This document shows positions 1-64,000 of a stretch of DNA of 64,000 nt, one piece after another. The DNA lies in NCBI RefSeq assembly GCF_046119375.1, contig NW_027362769.1, positions 124,434,001 through 124,498,000 of the forward strand, read 5' to 3'. The stretch is from Phyllobates terribilis. Lineage: Eukaryota. The position numbers were made by a program, and so were the translations under genes. The notes beneath the pieces are model-generated. The model was not told where the DNA came from and did no database searches. It worked only from the letters and a program-made list of their open reading frames with translations. Within the stretch, counting starts at the first letter, position 1. The number at the start of each line of letters is the position of its first letter.

Positions 1-10
1 GCAACTACAT

Positions 11-3000
11 TTGGGTACTGACTCCACTCCCTCACATCAGAAACAGGGAGTCTATCGGGTGGTTCAAGAGTACGAGAGAGTGTTTAGTAAACACCCGTTA
101 GACTTCGGGCGAGTCAAGGGGGTAGAACACCACATCCCCACGGGAGACCATCCTCCCATAAAAGAGAGGTATCGACCCGTACCCCCTGCACACTACCAAC
201 ACGCCAAGGGGATGCTTAGAGACATGAAGGAGGCTGGGGTGATCAGGGATAGCTGTAGCCCCTGGGCAGCTCCACTAGTCTTAGTCCGAAAGAAAGACAA
301 CACCATGAGGATGTGTGTAGATTACCGGAAAATCAATCGTATCACACACAAGGATGCGTACCCCTTACCAAGGATAGAGGAGTCATTGGCTGCTTTAAGA
401 TCTGCTAACTTCTTCTCTACCTTGGATCTCACTAGCGGGTACTGGCAGGTTCCTGTAGCAGAGGCGGACCGGGAGAAGACCGCATTCACCACCCCGATGG
501 GACTTAGCGAGTTCACCTGCATGCCGTTCGGACTCTGCAACGCACCGGGAACCTTCCAACGACTAATGGAGTGTTGTCTGGGCCACAGAAACTTCGAGAC
601 GGTCCTGTTGTACCTGGACGATGTCATCGTATATTCCAAGACGTATGAGGACCACCTGAAACACCTGGCGGAAGTGTTCGAAGCTCTGGCAAGTTACGGC
701 CTAAAGGTGAAACCCTCCAAGTGTCACCTCCTGAAACCAAAGGTGCAGTACCTGGGACACGTGGTGAGCGCTGATGGAGTGGCTCCCGACCCTGATAAGA
801 TCACCGCAATTAAGGAATGGCCAAGCCCCTCCAGCGTAAAAGAAGTGCGGCAGTTCCTCGGGTTGGTAGGCTACTACCGAAGGTTTATTCCCGGTTTCAC
901 CAAAAAGGCAGCACCTATGCAGGACCTCCTGATAGGCCAGTCCCGGAAGGCCAAGAACCAGAAGCCGCCCTTCAAATGGGAGGAGCTGGAAGAAGAGTCC
1001 TTCCGCCAGCTGAAGATGGCCCTCACGGGGGACGAAATCCTGGCGTACCCGGATTATAGCCAGCCCTTTATCCTCTACACCGACGCCAGTAACATCGGGC
1101 TAGGAGCCGTACTATCCCAGATCCAGCAGGGGAAGGAACGAGTAATCGCCTACGCCAGCCGAAAACTGCGACCCACCGAAAGGAACCCCGAGAATTACAG
1201 CTCATTTAAGCTAGAGTTCCTGGCCGTAGTATGGGCAGTCACCGAGCGCTTTAAGCATTACCTCGCTTCTTCCCGGTTCACCGTGTACACGGATAACAAC
1301 CCGTTGACACACCTGGACACGGCAAGACTCGGTGCCCTGGAGCAGAGGTGGATGGCCCGTCTGTCCAACTACGAGTTCACAATCAAATACCGGGCAGGAC
1401 GCTCCAATACCAACACGGACGCCCTGTCCAGGATGCCCAACCTGCCGGACGGAGGAGAAGATCCGGAGGGACTGGAAGAAGTTGAACTCCCTGCGTTCCA
1501 CCGTCATGGGACTATTCAGTATTCCCACCAGGTAAGGAGTAAGCAGACTGCTACGTTGAACCCCTTACCCCACTACAACTGGGCGGAAACGCAAGACAGC
1601 GACCCTGCCGTCCGACTGGTGAAGGAGATGCTGACTCGGCCGGAGGCTCGCCTTGAACCAGACGCTCCGGAGGAAGCCAAACAACTATGGGCAGAGAAGA
1701 GTCGACTGTTCCTTTACAAAGGGAAGTTGTGCCGCAGAATGGTTAACTCCCGGACGCATGAATTACTCTGGCAAGTAGTGGTGCCACGAAGGGACGCAGC
1801 CATGGTGATGGAGGCATACCACGACGGAGCTGGGCACTTCGGGTGGAGGAAGCTGGAGTTCCTGCTGCGCGAGCGGTTCCACTGGGTAGGCATGAGGGGA
1901 ACCATTGAGAAGTGGTGCAGAGACTGTGGCCCCTGCAACCTGAGAAGGAAGGACCGTGCCAGCCAGAAGACTCCCCTGCAGTCCATCGTCACCCGGCAAC
2001 CGTTGGAACTGGTAGCCTTGGATCATGTAAAACTGACCCCAAGCAGAAGTGGCTACGTCTACGCGTTAACCATCGTGGATCATTACTCCCGGTTTCTGGT
2101 TGTCGTCCCCGTCAAGGACTTAACGGCTCAAACAGCAGCTAGAGCCTTCCAGCAGCACTTTTGCCGTCCACACGGGTACCCGGACCAAGTGCTGACGGAC
2201 CAGGGACCTGCCTTTGAAGCGGAGGTCTTCCAGGAATTCTGCAATCTGTATGGCTGCCGGAAGATAAGGACGACACCCTACCATCCGCAAACTAATGGAC
2301 TTTGTGAGAAAATGAACCAGGTGGTAATGGATCTTCTAAAAACGTTGCCCCTGGAAGAACGCAGTCTGTGGCCTGAGAAGTTGCCCGATCTGGTGGACCT
2401 ATACAACCACATCCCGGTAGGTTCCACCAACTGTACCCCGGCTTACCTAATGAGGGCAAGACCTGGTAAGTTACCTGTTGACCTGGAAATGGGAGTCCTG
2501 ACACCCGTGGACACTTCACCAGAAACAGACTGGGACACAGAGAGGCAGCAGCAGTACCGGAGAGTACAGGAGAGCGTGGAGCGAAGTCTCTGTCAGGCTA
2601 GGGAAAGACAAGAGAAAACTTACAACCAGTATGCTCCCGCTGTTCCCCTGGTACCCGGAGAGCAGGTCTTGAAGAGGAAGAGACGGCTCCACAAGTTGGA
2701 TGACCAGTGGGAGAAGGACCCGTACACCGTACTGCCCTCAAGCCACGAGAACCCGAAGGTTTGTACCATCAGTAAAGACGGAGGGGAAACCACCGCCATT
2801 GTATCCCGGGACCACCTGAAGAAGTGTCCCGAACAACTGAGGAACCCTGAAGAGGAACAAGAAGACCATCGACCCGTAGAGGAAAGGGAAGATATGGTTA
2901 GTACTGTGCTCGGGGACTTCCCTCGGTCTTGGACTCAAGTCAATGGTGCAGTTGTGGTACCCGTACTCACCTTCCTCCAACCAGCATCCCAAGCACCTGC

Positions 3001-3247
3001 GGAGCAACAGGTAGAGCTAGAAGAACAGCCGGTCCAGGAGGCAGAAGACTCCACACAAGCAGAACAGGAGGATCAACCCTCTGCTTATAGTGAGCCTGCC
3101 GTACCCCTAGTGAGACAAAGAGCCGGTAGACAGCTGCCCAGTTTACCCTTGACAGCTCCTACACCCTGTAGTTCAGGGCCAGACAGTCAGCTCCGTAGGT
3201 CCACTAGGGCCACTAGAGGCCAGTTACCCGCACGCTGGAGGATTTGA
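11..3247 (+). CDS. Gypsy Pol (RT, RNase H, integrase), uninterrupted C-terminal 1078 aa
   Basis: RT motifs LDLTSGYWQ and YLDD; RNase H YTDAS; integrase H-H-C-C (YHDGAGH...CRDCGPC) and D,D,E core (LDHV...TDQG...CEKMN). The true start lies upstream of the window. Confidence 0.95.
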   Translation: MGTDSTPSHQKQGVYRVVQEYERVFSKHPLDFGRVKGVEHHIPTGDHPPIKERYRPVPPAHYQHAKGMLRDMKEAGVIRDSCSPWAAPLVLVRKKDNTMRMCVDYRKINRITHKDAYPLPRIEESLAALRSANFFSTLDLTSGYWQVPVAEADREKTAFTTPMGLSEFTCMPFGLCNAPGTFQRLMECCLGHRNFETVLLYLDDVIVYSKTYEDHLKHLAEVFEALASYGLKVKPSKCHLLKPKVQYLGHVVSADGVAPDPDKITAIKEWPSPSSVKEVRQFLGLVGYYRRFIPGFTKKAAPMQDLLIGQSRKAKNQKPPFKWEELEEESFRQLKMALTGDEILAYPDYSQPFILYTDASNIGLGAVLSQIQQGKERVIAYASRKLRPTERNPENYSSFKLEFLAVVWAVTERFKHYLASSRFTVYTDNNPLTHLDTARLGALEQRWMARLSNYEFTIKYRAGRSNTNTDALSRMPNLPDGGEDPEGLEEVELPAFHRHGTIQYSHQVRSKQTATLNPLPHYNWAETQDSDPAVRLVKEMLTRPEARLEPDAPEEAKQLWAEKSRLFLYKGKLCRRMVNSRTHELLWQVVVPRRDAAMVMEAYHDGAGHFGWRKLEFLLRERFHWVGMRGTIEKWCRDCGPCNLRRKDRASQKTPLQSIVTRQPLELVALDHVKLTPSRSGYVYALTIVDHYSRFLVVVPVKDLTAQTAARAFQQHFCRPHGYPDQVLTDQGPAFEAEVFQEFCNLYGCRKIRTTPYHPQTNGLCEKMNQVVMDLLKTLPLEERSLWPEKLPDLVDLYNHIPVGSTNCTPAYLMRARPGKLPVDLEMGVLTPVDTSPETDWDTERQQQYRRVQESVERSLCQARERQEKTYNQYAPAVPLVPGEQVLKRKRRLHKLDDQWEKDPYTVLPSSHENPKVCTISKDGGETTAIVSRDHLKKCPEQLRNPEEEQEDHRPVEEREDMVSTVLGDFPRSWTQVNGAVVVPVLTFLQPASQAPAEQQVELEEQPVQEAEDSTQAEQEDQPSAYSEPAVPLVRQRAGRQLPSLPLTAPTPCSSGPDSQLRRSTRATRGQLPARWRI

Positions 3248-3610
3248 AGTGTATAAATTGTTTTATTTATGTTTATCTGTGTATTGTTGCTTGTGTATAA
3301 TTTTGTGTTTCCAGTTATTTTTAGGAATCCTTGGTGGATTTACCGGGAATCCTTGTACATAGTTGGAGCGTAACCCAGGATGGACTAGAGACTGTTAAGG
3401 ACTCGGGGTAGGACAGACCCCTACCTGGTTACGTCTCCCTGTTTTGGTGAAATGGACACCTTGCTTTCTTCAAAGACTACACCCGGTTACGGACATGCCG
3501 TGACCACCTTTATGTGTTTCTTCTTATTGTACTATTATTGTTGTTATATCTTGTTATGTTTTTTCTAAAATATGTTTAGTCCCGGAGTACTAAATTTCAC
3601 TAGGGGGGAA

Positions 3611-4577
3611 TGTGGCACCCCAGGGGTCTGGTTTTCCACAGTAATGTAATGTTATGTCTGAGAGCAGGTGGGAGGTCCTTTGGTCAGGGATCCTGTGCAT
3701 GCCACACCTCCTGCCCAGTCTTGGGAGGGGAAGAACTTCCCCTGTATAAACCCTGGGCTGAGGCAGGGTTAGTCAGTCAAGGAGAGTAGAGACAAGAAAC
3801 AGCAGAAGCAATACTACTACGAGTCAGGGGCTGGCAGCTGCAGAGCTCGCCCTGACTGAGAAGCTTTCTTACCGGACCCGGCGTCCGAGGCTGTGGGGAC
3901 TAACTCTTACCCAGCAGCAGAAGCCGACCGGCAGGGGATTTCAGGTCCTCAGGCCCAGAAACCCGAAGGCACGGTCACACGCGTGGGACCAGCACCGCCA
4001 TCGTGGAGCGGAAGCCATTAGAAGGCCCCGAGTCACCGGCCATACGGGTGAGCACCACACGGTACACTCAGGGACGTGGGCTACTTATATCTGCTTCTAG
4101 CAAGGTAGCCAGAAGAGTACAGTCAGTTTGGGAGGCCTACAACTCCGCCTGGCCAGGGGAGATCCCATCTGCTCAAGGACTGACCAGGCCCCGTTCACTA
4201 GCAAGTACTCCGGGAGGGTCTATCGTTGTTACCAGTAAAGACCCTGAATTACACCGCACCGTCTCTGAGTGGTTCCTGCTACCCCCATCATCCACATCTG
4301 CTGCCCTGAGGCCATACCCCTCCCGTTGGGGGTTATACCATCTACGCTGCACCATCCATCCACCGGCCTCAGCGGACTGTCCTGCAGCGGCAGCTCCATA
4401 GCTGCATTCAACGGGTGGCGTAGTCGTCCTGCATCTACCGCTGTTACATCGCCGCTCAGTTTGACTCCCTGGGCACGGACCGGGTCACCGCCACGAGACT
4501 ACAACCCTCAAGAGATCCGGCTCCGGGTAAGCTCCCGCGTGCGCAACGCAGCGCGACACAGGCCCAGGGGCGCGTCA
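3611..4577 (+). repeat. 3' LTR of Gypsy A copy 1 (967 bp)
   Basis: TG...CA termini; short terminal inverted repeat; TATA-like TATAAA near 3745; AGTAAA near 4235; similar to the LTRs at 25770 and 32655. Confidence 0.93.
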
Positions 4578-6161
4578 GAAGCGTCTCTCCAAGCAAACCA
4601 GCTGTGGAACAAGAGAAGCCGGCTGTTTATCTACCGTGAGAAGCTGTGCCGGAGGTACGTCAATCCAAAAACCCATGAGATGGTATGGCAGATAGTGGTC
4701 CCCAAGACAGACATCCAAATGGTGTTGGAGGCCTACCACGATCAGGCTGGGCACTTTGGCTGGAAAAAGCTAGAGACCCTGCTGAAGTGTCGATTCTACT
4801 GGGTAGGAATGCGCAGCTCCATCGAGCGGTGGTGCCGGGACTGTGGACCCTGTGGCCTCAGAAGAAAGGACTACAGCAGCCAGAAGGCACCCCTGCAACC
4901 CATCAAGACGACTCGACCCCTGGAGATCGTGGCCCTGGACCATGTCAAGTTGTCACCCAGCTGGTCAGGGTACTCCTACGCACTGACCATGGTGGATCAC
5001 TACTCCAGTTTCCTGGTGGTCGCCCCCGTCAAAGACCTGACGGCAGAGACAGCAGCAAAGACGTTCCAGGCGTATTTCTGTAGACCTCATGGATATCCTG
5101 AGCAGGTGTTGACGGACCAAGGCCCGGCCTTTGAGGCTGAGTTGTTCAAGGAGTTCTGCCATCTATACGGGTGTAAGAAGATAAGAACTACACCGTACCA
5201 CCCACAAACCAATGGTCTCTGTGAAAAGATGAACAACATCATCATCGACCTGCTAAAGACCATACCACTTGAGGAGAGAAATCAGTGGCCAGACCTACTA
5301 CCCGACTTAGTGGATCTGTACAACCATATACCAGTAAGTTCCACCAACTCCATTCCGGCATATCTCATGCGAGCAAGACCTGGGAAGCTGCCCATGGATC
5401 TGGAGCTTGGTGTTGTCGAGCCTGAAGCTGATATGACCACTGAGGATTGGGACACGACCAGACAAGAACAATACAGAAGGGTACAAGCCTGTGTCGAGGA
5501 CAGTCTCACTCGGGTGAGGGACAAGCAGGATGCTCAATACAACAGAGGTGCCCAAGCAGAACCTTTCACACCTGGTGAAACAGTATTGAAAAGAAAGAGA
5601 AGAAACCATAAACTTGATGACCAGTGGGAAAAAGAACCCTACACTGTGTTGAATTCAAGATTTGATAATAAAAAGACCTGCATAATTAGTAGAGATGGAG
5701 GAAGGACGACTGCAACAGTGTCCAGGGATCACCTAAAGTTGTGTCCAGATCTACTGAAACCCCAAAAAGAAGTGCCTCTCACCGTACCGGAGGAGCCTAA
5801 AGAAGCAGTGATACACACTGAGTTAGGAGATTTCCCGGCAGATTGGCCCCAACTAGGAGGAGCAGTAATCATCACTGTAATCACCTTCTACCCACAGCAA
5901 GAAGAACCTGTGAGTGCTGCAGAAGAGCCTGCTCAAGCAGAATCCCTGGAAGAAGGATCCCCGGTTGGAACAGAGCAAGAAGGCCCAGCCAATGGTATGC
6001 TTGCTAGTCCAGTAGGGAGGTCAATACAGTCATGTAGCCCCTCCACACCTAGTACTGACACATTGGGAGGTAGTGCACCTACTAGTACTTCACGCATCCC
6101 GGTGCTACGCAGATCAACACGTAGCATGCGAGGTCAACCCCCTGACAGGTACAGAGAGTAA
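4578..6161 (+). CDS. Gypsy B integrase (C-terminal part of Pol)
   Basis: HHCC zinc-binding motif, DDE core and GPY/F-like region; clearly related to but diverged from the family A integrase. The first ~103 aa of the listed 4269-6161 ORF are LTR sequence, not Pol. Confidence 0.9.
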   Translation, partial: EASLQANQLWNKRSRLFIYREKLCRRYVNPKTHEMVWQIVVPKTDIQMVLEAYHDQAGHFGWKKLETLLKCRFYWVGMRSSIERWCRDCGPCGLRRKDYSSQKAPLQPIKTTRPLEIVALDHVKLSPSWSGYSYALTMVDHYSSFLVVAPVKDLTAETAAKTFQAYFCRPHGYPEQVLTDQGPAFEAELFKEFCHLYGCKKIRTTPYHPQTNGLCEKMNNIIIDLLKTIPLEERNQWPDLLPDLVDLYNHIPVSSTNSIPAYLMRARPGKLPMDLELGVVEPEADMTTEDWDTTRQEQYRRVQACVEDSLTRVRDKQDAQYNRGAQAEPFTPGETVLKRKRRNHKLDDQWEKEPYTVLNSRFDNKKTCIISRDGGRTTATVSRDHLKLCPDLLKPQKEVPLTVPEEPKEAVIHTELGDFPADWPQLGGAVIITVITFYPQQEEPVSAAEEPAQAESLEEGSPVGTEQEGPANGMLASPVGRSIQSCSPSTPSTDTLGGSAPTSTSRIPVLRRSTRSMRGQPPDRYRE

Positions 6162-6752
6162 AGTAAAACTCTGAAAATGTAGATAGTTACCCCTGGGGTA
6201 TTATATAGCATTGAATTAAATTGTACTGTAGTATTGTGTGTTTTCATGCATATGTATATTATTTTGTGCTTTGCTTTATTATTGAACAGTTTAAGTTATA
6301 TGGACACTTTCCCTAATGACTTCCTTTATTGTTTACCTAAGAACTGCGTGGCTGAGGACTGTGTGCAGCCCAAAAACTGCTTCTTGTATATAATTGCACT
6401 CCCTGGAGTGCCCCTTCAGGTGACCTCAGAAGGAAAACCTGTCTGGAGTGGCTCTACTGGAGGTCCAACTCGGGATCTTCATGCCCTGAAGCCACCCCAG
6501 GGCCTACGTTGAGGGTTTGGGACAGGTCCCTCAAACCACCAAGTACTCTACCCTGTGAGATGGACATCCTATCTGGGAACCTCACCATAAGAGACTTGAA
6601 TTCTGAGGACGCTTTGTACCTGTTTATGTTATTATGCAACGTTTAAGAAATGTGCCTCCCATAAAGGGAAGAGTTATTGTATTGTTCATGTTTACTATTG
6701 TTGTTTTAAAATATACTTCAGCCCGGGAGGGCTGAGCTTTGCTAGGGGGGAA

Positions 6753-7878
6753 TGTGGAGCCCAGCTATGCTTGGTACCACAGATCCTAGAAGTGTGCATT
6801 GATGGAATCCTCCACAAGAGGCCCCCATAAACATTCACACATCTCCACCTTCCACCTCATACCAGCAGAGGGAGCCCGTTAGGGATATAAATAGGGAAGG
6901 TGGAGCTAGGCAGCTCAGTTCCTCTGAAGAGTTCCTGCAGTAGAGAAGCTTGAGATAGGTCAGTCTGCAGTGGAGCTCAATCTAGTCTAGAGAACTCAGT
7001 TAATAGTTCAGCAGTGGAGCACGAGGCTCCAGCTAGCTAGATTCAGGGAGCTCAGTTACAGCTTAAGGTGTGCCGGCGCCATAAGATCGGTGAAGCGCGG
7101 AAAGCTGCCGTTAGTGTGTATAGCATAGTTTGGGCCCGAGTAGGTCGAAGGCGAGTGGAGAGTTAGTAACATAGGGGGCAGAGGAGCTTAACTAGCTCAC
7201 CCCGAAGAATTTACCGGACACCGGTTCCGAGCTTACCGGGATCTCCAAGACCCAGTAAGGCATAACCGGAATCCCTGGAAGACTACAGGTCCCAGGTTCA
7301 CCAGAGAGCTGATACGTAACAGAGCCAGGAGACACATAGACCCCGTAAGCTGGGAGCTACCACACCGTCAGCCGGTGCAGGACAGAGACAAAGTTAGGCC
7401 TAGCTCCAGGCAGGTCAGAAACTTACTACGCAGAGGCAAGAAGCAGGAGGCCCTACACCCGCTCATTGGGGAGGATCCTGATATGCACCCTTCACCCTAC
7501 AGTGCTCCGGGATGTGCCTGAGTTTCCACCAGTAAAAGGTACAGAAGTGACTACCGTGTCCGTCCCTGTTCTTGCTGTGACCCGGCTGGGTTTCGCCTGC
7601 CCTGCATCCCCTGCTCCATACGCTGCCCTGAGGCCTAGCTCCACCTGTGGGGAGCTATACCATCGAGCTGCCTTGTCACCGGCCTCAGTGGACTGCCGCA
7701 GCGCTGGTGATTCTCACTAGAAACCACAGGTGGCGTCACGAACTTTCATAAAATTTACAAACAATCCCCTTTTAAAAGCTGACCCCAGGGTACGGACCCG
7801 GGAGCCGACCACCGCGACATCCCCAAAGGCCAGGCAAAGGCCCGGGTACCGAGTCATCCCCATCGCCTGGGCTAGTCA
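6753..7878 (+). repeat. 3' LTR of Gypsy B (1126 bp)
   Basis: Follows the PPT; TG...CA ends with inverted repeat AGCCC/GGGCT; TATA-like ATATAAA near 6885; AGTAAA near 7531. Confidence 0.88.
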
Positions 7879-10800
7879 CTTACTCCCCTTCTCTCTGCCA
7901 TCAATAACATAACTACCTGATTGGTGTCACCATTACCTAAAAACGCATTAAATACCAATATTACTGTTATACATAAAGAAGGAAAAGGCCCTGCTCAATG
8001 CTCTAGTTATCGCAAAATCTCTCTACTTAGTGTAGATCTTAAACTTAATACCAGGATCCTGGCAACCAGATTGGCACCTCCGCTCGGAGGCATCATTCAC
8101 CATGACCAGACTGGCTTCATGGCTGGCAAAGAGGCGAGAGATAACACTACCAAAGCCCTGAACCTTATTCCTAGAGCCAAATCAGATGATACCGCTTTGA
8201 TGCTGCACTCCATGGATGTTGAAAAAGTATTTGATAGAGTTAATTGGGTATCATGGAAGAATTACTGAAGATAATTGGATTACAGAGTTCTGTGTTAAAA
8301 TGGATAAGGGTCCCTTTATAATTCACCTACAGCCTGTGTCCGGGTAAATGGTTTCTTTTCCAATGGCTTTCCTATTATTATTATTATTTATTTATATAGC
8401 GCCATTGATTCCATGGCGCTGTACATAAGGAGGGGTTACATACCAAATATAGATATCACTTACAGTAAACAAACTAACAATGATAGACTGGTACAGAGGG
8501 AAGGTGACCCTGCCCTTGCGGCCTTACATTCTGCAGGAACGGGGAAGGAGACAGTAGGTTGGGGGTTGCGATAGCTCCGGTGTTGTTGAGGTGGCAGAGG
8601 GCAAGGTCATGGCAGGCTGTAAGCTTGTTTGAAGAAATGGGTTTTCAGGTTCCGTCTGAAGGATCCAAGTGTGGCAGATAATCGGACTGGTTGAGGCACA
8701 GAATTCCAGAGGATGGGGGATATTCGGGAGAAATCTTGGAGGCAATTGGGCGAGGAACGAATAAGTGTGGAGGAGAAAAGTAGGTCTTGGAAGAACCGGG
8801 GATTACGTAAGGGAATGTATCGGGAGATTAGTTCAGAGATGTATGGAGTAGAGAGGTTATGGATGGCTTCGTAGGTCAGTGTTAGTAGTTTGAACTGGAT
8901 ACACTGGGCAATTGGGAACCAGTGAAGGGATTTGCAAAGGGGTTAGCAGAGGAGTAGTGAGGCGAGAGATAGACCAGTCGCGCAGCAGAGTTAAGGATGG
9001 ACTGGAGGGGTGTGAGAGTGTTAGCAGGAAGGCCACAGAGGAGGATGTTGCATTAGTCGAGGCGGGAGATGATGAGGGCATGCACAAGCAGTTTAGTAGA
9101 TTGAGGGTTGAGGAAAGGATGGATTCTGGAAATATTTTTGAGCTGCAGGCGACAGGAGGTGGCGAGGGCTTGGATGTGGGGTTTGGAGGACAGGGCAGAG
9201 TCAAGAGCTACTCCGAGGCAGCGGATTGCCAGTACAGGGGAAAGTGTGATGTCATTTATTGTGATAGAAAGATGAGGTGGAGAAGATATGCGAGATAGGG
9301 GAAAGAAGATGAGTTCAGTTTTGTTGACATTGAGCTTGAGTAAGCGGGAGGAGAAGAAGGAGGATATAGCTGCTAGACATGCTGGGATTCTGGACAGCAG
9401 AGAGGTGACATCTGGGCCAGAGAGGTAGATCTGGGTGTCATCAGCATACAGATGGTACTGGAAGCCATGGGATTTTATGAGCTGTCCCAGGCCAAGGGTA
9501 TAGATTGAGAAGAGTAGGGGTCCTAGTACAGAGCTTTGAGGGACTCCAACAGAGAGGGGGCGGGGTGAGGAGGTCATGTGGTAGTGGGAAAGGATAAATG
9601 TGTGGTTAGAAAGGTATGAGGAGATCCAAGATAGGGCAAGGTCTTTGACGCCGAAGGAAGAGAGGATCTGTAGTAGGAGGCAGTGGTCAACTGTATCGAA
9701 AGCAGAGGACAGGTCAAGAAGAAGGAGTACAGAGAATTGTCTGTTAGCTTTGGCTGTAAGTCATTGGTGATTTTGGTAAGGGCAGTTTCGGTGGAATGGT
9801 AGGGGTGGAAACCGGATTGTCAGCTGTCGAAGAGATAGTTAGATGAGAAGTGGGAGGAAAGTTCAGTGTGAACGTGTTGCTCAAGTAGTTTGGAGGCAAA
9901 TGGGAGCAGCGATATGGGGCAGTGGGAAATGGCACCCGCCAAGGTCGTGCCCTTTGCCCTCTTATCTTTAATCTTACCCTCGAACCCTTCATCTGTCCCA
10001 TTAGAGCTAATCTTGACATTTCGGGTTTAAAGATCCAAGATTAATCATATAAAATCGCTGCTTATGCTGGCAATTTGCTATTTTATTTATATCACTAATA
10101 CGATCATCTGCCTTCCTAATCTAATGTTGGAGTTCAAAAGATATGCATCTTTGAATATTTTAAGATTAATTTATCCAAATCCGAAGCTCTGAATATCAAT
10201 CTCCCAAATAAGACCGTTTCCTCATTACAACGTACTTTTACATTTTGGTGGTCATCACAGTCTTTAAAATACCTGGGCATTTTCCTCCTTGCAGATCTAC
10301 ACTCCACTTTTAGACTTAACTTTTTACCTCTACTCCAGGCTATTAGAGAAGATTGTGCAAAATAGTCTAAACATTTCTTCACTTGGTTTGGGAGATGTGA
10401 AATATTCAAAATAAATACCCTCCCTTGCGTTTTATATCTTCTCCAAACTCTCCCTTTTAAAATCCCTTAATTCTTTTTTAAAATACATTGATTCTCTGCA
10501 GATAGGATTTATTGGCTTTATTTAGGCAAACAAACCAGCCAGATTACAGATTATACATTTTTTTTGTAGACCTAAAAAAGGGGACGGGTTGGGTCTTCTG
10601 GAATTAAGGGGCTAAAATCTGTCTACCCATGCGTCAAGAGTATTAGATTGGTGTAGACATGCTTCCTTGAAGCCGTGGGTGCAAATAGAGCACAGTTTTT
10701 CAGAAGTCTCTTTATCAGCTTTGTCTTGGCCAGCCAACATTAACTTTCCCTCATTGAAGTCTCATCTTACTATTAGTACCACCTTCCATTGCTGCTCCAA

Positions 10801-12298
10801 TTCAGAGATATGAAAACTTCTCTTACCCATCCCATCACCTCTTTCTCCTATTGTTGGTTCTCTTGAGTTTCCTCCAAGCTTAACAGAGCCATTCTCTTCC
10901 AAATTAGGCTCAATATGTACGTAAAACAACTGTATTTGAAAACATCTTTGTGGGAGAAGGTATAATCCGCCATACATTATCTATTGTCTGTTCCTTGCTT
11001 GTTAATCCAATGGATCAGCCACCTCTTGGATTCTTGCCCCAGTGGGAGGATGATTTGGGCACTTCTTTTACCTGATCAAAGGGTTAAGGTACTGTCCTCC
11101 TTGGCTCAAAAATCTTCAATAAGCTCACACCTTCAAGAATCGAATGATAAAATTTTGTTCCGATGGTATAAGGTTCTAACTAAATAAAATAAAACGTTCC
11201 CCTCGATCGATCCTGTGTGTTGGAGATGTAGACTTCATGGGGCAATTTTTGCTATATCTTTTGGTCCTACCCAGTTCTACAACCCTTCTCGGCTGATTTT
11301 AAAAGCATAATTAGGCTAGTCACTGGTTACACTTCAGAGATGGGTCCTAAACTGTTTCTCCTTCAGCTCTGCGAGACTCCTGCTTCCTCCTTTAAACGTC
11401 CATTCTTAAGATTCTTGGTGATGGCTGCCAGAGCCTGCATTCTTCTACTTTCAAAGACTGCAAATCCTCCTAATATGTCCCTCTGGATTACCAAGGACAG
11501 TGGCTTAATGTATATGGAAGACCTGACGGCTTCTCTTTACAACAGATATGATGCCTTTTGCAAAACATGGTACAAGTGGATTTAGTTTCAACGCTCCACA
11601 GAATATGGAAACCTAGCGCTCTCAGGCACCTCTCCCTGACTTAACCTCTTAATTGTTATTGATTGGTTGCATATTACAGTCCCTACCACTCCTTCCCTTC
11701 GCTTTGTTTTTTTCTCCTTCCTCTCTCATCTCTCTCTCTTGCTTCTAATTTTTATTTTAGATTTTTACTCTCCCTAAAAAAGAGAAAATAAGCGAGACTA
11801 ATCAGTTTGTTAAAGAACCTCACTTATATTATAAATCCCTCATCATATTTTTGAGGGACAAATGTAGTTCCAATTGCTTGATGCCATATAATGTTACTGA
11901 ACTCCCCAGAGTACTATTCAAAGGTGACACATGACTGTAGAAAGGGGGGAACCCTCAACTTCTGGATCTTCTATTATCTATATTTACATTGAGTCCGGTT
12001 GTGTGCCTGGTTTCTTATTACTGTTGGGGGGCAGGAGATTAGGAAAAATATAACTTCTTGTCTCACTGTCTCCTCTTTTTCCTGCCAGAAGAGATGGCAG
12101 AAGAATTTCCCACCCACCCCTTTGTTTGTTTGACACCCAAAAAATAACGTGTTGTGTTTTCTATTAGGCCATGTAGTTTTGGTTCATGCGCTAATAATGA
12201 GGGTCCATGCCATATCCAGAAGTGATGTAATATGATGTTTTATTTCATTGCTGTAAGTGATGGTTGCAATAGTTTTTTAATAATAAAAAATAAAAAAA
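7879..12298 (+). mobile_element. Decayed L1-clade LINE, ORF2 RT to 3' end, split by an L2 insertion
   Basis: Translated remnants SYRKISLL, DQTGF, DVEKVFDRVNW (7921-8268), GTRQG...LEP (from ~9930), YADD-like KIAAYAG, Cys motif CWRC near 11220; A-rich tail near 12280-12298. Many stops and frameshifts; the 3' boundary is approximate. Confidence 0.82.
8373..9929 (-). mobile_element. 5'-truncated L2-clade LINE
   Basis: Minus-strand RT motifs [40 protein letters not shown]; (ATT)n tail at 8373-8393; sits between adjacent L1 codons (NGFP | NGTRQG). Confidence 0.9.
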
Positions 12299-12528
12299 GG
12301 ATAGAAGGATGAGGGCCAGATACCAGGTGATAGTAAAAGTCACATCAGGCGAGCAGTATGAATACCGCGGAGCCTGGTGACAGAGGTGATACATGTCCGG
12401 GTAGAGATGTAACAGTCTGAAGGCCACAGTTAGTTGGTGAAGGTCCTTCTATACTGGTCCAGCAGTGATGGTGGATCTGCTGGACTTCAGGGCGCTGGAT
12501 GCGGAGGTGTCCTGTCTTTTAGATGGTT

Positions 12529-12935
12529 TTAGGGCAACAGTGACAACATGCAAAAGCACGAGCAGCCCTGGATAATCCACGCCGGCAGGATGATAAGATC
12601 CGGTGGAAGATGGAACCTATGAGAAGAGAAGTAAATATAATGTAAGTGATGGGACTCCATATTACATGATGCTACTGTGCGGTCACTGTGGTCGGACGGC
12701 AGAGGAATCTTATCATACGGAGGTCAGGGATCATTGTCAGCCATCATACATGTCACAATCACATCACTGACAGATGACATCTGCTCCACATGAATTATTC
12801 TCACTGACATCACACAACATGGAGCTGATTCTCACACTTACCTCGTCTCTTTTTCCCCTTTTCTACATTTTCTGATTTTTTTTTGCTCTTTACTCAGATT
12901 TATTGCAGATTTTCCTTCTTCCTGAGCTGGAAATT
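12529..12935 (-). CDS. Last two coding exons of the MAST-like gene
   Basis: Exon 12842-12935 (polypyrimidine tract+CAG acceptor, GTAAGT donor) and terminal exon from 12616 (TAG acceptor). The stop position depends on an A9 run. Confidence 0.65.
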
Positions 12936-15900
12936 CTGATCAGAAAGTGAAAAAAAACCTCATTAATGATATATTCTTATGGGATCTGCTTTGTATCTTT
13001 CCTGTATATAGTAAAATTGCTCTAGTCCTGTCTCCTATAGTCCTGGTAATCTGGTATTACATCATAATAGGGCATAATAAGTCCTATATACCACACAAGA
13101 CCTCATCTGAGGGGCATTAGATGTGTCACTAATATAGAGCAGTGAGCTCTTTGTGTGCCGCCATGTGGTGCATCCCTAATGAGTGATATTCTACTATAGG
13201 AGATTATGTTACATTATGATAACGTAGGTAACTGGATTCTACAAAGAAATTGACAGAATCCATGAACAAAAAACTGCTGTACAAAATTAGGGAAATAGGG
13301 ACACAGTACGGGTTCATGGTCAACATAATTGGGATCCATGAAACATGGATGACATAGGAGACCTATTGCAGAAAACCATGTGGAAATGTTGGAGCCTTGA
13401 AGTCAGCACTCACATTGTTGGTGCTGTAGACATGTACATACCTGATAATGGGGACGAGGGTGGCAAGATGGTAATATCATCGTCTGTATTAGATACAGGA
13501 ACCGATCCTTCCTCCCTGTTCAGAAAAAGAAAAATGTGTAAATCACAAGTAATCACAGTAAAAAAAGGGGTTGTCTCACAATAAGAACAACGACTAAAAG
13601 GTCTAATAGGACATATGACTGTCGTGGTGGGGAAGGTCTTCTGCTCCAAACTACCTTTTATAGAGCGAAGTGGAAAATAACTATCAAGAATATCTGGCAT
13701 GTAATACTACATCTCTACTATAGCGTGGGCAGCAGTAAAAAATTCATGACCGGTCACAATTGTGGGCTGTTATCACCAGCGGTTTCTAAAGCCAAAAGCA
13801 CAATGGCCGCTAACCATGGGGCAGTGGATGCTGCATTTGATATTATGGTTTTTATGTCCTTTGTTTGGTGTTGTGCACATGTATCAGCCTGGAGCTCCCA
13901 GTAATGACCCCATAATCTACTCACATTTTTGAGGTGTTTGTGTTTGAGGCCGGGGTAAACTCTGGAGGGGACGTGGGATCCTCATCGCTCATCATCCCGG
14001 TAGTGTTGGTACAGAGCTAAATGAGGGCAATAATAAGGTTTGAATTATTTATTTTTCCTTTTAGAGGTCTTTTTTTTTTACATATTTTAGATTTATTGAT
14101 CACATACTTACTTTACAAACCTGTTCAGAAGATGGTGTAATTTTTAGGGAGAAAATGCTCTCATTGTTCTCCCTTGTGCCCTCCTCATCCTCTGAGACCT
14201 GATGGTTGATTTTATCAGAGTGATCTACAAGACATAGGTAATGAAGTATTATTAGAGGTTGTCAGTATAACAAAATCACCATTTATCACTAGATTACTGG
14301 ATGTTACAACATAAATCACAGAATACTATAACAAAAACTCCTGTATAAAATTAGGGAAATAGGGATAGAGTATGGGCCCATGGTCAACATAATTGGGATC
14401 CATGAATCATTGATAACATAGGAGACCTATTGCAGAAAAACCATGTGGAAATGTTTGAGCCTTAAATTCAACATTCACATTGTTGGTGCTGAAGACATGT
14501 ACATACCTGATAATGGGGACGAGGTTGGCAAGATGGTAATATCATCATCTGAATTAGATACAGGAATAGATTCTTCCTGCCTATTTCAAAGAAGAAAAAC
14601 GTGTCAATCACAAGTAAACGCAGTATAAAAGGGGCTGTCTCACTATAATAACACTGACTATAAGGCCTAATAGGACATATGACTGTCATGGTGGGGAAGG
14701 TCTTCTGCTCAAAACTACCTTTTATAGAGCGGAGCAGAAAACAACCACCAAGAATATCTGGCATTCAATACTACATCTCTCCTACACCGTGGGCAGAATT
14801 AAAAATGCATGACCGGCCATATTTATGGTCTGTAAGCACCAGCGATTTCTAAAGCCAAAAGCAAAATAGCCGATAATCATGGGGCAGTGAATGCTGCATT
14901 TAAAATTATGGTATTTATGTCCTATATTTGGTCTGGTATACATCTATCAGCCTAGAGCACCAAGTAATGACCCCTTAATCTACTCACATGTCTGAGATGT
15001 TTGTGCTTGATGCTGGGGTAGACTCTGGAGGGGACTTGGCATCCTCATTGTTCATCATCCCGGTTGTGATGGTACAGAGCTAAATGCAGACAACAAGTTA
15101 TTATTTTTTTTTTACTTTTAGAGGGGTTATTTCTGAATATCTTGGGTTTATTGATCACATACGTACTTTAGGAAGCCTTTCAGAAGATGATGTGAAATTT
15201 AGGAAGTCAAAGCTCTCACTGTCCTCACTTGTGCCCTCCTTATCCTCTGAGACCAGATGGTTATTTATATCAGAGTGATCTGCAAGACATACGTAATGAA
15301 GGATTATTAGAGTTTGTCAGTATAATATAGTCACCATTTATCACTAATATTAATGGGAACCAATGATCACATATTGGGGAAGATGAGACAAACAGTCGCT
15401 TAGTCTAGATGACGACTCATTTTACTTACTGATAAGAAAGCTGGTGTCCACGTTTGACTCAAGCTGAGGAATGTATTCCCTCTTCTGACTTAGAATGTTG
15501 TCAAAGTCCAAGTCACTAAGGAATGGATGACCCTTGATCTCAAATGCTCCTCCTGGAAAAATAAAAATAAAAGTGATGTGGATATTTTCAGAGATTTCTC
15601 CATATCTGACAAGTTTATCTTAATCTGAACACATGATATAACTGAGCCGACATGAAGGAAATAGACTGAAAGTCTTAGTATGGAGAACTAGAAATGGACA
15701 AGCTGATAGAGAAGTGCTGGTCCTCATGGACATGAGTGATATGTCCTTGGTGTTATAAAGGAATATTAATACTATTATATATGTTACCTGTCCCAAGTCT
15801 ATTCACAGGATTTGTTCTTAGCAGCTCAGTGATGAGATTCTGAGCATCCGGGGGAGGAGCGGGATCACTATCCCAAATTATGTCTCCTGTTGTATAGAAA

Positions 15901-18900
15901 ATAACATGTTTTTAATGGACTGTACTATAAAGCAAAAGAAATAACTAAACCAATGTAACTAGTCAAAGTAAAGATCAAATAATTCTACTTACTAATGACA
16001 ACATTTTTGTAAAGCCTATTAAGGGAATCCCCATCAAAAGGTACACATCCCACAAGAAATTCATATAGGATTATGCCCATTGACCACCAGTCAACAGGTC
16101 TTCCATAGCCTTGCTTCAGGAGGACCTCTGGGGCTGTGTAATACAGGGTGCCACAGACCTGGAAACCAATAGAAAAAGGATGAGATTGATGAAACTATAA
16201 TTATGACAAGTTCTTGCCATAAAATCGGAATTTAAAGAAAATGAAATCAGAGGAAAAGTTCTCTAGAAATAAAGAACGTAGAGAGAAGACAATACAATGA
16301 CATTTGTAAAGAACAAGCTGAGTTCTTGTAAGTGTTACCAACCTCTCGATCCTGGAACTCTCTGCTGATGTCCTGTGCTAATTCCTTATAGGTTTTGGTT
16401 TTTGGTATCATTAGACCAAGCTTTGAAAGCCCAAAATCGGTGACTTTAATGTGTCCCGAAGATGTTATCAGGAGGCTGTGAAAGAGAAGATGGTTTTAGC
16501 CTCACACACAATGTGATATTAAGTGATAACTTTACTCCCTTTATTACAATACAGGGGGCACTTACTTCTCCGGCTTCAGGTCTCTGTGCACCACACCGTA
16601 ACTATGCAGGTATTCCAAAGCAAGAACCGCTTCTGCAAAGTACAAACGGGCCAAGGGGACAGATAAATGACCCCTGGTGCTTAGAAGGGTCCCACAGTCT
16701 CCACCTAAAGAAGAAAGGAAATATGACCGGTGAGGGGTTGATACAGCAGATCACCATGATGTATAATGAGAAGTGAGCGGAGACATTGGGGCAGGAGAGA
16801 ATATAGAAAGATATAATGTATAGTGTCATAATATTAGTCTGAAGTCATGGTGAAATGTCCTCCATGTAACTAATAACATAAAGTGATGTGACGTCTACAG
16901 CTGGAGATATGGACATACTCAGTGCGGACATACAGAGGAGATCACACAGATCAATGACTTTCCGGCCATCTTGGTATTAGATCACCTATAGTAAATGCTC
17001 TGTGGGGATGTAACCGTTCACATGGACAAGTCTTAATGATATGAGGTGATAAGAAGAAAGCAGACATGGGCTGAATATAATACAATGTAGGTGTCTTACC
17101 TCCTGCATACTCCATGACCATACACAGGTGAGATCTAGTAGGGAATGAGCAGAGCATGGAGACCACGAAGGGACAATCTGCGAATGTTAAGATGTCCCTC
17201 TCCTGAAAGGCCCATTCCACTTTCTGTGGAGTATCCAGATTCTGCTTAGCCAATTTCTTCATAGCAAAGATCTGTTGGGAGTCTTTATGGCGCACTAAGT
17301 AGACGGCACTGGAGAGAAGGAGAATCCATGGGTTATAATAAATCCTTATTAACAGTCCGTCTATAGAAGTCATTATACGATCTTCTGTCCTAATGTTTAA
17401 TACTTTAATACTAGAAGTCCGGCCGTCACTAGAAATCCACATCTAGAAATCCATGAAATATCACTATATAGATCACCTATGGGAGGTGGGCACAATGCCA
17501 CGTCTGCCGGGACCCTCACCCCAGCCAATCAGTCTTATCAGCTTCATAATGGAGCCCCGAAAAAAGTGAAGAACGGCCAGAGGAGCGGAAAGCTCTGATG
17601 GAGGGGGCAGCATAAGGACAGATGAGGGTCTCGGACAGGCGAGGGTAATGTATTATTGTCATCTCTTTCCTTAACAGTTTGATTTGTTACACATCAGTTT
17701 GGTCATCTCTATATAAAAGACCTGCATAGTGACATTTAGATGTGGACAGTGATGTGGACTCATATCGTTTCCCTATGATAACACTGAATGGCCGAGCACA
17801 GAGGCAGAAGCATTGTCATAGGGAACCCTGAGAAATGTGGATTATGGTAGCAGAAATCTCACCCAAAAGCTCCACTGCTGATCAGTTTAGATGTCTCATA
17901 GTCACTCATGTGCGGCTCTCCTGCCGGGACCAATGATTTGATCAAGTCCTAAAAAAGAATAAGAAATAACACTAAGATATAGAAGCTGCAGGAAAACATC
18001 TCAGGACGTAAAATCTTCTCTCTCCTATATTATGTCCCGGCTGATTTACACTGATCCGATGTAGGTGACGATACAAGCAGGACGCTCCGCATGGATGTAA
18101 TATAAAGGGGATCCTCTATACACCGGTATCATTGTATAGTGCTGGATAATACGCAAGATCACACAGGGGAGAACTTAAAAGGAATCTGTCAGCAGGTTTT
18201 TGCTATGTAATCTAAGAGCTGCATGATGTAGCGGCAGAGACCCTCAGTCCAGAGATGTGTCACTTACTAGGCTGTGAGCTGTTGTTTCAATAAAATCAGT
18301 GTTTTATCAGCAGAAGAATGTCACTAAAGGACTAGCTGTCTTATGCCATATAGTTCTATTGTTCTGTGCAACCCCGTCCCCACCACTGATTAGCAGGTTT
18401 GTGTCTATGCACAGTTTACACAGAAAGCAGCCAATCAGTGGTGTGGGCGGAGTTATACAGAGGTCAGCATTCAGAGCACTGCTAGATCTGCTGCAGAGAA
18501 AACTGTGATTTTATCACAATTGTTGCAGCCAGTAGTAAGTAAGTAAGTGACACATTGCTGGAAACAGGGTCTCTGCCCCTACTACGTAATAATGCTCTCA
18601 CATTGAGAAGCAAAATCCTGGTGACAGATTCCCTTTAATATAAAACCTAATTTGTAATTTGTAACACAGTAGTGTCATCTACCCTTAGGATAGAGATATC
18701 TCATGGTCATATGGGGGATAATGCTGGACGGGACATTTACACCCAGGGGCGTAACGATTGCGGTTGCAGAGGATGCCAATATAGTTGAAAACAATGATGG
18801 AAGAGGGAGCTATCAGCTGACGATCTCTCCGCCATCATACTCCCTCTGCGTCTGAGCTCTGACATCTCAGCGCAGCAGGTGCTATGTCGTCATTACATTG

Positions 18901-21283
18901 CGGGGGACACACACGCTGAGGAGACTGGAGCAGCGGCGGTACAAAGAGCGGTGAGTATTTTTGTTTTCTTTTTTTGTAAATCAATGGGGACATTATACTG
19001 TTTGGAGAGCAGTGTGGGGGCCCTAAAAGAGTTTGCAGGGCTATATGGAGCCATTATAATATTTGCATGGATGGGAGTGGGCCATTATACTATTTGGAGA
19101 TTTGGAGGGCAATGTTGGGGCCATTAAGCAGTTTGCATGCAAGACTATCTGGGGGCCATTATAGTATTTGGAGGGCTATGTGGGGGCCATTAGACTGTTT
19201 GGAGGGCTTGGTGGGAGTTAATATAATGTTTGGAGCTATGTGGGGGTTATTATACTGTTTGCAGGGCTATGTGGGGGCAATATTACAGTTTGGAGGGCTA
19301 TGTGGGGGCCATGATAAAGTTTGCAGGGCTAGGTGTGGGCCATTATACTATTTGGTGAGCTATGTTGGGGCCATTATGCAGTTCACAGGATTATATGGGG
19401 GCCATTATAGTATTCGGGGGGCTATATGGGGGCCATTAGACTATTTGGAGGGCTATGTGGGAGTTAATATACTATTTGGAGGGCTATATAGATAGGGTCA
19501 TTACACTCTTTGGGCGCTATGTGGGGCCATTATACTGTTTGCAGGGATATGTGGGGGCAATTATAGTGTTTGGAGGGCTATGTGGGAGTAAATATACTGT
19601 TTGGGCACTATGTGGGAGCCAATACACTGTTTGGAGCTATGTGGGGGCAATTATACTGTTTGCAGGGCTATGTGGGGTGACTATACAGTTTGGAGAGCCA
19701 GTGTGGTTCATTATACAGTGTGGGGGCCATTTTACATTGTGGAGGGTTGTGTTGGGCTACCATACTGTGTATAGGATTGTGTAGGGGCCACCATACTGTG
19801 TGGAGGGGAGTAAGGGTCATAAAACTGTATGGAGGATTTTATACTGTATCGAGGGCTGTGTCGGGGCCATCATACTGTGTTGGGGTCACTGTGGGGGTAT
19901 TATACTTTGCGGGATTCGGGGTAATGTAGGGTCATCAAACTATGCGTCTAGAGGCTGCTGTGAAAGATCTCACTGTGCGGGGTATAACACTGTGTTTGGA
20001 GGGCACTTTTGTTGGCATCATACTTTATGGGGGCCATGAAAGTGGTATCTTAATGCATAGGAACACTAAGGGGCTTCAACTGGAGGAAAATCATTATGTA
20101 AAGGCTACACCGTTGTGGGTTGTGCTCTTCTGTGACCCTTCGGATTATTCAGTTTTTTTAATTTTTGGGAGGCCAATTGGGATTTCTGCTATGGGGCCCC
20201 ATGATTGCTATGCATGCCCCTGGATGGGTACTTACCGGGCATTCCAATGAGGGGGCCGTACATTCCAGTACAGACAGGACTTCTTGGGCCAGCTCTTTTA
20301 TAAAAGCCAAATCTCCATTTTGAGATTTTTCTTCAGCCTATAAAGAAAAAAAGAAAAAGTAAAATCCTGAGTTTATGAGAAAGGGCACAATGGAGCCGGC
20401 CATTGTATGTGACATCTGCTCCTGTGTCTGCTGATACAATGTCTACATATCTGGGGATTCATCATAATTTACACTGGAGGAAAGAAAAAGCTTCTCTCCC
20501 ACCATTATTATCTATTATTATAGAGAAGTTTTGTGCGGAGTGTCCGCCATTTACCTGGTGTAGTAATGTCCTGATGTTGTAATGTAAATCCGTCAGATAG
20601 TCTGAGGTAAGACGACGTTGTCGGTGTTTGGACAGGCAGTCCCTTACTAGCTCCACCATCAGCTGGTGAGTGAAGCTAAGGACGCCATCGGGTGGTAAAA
20701 GCTCAATGTCAGGGCGATTATTGATAACAATCCCCCATAGGGCTTGTACCTGAAGATTGTCCAGAAGTAATTCAGCCATAGCTAGAAATTGCAAGTGCGA
20801 TCAGTCACTATGGAATAGCGAGAAACTGCAAGTGCGCTCAATCACTATGGAATAGCTAGAAACTGCAAGTGCGATCAGTCACTATGAAATAGCGAGAAAC
20901 TGCAAGTGCGCTCAATCACTATGAAGCCAACAAAGGCACCCGTGACACAGCGTACATTGTATAAGTAGGGACTGTGAGCCGTGATGTCATAATGGGTGAC
21001 CATCATCAGTGATGTCATCACGGAATCTTGTGATAGAATCTTAAAGCTGAAAAAGCGACAATGTTGAACATACACTAATGATATACTCTGTCATATTATG
21101 GGGAATATTGTATATATTTAGTATCTCATGTATTTTTTTTTCACCATAGAACATTTAACTCACTGGTTGCAGAGTTTACTATTAAAAACTATAGAAGAAT
21201 TAATGATATGTGACTTAAGTGATAAATCATTTACATCATTAATATTAATCGTTGTGTCTCTGGAAAGTTCCATCCTTTACCAT
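12529..21283 (-). CDS. Divergent MAST-family (microtubule-associated Ser/Thr kinase-like) gene, ~664 aa, 18 coding exons, no PDZ
   Basis: Phase-compatible GT-AG exons: 21281-21283 (ATG, tentative), 20555-20749, 20236-20337, 17863-17948, 17100-17308, 16566-16704, 16343-16475, 15993-16158, 15788-15886, 15430-15552, 15167-15279, 14988-15079, 14507-14580, 14112-14224, 13925-14016, 13442-13515, 12842-12935, 12529-12616. The sum is 1995 nt with no internal stop. The N-terminus and last ~45 aa are less certain. Confidence 0.85.
13442..14224 (-). CDS. C-terminal three-exon module, copy 2 (113+92+74 nt)
   Basis: [15 protein letters not shown]... / [13 protein letters not shown]... / [24 protein letters not shown]; same exon sizes as copy 1, open frame, GT-AG sites intact. 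Confidence 0.8.
14507..15279 (-). CDS. C-terminal three-exon module, copy 1 (113+92+74 nt)
   Basis: [15 protein letters not shown]... / [13 protein letters not shown]... / [24 protein letters not shown]; GT-AG sites present; net phase 1 to 1. Confidence 0.8.
15430..15552 (-). CDS. MAST-like AGC-kinase C-terminal exon
   Basis: [40 protein letters not shown]; 123 nt, phase 1 to phase 1, canonical CAG/GTAAGT sites. Confidence 0.9.
15788..17948 (-). CDS. MAST-like kinase domain, six exons
   Basis: ISSGAFG|AVYLVRH, FAMKK, ERDIL, MEYAG|GDC, HRDLKPE|[48 protein letters not shown]; all splice phases join. Confidence 0.93.
18175..18638. mobile_element. TTAA-flanked MITE (T2/Kolobok-like)
   Basis: TTAA-AAGGAATCTGTCA ... 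TGACAGATTCCCT-TTAA terminal inverted repeats with an internal palindromic arrangement. Confidence 0.8.
18743..20222. mobile_element. Non-autonomous DNA transposon (Harbinger-like) with degenerate ~39-bp internal repeats
   Basis: Starts CAGGGGCGTAAC and ends ...GCATGCCCCTG; the interior is a degenerate CTATGTGGGGGCCATTATACTGTTTGGAGGG array. The superfamily call is from memory. Confidence 0.55.
20236..20749 (-). CDS. MAST-like exons encoding the DUF1908-like pre-kinase region
   Basis: 20555-20749 reads ...[47 protein letters not shown]; 20236-20337 reads [34 protein letters not shown]; both resemble MAST DGVLSFIHHQIIELARDCL / AYERSES..AF. Confidence 0.85.
20780..20927. repeat. 37-bp minisatellite x4 in alternating A/B order
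   Basis: Units start at 20780, 20817, 20854, 20891 (AGCTAGAAA(T/C)TGCAAGTGCGATCAGTCACTATG(G/A)AAT alternating with AGCGAGAAACTGCAAGTGCGCTCAATCACTATG...). Confidence 0.92.
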
Positions 21284-21899
21284 GTGGGGTTTAGGTGGTG
21301 ATCGTGCAGCTGCCGGAGCGGAGAGCTGCTGTCAGAGCCGGCCAGACTCCCTATAAAGATGGTTTATTACAGAGGACTGACAATCAAATCAGAAAAAGAC
21401 GAAAAATGCACGACACAAAGTGATATATTTATTATAATATACTAAACCCACGGCACAGATCAGCTCTGCAGCGGAGGCAGAAGCCTGAAAATGCTAATAT
21501 CCAGCCCTAGTTACTGGGGAATTCAGCAATAAGAAACGCGTATTATAGTAGTGAAATGTCCCACTCTTATGTCTTTATGGTGAAATAAATGAAAGAGAAA
21601 GAAAAAGCAAGTTTGAAAAATGAAAGTCCCTTCCAGTACAAATTGCTGGTTCATACCCCACCATATATCAACCTATATCAGTCCTATATATGTAATGCAA
21701 TGATATCATAAGTAAATGACAAATCTTCTGCACGTTCTCATTTAAAGCCATTTAGCTGATCTGGCCTTGAATATGTATAACACATCCATATAAAGATAAA
21801 ATGTAGCATAAATGATTTATCATACGGGGTCCCATGACCCTTGTAAAGATGAAAAGCAGGAAGGACGGATTGGGAGAAATTGCAATAAATAAAAGATCC

Positions 21900-22270
21900 C
21901 TCTCCCAAACCGCGGGCAGCATGAATCAGAGTCCAGCTTCAAAATTGCTGCCAGGTATATTTTTCTCTGAAATTCTCCAGTGTTTATAGATGCGGCCGGG
22001 GACCATAGCCAGAGACCAGACTAGTGCCACCTAGGTCCAGCTTTCTCCAGCGCTTCTGCAGGTGATTGACAGGTCTTTCCCTCTTGTGTACATAGGGAGA
22101 GACCTGTCCCTTATCTCTAGCAGTGCTGGGAAGAGTCTCATCTGTGGCTATGTTCCCCGGCCGAACCTCCAGACCATATTTGCCCTGAAATGCTGGAGAA
22201 TTTCAGAGAATAGCAGACATGTTGAATTATGCAGCCAGGCTCTGATCCATGCTGCCTGCGGACTGGGCAG
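21900..22270. mobile_element. Degenerate inverted-repeat element (MITE-like)
   Basis: CGCGGGCAGCATGAATCAGAG...CTCTGAAATTCTCCAG is mirrored by CTGGAGAATTTCAGAG...CTCTGATCCATGCTGCCTGCG; ends not defined. Confidence 0.5.
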
Positions 22271-23119
22271 AATCAGAAAACAGGTTCCCATTAAGAAAGG
22301 GTCTGGCACCAGCATCGGTGTATTATAAGGGATAGAAATCTTACTGCTTTATGTAACAGATAAGAATCTCACAATTTGAAAGACATTTTGTGAGTCTACG
22401 TCAATGGCATTTTAGCATCATGGGTCATATTTACAACAATTGTACAGATTGGGGAGACGTTAGGTGCAATTGGTGCCCGACAAACCTTCCAAAGACACTT
22501 GACAGTAAGCCCTAGTGGAGGTGTAATCAGTCACACTCTTACAATTAGTGGATATGGAACTTAAAATCTTTATACAACTTTGCAGGATTCATTTTTATTG
22601 TTTATTTTCTTGCTAAATGCAATATAAAGCATTTTTTAAGACAGTTTTCATAATAAAACATTCTACTGTTTTGCTTCTGCAGACTGTTTGTAAATCTTTT
22701 ACCTGGCTGAGTGATCTACAAAAATGATACAAATCCGTCAGAGACTGCTCATTCCTGACGGCTGTCTCTGCTGTCGTCTTCCGTTCTCTCCCTGGTGGGG
22801 ATAGCAGCTTAGAATGGTTCGTACACATATCTCCACACATTTTGGGGAAGTGGCAAAGCATCTACCGTCTTAAGGAGGGCAGAGAAACAGGCTGTGGACA
22901 AAGAGGAAAACACTTGTATAAACAATAAGTTCAGGATAGAAGCTGTGCTGATATATTAGTGAAGGTCGCAGAAACCTAGATACACTGAGATCACATCCAA
23001 CATGTATTACTAGGAGAGTCATTAATACAAGAGAAAAATCTGAAACTACATGCCCCCATACACATTTCATGAAAATGAGCCAACAAACAATGATTCCTCA
23101 GATGTACATATCTATTGTG

Positions 23120-23374
23120 ACATGTAAAAGTTTGAGCACCCCTGGTCAAAATTACTGTTACTGTGAACAGTTAAGCAAGCTGAAGATGAAATGATCTCTA
23201 AAAGGCATAAAGTTAAAGATGACACATTTCCTTTGTATTTTAGGCAAAAAAAAAAAAATATATATATATATATATATATTTATTTATTTATTCATTCAAC
23301 TTTTACATTTAAAAATTACAAAAATGAAAATGGTCCAATGCAAAAGTTTGGGCACCCTGCGTGGTTAGTACCTA
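23120..23374 (+). mobile_element. Tc1-like left TIR fragment (IR/DR type)
   Basis: Two copies of the direct repeat AAAAGTTTG(A/G)GCACCC; interrupted at a TA by the next Tc1. Confidence 0.6.
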
Positions 23375-23855
23375 CAGTGGGGAGAATAAGTATTTGATTC
23401 ACTGCCTATTTTACAAGTTTTCCTACCTACAAAGAATGGAGAGGTCTGTAATTTTTATCATAGGTACTCTTCAAATGTGAGAGACAGAATCTAAAAATAA
23501 AAAACATAAAATCACATTGCATGATTTTTAAATAATTAAATTGAATTTTATTGCATGAGATAAGTATTTGATCACCTTCCAACCAGCAAGAATTCTCGCT
23601 CTCCCATACCTGTTAGTTTTTCTTTAAGAAGCCCTCCTACTCTGCACTCATTACCTGAATTAATTGCACCTGTTTGAACTTATTACCTGAATAAAAGACA
23701 CCTGTTCACACACTCAATCAATCACACTCCAACCTCTCCACCATGGCCAAGACCAAAGAGATGTCTAAGGACACCAGGGACAAAATTGTAGACCTGCACA
23801 AAGCTGGGATGGGCTACAGGGCAATAGGCAAGCAGCTTGGTGAGAAGGCAACAAC
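23375..23855 (+). mobile_element. Truncated Tc1 element (TIR plus transposase N-terminus)
   Basis: TA|CAGTGGGGAGAATAAGTATTTGA start; ATG 23743 [33 protein letters not shown] (paired-like HTH), then cut off. Confidence 0.8.
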
Positions 23856-25769
23856 CAGAGGCGGACACACTGCTGGTGCAGTCGGTGCAGCTGCACCAGG
23901 GCCCAGAGGCAAGGGGGGCCCATGGATGTAGGGGCATACTGCTCATGACAGAAGACCATGCAACCGCTATGGGGCCTCTCAGTCAAGGGGCCCGATTTTG
24001 ATTGACCCAATGTCACGCATAGTGTAGGAAAGACAAAGTGCAACACGAAGGGATGAGGGGAAGGGAGCCCAGACACTAAGGAAAGGGGAGATATCACCCT
24101 GTCTCCCCTACCATCCCTATATTGGTTCCTCACCAATCTCCGAACAGGAATCCTAAGTCCTGTCTTTCCCTAGAGCTTGGCCCTGGATAGGTAAGGGTGG
24201 GGATGAGCACTGGTCAGTCCCCACTAAACAACTAAAGACAAAAAGGAAAACAAACACAGGTGGAAGCAACTTAGCTTGAGCCGACTTCAGAGAGATTTAA
24301 GAAGTCGTCTGTAATGTCAAACAAAGTAACCTTCTGCAACTAGCTGCGGAACGACTGTCTGCTGCATCTGACACACCCGTGACACCCATCCACTCCCACC
24401 TGCCATACAGTGGTTTCAACATCCACTGTTAAAAAAAATGTCAATCTTTTAAGTACGAGTTTTACAGGATACCATTGTATGGAATAATGCAGCGTACTAC
24501 AATATTCCATACTTTAATTTGTAGAATTCGACCAGATACAAGATGGTATCGATACCAGACATATAATGTAATATAATATAATATATACTTGGTTGGGCTC
24601 TGCCAGTTCCATCATTAATCACGTAACCACGAGGATGCACTTTGCACACTTGCTGTCATGTGCCAACTAGAGAGTCAGCCACGTCCTACAGTGTTCTAGT
24701 CACTGACACTAGCTGTCACTTGACTGCAAGTATGATTGTGCTGGAACCAGCAGAACCGAATCCTAACGGAGATATACACTGCTCAAAAAAATAAAGGGAA
24801 CACTCAAATAACACATCCTAGATCTGAATGAATGAAATATTCTCATTGAATATTTTGTTATGTACAGAGTTGAATGTGCTGACAACAAAATCACACAAAA
24901 ATCATCAATGGAAATCAAATTCATTAACCAATGGAGGCCTGGATTTGAAGTAACCCCCAAAATTAAAGTGGAAAAACACACTACAGGCTGATCCAACTTT
25001 GATGTAATGTCCTTAAAACAATTGAGGCTCAGTACCGTGTGTGGCCACCACGTGCCTGTATGACCTCCCTACAACGCCTGGGCATGCTCCTGATGAGGTT
25101 GCGGATGGTCTCCTGTGGGATCTCCTCCCAGACCTGGACTAAAGCATCCGCCAACTCCTGGACAGTCTGTGGTGCAACATGACGTTGGTGGATGGAGCGA
25201 GACATGATGTCCCAGATGTGCTCAATCGGACTCAGGTCTGGGGAATGGGCGGGCCAGTGCATAGCTTCAATGCCTTCATCTTGCAGGAGCTGCTGACACA
25301 CTCCAGCCACATGAGGTCTGGCATTGTCCTGCATTAGGAGGAACCCAGGGCCAACCGCACCAGCATGTGGTCTCACAAGGGGTCTGAGGATCTCATCTTG
25401 GTACCTAATGGCAGTCAGGCTACCTCTGGCGAGCACATGGAGGGCTGTGCGGCCCTCCAAAGAAATGCCACCCAACACCATTACTGACCCACTGCCAAAT
25501 CGATCATACTGAAGAATGTTGCAGGCAGCAGATCGCTCTCCATGGCATCTCCAGACTCTGTCACGTCTGTCACATGTGCTCAGTGTGAACCTGCTTTCAT
25601 CTGTGAAGAGCACAGGGCGCTAGTGGCAACTTTGCCAATCCTGGTGTTCTGTGGCAAATGCCAAGCGTCCTGCACGGTGTTGGGCTGTGAGCACAACCCC
25701 CATCTGTGGACGTCGGGCCCTCATACCAACCTCATGGAGTTGGTTTCTAACCGTTTGTGCAGACACATG

Positions 25770-26767
25770 TGTGGCACCCCAGGGGTCTGGTTTCCACAGT
25801 AACGGCAATGTTATGTCTGAGAGCAGGTGGGAGGTCTCTTGGTCAGGGATCCTATGCATGCCACACCTCCTGCCCAGTCCTGGGAGGGGAAGAACTTCCC
25901 CTATATAAACCTGGGGCTGAGGCAGGGTTAGTGAGAAGAGTAGAGAGAAGAAGAGAAGCAGTAATAGGAAAGGAAGACCAGGAGCTCTGTGGGAATCGTG
26001 CTAAGAAGAGGTCAGGGGCTGGTAGCTGTAGAGCTCGCCCTGATCGAAGCTTTCTCACCGGACCCGGAGTCCGAGGCTGTGGGGACTAACTTTGCCCCAG
26101 CAGCAGAATCCGTCAGGCAGGGGATTTCCGGTCCTCTGGCCAAGAAACCCGAAGGCACGGTCACACGCATGGGACCATCACCGCCGTCTTGGAGCGGAAG
26201 CAAATAGAAGGCCCCGAGTCACCGGCCATACGGGTGAGCACCACACGGTACACTCAGGGACGTGAGCTACTTTTACCCGCCTCTAGCAAGGTAGCCAGAA
26301 GAGTACAGTTAGTTGGGAAGGCCTACAGCTCCGCCTGGCCAGGGGAAATCCCATCTGCTCAAGGACTGACCAGGCCCCATTCGCTAGCCAGTACTCCGGG
26401 AGGGTCTGTCTTTGTCACCAGTAAAGACCCTGAACTACACCGTACCGTCTCCGAGTGGTTCCTGCTACCCCCATCATCCACGTCGGCTGCCCTGAGGCCA
26501 TACCCCTCCCGTTGGGGGTTATACCATCTCCGCTGCACAACTGTGTCACCGGCCTCAGCGGTCTACCCTGCAGCGGCGGCTCCATAGCTGCATTCAACGG
26601 GTGGCGTAGTCGTCCAATATCTACTGCTACGTACACCGCCACTCAGTCTGACTCCCTGGGCACGGACCGGGTCACCGCCACAAGGACTACCACCCCTAAT
26701 AGATCCGGCTCCGGGTAACCCCTGCGTGCGCAACGCTACATCAGAAAGCAGGCCCAGGGGCGCGTCA
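25770..26767 (+). repeat. 5' LTR
   Basis: TGTGGC...GCGTCA; TATATAAA near 25902; AGTAAA near 26420. Confidence 0.96.
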
Positions 26768-26772
26768 ACTTT

Positions 26773-26791
26773 TGCCGTAGTCGGCAGGATT
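26773..26791 (+). promoter_or_regulatory. Primer-binding site for tRNA-Ser (one mismatch)
   Basis: TGCCGTAGTCGGCAGGATT versus TGGCGTAGTCGGCAGGATT, the complement of the recalled vertebrate tRNA-Ser 3' end AAUCCUGCCGACUACGCCA; lies 5 nt after the LTR. Confidence 0.85.
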
Positions 26792-27202
26792 TCGTGCCCG
26801 CAACCACCGGGTACTGCGTGCCTGAAAAAGACTGTTCAAACTTACCAGTGGTGAAGATTCCCGCCATCCGGCGCCATCTTCTACCTTCTTCCCGCCATCC
26901 GCGAAGTTTTCCCGCCATCCGGCGCCATCTTCTGCCTTCTTCCCGCCATCCGTGGAGTTTTCCTGCCGTTGGACGCCATCTTGAGGACGCCGCGCGGGAA
27001 GAAGAGGGGCGTGGACTCCGAAAGCGCGCGAGAACTGAAGCCCCGCCTCACGTCCGGACGTTGCGTAAGGTCCTGGAAGGAGCCCAGCCGACGTCACAGG
27101 AGCGCGACGGAAGGTCCTCAACCCTGACGATCCACTGCGGAGCCGCGGCCTACGGAAGAGGATCATCGCAAGGTAGGCCACGGTCCACTAGGGGGGAGAA
27201 GG

Positions 27203-28183
27203 ATGTCGGATACGGAGGAGAGCTTCACCGCTCCAACCCCCGCCAGCGCCACCGCTGTTGCGGTCATGCCTTTCACCATGCCCTATATCCCGGGGGCAGC
27301 CTGGCTACCCCAGTACTCAGGGGAGTCACATACCCTGCATGACTTTAGAGAAAAGCTGGATAGCCTCTTCCAGGTGTACCCCCTCACAGAAGAGCAAAAA
27401 GTGAGCATTCTGGTGGCCCAATTAACCGGGGCAGCCCAAAGGGAGGTAAAGTCCTGGCCACCTGGGGGGAGGACTGTCGCAGGGATACTAACCCGGCTGA
27501 GGGACACCTTTGATACCCGCACCTCAGCCGAGATCAAGCTTAGATTCTACGGGTGCAAGCAGCGAGCACAAGAGAGTATAAGGGACTATGCTCTGAACCT
27601 ACAAGAGGCCCTGAGAGCCATTAAGCAGACCGACCCTGATGGCGTGGGAGACGAGGACAGGCTGTTGACTGAACAATTTATAGAGGGTTTATATTGCAAT
27701 GCCCACCGAACTCAGTTGCGGGCAATGGCCTTACAGGACCCTCATCTGGGATTTGCACAGTTCAAGGACAGAGCCATCCGGGTGCTCCGAGAACCAGCAC
27801 CAGGTGGCGTTGTGACCCACAGACGCCCCACTACCACTTATCACCAGGAGGCGGCGCCCTTGTCGGCAGGGCCTGTGGGAACTGATGCGCAGGCTTTGAG
27901 CAATGACCCGGCTCCAGACCTGCACCATCAGGTCCAAGAGCTAGCTAAAAGCGTTGCTGCGCTAACCAGAACTGTGCAGTCTTTACAGGTTTCCACTTCG
28001 GGGAAGATCCAGCTGGCATCCGGACCGGAGGACATCCCGTGGCGTCGACCAAGGAGGACCCCACCGGCCAGAGGAAGACCCAGCGACCGATACAACGAGG
28101 ACGGACAACCCATCTGCCGCCGCTGCAATCAACCCGGACATATGGCAAGGTACTGTCCTTTAAACTGGCCCAACCTAGGGTAG
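27203..28183 (+). CDS. Gag, 326 aa
   Basis: Open ATG-to-TAG frame; C-terminal CCHC knuckle CRRCNQPGHMARYC. Confidence 0.93.
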   Translation: MSDTEESFTAPTPASATAVAVMPFTMPYIPGAAWLPQYSGESHTLHDFREKLDSLFQVYPLTEEQKVSILVAQLTGAAQREVKSWPPGGRTVAGILTRLRDTFDTRTSAEIKLRFYGCKQRAQESIRDYALNLQEALRAIKQTDPDGVGDEDRLLTEQFIEGLYCNAHRTQLRAMALQDPHLGFAQFKDRAIRVLREPAPGGVVTHRRPTTTYHQEAAPLSAGPVGTDAQALSNDPAPDLHHQVQELAKSVAALTRTVQSLQVSTSGKIQLASGPEDIPWRRPRRTPPARGRPSDRYNEDGQPICRRCNQPGHMARYCPLNWPNLG

Positions 28184-28199
28184 AGGGCCAACCCCTAGG
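28159..28199 (+). promoter_or_regulatory. Putative -1 ribosomal frameshift signal (gag-pol)
   Basis: T TTA AAC in gag frame at 28159-28165; 8-nt spacer; stem CCTAGGG (28174-28180)/CCCTAGG (28193-28199); pol is in the -1 frame. Confidence 0.75.
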
Positions 28200-31100
28200 A
28201 AAAAGATCATCAGGCCCATCGAACTGGCGTGACAAATACGTGGGAGGACGTCCAGTCTTGCCTGTGGTACTGGATGGCATTCCTATGAGTGCCCTACTGG
28301 ACACCGGGTCACAGGTCACCACCATCCCGTACGTGCTCTTCAAGCAGTACTGGAATGACTCGGATATAACCCGCTACCCTGTCGACGACTTGAGTATCAT
28401 CGCCAGCAATGGTCAGCCCGTGCCACAGATCGGATTTAAAGAGGTGACCATTAAAATCGGTAGAGTCGAACTGGCAGCACAGGGACTGATCATTGTAGAC
28501 ATTGACAAACACGAGAGTCACCCAAAGATAACTCTAGGAACTAATGTGATTGAAAATTGTCTTGCAGAAGTGATTTTCATTTTACAGCAGGTTGCCAAGA
28601 ACGCCAGCTCCGGCGAGCAGCGAGTGCTCCAGAAAGAGATCCGGGCACTGATGCGACAGCAACAGGTGGAACTCTCCGGTGGTGAGATTGGTAGCGTGAG
28701 AATGTGTGACCCTTTCCCTATTGCCATGCCCCCAAAAAGTGAAATGATGATTTGGTGCCGGGCAGCTATTGGTCTGAGAGGTAGAGATTACCAGGCAATG
28801 GTAGAACCAGTTTACTCAGACAGTAGGCCCACCATTTTGACAGCACGGGGGGTGGTCAATGTACGCCATGGGAGGGTGCCCGTTCGCGTAGTGAATATCG
28901 GGAAGAGGGAAGTGTACCTGCCCAGGTATGCCACGCTGGCCAAATTGTATACCATCAATCGAAATTCCATACAGTCCATAGAACCCTTGCCTCCATCTTC
29001 TCCGGAGGAAGGTAACGGCTCTGAGAAAACAATGGAGGACTGGTGTCAGCAACTACATTTGGGTACTGACTCCACTCCCTCACACCAGAAACAGGGAGTC
29101 TATCGGGTGGTTCAAGAGTATGAGAGAGTGTTTAGTAAACACCCGTTAGACTTCGGGCGAGTCAAGGGGGTAGAACACCACATCCCCACGGGAGATCATC
29201 CTCCCATAAAGGAGAGATACCGACCCGTACCCCCTGCACATTACCAACACGCCAAGGGGATGCTCAGAGACATGAAGGAGGCTGGGGTAATCAGGGATAG
29301 CTGTAGCCCCTGGGCAGCTCCACTAGTCTTGGTTAAAAAAAAAGACAACACCATGAGAATGTGTGTAGATTACCGGAAAATCAACCATATCACACACAAA
29401 GATGCGTACCCTTTACCAAGGATAGAGGAGTCTTTGGCTGCTTTAAGATCTGCTAATTTCTTCTCCACTTTGGATCTTACTAGCGGGTACTGGCAGGTTC
29501 CTGTAGCAGAGGCGGACCGGGAGAAGACCGCATTCACCACCCCGATGGGACTTAGCGAGTTTACCTGCATGCCGTTCGGACTCTGCAACGCACCAGGAAC
29601 CTTCCAACGGTTGATGGAATGCTGTCTGGGACACCGAAACTTCGAGACGTTCCTGCTATACCTGGACGATGTCATCGTCTATTCCAAAACCTACGAGGAT
29701 CACCTGAAACACCTGGCGGAAGTGTTCGAAGCTCTGGCAAACTACGGCCTAAAGGTGAAACCCTCCAAGTGTCACCTCCTGAAACCAAAGGTGCAGTACC
29801 TGGGACACGTGGTGAGCGCTGACGGAGTGGCTCCCGACCCTGATAAGATCACCGCAATTAAGGAATGCCAAGTCCCTCCAGTGTAAAGGAAGTGCGGCAG
29901 TTCCTAGGGTTGGTAGGCTACTACCGCAGATTCATTCCCGGTTTCACCAAAAAGGCAGCTCCTATGCAGGACCTCCTGATAGGCCAGTCCCGGAAGGCCA
30001 AGAACCAGAAGCCGCCCTTCAGATGGGAGAAGTTAGAAGAAGAGTCCTTTCGCCAGCTGAAGATGGCCCTCACGGGGGATGAAATCCTGGCATACCCTGA
30101 TTACAGCCAGCCCTTTATCCTCTACACCGACGCCAGTAACATTGGGCTAGGAGCCGTACTGTCCCAGACCCAGCAGGGGAAAGAATGGGTAATTGCTTAC
30201 GCCAGCCGAAAACTGAGACCCACCGAAAGAAACCCTGAGAATTACAGCTCATTCAAGCTGGAGTTCCTGGCAGTGGTGTGGGCAGTCACCGAACGCTTTA
30301 AGCACTACCTCGCCTCTTCCCGGTTCACCGTGTACACGGATAACAACCCGTTGACGCATCTGGACACGGCAAGGCTCGGTGCCCTGGAGCAGAGATGGAT
30401 GGCCCGCCTGTCCAACTATGAGTTCACAATCAAATACCGGGCAGGACGCTCCAATACCAACGCGGACGCCCTGTCTAGGATGCCAAACCTACCAGACGAG
30501 GGTGAGGATTCAGAAGATTTGGAAGAGGTCGAACTCCCTGCGTTCCACCGTCATGGGACTGTCCAGTATTCCCACCGTGTAAGGGGTAAGCAAGCCGCTA
30601 CGTTCAACCCCTTACCTCACTACAACTGGGCGGAAACGCAAGACAGTGACCCTGCCGTCCGGCTGGTGAAGGAGATGCTGACTCAGCCAGAAGCTCGCCT
30701 TGACCCGGACGCTCCGGAGGAGACCAAGCAACTGTGGGCTGAGAAGAGTCGACTGTTCATTTACAAGGGGAAGTTGTGCCGCAGAATGGTTAACTCCCGG
30801 ACGCATGAACTGGTCTGGCAAGTAGTGGTGCCAAGAAGGGACGCAGCTATGGTGATGGAGGCATACCACGACGGGGCTGGGCACTTCGGATGGAAGAAGC
30901 TGGAGTTCCTGCTGCGCGGGCGGTTCCATTGGGTAGGCATGAGAGGAACCATCGAGAGGTGGAGCAGAGACTGTGGCCCATGCAACCTAAGAAGGAAGGA
31001 CCGTGCCAGCCAGAAGACCCCCCTTCAGTCCATCGTCACCCGGCAGCCGTTGGAACTGGTGGCCTTGGATCATGTAAAACTGACCCCAAGCAGAAGTGGC

Positions 31101-32294
31101 TACGTCTACGCATTAACCATCGTGGACCACTACTCCCGGTTCTTGGTTGTCGTCCCCGTCAAGGACTTAACGGCTCAAACAGCAGCTAGAGCCTTCCAGC
31201 AGCACTTCTGCCGTCCACACGGCTACCCAGAGCAGGTGCTGACGGACCAGGGACCTGCCTTTGAAGCGGAGGTCTTCCAAGAGTTCTGTACTCTGTATGG
31301 CTGCCGGAAGATCAGGATGACACCCTATCATCCGCAAACTAATGGACTTTGTGAGAAAATGAACCAGGTAGTGATAGATCTTCTAAAAACATTGCCCCTG
31401 GAAGAACGCAGTCTGTGGCCTGAGAAGCTGCCCGACCTGGTGGACCTATACAACTACATCCCTGTAGGTTCCACCAACTGTACCCCGGCTTACCTAATGA
31501 GGGCAAGGCCTGGTAAGCTACCTGTTGACCTGGAGATGGGAGTCCTGACACCCGAGGACACTTCACCGGAAGCAGACTGGGACACAGAGAGGCAGCAGCA
31601 GTACCGGAAAGTACAGGAGAGCGTGGAGCGAAGTCTCTGTCTGGCTAGGGAAAGACAAGAGAAAACTTACAACCAGTATGCTCCCGCTGTTCCCCTGGTA
31701 CCCGGAGAGCAGGTCTTGAAGAGGAAGAGACGGCTCCACAAGTTGGACGACCAGTGGGAGAAGGACCCGTACACCGTACTGCCCTCAAGCCACGACAACC
31801 CAAAGGTTTGTACCATCAGTAAAGACGGAGGGGAAACCACAGCCATTGTATCCCGGGATCACCTGAAGAAGTGTCCCGAACAGCTACGGAACCCAGAAGG
31901 GGAACAAAAAGACCCTCGACCCGTAGAGGAAAGGGAAGATATGGTTAGTACTGTGCTCGGAGACTTCCCTCGGTCCTGGACTCAAGTCAATGGTGCAGTT
32001 GTGGTACCCGTCCTCACGTTCCTCCAACCAGCATCCCAAGTGCCTACGGAGCAACAGGTAGAGCTGGGAGAGCAGCCGGTCCAGGAGGCAAGGGACTCCA
32101 CCCAAGCAGAACAGGAGGATCAACCCTCTGCTTATAGTGAGCCTGCCGTACCCCTAGTGAGCCAAAGAGCCCATAGACAGCTGCCCAGTTTACCCTTGAC
32201 AGCTCCTACACCCTGTAGTTCAGGGCCAGACAGTCAGCTCCGTAGGTCCACTAGGGCCACTAGAGGCCAGTTACCCGCACGTTGGAGGATTTGA
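28159..32294 (+). pseudogene. Pol (protease, RT, RNase H, integrase) with one frameshift at ~29867
   Basis: Protease LLDTGSQVT; RT YLDD. Copy 1 has GAATGGCCAAG where this copy has GAATGCCAAG (1-nt deletion), splitting Pol into ORFs 28039-29886 and 29865-32294. Confidence 0.9.
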
Positions 32295-32654
32295 AGTGTT
32301 TAAATTGTTTTATTTGTGGTCACCTGTCTGTTACTTGTAAATAATTATGTGTTTCTAGTTATTTTTAGGAGTCCTTGGTGGATTTACCGGGAATCCTTGT
32401 ACAATTGGTTGGAGCGTAACCTAGGAATGGACTAAAGACTGTTAAGGACTCGGGGCAGGACAGACCCCTACCTGGTTACGTCTCCCTGTTTGGTGAAATG
32501 GACACCTTGCTTTTCTTCCAAAACTGCACCCGGTTGCGGATACGCCGTAACCATCTTTATGTGTTTTTCTTATTGTATTATTATTGTTTATACCTTGTTA
32601 TGTTTTTCTAAAAATATGTTTAGTCCCGGAGTACTAAATTTCACTAGGGGGGAA

Positions 32655-33652
32655 TGTGGCACCCCAGGGGTCTGGTTTCCACAGTAACGGCAATGTTATG
32701 TCTGAGAGCAGGTGGGAGGTCTCTTGGTCAGGGATCCTATGCATGCCACACCTCCTGCCCAGTCCTGGGAGGGGAAGAACTTCCCCTATATAAACCTGGG
32801 GCTGAGGCAGGGTTAGTGAGAAGAGTAGAGAGAAGAAGAGAAGCAGTAATAGGAAAGGAAGACCAGGAGCTCTGTGGGAATCGTGCTAAGAAGAGGTCAG
32901 GGGCTGGTAGCTGTAGAGCTCGCCCTGATCGAAGCTTTGTCACCGGACCCGGAGTCCGAGGCTGTGGGGACTAACTTTGCTCCAGCAGCAGAATCCGTCA
33001 GGCAGGGGATTTCCGGTCCTCTGGCCAAGAAACCCGAAGGCACGGTCACACGCGTGGGACCAGCACCGCCGTCTTGGAGCGGAAGCAAATAGAAGGCCCC
33101 AAGTCACCAGCCATACGGGTGAGCACCACACGGTACACTCAGGGACGTGGGCTACTTTTACCCGCCTCTAGCAAGGTAGCCAGAAGAGTACAGTTAGTTG
33201 GGAAGGCCTACAGCTCCGCCTGGCCAGGGGAAATCCCATCTGCTCAAGGACTGACCAGGCCCCATTCGCTAGCCAGTACTCCGGGAGGGTCTGTCTTTGT
33301 CACCAGTAAAGACCCTGAACTACACCGTACCGTCTCAGAGTGGTTCCTGCTACCCCCATCATCCACGTCGGCTGCCCTGAGGCCATACCCCTCCCGTTGG
33401 GGGTTATACCATCTCCGCTGCAGAACTGTGTCACCGGCCTCAGCGGTCTACCCTGCAGCGGCGGCTCCATAGCTGCATTCAACAGGTGGCGTAGTCGTCC
33501 AATATCTACTGCTACGTACACCGCCACTCAGTCTGACTCCCTGGGCACGGACCGGGTCACCGCCACAAGGACTACCACCCCTAATAGATCCGGCTCCGGG
33601 TAACCCCTGCGTGCGCAACGCTACATCAGAAAGCAGGCCCAGGGGCGCGTCA
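32655..33652 (+). repeat. 3' LTR
   Basis: Preceded by PPT CACTAGGGGGGAA 32642-32654; near-identical to the 5' LTR. Confidence 0.96.
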
Positions 33653-34235
33653 CATGCACATTTGTGGCCTGCTAGAGGTCATTTTGCAGGGCTCTGGCAG
33701 TGCTCCTCCTGTTCCTCCTTGCACAAAGGAGGAGGTAACGGTCCTGCTGCTGGGTTGTTGTCCTCCTATGGCTCCCTCCACATCTCCTGGTATCTGCTCC
33801 ATGCTCTGGACACTGTGCTGACAGACACAGCTACCCTTCTTGCCACAGCTCGCACTGATGTGCCATCCTGGATGAACTGCACTACCTGAGCAACTTCTGT
33901 GGGTTGTACTGTAGACACCGCCTCATGCTACTGTACGTCTAGGGGTGAGAGCAATGGCAAAATGAAAAAGTGACCAAAACATCAGCCAAAAAGGATGAGA
34001 ACAGAGAAATGGTCTGTGGTCACCACCTGCAGAACCACTCCTTTATAGGTGGTATCTTGATATTTGCCTATCATTTCTACCAGTTGTCTGTTCCATTTGC
34101 ACAACAGCAGGAGAAATTGATTCACAATCAGTGTTGCTTCATAACTGGACAGGTAGATTTCACAGAAGTGTTATTGACTTGGAGTTACATTGTGTTGTTT
34201 AAGTGTTCCCTTTATTTTTTTGAGCAGTGTATATA

Positions 34236-35872
34236 CAGTATATATTTGGACAGAGACAACATTTTTCTAATTTTGGTTCTAGACATTACCACAATGAATT
34301 TTAAATGAAACAATTCAGATAAAGTTGAAGTTCAGACTTTCAGCTTTCATTTGAGGGTATCCACATTAAAATTGGATGAAGGGTTTAGGAGTTTCAGCTT
34401 CTTAACATGTGTCACCCTGTTTTTAAAGGGACCAAAATTAATGGGACAATTGACTCCAAGGCTATTTCATGGACAGATGTGGGCAATCCCTTCGTTATGT
34501 CATTCTCAATTAAACAGATAAAAGGCCTGGAGTTGATTTGAGGTGTGGTGCTTGCATTTGGAAGGTTTTGCTATGAAGTAAACATGCGGTCAAAGGAGCT
34601 CTCCATGCAGGTGAAACAAGCCATCCTTAAGCTGCAAAAACAGAAAAAAAACATCAGAGAAATTTCTACAATATTAGGAGTGGAAAAATCTTAAGTTTGG
34701 TACATCCTGAGAAAGAAAGAAAGCACTGGTGAACTCATCAATGCAAAAAGACCTGGACACCCACGGAAGACATCAGTGGTGGATGATTGCAGAATAATCT
34801 CCATGATGAAGAGAAACCCCTTCACAACAGCCAACCAAGTGAACAACACTCTCCAGGAGGTAGGCGTATCAATATCCAAATCTACCATAAAGAGAAGACT
34901 GCATGAAAGTAAATACAGAGGGTTCACTGCATGGTGCAAGCCACTCATAAGCATCAAGAATAAAAAGGCTAAACTGGACTTTGCTAAAAAACATCTAAAA
35001 AAGCCAGCACAGTTCTGGAAGAACATTCTTTGGACAGATGAACCCAAGATCAACCTCTACAAGAATGATGGAAAGAGAAAAGTATGGCAAAGGCGTGGTA
35101 CAGCTCATGATCCAAAGCATACCACATCATCTGTAAAACACTGCTGAGGCAGTGTGATGGCTTGGGCATGCATGGCTGCCAGTAGCACTGGGTCACTAGT
35201 GTTTATTGATGATGTGGCACAGGACAGAAGCAGCCGAATGAATTCTGATGTATTCAGAGCCATACTGTGTGCTCAGATCCAGCCAAATGCAGCCAAACTG
35301 ATTGGTCGTCGTTTCATACTACAGATGGACAATGACCCAAAATATGAAGCCAAAGCAACCCTGGAATATTCAAGCAAAGAAGTGGAATATTCTTGAATGG
35401 CCAAGTCAGTCACCTGATCTCAACCCAATTGAGCATGCATTTCACTTGTTAAAGACTAAACTTCAGACAGAAAGGCCCACAAACAAACAGCAACTGAAAA
35501 CCACCGCAGTGAAGGCCTGGCAGAGCATCAAAAAGGAGGAAACACAGCGTCTGGTGATGTCCATGAGTTCAAGACTTCAGGCAGTCATTGCCAACAAAGG
35601 GTTTTCAACCAAGTACTAGAAATGAACATTTTGTTTACAATTATTTAATCTGTCCAATTACTTTTGGTCCCTTTAAAAACAGGGTGGCATATGTTAAGGA
35701 GCTGAAACTCCTAAACCCTTCATCCAATTTTAATGTGGATACCCTCAAATGAAAGCTGAAAGTCTGAACTTCAACTGCATCTGAATTCTTTTGTTTAAAA
35801 TTCATTGTGGTAATGTCTAGAACCAAAATTAGAAAAATGTTGTCTCTGTCCAAATATATATGGACCTAACTG
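34236..35872 (+). mobile_element. Second Tc1 family, full-length but decayed
   Basis: Long TIRs (left one lacks ~9 nt of its tip), TA flanks; transposase from ATG 34584 to 35619 with frameshifts; WTDE, QMDNDPK, SPDLNPIEH motifs. Confidence 0.92.
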
Positions 35873-36479
35873 TATGTAGTAGTGGCTAGGCCTGAGGTGG
35901 TCAGCGTTTTGGCGCATATCCTACCTCCTCCGAGGATTGCTGGATGTTTTCCTGCTACTATCCCAGTTCTATGACTCCCGTTAAAACAAAGCTTCAGGTG
36001 ATAAATGATGGATGAGGTGGTGGCAAAGGAGAAAGAGCAGGAGGAACAGGGACCATTCACATCAATATCAGGCCAGTCAACCACATATGTCTTGTAGGAT
36101 ATCTTTCTGCAACAAAAGGAGCGGTTCGGCTACACAGTTATAGAGCATTCAGTGAATGCAATGCCTACCAAAAATTTTGAGGCACTCCAATGCCCCTTGG
36201 AAATGACATGGAGGTCAGAGGGCCTTAACTAAACCGTTTTTTCCATTTATAGCAACTGGGTCTCCTGTACACTGTTGGCTTAAGCAGTGAATGGAAGGCT
36301 TTCCAAAAATTATGAGGAACTGCAATGCCCCTTGAAACAGACGTAGATTACAGCATACTAAAAACCTTCTACCCATTATTGGGGAGTGGGTCTCCCTTAG
36401 TTTTCGCCTTTGCATTGAAAAGCAAAAGCTGACTAAAATTAGAAGGAAATGCAATGACCGTTGGAAGAGTCGTGGAGGT

Positions 36480-39400
36480 TAGAGGTAATTAAAAACAACA
36501 TTTCAATGCCACTTGGAAGAGCTGTGGAGTTCAGAGTGGTTTAAGAAGACACTTTTAATGCCCCTTTGAAGAGACGTGGAGGTCACAGTAGCTTAACAAG
36601 ACGGTTTTAATGCCCCTTGGAAAAGTGGTGGAGGTCACAGTAGCTTAACAAGACGGTTTTAATGCCCCTTGGAAAAGTGGTGGAGGTCACAGTAGCTTAA
36701 CAAGACGGTTTGAATGCCCCTTGGAAAAGTGGTGGAGGTCGCAGTAGCTTAACAAGACGGTTTTAATGCCCCTTACAAGAGCCATACAGTACAGCATCTT
36801 AAAAACATTATTCCCATTATTGGGAAGTGGGTCTCCCATAGACTTTGCTTATGCCTTCCAAGCAAAAGCTGCCAAAAATTAGGACGGAGGAACTTACAAT
36901 GCCCCTTACAAGAGCCATGCAGTACAGCATATTACAAACATTATTCCCATTATTGGGGAGTGGGTCTCCCATAGTCTTTGCTTATGCCTTCCAAGCAAAA
37001 GCTGCCAAAATTTAGGATGGAGGAACTTGCAATGCCCCTTACAAGAGCCATGCAGTACAGCATATTACAAACATTATTCCCATTATCGGGGAGTGGGTCT
37101 CCCATAGTTTTTGCTTATGCCTTCCAAGCAAAAGCTGCCAAAAACTAGGAGGAAATGCAATGCCCGTTCGAAGAGTCGTGGAGGTTACAGTTAATTAAAA
37201 ACAACATTTCAATGCCCCTTGGAAGACCTGTGGAGTTCAGAGTGGTTTAACAAGACGCTTTTAATGCCCCTCGGAAGAGACGTGGAGGTCGCAGTAGCTT
37301 AACAAGACGGTTTTAATGCCCCTTGGAAAAGTGGTGGAGGTCGCAGTAGCTTAACAAGTTGGTTTTAATGCCCCTTGGAAAAGTGGTGGAGGTCACAGTA
37401 GCTTAACAAGACGGTTTTAATGCCCCTCGGAAGAGACGTGGAGGTCGCAGTAGCTTAACAAGACGGTTTTAATGCCCCTTGGAAAAGTGGTGGAGGTCAC
37501 AGTAGCTTAACAAGTGTTACGCTCGCGCCCGGACTGACTGGCGTGAGCGTGATTAGTGATCCCACTGTACCATGAACCGAGGAGTGCCTGGAGAGGTGTA
37601 ACTAAGTCGCATGGCAGCTAACGACTCCGTGAACCAAGGAGGAACCGAGCAGAGGGACCAGGTGCTACACCAGGTCAGACCCCGGTCACAGCTGTTGACC
37701 CACACCGGGGAATGCAGGAACAGGCAGGTTAGGCTGGCACACAGACAGGTGGGTATTGGCAGGCATGGCTTGTATGCAGACAGGGGGGTACTGGTAAGCA
37801 CGGCTGGTGTACAGACTGGTGGGTGCTGACAAGCACGGCTGGAGTGCAGACAGGGAAATACTGGCAAGTTGGAGCGCTTGCTGGATAGAGTCCAGTACAG
37901 ACTTGGAGACAGGAACAGAGCCACAGATGCGGTAGACAAGCGGAGTAAAGCGAAACCGCTGGAGCGGTGGACAAGGCAGAACAGAGAGGAACCGCCGGAG
38001 CGGTGAGCAAGGCAGAGCAGAGGGAAACCGCCGGAGTAGTGAGCCAGCAGAGCAGAACTAAACAGCAGGTGCGGAGAACAAGGCAGAGCAGAGAGGAACC
38101 GCTGGAGCGGTGAGCAAGGCAGAGCAGAGAGGAAAAGCTGGAGCGGTGAGCAAGCAGAGCGGAACTAAACCGTAGGTGCGGTGAACAAGGCAGAGCAGAG
38201 AGGAACCGCCGGAGCGGTGAGCAAGGCAGAGCAGAGAAGAACCGCCGGAGCGGTGAGTGAGGCAGAGCAGAGAGGGACCGCAGGTGCGGGGAACAAGGCA
38301 GAGCAGAACTAAACCGCAGGTGCGGTGAACAAGGCAGAGCAGAGAGGAACCGCCGGAGCGGTGAGCAAGGCAGAGCAGAGGGGAACCGCCGGAGCGGTGA
38401 GCAAGGCAGAGCAGAACAGGGCTGACGGTGCAGGCAGAGAGGACAGGGCTCTGTTCACATGGAACAGACTGAAGGATACAGAAAGATGGCTAGGACACAG
38501 GAGGTAGATACGGAAGAAGGGAAAAGGGACAAGCAGAACCAGATACACACAAGGTACTTACACTGAAGTAGCGAGTGGACACAAAACTCACAAACAGAAG
38601 TACAGAGACAACGAGTAGGAGTTAGTTGCTGGTTCAGACACTGCAGGAAAAGGGAAGGTACGAACATAGAGACAAACAGATAACAGGCTAGGATACAGTT
38701 CAGATAGGAACTGCTACTGCAAGAGATACAAGAACAGGCCTGGGTATACGGCCCCCAGGGATGGCGGAAAGGACTAGAAGTCACAGATAACAGGTCTGGG
38801 AAGGCATTCCCCAGAGTGGCGGAGACGGACTAGAAGTCACAGAAAACAGGTCTGGGTATACAGCCCCCAGAGATGGTGGAAACAGGCAAGAAGCAGACTG
38901 GACCTGGCAACTTCAGAGTAAAGGAGCACACTGAATGTAAGTGTTGTTCAGGCACCTCCTACTGGGTGGAGGGGGTTTAAATATCCAGTGACTCATAGCA
39001 ATAGGCTGGAGACACATTAGGGGTGTGCCCACAGCAGCTATAAGAACCAGGAAGTAACTGGGCCGCCGCCCTAAGCAGACAGTCAAGAGGCATGCACACG
39101 GCAAGAACTGGAGCACGGCTTGCAGGCTGGACTGATGGGTAAGATTGCGGTCTTGCATGGTGGGAGGTGGTGCACCATGCAAGCATGCCACCAGGGATGT
39201 TACAACAAGACGGTTTTAGTGCCCCTGGGAAGAGACGTGGAGGTCGCAGTAGCTTAACAAGACGGTTTTAATGCCCCTTGGAAAAGTGGTGGAGGTCACA
39301 GTAGCTTAACAAGACAGTTTTAATGCCCCTCGGAAGAGACGTGGAGGTCGCAGTAGCTTAACAAGACGGTTTTAATGCCCCTCGGAAGAGACGTGGAGGT

Positions 39401-39630
39401 CGCAGTAACTTAACAAGACGGTTTTAATGCCCTTTGGAAAAGTGGTGGAGGTCGCAGTTGCTTAGCAAGACAGTTTTAATGCCCCTTGGAAAAGTGGTGG
39501 AGGTCACAGTAGCTTAACAAGATGGTTTTAATGCCCCTCGGAAGAGACGTGGAGGTCGCAGTAGCTTAACAAGACAGTTTTATTGCCCCTCGGAAGAGAC
39601 GTGGAGGTTGCAGTAGCTTAACAAGACGCA
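36480..39630. repeat. 52-bp and 133-bp tandem arrays inside the hAT (split by a solo LTR)
   Basis: 52-bp unit AATGCCCCTTGGAAAAGTGGTGGAGGTCACAGTAGCTTAACAAGACGGTTTT (starts 36609, 36661, 36713); 133-bp unit starts at 36765, 36898, 37031; the array resumes at 39205. Confidence 0.93.
37515..39204. mobile_element. Solo LTR (1690 bp) with 5-bp TSD ACAAG
   Basis: TGTTAC...GTTACA termini; ACAAG at 37510-37514 and 39205-39209; internal ~34-bp GA-rich tandem repeats at ~37955-38420. Confidence 0.9.
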
Positions 39631-39897
39631 TCTTAAAAATATTATTCCCATTATTGGGGAGTGGGTCTCCCACTGTCTTTGCTTATGCCTTCCAAGCAAA
39701 AGCTGACAAAAATAAGGACGGAGGAACTTTTAATAATGGCAACACGGACCACGGTCACCCTGGTGGTATAGTGGTTGTGGAGGCTGAGGATAAGGAGAAG
39801 AACATAAAACAGCCAAAATGAGGAAGCGTATACCCATGTGTGGGTGTGAAGCGGTGCATGTGAATACACCTCCCGAAATAACACAGTGGATTTGACT

Positions 39898-42769
39898 TTA
39901 TGTTACTCTGCTGTCATTTGGTGGTGATGAGAAGTCTGGCCCAATCCAGCCCTTGTTCATTTTGATAAGGGTCAGCTTGTCAGCATTGTCAGTTGACAGG
40001 CGAGTTCGCTTATCAGTTATAATTCCCCCAGCGGCACTAAAAACATGCTCCGATAACACGCTAGCGGCAGGGCAGGCCAGGACCTCCAAGGCGTACAGAG
40101 CAAGTTCATTCCAAGTGTCCAGCTTGGATACCCAATAATTAAAAGGCACAGAGGAATCACGAAGGATGCTGGTACGGTCGGCAAAGTACTCCCTCACCAT
40201 CTTTTGAAACTTTCCACTCCTTGCGAGAGTACCCCACGCCTCAGGGTCTGTCCGAAGGGAGGGTCTGAGAAAACTGTTCCAGAACGTTGACAGTGTTCCC
40301 CTGCCTCTGCTGGATTGGAGTTGCGACTCTCCTGTACACCTTGGTTGGGCAACGAACTGTGACCTCTGCCGCTAGCGTGTTCAGATGGGAATTTTTTTAA
40401 CAGTTCTACAGCAAGGGCCTTCTGGTACTGCCCCATTTTTGTAGACCTCTCCACCTCAGGAATAAGAGAGTGAAAGTTCTCCTTGGAGCGGGGGTCTAAA
40501 AGTGTCACCAACCAGTAATGACTGTCACCCAACATTTTGACAACGCGAGGGTCACGGTTAAGGCAATGTAACATAAAGTCAGCCATGCGTACCAGACTGG
40601 TAATGGGCAAGACTTCCGTGTCCTCACCAAGATAACGACTGACCATGCTGTCCTCCGTCCTCCTCCCACCTGTCCTCAGGCCAGCCATGCTGAACCGACG
40701 GTATGACAGTTGTACAGGTACTACCGTCTACAGTGCATGATACAAGCTCCTGTTCTTCCTCCTCCTCCTCCTCTCCCTGATTGTCCCCCAATGCACGTTG
40801 GGATGAGATGAGGCTGGGCTGTGTGTAATCGCCCGCTACGGCTTCTTGATCCATCTCATCATACTCTGGCTGCAATGCCTCCTCTTTAATTCTCTGCAGA
40901 GAGCGTTGCAAAAGACAGACAAGTGGAATGCTGATGCTAATGATGGCGTCATCGCCACTCACCATCTTGGTGGACTCCTCAAAGTTTGTCAGGATGGTAC
41001 ATATGTCAGACATCCAGGTCCACTCCTGAGGTCTTATGTGTGGAGTCTGAACTGAATACCGATGGCATTGTTGATGCTGGTACTCCACAATGCTCTCTTC
41101 TGCTCACAAATCCTTTGCAACATGTGGAGGGTAGAGTTCCAACGTGTGGGGACATCACACACCAGTCGGTGTGACGGAAGCTGCAAACGCTGCTGCAACA
41201 CAGGAAGGGCGGCGGAAGCTGTAGCCGACTTCCGAAAATGAGCTGACAGGCGGCGTACTTTGATGAGCAGATCTGGCAACTCGGGGTACGATTTAAGAAA
41301 CCGCTGAACCACGAGGTTAAGCACATGAGCCAGCCATGGTACGTGTGTGATCTCGCCTCGCCTCAGAGCCGCCACCAGGTTGCGGCCATTGTCACACACG
41401 ACCATGCCTGGATGTAGGTTCAGCGGTCTCAGCCACAGATCTGCCTGCTCTTTCATAGCTGTCCACAACTCACAAGCAGTGTGAGGCTTATCACCTAAGC
41501 TTATGAGTTTCAGCACAGCCTGTTGCCGCTTGGCTGAGGCAGTACTGCAGTGCTTCCAGCTTGTAACTGATGTGGTGATATCTGAGATGGAGGCTGAACA
41601 TGAGGAGGAGGAGGAGGATGCACAGGAGCTGCCTAAAAGGCAGCATTTCCAACGCAAGCAGTCGTGAAATGTGCGAATTTAAGGGTCTGTGGGGCGTTGG
41701 CTGCGAATTTGCGCTTTCATTCAAAGGTCTGCGATATGGACAATTGAACGCTGCGGTGGGACGTGGACGTGGACGTTGATGCTGTTTCTTGAGAAACTGC
41801 CATAACAAGTGAAGACTGAGAGGAGGGGGCATCTTTGCATGCAGTATGGACAGGGGATTGCCTTGCACGCACAACAGGGGTTTCTCTTACATGCACAACA
41901 GCGAAAGAAGCAGTGGCGACACCCGCTGACACTGGTCATGGACCCTGGGGTTCGCCCCACAAAGTCGGGTGCTTTGCTGACATGTGCCTGATCATGCTGG
42001 TGGTGGTCAGGCTGGTAGTTTTGTCACCCCTGCTGATGCTGGCCTGGCAGGTGGTACAAATGGCCTTTTTGTGGTTATCAGCAGAGTCTTTAAAAAAATT
42101 CCAGACTCTGGAAGACCTACCGGTTGTACTGGCAACGTCCCTCGTGTTGGTGTTACGGGGAACGGTTGCCCGCCTTCTGTCTGCGGCCACCACACTGCTT
42201 CTTCCAGCCTGTTGGGGTACTCTGCCTCCCTCCCCCTGTGTGCTGCTGGCCTCGCTCTGCGTGTCCTCCTGCCACGTTGGGTCAGTTACTAGATCATCCA
42301 CCACCTCCTCCTCTTCCACTTCCGCACCACGATCCTCCTCCTCACTTCGTGGCAATTGTGTCTCGTCATCGTCCACCTCTTGTGACAAATTGCCAGCGTC
42401 GCCTTCCTGTGGCCGTGGCTGTTCAAATATTTGGCCATCGCTACATGGAATCTCCTCTTCCACCACTTCAAGCGGAGCAGGCGAGGGGCCCAAATATGGA
42501 AATGGACCAGTGAACAGCTCTTCAGAGTGTCCAAGTGTGGGATCAGTTGCTGTCTGACGACACTCGGCATGGTGGGAGGAAGGAGCATCAGGGTGAGGAG
42601 GAGTATGCGGTCGAAACTCAAAGCTACTAACACTTGACCGTGTGGAAGACAGACCGGAGGTGGTGGTGCCCAGGTGACTGGAAGTATTATCTGCTATCCA
42701 ATTAATAACTTGTTCACACTGATCAGTTCGCAATACTGGTGTTGTTATGTGCTTGTCAGGAAACAACAC
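39898..42769 (-). pseudogene. hAT transposase remnants (BED finger, catalytic core, dimerisation domain)
   Basis: BED finger VWNFF...CTTC...MIRHMSAKH; LAHVLNLVV; DVPTRWNST; LACPAASVLSEHVFSAAG...RLS; broken into at least five frames. Confidence 0.9.
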
Positions 42770-45043
42770 CCACTTTTGGGTCAGACCTTGCCGCTCTCTG
42801 TCGCCCCCTTATCCTGCTGGTCAAACACGGTATTGACCGAGGATAAGCACGGGTGCAGCTGCTCTAATTTATGTCGACTATTGCGTCACGTGATGTGACA
42901 GGACATATATATACCACCAGTTCCTTCCAGGAACGTATATATACCTCCGACCAGCCACCCTCAAACCACAATATCACATAAATACTGGTATACTGCCACC
43001 ACCGATCTCTTAACAGGTGGATCGGGTACCCGTTAGGTAACGTGAATTAGCGGGTGAGGAACGTGTTTGCTCGACATAGGACAAGAAGAACGAAACTGGT
43101 AAATAATAATGATTTACTCCCGAAAGGGCAGTGTTTACAAAATATATACAAGATATTATAAAAGAGACAATTTACATATATGCATAAAACAGTTATTAAA
43201 ATAAAAGGGATAAGTAATAGCAAAACCTGCTTCACAAGGTGATGGTCTCAGATTCTGTGGGGGGGACGGCTCCCCGGAAATTAGATGTGATTCTTCCACG
43301 CAGCGTGTAGGGCATGCGTCTGACGTCCCTGAGAAGAATCTGCTGGTTTATGGCCGTTCTGGTTTTTAGTATGGGGCCAAAACACCAGGAGACACCCATA
43401 TCGCTTACCTCACACGGGGGCTCGGTTTTGTGAACCCACCCAGCTGCATAAGACATAAAAATCCTCCATCTTTCATATCTTGGTGTGGGGGTGTCCCACA
43501 TCCAAGATGGAGACATCATGTTTGCCGTCACTAATATTCATGCGGATGGCTATCAAATATGATATCTCTATGACGCTCAGAAGCTAAGAAACCATTTCCC
43601 ACGTTTCCGGCGGTTTCCCAGCCATGCAAGATATACCAATGTAACCGGAAAAAAGTGAGCATTCCAAAAATGTGGTCCCTGGGTTTATGACAGTCATGTG
43701 CCTTATTAAATTCTACATTAATTGTACAAACTTTTAAACAATAGGATTTTTGGAGGGAAAGATCCAGGGTATACCAGTATACTTGCTCTGGGCTGAGGTT
43801 TTATGGCGTCATAAAAATTCCTGAGGGTTGGGGGAAGCTACAGTGAGTCCTATGTCTTACAAATGGACAGAGGGGTGGAAATTTAGGACATCTCTCATTT
43901 TTAAAACTAGGACAAAAATACATTTTGCCTGACAGTGCTTCCCTAGTAATTCGGTCAAGAACTGGGAGCGAGAAGATGTGGCTGTTGGTTGCGGCACATT
44001 TTCACCTTGGCCACGGCCCCGTCCTCTGCACACACCGTCACCAGAACGTCCAGTTCCACGTCCCTTGCCACGCGCCTTGCCCATTGTAAATTAACTAAAA
44101 TAGCTTACACTCGCACTATCAATGGCAAAAGGGTAATAAAAAGGAAATTAGAACCGTGGAAGAGGAAAACCACAGTTCTAGTTCTCTGGCCTACACCGGA
44201 ATCTTTTAAACAGATATATTTGTGTCTGAACAGTCAGCGAGACACTCAAACTGTTTTTTTATGTAAAAAAGGCAAAAAAGTGGGTAATACAGAGATTTGA
44301 ACCGTGGAACTGCAAAACCACAGTTCTAGTTATCCAGCCGAAACCAGACTCGTTTAAACAGATATATTTGTGTCTGAACACTCACAGACACACACAATTT
44401 TTTTTTTTTTTTTGGGGGGGGAGAATACCAAAAGGTTAATGAGACAGGTATTTGTACAGTCTGACTGAGAGAAAAAAAAAAGAGGATTTAGATGAAAAAA
44501 AAAGGATTTTTCCTGGCCCCTGAGACCGGGAGCTAAGTCTAGTAATTTGACCAGCAGCAGCACACAGGACTGTAATGCAGTGTTTGTTGGTATAACCATT
44601 GCGTCTCCTATACAGCCTGCCTGCTTGATATCTGGGATGGATATTAGTCCTCAGAAGGACTGTTTGTTTGATTTGGCAGGCTTTATAGACCCTACACTAC
44701 CTATTTTGCACTATATATCTCTCCCTAACTCAGCAACACTGATCCTACACTGTCTGATCCCGGGCGACTGTGTCCAAGATGGCGGCGCACGGTTTTAAAT
44801 ACTCGAGGTGACGCTGTGCGTCCAGCCAATCACTGTAATGCCCACAACATGGCTGCGGCATTACAGTGACTGGCTGGCAATCCCTGCATGTTCATTGGCT
44901 CTGTAAAGAGCGCCAAACATGCAGAGCGGAGACCGGAGCTCCCGCCCGAGTAACCCAGAAATGCTCGGTGCTCGCCGAACATCCCGAGTAGTGAGATGCT
45001 CGGGCGAGTACCGAGCAGTGTCGAGCATGCTCGCTCAACACTA

Positions 45044-47738
45044 GTGAATATCCATTGTACAATCTCCTGAAAGCGCAGACCCAGAAACGAATGGGAGAAA
45101 TTCAGGAGGCCATTAAAACACTACAGATGGCAATGAGCTTACCGGGAATGAAAAAGGCCGGATCTTCTCTAAAGGCAAAAGGAAGAAAAGTAGAAATCGG
45201 AGCAAGTGACCGAGTGTCCATCTTCCTGGAGCTCGTCGATTGTCATAGCATGAACGGGGAGCAGGTAACGGAGGGAAAGCGTCCACTCACTCCGGTCCCA
45301 TCACTACTAGAGAACTTGGTATCTTGTTTGTAAGAAATATACTTTGCTATCATTTACATACGGACGTATAAAGCCGCCTTTACAGTTACATGTCAGGTTT
45401 GCAATTGCATAGAAAACATCACTCCTCTCTGTAATCCGGTAATAAGAACTGTATACCTGCAGAGTATTAGTAAAAAGGGATTTATTGGCACATTTAAAGA
45501 GTAAAAAATAAAATGTATATGTGACGCGCCCCCTGGGCCATATTCTTTTAGGGGGAATATCCGGAGCCGGATCAGATGGGGGTTGTAGTCTTCCGAGTGG
45601 CTGTGACCCGGTCCGTGCCCAGGGTGTCAAACTCAGTTGTATGTGGCAGTCATACAGATGTTATAAGTTCTTTATTGTCGACTACGCCACCCGTTGTGTT
45701 GCGGTCACTGTGGCCGCCGCTGCAGCAGGGTCCGCTGAGGCTGGTGGTGTAGGTGCAGCTTTGGTGATATAACCCCCAACGGGTGGGGTATAGCCTCAGG
45801 GGGATCAGGTGCAGAGGATGGGAGTTGTGGTGATGCAGTGTAGACGGCAATCAGAGACAGAGTCGGGTTATGCAGTTTAGGATGTTTTACTCACTGCTGA
45901 TGTTCTGGTCACTCCAGCTTCGAGTGACCTCCCGAGCCGTGCTGCGTCCACCAGGTTCTGGATCCAGCCAACTCCCAAATAAGTCCGGAGCGTGACCCTG
46001 AGCTCTCCTTCAGTCCTTTCTCTGGCCGTCCCCACTATTGATCCACCCAGGTCCAGCTCCCTCGGGCCTTCTGTTGGGACACCCTTGGCCTTGGGTTCCC
46101 TGACCCTCCTCGTGGTATGCCTTCGTGGTGGATGTGGTGGGTGACCGTGGCAAACGCTGCCCACGGTCTCCGGTCTCTGGCTGGGGAGTGTTTTTACCCC
46201 CACCAGCTTGGGTTCCGGTACCCTGTGCCGACTCTTCACCCGGGGATTTAAGTTGGGTTCTTGGAGTCCTTTTCTTCTGGTTCCCCCTCTGGGTCTCTCT
46301 CTCTCCTCTCTCACTCTGGGTCTCTCTTCTCCTCTGCTCCTGACTTTCTCTCTGCAACTGACCCTGTTCTTAGTTGGTGCCCACCTTATATACACCCTCT
46401 ATGTGTGAGCTCAGGTGACCAGCACCCAATGAGCTCCTATCTTTACCCAGGCTGCTCCCCCTATCTGCCCCTACACTACTTGGGATGTTCCACCCCCCTC
46501 CCACTCCAGCCAGGAACAGACTCGGTCGTACCTGCACATTTCTAAGTGGGAGTACCGTCGGTCTGCTCCTCGGAAATGGGATGTGTGTAGTGCATGCAGC
46601 CTACCGAGCTCAGTTCCACACTCCATCCTTACCTGGGAGTGGAATATCACACCTCTGGGTTGAGGTGCAATACCCCTGTAGCAGCCGAATCCTCAGGGTG
46701 CTACATATGTTTTAGGCCTTTTAATTCTGAGCAGATTGGTGAGGGACTGAGTCCTGAGACCCCCACACATCATTCAATAGGGTTGTGTGCTCAGTCAGGG
46801 GGTTGTGCGCTCAGCCGGGGTGGGGGGGGGGGTGTTTACGATCTGGCAGTAGTTCTGTGCTCCTATGACTTTTTAATTAATCCATACTCTGCTGTGCACT
46901 TGCTCTCCTGTCACCTGAGCTGCACACTCTTAAAAGTTTTTTTAAGCAATTGGCGGGGGGTGTCAGGACCTGGACCCCCACCTATCTGCTCAGATTTAAA
47001 GGGCGTAAAATATGTATAAAAAATTTACAAAAGTTTCTTTACACTTTAAATGTAAGATCCCCACAATCATAGATCATAAAAATGGAGAAAGTGTTTCAGC
47101 TCTGCAGTCCCTCTAAACTCTTTCCCTGCACCGCTGAAACTGGCCACCACTGTTTAGAGTAACATATTGATTGCTGAGGGTCCAACCGTTAGTACCCCCC
47201 ACTCATCCAGAGAACGGGGAAATGGCCTCTTCATTCTCATTCACAGTCTTCTGTGATGGTGCCAGAGGTCGGACCCCCATATCTTGCTCATAGTGGTCAT
47301 TATTATTGCCTTGCAGTCGGCCGACTGTGGCCACGGGTGCCGGATTATCAGATCTCCCCCAGGAGCTGCACTCTGAAAGCTGTTTTTTCTTAGGAGACAA
47401 CCACCTTTAATTTCCAGAATATTTTTCTTCTAGCGAGTGTGTTGCATCTGTCCTGCCTCTTATAATAAATCTTTTCCACTTTCCCTTTTATATCTACAGC
47501 ACGAAGCTGCCAAAGTCTTACAAGATGCAATCAATGAATTCTCCGGGACAGCGGAGGAGCTGCGCCTCATGATAGCCAACGCTGAGCTGGCCCTGTCTCA
47601 CGGGGACGTGGAACGAGCTTTGTCCATGCTCCGAAATGTTTCTCCAGAGCAGCCATATTTTGTCCAGACCAAGGACAAAATGGCTGAGGTATATCTCCAG
47701 CACAGGAAAGATAAGAAGCTCTATATCGGCTGCTACAG
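45044..47738 (+). pseudogene. TTC21B: Orphan partial duplicate of TTC21B: 5'-clipped mid-gene exon (45044-45264) and following exon (47500-47738)
   Basis: [35 protein letters not shown]...MNGEQ | [20 protein letters not shown]...[11 protein letters not shown] match TTC21B exons 14-15 as recalled (225 and 239 nt; here 221 and 239). Frames are open and GT/AG sites intact, but no flanking exons were found. Confidence 0.85.
45522..46705 (-). mobile_element. Solo LTR (family C, related to A; 1184 bp) with 4-bp TSD TATG
   Basis: Reverse strand TGTAGCACCC...GGGGCGCGTCA; TATG at 45518-45521 and 46706-46709; shares U5-region motifs with LTR A. Confidence 0.92.
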
Positions 47739-48084
47739 GTGACATACAGGAAAATGTTCGCCGCGTGTCTCTCATGCATTTGTTACAGGGGTCTTCCATT
47801 CACCACTCATCCAGTAAACTACTTTTAAGCCACAAAAGTGAGGGGTTTATTGCTTATAGCACCCGTAATGTGCCAGCACTGATAACAGAGGCGTCAGGAT
47901 AATGAAAACGTTCCAGAGAATGCTATCTTAGCAAGGAAATTAGTGATATAAGGTGGCAAAAAACACCCGTGAACACCATTACTCGGTATAAGATTTCTCT
48001 AGTATGCAAAGCTAAATTTTTATTTTGCAGAGATCCAATATGAAGAATCAAGTGAGATGATTCTATTACTGCAGCCACTAGAGC

Positions 48085-49400
48085 AGAGCTGGTCAAACTG
48101 TGGCCACATCCGGCCCTCTGGCTGTCCCAGTCCGGCCCACGAACCGAGACAGCCAAAGGGCTGGAACAGTGGCCCACCGGCCGCACCATGCCCTCAGCCA
48201 CCCGCTGTCACTGCTGTCCGCATCATCAGGACGTAGGGGTAGACAGCGGTGAATACATTGGTGGAGGAAGGGTTGCCGGCTCCTTTTTCACCAATCACCA
48301 TGTGAGACAGCTGACACGATGACGTCACTTAATCGCATCTGCTGTGCCGAGAGTGAGTGCACCGGAGCAGAGCAGCGGGGGAACGGGAGTGAGGCGAGTA
48401 TGTCGGGTTTTTTTCATATGTGTATGGGGACTTTACATGTATATAGGAGGCTATGTGGGGGCTCATACTGTATGTAGAGGGGCTGTGTGTGGGTCATACT
48501 GTACATCGAAGGCTATGCGGGGTCTCATACTGTATTTAAGAGGCTATGTGGGGGCTCATATTGTATATAGGAGGCTAAATGGGGGATCATACTGTATATA
48601 GTAGAATTGAGGAACACTGCCCTACATGGTATGATAGACACCACAGCGGCCCATGCGATATATCCACAACAGTCCCCCAATATACACCATGATGTTTACC
48701 AGAACCCCCCAATATACAGTATTATGTCCACCACAGCCCCATATACAAAATAATGTCCTCAACGGCCCCCTATACAGTATGGTCACCACAACCCCCAATA
48801 CAGTATGATGTCTCCACAGCCCCAGTATAATGTCCCCCTTGGCCCCCTATACAGTATTATGCCTCCCCACATATCCTACAGAGTATGATGTAACCACAGC
48901 CTAGGTATAATGTCCCCACAGCTCCCCGTATATTGTTTCCCATATAATATGATGTCCCCCACAGCCCCTCTTGTTATGTTCCCAAAGTCAGCACCACGTA
49001 GGTCCCAAAAGCCAGCACCACGTATTTCCCCACAGCAAGCCTCACATTGGTCCCCACAGCCAGCTCCACAGCTAGCTCCATGTAGATCCCCACAGCCAGC
49101 CTCTCTTGCTATGTCCCCCATTCATTGGCAAACTAATAAGAAAAATGTAAAAAAAAGCTTATACTCACCTAATCTGTCTCCTCTTCTGTCTCGTGCAGAA
49201 GTGGACGCTGAAAGGCGTGATGATGTCACAGCATCGCGCCGTCCCCTGTGTGCGCCATCTCCTTCAGTGCGCAGGCCGGAAGTGGCCTGTGTTCAGGTGG
49301 AGGTCCCGGAGGAACAAGGGGCTGATTACAGCTCCTCTGCTCCTGTTCCGGGCAGTGCCGACATCAATTGTATGCATGTCTGACAGACGTGAGTGCAGGA
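48085..49400. mobile_element. Composite non-autonomous DNA-transposon remnants with G-rich then C-rich degenerate repeats
   Basis: Head resembles hAT-MITE starts (GTCAAACT...CCGGCCC); TATGTGGGGG arrays 48420-48600 and CCCCCAATATAC arrays 48680-49130; termini unresolved. Confidence 0.45.
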
Positions 49401-50082
49401 AGGGAAAAATGGCTGGTGCACAGGCAGAGAGAGGGGCGAGAAGTGTCATTGACGGACACTGCTCCTCTGTGTGCCTGCGCCACGGCTGTCACTGTGCTGA
49501 ATGCCTGTGGCTAGGGGAAGATACCACAGGCATTCAGCAATGTCACTTTCTCCTCCCCAAGTGTGCCCATCTCAAGTAGGTCATAGGAAGCTGAATAAAA
49601 TGATACCTTGATATCGATGATCTGATATCTTATTCTAGAGAAATCCACCTTTTTTTTACTATGTAAATGAGCTGTTAAGATCTATGAGCCGGACACAGAT
49701 CTCCCCAAGAATCTGCCTCCAGAACTTATTATAAATGAAAGAGACATGTAATGACTGACAGTCTGCTCTCCTGATCTACATGTCTCAAAGTGGTGACGTC
49801 CCCTTTTAAAATAAGCTCTGGAGCCGTGTTCAGTTTCCTGATGGTGACAATAGGTGACCAGAAGTGCCATTGGGCAGAAGAACTGTGTAACAGACCTTCA
49901 TAGGGGTCACTAGTTGAGTTCTTCAAGACTGTGGCCACCTGACCACATGTTCACATGTTACTTTCATGTGATTTACACCTTATTCTATGTCTTTTTTTTA
50001 TATTTCTTAAAAGTATTGGCAAAGTTGAATTCACAGTAGGTTTGCAGTGCATGTCATCGGGAAATACACCTGACATATACAG

Positions 50083-50575
50083 TACTGTGCAAAAGTTTTA
50101 GGCAAGTGTGGGAAAATGCTGGAAAGTAAGAATGCTTTAAAAATATCAGAGTTAATAGTTTATTTTGATCAATTAACAAAATGCAAAGTGAATGAACAAA
50201 AGAGAAATCTAAATCCCATCAATATTTGGTGTAACCGCCCTGTGCCTTCATCACTTCTTCTAGGTACTTGCACACAGTTTTTGAAGGACCTCGGCAGGGA
50301 GGTTGTTCCAAACATCTTGGAGAACTAACCACAGATCTTCTGTGGATGTTGATTGTGTAAATCCTTCTGTCTCTTCATGTGATCCCAGACAGACTGGACG
50401 ATGTGAGATCAGGGCTCTGTGGGGCCAAATCATCATTCCTTGTTCTTCTTTATGCTGAAGATAGCTCTTAATGACATTGGCTGTATGTTTGGGGGTCATT
50501 GTCCGGCTGCAGAATAAATTAAGGGCTAATCAGACGCCTCGCTGATGGAAAAGTATCTGCCAGTATTTCAATATT
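50083..50575 (-). mobile_element. Tc1 right-end fragment
   Basis: TACAGTACTGTGCAAAAGTTTTAGG terminus; minus-strand remnants TPKHT...LQDVWNNLP typical of a Tc1 C-terminus. Confidence 0.7.
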
Positions 50576-50693
50576 ATTAATTATGGAAAAAGGGGGTGAT
50601 TCAAATTTTCACTCTCCCAGGTATGGTGCACGTTCAGATCCTGAACCCCCGCCATAGACAGGGGCAATTGACACATCACATGTCGGTAAGGGG

Positions 50694-51003
50694 TTAAAGA
50701 GGATCTGTCACCAGATTGCAAAATAAAAACTGAATATACAAATTAAATCTGTTAGACCCGATGAGGCTGGTATATTTACAATGAAAATCCTTGTCAGAAC
50801 GGCTATATAATCCGGATAGTAAAATGTCCATTTTATGAGTCCTGCTGAGATCTGGACTCCTAAAATGCTCACTTTAATATTAAGGAGGGAAACAAAGGAC
50901 TTGGATTTTTCTAAGTAAATACACCAGCCTCATCAGGTGTAAAAGATCTATTTAGTATTGTATGCTGCTTGTATTGTGAAGTCTGGTGACAGATCCACTT
51001 TAA
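50694..51003. mobile_element. TTAA-flanked MITE (T2/Kolobok-like)
   Basis: TTAAAGAGGATCTGTCACCAGA ... TCTGGTGACAGATCCACTTTAA. Confidence 0.8.
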
Positions 51004-51754
51004 ACTTCTGACCCGGCACCAAGTCAAATGTTAAAATAAATGGTCAATGAACCCCCTGACCGACGCAGTCACTGAAAGGTCTTTGCAGAAAAAAAAAATC
51101 AATTGCATCAAAACTGTTGTTCCTCATCAATAACACGAGAGTAGCCTGACAATATGATCAGCAATACGGAAGATAATTCCTGCATCGTGCTATAGATGAG
51201 CATTATCCGGATCAGCTGCCTGTACGATCAGTAGGGCACCAGTGACTGACAGCCAGATTCCTACATAAGGCCATGTAAACTCCAGTGCACTGCACTGATC
51301 GTGGAGATCAGGTCCCACCATTTATCACCTGCCAGTGGGGAGGCAACCAATACTTTTGCCTGAAATACCCCTTAGTGGATGCCATAAAATACATATTTTT
51401 TTGCAGCTTTTACAATATAAAACCTTTCCCAAAAAAATAAAGTCCCTAAGTAGCTACAAAGCCTTAAAGTAAAAAAAAAAATATAGCTGATGCAAAATGA
51501 GGAGGCAGAAATGAAAACGTCCCCTCCGTCACTTAGCTCCCTCTGTGGCTGTAGCTCCTCCACTCACTGACTATAGGAGCCCCCTGTTCTCCGGATTGGT
51601 CGGGGTCTCAGCAGCTGGACCGCCAGCAATAATACACGTACCATGTAGCCTTTTTTATAAGTCAAAAAAACTGTATTTCATAGGACAACACCTTTAAGTT
51701 AAAAAAATTGGCCCTTAAAGGGGTTTTCCTCTTTTGGGGACATTTTATTATTAT

Positions 51755-51861
51755 TTAAAGGGAACCTGTCACCTGAAAAAAATTTGATTAACTGGCAGAC
51801 ATGGGGTTGATCTGCAGGTTAATAGCATTGTGAACCTTTTCAGGTGACAGGTTCCCTTTAA
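51755..51861. mobile_element. Very short TTAA-flanked MITE
   Basis: TTAAAGGGAACCTGTCACCTGAAAA ... TTTTCAGGTGACAGGTTCCCTTTAA. Confidence 0.85.
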
Positions 51862-52249
51862 ATGAAAATAGTTGGGCCTAAACAACAACGCAAAAATAAA
51901 AAAAAATACTAAATCTTTAAAGGGTTAACGGGTTGTCCACCATTACTGCTTTTTTTCCCTAATTGCTCGCTGCAGAATGAGTTGTAGCTCTTTTTGTCTC
52001 TTTTTCTGAGCTGCCCCTCCCCCCGTCATTGTAAGCCATCGGTGCCCCACGATCGCCTTGCGGGGGAGCAGACGGGAGCTGGTGCTCTCGATCACATGCG
52101 CGACTCTCATTTAAATGCCGCTGTCATCAGCGATCGACAGCGGCATATAACTGGTTAACACTTCCGTCACACCACAAAGGCCGACATATTATAACGTGCA
52201 GTGTATACAATGCTTTCCCTCTAGTGTTCAGGAATGATTACACTGACTA

Positions 52250-52421
52250 TGAGAGAACGTAAAGCGCTGGTGACGTCATCACGTAAATATTGTCTCCTAA
52301 GGACTCCGAGAACTTGGAGCCGCACCGGCCTTGTACTTCCGGTGGGCGGGGTTACAGGACTGGTCCTTAGTGTCAGCGGTGTCCGCTGTGGAGAGAGGCA
52401 GCATCCGGGCATTCCGGGAAC
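52250..52421 (+). promoter_or_regulatory. Probable TTC21B proximal promoter / 5' UTR
   Basis: CpG-rich; CRE TGACGTCA 52271-52278, ETS ACTTCCGG 52335-52342, GC box GGGCGGGG 52344-52351, just upstream of the exon 1 ATG. Confidence 0.65.
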
Positions 52422-55400
52422 ATGGCTGCAGATGCTGCCGCCTCCAGTGCTCAGGTGGGAGCGGCTGCGACTTACTGGCTGTGCTATAGTGTAGATGGCG
52501 ACTGAATAAGAGCGAATATGCGTTTATTATCAGCCCTCGGTCTGTCACATATAAGTCAGAGGGGGTCGAGCTCTGCTCCCTCCTTCACACTTAGGTGTTT
52601 GTGATTTTTTTCTTGCAGTTTTCACTAGTATAGTATTTTTTTTTGTTCATTTTATTCATAATTTTTTTTGCACGTATGTGGAAATGGCAGAAAAAAGCAA
52701 AACCCCATTCCCAAAGCAGAAGGACTCAAAAATGTACCAGGGACCGGAGAATGCCTCAGAATAGATTGTATCGTCTTTTATAGTTCACTATTGGCTGACG
52801 GCGAACGATGGGGAGGACTGACAGCGAATGTCGGGGGGGGGCTGACAGCGAACGATGGGGGGCCTGACGGCGAACATCGGTGGATCTGATGGCGAACGTC
52901 GGGGGAGGGCTGACGGCGAACGTCGGGGGAGGGGGGGCCGACGGTGAACGTTGACTTCTGGCTTTGGCTTCCAAATACTGGTGTAAAATACTGATAAAAT
53001 ACTGAATTTGTGAACGTGGTCTAAGAAGCATAGTGGATGATATGGGAGTAAAACAAAATCCATTAGGGTCAGTAATGACTCATGGAGCTGCTGCCTGTCT
53101 CACTTGCTGATTTTTTTCCCATTGAAATAAAAATATATCAACAGATCCCATTTTTTGTAGATTACTGAAAATCCACAACTTCTTAAAAATAAAAAATGTA
53201 CAAAATAAAAAGGAAAATCACTTTTCAGTAAGTCGAAGATAAAAACAAATATTCTGTACTCAACTCCCCTGGTAAAACTCCCCTGGTTCCCTGCCGGTCT
53301 CTATAGCGCAGTCTGCTGCGATGACAACTCAAGAGACCAGGCTAGTAGAGGTGGTGCAAATCGCCCCACAGGACGCAGTCTGATGGCCACGACAGGAACC
53401 CTGGGACCTGCCTCTTACCTGACAGCATCTGCCGCTCTTCATCTGATTAGCCGACCTGGCGTGACATCATCATCGCGGTGTGAAACACATATGACATCAC
53501 GCCAAAAGAAGAGCCGCCGATGCCATTATGTAAGAGGCTGTTCTCAGGGCTACCGTCTAGCAGCCACAGATCACTGGCCAATGGACAGGTTCCTGCCAAT
53601 CAATACGCGCCAACTCTACAGGCTGTTACCAGTGATTACTTTTCTTTTTATATTGCTTATTCTAAATCTATTCCAAAATCCATATGATTTTGTCTGGATT
53701 TGCCTCTGCGCATGTTCCTGTGGCTTCTAGCAGAAATTTGTAGAAGTCTGCAGAATAGTGATGAGCGAGTATGTTTTCTTAACCCTTTCGCCGAGTATGC
53801 TCGGCCGAGCACTGAGTATTTATAGCGTGCTCGGTGTTATGTTTGAATCACTCCCGTGTGCATGATTTGCGACTGTTTGACAGCTTTAATACATGTGAGG
53901 AATGTGTAAGAAGCAGACATTCCTCGCATGTATCATAGCTGTCAAAAAGTCACAAATCATGCACACGGGAGTGATTCAAACATATCACCGAGAACGCTAT
54001 AAGTGCTCGGCCCGAGCATACTCGCCGAAAGGGTTAACAAAACATACTCGCTCATCACTACTGCAGAAGCCTAGGCGGCACTTCTGCTGTGCCAGGGTGG
54101 TCCCTACAGAGGTGTAGCCATAGGACGCCATCACCTGGCGGAGAGAGAGAATGCAGATCACCAGAAGAGCAGTAATGGCCATCGATCTTGTGCTGGATGC
54201 AGCCTGCAGATCTTCTCACACCTTTCCTTTTAGCCTGTGTTTCTCCAGAATCCTAAGAGTCAACATTGTGTTTTTCATGACCGTTCATGGAAATGTTCTT
54301 TGGGGATTTCTAGAAAGCGCCTACAATTGTAATTCTTTCCTCTTTTCAGGCATTAATCAATTACTACTGCCAGGAAAAGTACTTTCATCACGTGCAGGCA
54401 GCCTCTAATGAGGGGCTGAAGGAGTATGGGAATGATCCGGTGTTCTTCTTTTTCCGGGCCTTTGGGATGTTAATGGAAGGTAATGGATTTTAGCTGAAAC
54501 TCCCGGTTAACCCTTTCCATTTGAACCCTCCTTTTAACCCATGTTTGCTTTATTCTCTTTATCCGCAGATCAAGTGTCCGAGTCCATCCAGGAACTGGAA
54601 ACGCTGAAAGACAAGGCGGATGTGTCTCTGTGTGCTGTAATGGCCTTGATCTATGCGCACAAGAAGAGCTCACACCCTGGTAATCCTCGCCCAGAATGAA
54701 TAGTCTTATTAGTGGTCATACTGTGGAAAGTGAATAAGCAACTTACTGAATATGTAAGATTTGGACTTTTAAAAAGAAAACAGCACCACTCTTGGTCATA
54801 GGATGTGTGCAGTATTGCAGCTGATCCCCAAGCAGGGCTGTGGAGGTGGAGTCGGTGTCCATTTTGGTGAAGTTGGAGTTGGTATAAAATGGACCGACTT
54901 CAACTCCTAAAACATATAATAAATTGGGTACAGTAGTTCACTGCAGTTTGTGGGGAATATTTTTTCAAAAGAATTTGAGAAAGTTATGTAATGTCCTATA
55001 AATGTCTGTCCTATTCCTGATCTAAGGGTCTAGACTTTTAGTGGAGATGAACCTGTGATACAGTAAATTTATCACTTAAACATGAGCCATGTATGAGGGA
55101 GTTGGAGTCGTGGAGTCGGTGTCATGGAAATTGAGGAGTCGAAGGTTTGACTTACCGACTCCACAGCCCTTTCCCCAAGTGAATTAATCTGGGCTGAAAT
55201 ACAAAGGTCGATGGCTTATTAGATACAATTAGATATTTTCTTTCTCTTTCTCTTCTCTCTCTTCTCGATCTTCTCTTTTCTCTTCTCTCTTTTCTCTTTT
55301 CTCTTCTCTCTTTTCTCTTCTCTCTTTTCNNNNNNNNNNNNNNNNNNNNNNNNNNNNNNNNNNNNNNNNNNNNNNNNNNNNNNNNNNNNNNNNNNNNNNN

Positions 55401-58400
55401 NNNNNNNNNNNNNNNNNNNNNNNNNNNNNNNNNNNNNNNNNNNNNNNNNNNNNNNNNNNNNNNNNNNNNNNNNNNNNNNNNNNNNNNNNNNNNNNNNNNN
55501 NCTTCTCTCTCGTCTTCTCTCTCTCTCTCGTCTTCTCTCTCTCTCGTCTTCTCTCTCTCTCTCGTCTTCTCTCTCTCGTCTTCTCTCTCTCTCTCGTCTT
55601 CTCTCTCTCTCTCGTCTTCTCTCTCTCTCTCGTCTTCTCTCTCTCGTCTTCTCTCTCTCGTCTTTTCTCTCTCTCTCGTCTTCTCTCTCTCGTCTTCTCT
55701 CTCGTCTTCTCTCCCTCTCGTCTTCTCTCCCTCTCGTCTTCTCTCTCTCTCTGGTCTTCTCTCTCGTCTTCTTTCTCGTCTTCTCTCTCGTCTTCTTTCT
55801 CGTCTTCTCTCTCTCGTCTTCTCTCTCTCGTCTTCTCTCTCTCGTCTTCTCTCTCTCTCATCTTCTCTCTCTCTCGTCTTCTCTCTCTCTCGTCTTCTCT
55901 CTCTCTCGTCTTCTCTCTCTCGTCTTCTCTCTCTCTCTCGTCTTCTCTCTCTCTCTCGTCTTCTCTCTCTCGTCTTCTCTCTCTCTCTCTCGTCTACTCT
56001 CTCTCTCGTCTACTCTCTCTCTCGTCTTCTCTCTCTCTCGTCTTCTCTCTCTCTCGTCTTCTCTCTCTCTCTCGTCTTCTCTCTCGTCTTCTCTCTCGTC
56101 TTCTCTCTCTCTCGTCTTCTCTCCTCTCTCTCTCTCGTCTTCTCTCTCTCTCTCGTCTTCTCTCTCTCGTCTTCTCTCTCGTCTTCTCTCTCTCTCGTCT
56201 TCTCTCTCTCTCTCGTCTTCTCTCTCTCTCTCGTCTTCTCTCTCTCTCTCGTCTTCTCTCTCTCTCTCATCTTCTCTCTCTCTCGTCTTCTCTCTCTCTC
56301 TCGTCTTCTCTCTCTCTCGTCTTCTCTCTCTCTCGTTTTCTCTCTCTCTTGTCTTCTCTCTCTCTCGTCTTCTCTCTCTCTCTCTCGTCTTCTCTCTCTC
56401 TCTCGTCTTCTCTCTCTCGTCTTCTCTCTCTCTCTCGTCTTCTCTCTCTCTCGTCTTCTCTCTCTCTCGTCTTCTCTCTCTCTCTCGTCTTCTCTCTCTC
56501 TCTAGTCTTCTCTCTCTCTCGTCTTCTCTCTCTCTCGTCTTCTCTCTCTCTCTCTCGTCTTCTCTCTGTCTCTCTCGTTTTCTCTCTCTCGTCTTCTCTC
56601 TCTCTCTCGTCTTCTCTCTCTCGTCTTCTCTCTCTCGTCTTCTCTCTCTCTCTCGTCTTCTCTCTCTCGTCTTCTCTCTCTCATCTTCTCTCTCTCTCTC
56701 GTCTTCTCTCTCTCTCTCGTCTTCTCTCTCTCTCGTCTTCTCTCTCTCGTCTTCTCTCTCTCTCTCTCGTCTTCTCTCTCTCTCTCGTCTTCTCTCTCTC
56801 TCTCGTCTTCTCTCTCTCTCTCTCGACTTCTCTCTCTCTCGTCTTCTCTCTCTCTCTCGTCTTCTCTCTCTCTCGTCTTCTCTCTCTCTCGTCTTCTCTC
56901 TCTCTCGTCTTCTCTCTCTCTCTCTCGTCTTCTCTCTCTCTCTCGTTTTCTCTCTCTCGTCTTCTCTCTCTCTCTCGTCTTCTCTCTCTCGTCTTCTCTC
57001 TCTCTCTCGTCTTCTCTCTCTCTCTCTCGTCTTCTCTCTCTCTCTCGTCTTCTCTCTCTCTCGTCTTCTCTCTCTCGTCTTCTCTCTCTCTCTCTCGTCT
57101 TCTCTCTCTCTCTCTCGTCTTCTCTCTCTCGCCTTCTCTCTCTCTCTCTCTCGTCTTCTCTCTCTCGCCTTCTCTCTCTCTCTCTCTCGTCTTCTCTCTC
57201 CCTCCAAATGCTGGAAAAACATTTTAATCCATTCACAACATTTGCCATATTTTTTACATTTATTTGTTTTAAATTAAATGGCATTAATAATTTTAATATT
57301 TTATTTTTCCCTTAATATTGTTATACTGACGTCAGGCTTATACATTGTTGTTCTGATTTCTTTAATATCAGAAATATATGCAACACTATGTGACCTTATA
57401 AGGTTGCTGTACGGTATTTACTTTGAAAATCCATGTCAGAATGGCTGTATAATCCTCTATGAAGTTTAGCTCAATCTCCGCCCACCTGGCCTGATTGACA
57501 GCTCCTCACTGTCCCTCCTCCCTACTGTGATCTCACACTGCTCAGTACAAGCTGCAGCTGTCAGTCAGGCTGGGTGGGCAGAGACTGAATACACCTGTAT
57601 AATTTTCCTACAGGTCATGTAGTCAGTCCAATATCGTCCCCACTGAGATGACAGATAATTAGGATGGACGTTTATTTTTGTGTAGCAGCCTGGTCCTCTG
57701 GGACACAGCCTCACTAGGACATGGATATTTTGGGAATCTATAACATACATATAGAGACCCCTGACATTATATCAATATTCTCTTTCTTTTCTTATTTTAA
57801 ACGGTTAATTATATTTCTGTGTCTAAAGACAATAAAGTTCCTTTTACTTTTGTGCAGACAGAGAAGCGATTCAGGATCTGGAAACGAGGATGAAAGAGCA
57901 GCGAAAGACTGCGGCGCCCAGAGCCTTATACTACGCCGGGCTGTTCCTGTGGCACGTGGAGCGTCATGACAAAGCGCGGGAGTATGTCGACTGGATGATT
58001 AAGATATCAAACGGAGACCGAGATGTAAGTAACACAGCGCCATAATACAACAATACCCTCATACACTCACTGGGCAGTATGCCGTGCCATAAAGTGGGGA
58101 TTGGTATCACTTTATGATCAGTGAAGGTGCGACCTCTGTGGGATTTCCAGAGAATGAAGAGACCACGTTACCACTGAGTCCCCTTCTAAGTTTTTCCTGC
58201 CGTCCGCCGATATGCAAGGAACTATAGCCAGCCCCATCCAAACTTATATTCAGGGTTATGCTCGTTGCCACTCAGACTGATATATTCTCCTAATAGCTTG
58301 ACTGAGGTTGTGCGCCATTATGGTGCACTGCAACCTGCAAAATAATGGGTCCGGTTCATCAAGACTGGAGTAGCCCATGCTAGTCTTACTGCAGTAGAAG

Positions 58401-59457
58401 GGGCTGAATTTATTACGTCACTTTTCTGCCGTAAAAGCTTTGATGAATCGGCCCTTATGTTTTTCTTTTTTATACATCAGTTTACCAGTTTTCACAATCT
58501 ACAGTCCTCCGCAACATATCATGTTCCTTACAGAAGCTGAACCAGCAGCGTGCTCCGTGGAGATATAAGGTCGCACTGCCTGAGTGCGACATCTGACATA
58601 CGAGTGCGACATCTGACAAGTCACCTTCTTGTATGCTGGCTCAGGAGCTGAACCTGCATCTTTTTTTTTTTTCTTTTCTACTTGCGCAATTTCACTGCAC
58701 TTGAAATCTTGTTTTCCTTGTTTTCTTGCACATTGAATGGTAGAAAAATGGCGACATTCAAAACTACAGCTCGTCCCCCTATACTTCAAGCCTTCATGTG
58801 GCCAAGTGGTCAGAGAAATAAATAATTTTGCTTTTGGAAGAAAAGGAAGAAAAACTTAAAAGCAAAAAAATGGGAAAGTGTTAAAGGGAAACTGTCAGCA
58901 GGTTTTTACTATGCAAGAGATAGAGGCTGAAACACAGAATTCAGGGATGTGTCACTTGACAAAGTGCGTGCTGTTGTCTACTAACTGTGAAGGATTTATC
59001 ACTAAGGGATTAACATTGGGACTACACTAGTCCGGCAATGCCCCCTCCTGTGATAAGCAGCTCTCTGTCTATGGACTTTGTACACAGAGAGCGCACGAGT
59101 ACAACATTTATAACCAAACATTTTGCATCTATATAAATCAAATCTTGTGTTTTATGCCTTAAGTAATTTTCCCAGCTTTTGCTTATCCAGGTATTTACAG
59201 GGTGGGTGGTGGGTAAAGACGGAGAGATGGTTCTCTGAAGCCGAGCACCGTCATCACGTTAGTCCTGAACAGCATGGACGCCTTGTTTTATTGTCTGACA
59301 AGATGAAATGAAATGTCGAGCTCTGGTCTTGCAGGGATTGGTTTTGAAAGGGTGGCTGGATCTGACCTGCGGGAGGGAAGCCAATGCTAAAAAGGCTCTG
59401 AAGTACTTTGAGGACGGACAGAGCGATGACGCGGACGTGTTCGCAATGATGGGAAGG
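52422..59457 (+). CDS. TTC21B: Tetratricopeptide repeat protein 21B (IFT139), exons 1-5; gene continues beyond the window
   Basis: Exons 52422-52454 ([11 protein letters not shown]), 54350-54479 ([14 protein letters not shown]...), 54569-54679, 57858-58024, 59335-59457. Sizes of 130/111/167/123 nt equal the recalled human exons 2-5; all GT-AG and in phase; closer to TTC21B than TTC21A. Confidence 0.92.
52790..52950. repeat. Degenerate ~26-bp G-rich minisatellite
   Basis: Repeated CTGAC(G/A)GCGAAC(G)(A/T)(T/C)GGGGG units. Confidence 0.75.
53756..54060. mobile_element. hAT MITE, near-perfect 305-bp palindrome, 8-bp TSD CTGCAGAA
   Basis: TAGTGATGAGCGAG...CTCGCTCATCACTA; TSD at 53748-53755 and 54061-54068. 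Confidence 0.95.
54833..55171. mobile_element. Non-autonomous hAT element, 8-bp TSD TCCCCAAG
   Basis: CAGGGCTGTGGAG...CTCCACAGCCCT(T); TSD at 54825-54832 and 55172-55179. Confidence 0.88.
55236..57202. repeat. ~2 kb compound (TC)n-GTCT microsatellite in TTC21B intron 3
   Basis: Almost pure pyrimidine top strand: variable (TC)n runs punctuated by GTCT; spans an assembly gap. Confidence 0.97.
55330..55501. other. Assembly gap (172 N)
   Basis: Run of N inside the microsatellite. Confidence 1.
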
Positions 59458-60900
59458 GTAAGATCATCAAAAATGGTGGCGTGAATGCCGAGTTCATTGT
59501 TCTAGTAAATGTCTTGCTATCGATGCAGTTTTACTTAACCCCTTAATAACATCTGACGTACTAATACGCGTCTGTGCCCTGGGACTTAAGAGCCAGACCC
59601 GTATTAGTATGTCATCGCGATCGCGCGCGCACACAGGCTGTGCGGGCGCGATCGCCGTCGGGTGTCAGCTGATTGTCACAGCTGACACCCGGTACTATGT
59701 GCAGATACTCACCTCCTCTTCCGGCTTCCAGCGCTGTCTGCAAAGGCTTCCCGGGTGTTGCCATGACGACCCGATGTCGTCATGACAGCATCCGGGTCAC
59801 CAGACAGCAGGAAGATTGTTTGGACATGCGCAGTGCATCTCCAAACAATCTTCTCACTGTGCAGCGCTGATAGCCTGTATGACACAGGGATGGTGCTGCA
59901 TTCCTGTGCCATGCAGGCGATCAGAGAAAAAAAAGTGAAAGTCCCAGAGTGGGACAAAGTAATAAAGTATAAAAACTGTCAGTAAGTGAAAAAAAAAAAA
60001 AAAATTGCAAAAATATATAAAAAAAAACTATAAAATAATCCACCAAAAATAAAAATATAATGTACCCATCAATAAATATTATTATAAAAAAAAAAAAATA
60101 ATAAAATAAAAGTACACATATTTGGTATCGCCGCGTCCGGAACAACCTGACCTATAAAACTGTCCCACTAGTTAACCCCTTCAATGAACACGGTAAAAAA
60201 AAAAAAAAAACTAAGCAAAAAACAATGCTTTATCACCATACCGCCAAATAAAAAATGGAATAACACGCGATCAAAAAGACAAATATAAATAAAAATGGTA
60301 CCGCTGAAAACGTCACCTCGTCCCGCAAAAAACAAGCTGACATACAGCTCCATCAGCCGAAAAATAAAAAAGTTATAGCTCTCAGAATAAAGCTATGCTA
60401 AAAAATATTTTTTTCTATAAAATTGCTCTTATTATGTAAAATTGCAAAACATAGAAAAACGATATAAATGTGGTACCGCTGTAAACGTACTGACTCAAAG
60501 AATAAAGCTGCCTTATCACTTTTACCACACGCGGAACAGAATAAAAAAAAAAAAAAAATTCCTGAATTGTTGGTTTTTGTTTATTCTGCCTCCCAAAAAT
60601 CGGAATAGAAAGCGATCAAAAAATGTCACGTGCATGAAAATGGCACCAATAACAACGTCAACTCATCCCGCAAAAAACGAGCCGTCACATGACTGTCTGC
60701 CAAAATCTGGAAAAATTATAGCTCTCAAAATATGGCGATGCAAAAACTAGATTTTACAAAAAATGCGTCTTTTTGTGTGTGACAGCTGTCGGTCATAAAA
60801 ACCCGATATGATTCTGGTATCACTGTAATCGCACCGACCCGAAGAATAAAGTCATCTAATCACTTATACCGCACGAGGAAAGGCGCAAAAAATAAACTCT

Positions 60901-61078
60901 TGGGTTAGGATTGGGCTAGGGTTAGGGCTGGGTTTGGGGTTAGGGTTGTGCTAGGGTTAGGGTTGTGCTACGGTTAGGGTTGTGCTACGGTTAGGGTTGT
61001 GCTACGGTTAGGGTTGTGCTACGGTTAGGGCTGGGGTTGGGGTTAGGGTTGGGGTTAGGGTTGTGATGGGGTTGGGAT
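60901..61078 (+). repeat. Telomere-like (TTAGGG variant) array
   Basis: TTAGGG/TTGGGG/CTAGGG hexamers plus a 17-bp higher-order unit GGTTAGGGTTGTGCTAC repeated about 4 times. Confidence 0.9.
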
Positions 61079-61117
61079 TTTTTTCAAAAGTAAGAAAAAA
61101 GATGACGATATGGCGAC

Positions 61118-61396
61118 TAGTGTTGAGCGCAAGTGCTCGCTACTTGAGTTTGCATCGGGTGCTCTGGTATGCATTGAGTATCGTGGGTATTTGAGTGACA
61201 TGCTCGCGGCCAAAAAAACTTTACGGGGATTGCCTGCCATGCACGAGCGATCCCCGCATGTTTTTTTTTGGGTGTCTAATAACCGTGAAACATGCGGAGC
61301 AGGGACTCGAGCATGTCACTCGAGCACACGCTGTACATGGTGCATACCTGAGTACCCGATGCAAACTCAAGTAGCGAGCACTTGCGCTCAAGACTA
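61118..61396. mobile_element. hAT MITE nested in the piggyBac-like element
   Basis: TAGTGTTGAGCGCAAGTGCTCGCTAC...GTAGCGAGCACTTGCGCTCAAGACTA; degenerate 8-bp TSD ATGGCGAC/ATGACAAC. Confidence 0.88.
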
Positions 61397-64000
61397 ATGA
61401 CAACTTATTCAATATGATGACCTAATGTAAACAAATGCTGTGTCGTACCTCTGGGTTCAAAATGTTCACTATACACCTTAATAAAATCCTTGAGGGGTAT
61501 AGTTTCCAAAATGGGGTCACTTGTGGGGGAGCTCCACTGTTTAGGCACATCACGGGCTCTCCAAACGCGACATGGTGTCCGCTAACAAATTGAATGGAAA
61601 ATCGGCTCAAATTGTTAGCGGACGCCATGTTGCGTTTGGAGAGCTACTGCGTGTAACATGGTATCCGCTAACAAATTGTCGGCTCAAATTGTTAGCGGAC
61701 ATCATGTTGCGTTTGGAGAGACCCTGTGTGCCCAAACATTGGAGCTCCCCCACAAGTGACCCCATTTTGGAAACTAGACCCCCGAAGGCACCTATCTAGA
61801 TGCATAGTGAGCACTTGGAACCCCCAGGTGTTTCACAAATTGATTCATAAATATGAAAAAGTGTTTTTTTTGTCACATTTTCATTTTTACGAATCAATTT
61901 GTGAAGCACCTGGGGGTTCCAAGTGCTCACTATGCATCTAGATAGGTGCCTTTGGGGGTCTAGTTTCCAAAATGGAGTCACTTGTGGGGGAGCTCCAAAG
62001 TTTGGGCACACAGGGGCTCTCCAAATACAACATGGCATCCGCTAATTATTCAAGCAAATTTTACAATCAAAAAGTCAAATGGCGCTCCTTCCCTTCCGAG
62101 CCCTGCCGTGCGCCCAAACAGTGTTTTTTCCCCACATATTGGGTATCTGCGTGCCCAGGGAAAATTGCACAACAAATTTTGGGGTCCATTTTTTCTTGTT
62201 ACCTCTGTGAAAATAAAAAAAATTGGGTCTAAAGTAACATTTTTGTGAAAAAAGTTAAATGTTCATTTTTTTCTTCCACATTCCAAAAATTCCTGTGAAG
62301 CACCTGAAGGGTTAATAAAGTTCTTGAATGTGGTTTTGAGCACCTCGAGGGGTGCAGTTTTTAGAATGGTGTCACTTTTGGGTATTTTCTGTCATAAAGA
62401 CCCCTCAAAATGACTTCAAATGTGATGTGGTCCCTAAAAAAATGGTTTTGTAAATTTTGTTGGAAAAATTAGAAATCGCTGGTCAACTTTTAACCCTTAT
62501 AGCTCCCTAACAAAAAAAAAATTTGATTCCAAAATTGTGCTGATGTAAAGTAGACATGTGGGAAATGTTATTTATTAACTCTTTTGTGTGACATATCGCT
62601 CTGATTTAAGGGCATGAAAATTCAAATTTTGAAAATTGCAAAATTTTCTAAATTTTCGCCAAATTTCCGTTTTTTTCACAAATAAACGCAAGTGATATCG
62701 AAGAAATTTTACCACAATCATGAAGTACAATATGTCACGAAAAAACAGTCTCAGAATCAGGGGGATCCGTTGAAGTGTTCCAGAGTAATTATCTCATAAA
62801 GTGACAGTGGTCAGAATTGTAAAAATTGGCCTGGTCATTAACGTGCAAACCACCCTCGGGGTTTAAGGGGTTAAAGGGGTTTTTCCACAAACAAAGTTGT
62901 ATACAGACATTACAGCAGGGGATCACACCTGATTCTTTCTGTGAGATAAAACATTTTTTAAAAAGATGCAGAGAAATATTTTATCTCACAGAAAGAATCA
63001 GGTGTGATCCCGTGCTGTAATGTCTGTATACTCTTTTGCTTCCTCCCCTGCCCAGGAGCTGTGGTATGATCAGACCATGTTCCTGTATGGTCAGACACAG
63101 CCATTACACAGTACACAGCAGGGACACATTTATAAGATTATCTCAGCACAGGAACATTTTATTTAAACACATCCAATTGTGGAAATTATTGTTATTCCAA
63201 GATTTATTGATTAAAATCAACTTTAACTTACATCTGGATAATCTTGTAGATAATCTGGTCATAAAGGTAAAGTTTATTAGGAGCATCCAGAAAGGAGGGG
63301 AGTTAAGGGGGGCTTGTATATTGATGACCTATCGATCAATATTGGATGTGTGGGGGTCTGTTCCTCAGTGCACCCTTCGATCAGTTGTTGTCCTCTTCAC
63401 TGACAGATGTGCACAGTGTAGTGACCATCTTTGGATGCTGCAGCTCCGCTTCTATTCACTTCTATAGGAGCTTCCGCACCCGAGAGTGGTCATAAAGCAG
63501 CGCATAGAGCTGTGCTCCTCTGCTCCTATACAGCTGGCTGCAGCTACAAACAGCTGACCGACGGATCCTCACCGATGTAGGTGCATTACTGAATATTGGG
63601 CAGCAGCATTCATATTGGGGATGCTGAAAGGCCCCATCAGTCCTTCTACATAAATGAGTACCAGTACTATAAATGTAGGCTTCTCTGACGCTTCACATAG
63701 GATCTACTTACAACGTAGGTGGTTTCACACGTCCGACATTAACGGTCTGAGCACCAACCGCAGTACCCGGGCTGGACGCAGTCTCCATGTATGAACTTAA
63801 GAGCCTTATATATGTCTAGGAGTCTGTAAAGTGGCGTCAGGAGACCCACAGCAGGTCCAGACATAGCGGTCCATACTCAGACCGTGAATGCTGGACATGT
63901 GAAACCGTCTAAGTTATAAGTAGATCCTTATGAAACATCATTAAATCCTACTTAAAGAGGCTTTCCCATGCTCATAGGACGGCCCATAAATGTCTCATAG

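Follow-up and report, generated by a model that had tools for sequence, protein, structure and literature searches.

The LTRs of a Gypsy lineage in the frog Phyllobates terribilis contain a second site that matches the CCA end of the element's own primer tRNA-Ser, and this site directly adjoins a predicted double-pseudoknot RNA module. The combination is real and specific, and no description of it was found in the literature covered, which lay outside the repeat databases (Repbase, Dfam), most subscription papers and supplements. As for its function, we infer a dock: there is about an even chance that the internal site acts at the RNA level to capture the primer tRNA without normally priming from it. 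The basis for this reading consists of the site itself, its match to host tRNAs, its concordance with the primer-binding site (PBS), the covarying helices beside it and the near absence of priming products.

The window, meaning the whole stretch of DNA that was analysed, covers 64,000 nucleotides of the 10.6 Gb genome (Table 1). Element A (25770-33652) shows the marks of Ty3/Gypsy elements, namely TG...CA LTRs with a short TSD, the domain order, and a PBS together with a polypurine tract. The 5' and 3' LTRs are identical in 987 of 997 aligned columns, and the nearest named proteins come from frogs. In terms of coding regions, gag has a weak PNMA match and a zf-CCHC zinc knuckle, while pol is split over two frames with the break near 29862-29886; the protease and PNMA matches fall under Pfam's cut-off. 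The TGTGGYG start of the LTR resembles that of CsRN1 in Table 3 of PMC3601003, a likeness that is a lead only and does not imply a clade assignment.

Table 1. Features of element A and of the related LTRs in the window (position 1 is the first letter of the window).
Feature	Position	Strand	Basis or remark
5' LTR of element A, TG...CA	25770..26767	+	TSD CATG at 25766-25769
TATA-like box of 5' LTR, element A	25902..25909	+	sequence
AGTAAA, putative poly(A) signal	26420..26425	+	sequence
Double-pseudoknot RNA module, predicted	26490..26601	+	32-copy alignment, RNAalifold, pair counts
Internal tRNA-Ser(AGA/UGA) site TGGCGTAGTCG	26602..26612	+	5' LTR of element A
Hypervariable G-poor linker, 3' of internal site	26613..26650	+	G fraction, alignment
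True 18-nt PBS, tRNA-Ser(AGA/UGA)	26773..26790	+	after 5-nt spacer
gag, then protease-RT, then RNase H-integrase	27128..32294	+	domain matches
Polypurine tract, element A	32646..32654	+	
3' LTR of element A	32655..33652	+	internal site 33487-33497; TSD CATG 33653-33656
3' LTR of second A-type element	3611..4577	+	internal site 4416-4426
3' LTR B	6753..7878	+	module 7626-7730, tRNA-Ser(CGA) site 7731-7743
Solo LTR C	45522..46705	-	TSD CATA; module and internal site 45679-45689

A B-type fragment running from integrase to the 3' LTR (4578-7878) begins directly after the A-type 3' LTR. The window itself sits among large blocks, nearly identical and repeated in tandem along a single contig (~122-131.4 Mb), where the LTR B stretch is found 40 times at 98-100% identity with a spacing of ~150-550 kb. 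Other features, spread over 55200-57300, 60886-61100, 18985-19900, 36150-39730 and 34239-35860, are a CT-rich microsatellite with an N run at 55330-55501, telomere-like repeats, tandem repeats of 31, 52 and 133 nt, and a 210-nt inverted repeat pair that resembles a MITE.

The motif TGGCGTAGTCG is found exactly at four places in the window and TGGCGTCACGAAC at one, in LTR B, all at the positions first given. Allowing at most one mismatch, six occurrences of TGGCGTAGTCG were observed against 0.37 in shuffles, in line with the claim that the motif is not there by chance. From motif start to LTR end there are 162, 166 and 166 nt in the A-type LTRs, 148 nt in LTR B and ~168 nt in solo LTR C.

TGGCGTAGTCG is the complement of the CCA, the discriminator and the 7-nt acceptor strand of tRNA-Ser(AGA/UGA), and TGGCGTCACGAAC complements the 3' end of the host tRNA-Ser(CGA). 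These tRNA ends had been proposed at the outset, and host genes with both of them were found. A pattern for the two tRNA-Ser ends fits 60 places in the genome; among the first 30, ARAGORN called Ser(AGA) three times (L140, L145, L154), Ser(TGA) twice (L141, L142) and Ser(CGA) once (L132), with a seventh call (Ala) falling on an element. All six tRNA-Ser genes end in the two expected 3' sequences. The remaining 24 of these 30 places are non-genes, in which TGG is followed by a tRNA copy of 22 to ~50 nt, nearly all at an LTR end; no long read-through copy in the internal context was found among them. Because the read-through copies sit at LTR ends and none internally, tRNA-Ser primes at the true PBS. 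Eight loci have a PBS with up to ~50 nt of tRNA-Ser copy, which is read-through beyond the usual 18-nt stop, and several of these are joined without a gap to a different LTR or internal sequence. Relatives bear such copies at the true-PBS position. The PBS at 26773 had been said to use the tRNA of TGGCGTAGTCG; the type is indeed tRNA-Ser(AGA/UGA), but the match is not exact, the PBS reading TGCCGTAGTCGGCAGGAT with one substitution at 26775.

The internal site and the PBS agree across the genome. An internal TAGTCG with a downstream LTR end and TGGCG gave 43,199 matches, and an internal TCACGAA, of the Ser(CGA) type, gave 2,115. When loci were picked by the internal site, the PBS was of the same type in 30/30 and 29/30 sampled loci, and the sole exception is a 3' LTR. 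Discordant pattern matches amount to 4 vs 43,199 for the Ser(AGA/UGA) type (two clean, two nested-LTR chimeras) and 1 vs 2,115 for the Ser(CGA) type, the latter a chimeric junction, with none genome-wide for discordant patterns at two other spacings. A perfect PBS of the commoner type has 63,008 genome matches, and when loci were picked by the PBS alone, 29 of 30 had the matching internal site (20 exact, 9 with one mismatch), the last one being interrupted by foreign DNA. In total, 143,750 LTRs retain the internal site, with 92 matches lacking it. Covariation between the internal motif and each element's own PBS, proposed at the outset as a check, was thus seen genome-wide. Judged from sequence, the internal site is specific for the element's own primer tRNA, and there is far more certainty about selection on the site to match that tRNA than about what precisely the site does. 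The comparison covers this one genome, since no relatives with DNA context were found in metagenome and viral contigs.

A non-autonomous set of at least 887 elements, group D, combines a B-like U5 and the LTR end GTCACA with Ser(AGA/UGA) sites and a short internal region in which no RT was detectable. Seven of its 887 matches fit the discordant pattern, of which three are clean singletons, one is unclear and three are not a PBS. As the three clean PBS switches are scattered singletons, switches occur but did not spread.

Other candidate types were rejected. A third isoacceptor at the PBS was sought in 270 variants, and the 100 among the matches listed were mutants of the two types or unrelated. 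An apparent new type of internal site turned out to be a single solo LTR with TSD CATG, which multiplied within another repeat to a few dozen copies that have the same flanks. In this passively copied LTR the internal motif has decayed. Of 30 loci in which the sixth base of the PBS is not T, 14 have the variant TGGCGCAGTCGG. There is no tRNA gene ending to fit it among the 60 tRNA-end places, and it may stem from a bias towards transitions, from a variant tRNA or from a tRNA modification. Copying of this change into the internal site copy by copy was dismissed, the corresponding C being present in 0 of the 14 loci.

The original prediction spoke of three diverged families. On the alignments and trees, LTRs A, B and C instead belong to a single Gypsy lineage as its subfamilies: ten Ser(CGA)-type elements have an RT with 80-88% aa identity to that of element A, the RT and integrase trees give one close lineage, and the U5 tree places solo LTR C inside the main A clade. 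Because the elements form one close lineage, the large concordance counts are not counts of independent events. U5 trees were built from 56 and 57 non-redundant copies with the motif masked. In 200/200 bootstrap trees two changes of isoacceptor are needed, with main A and group D accounting for one each. The predicted swap thus takes two steps on the best U5 tree; a single origin is not rejected (AU test of a single A clade, p 0.30 and 0.14). The stronger argument lies in how the site changed: about six letters were replaced as a block so as to fit the new tRNA end exactly, and have since been fixed. The conservation expected of a functional motif was also borne out in the alignment, where it is near-invariant while the next 30-50 nt diverge freely.

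These observations bear on whether the site is a relic without function, left from a former LTR end with its PBS and retained by descent. The CCACA ahead of the site mirrors the TGTGG of the LTR start and the independent switches are few; an older LTR end with its PBS may well be the origin of the internal site. Still, a relic would hardly stay near-invariant next to a freely diverging linker, have its block swapped to a new tRNA, and decay where it is copied passively, and the CA is equally explained as part of the pseudoknot helix. We consider a mere relic very unlikely.

The length of the match is restricted. Among 142 sites chosen on the exact 11-mer, 138 match the tRNA over 11-14 nt, none over 15-17 nt, and four over 18-20 nt, all of them rearranged singletons. 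In one subfamily the match at the internal site is 10 nt long.

A working back-up primer site would mean that both sites prime and that their progeny are equivalent, a part of them having a short 3' LTR. A CA stands 4-5 nt ahead of the TGG, as at the true LTR end, and the parts of the published work drawn on here describe priming from 10 nt in Ty1 (PMC4974528) and from 11 nt in Drosophila Gypsy (PMC1635307). However, two truncated copies aside, no short LTR ending at the internal CA with a TSD was found in the 49 of 92 site-less matches examined, which are mostly single microdeletions or unrelated sequence. The internal context followed by 18 nt of tRNA match occurs five times genome-wide, and a further search added no clean case. 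Two of the five are LTR-end deletions and two have neither a U5 extension nor a 3' LTR. L157 and L159, in which the 3' LTR is lost, may have arisen by priming or by deletion. In one element with an intact TCCA TSD, the 5' internal site is altered in register to exactly 18 nt and the 3' LTR is normal. This overwrite, seen in one element, is best explained by a tRNA that served as primer at the internal site and was then copied into the plus strand; it shows that the site can be loaded with tRNA, and priming there could be a route to co-switching.

Traces of internal priming thus come to three (L156, L157, L159), compared with 63,008 occurrences of a perfect PBS in the commoner type alone, and the long read-through copies seen at LTR ends are absent from the internal context in the 24 non-gene loci. 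Compared with a canonical PBS, the internal site lies 148-168 nt inside the LTR and does not prime routinely. A back-up primer site is accordingly quite unlikely, and as a routine route it is largely refuted. Of the original idea of a second primer-docking site, the docking role fits best; routine priming is not supported, given three traces genome-wide and no short LTR with a TSD among those examined.

The short match also weighs on the idea that 3' tRNA fragments find a decoy or a target in the site, or that pre-tRNA-guided silencing acts on it. Such fragments (tRF-3) work through the PBS (PMC7472051) and the fly PBS is a pairing partner of pre-tRNA (PMC13537249), according to the portions of these papers used here, and the site is present in every solo LTR. 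Under the seed rule in the same portion of PMC7472051, nt 2-7 of the fragment pair with the target. For an 18-nt fragment these correspond to nt 12-17 of the site, mostly unpaired here, where the match ends at nt 10-14 and covers nt 1-14 of the PBS at most. The fragment-target idea is weak because this seed pairing is absent. Pre-tRNA lacks the CCA, yet the TGG is invariant, and an element would gain little from keeping a silencing target. Taken together, this makes a fragment or silencing target highly improbable.

Immediately 5' of the internal site, ~112 nt are conserved in every aligned subfamily. The structure proposed for this module has five helices and two crossings. In element A, P1 is predicted to pair 26490-26499 with 26551-26561, P2 to form a hairpin at ~26501-26520, P3 to pair 26532-26536 with 26570-26574, and P4 to occupy 26576-26591, while the P2 loop (26508-26514) would pair with 26595-26601, immediately 5' of the TGG. 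The loop reads CCTGTGG, CCCGTGG or CCCGTTG and pairs with CCACAGG, CCACGGG or CAACGGG, respectively; the 3' strand of this helix has its last base directly ahead of the TGG of the internal site.

The module was evaluated on an alignment of 32 non-redundant copies with 34 pairs, giving 1,088 cells. We observed that 93.9% of the cells are paired, with slid controls at 34-54%. Double-sided changes are present in 15 of the 34 pairs, with at least one in each of the five helices, and the covariation score was reached by 0/500 shuffles; these covariation counts lean towards structure, because the sequences are related and the structure was derived from the same sequences. Two outer pairs are poor (columns 14-71 and 18-37). 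Without an imposed structure, RNAalifold recovers the helix between the loop and CCACAGG (7 bp). The folding strand is weakly fixed, because G-U cells exceed A-C cells modestly (39 vs 26). No Rfam match to the module was found in 8 loci, and two Rfam matches within those loci were set aside as chance.

In terms of placement, AGTAAA lies 130-245 nt upstream of the internal site in 56 of 60 loci, and the module 65-180 nt after this putative poly(A) signal. Going by AGTAAA alone, the module and the internal site would lie in U5. No poly(A) retrocopies that could place the cleavage site were found, and contigs of four sequencing runs span the LTR, such contigs being unable to show RNA ends. The G fraction falls from 0.24 in the module to 0.058 in the linker (60 loci).

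HDV-like ribozymes are nested double pseudoknots with a P3/L3 loop and a conserved catalytic C in J4/2. The order of crossing helices is similar, the module having two supported crossings. Unlike these ribozymes, it has neither a P3/L3 counterpart nor, in the 8 loci, an Rfam match, and its last junction reads ATT, AAT, ATA, ACA, AAA or GTG, with no conserved C. The predicted double-pseudoknot module next to the tRNA site did not figure in the original prediction and is new here.

A stem joining the internal site and the PBS showed covariation in 1/20 predicted pairs and is thus unsupported. Single-sequence folding, which cannot model pseudoknots, gave unpaired values for site and PBS of 0.23 vs 0.23 (A) and 0.35 vs 0.38 (B), so that the site is no more open than the PBS by this measure. 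In the last 120 nt of the LTR (26650-26767) there are conserved inverted motifs, CCCTGGG/CCCAGGG and GGACCGGG/CCGG, and RNAalifold folds the LTR-end GTCA onto the start of the PBS in 28-30 of 30 rows, without covariation.

The motif could also pair with the element's own RNA, its tRNA match being incidental. Main-A subfamilies do contain a GACTGCCAC-like sequence 25-50 nt downstream. Such pairing is unspecific: relative to shuffled linkers the mean z is -1.35 (A), -0.76 (B) and +0.5 (D), and the other motif finds nearly as good a partner in A linkers. We hold this reading to be extremely improbable. At the DNA level, the internal motif may help strand transfer, although such an aid leaves both the length cap and the adjoining RNA fold unexplained.

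The foremost alternative to the dock is a structural switch gated by tRNA, in which the bound tRNA would be a ligand and not a primer in transit. When free, the TGG would lengthen the pseudoknot helix by pairing with the 5' arm of P2, tRNA binding would free P2, and the RNA would toggle among translation, packaging and 3'-end processing. RNAalifold does pair the GG of the site with columns 22-23 in the P2 arm, which is a possible tRNA-free alternative fold, and P2, which covaries in 4/6 pairs, is mutually exclusive with it. The end of the match at the acceptor arm and the position of the module past the putative poly(A) signal also fit. On the other side, the alternative pairs vary on one side only, and a sensor has no need to follow the primer isoacceptor. 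The switch is for us a tentative reading, and rather an unlikely one. A similarly low but appreciable probability goes to the U5 module being a new class of structured RNA, at once a tRNA receptor with the acceptor arm as ligand, a cap that shields the tRNA 3' end from RT, and a switch of RNA fate. If true, animal mobile elements would have their first example of an RNA switch gated by tRNA, with more than 140,000 copies including solo LTRs.

Returning to the dock, tRNA-Ser would pair over 10-14 nt at the internal site, opening the acceptor stem only. With its T arm left intact, the bound tRNA would stack its 3' end on the 7-bp pseudoknot helix, which would block reverse transcriptase at the docked 3' end. 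The docked tRNA would then be co-packaged and passed to, or serve as a back-up for, the 18-nt PBS located 150-190 nt downstream. A swap of isoacceptor could proceed by mis-priming that alters the PBS, followed by rare internal priming that overwrites the site with a tRNA copy, after which concordant elements alone would spread. Capture or hand-off is the likely purpose of such a dock. Against the dock, the best tree shows the swap as only two changes and one origin is not rejected, no third isoacceptor turned up among the PBS variants listed, the stem joining the two sites is unsupported, and the overwrite is known from one element.

As for known systems, the T-box antiterminator presents a UGG beside a helix that pairs with the tRNA CCA end; it is bacterial, uses 4 nt and reads the anticodon. 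In contrast to those 4 nt, the frog site would invade the acceptor stem over 10-14 nt. HIV-1 has a primer activation signal and a U3 motif 9, LTR sequences that pair with the primer tRNA outside the PBS. These pair with T or anticodon stems, whereas the frog site is a second match to the CCA end. Like the second segments of bipartite PBS systems, the internal site resembles an auxiliary tRNA contact and is specific for the element's own tRNA; it departs from them in the feature that defines them, since it matches the same CCA end as the PBS and not a different part of the tRNA.

In the part of the source drawn on here (PMC4974528), auxiliary PBS segments of Ty1 and Ty3 pair with the T and D arms and aid packaging and initiation. 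Ty1 also has a 5' pseudoknot near the PBS that is needed for efficient reverse transcription, as described in the portion of PMC3681743 consulted. That pseudoknot is there a long-range pairing from R to gag, whereas the frog module is compact and ends at the duplicate CCA site.

In Drosophila Gypsy, according to the sections of Gabus et al. 2006 (PMC1635307) relied on here, a second 11-nt tRNA-Lys,2 site lies near the RNA 3' end, outside the LTR. It pairs with the anticodon and T stems, which allows a single tRNA to link the two sites, and cDNA synthesis can do without it. The frog elements share with it, on those sections, a second primer-tRNA site of ~11 nt that is not the priming one. They differ in that both frog sites match the CCA end and that the second one is inside the LTR, against a predicted pseudoknot.

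What is known of the choice of primer tRNA, its packaging and its timing comes from a handful of models in yeast, flies and retroviruses, whose extra contacts use other arms of the tRNA. In the frog lineage, a structured, tRNA-matching RNA module is present at more than 140,000 places of a giant genome, and the need for both sites to change at once would explain why primer switching is rare. If true, the fusion of a duplicate CCA-end site with a compact, covarying pseudoknot would be a solution unlike those of the known models.
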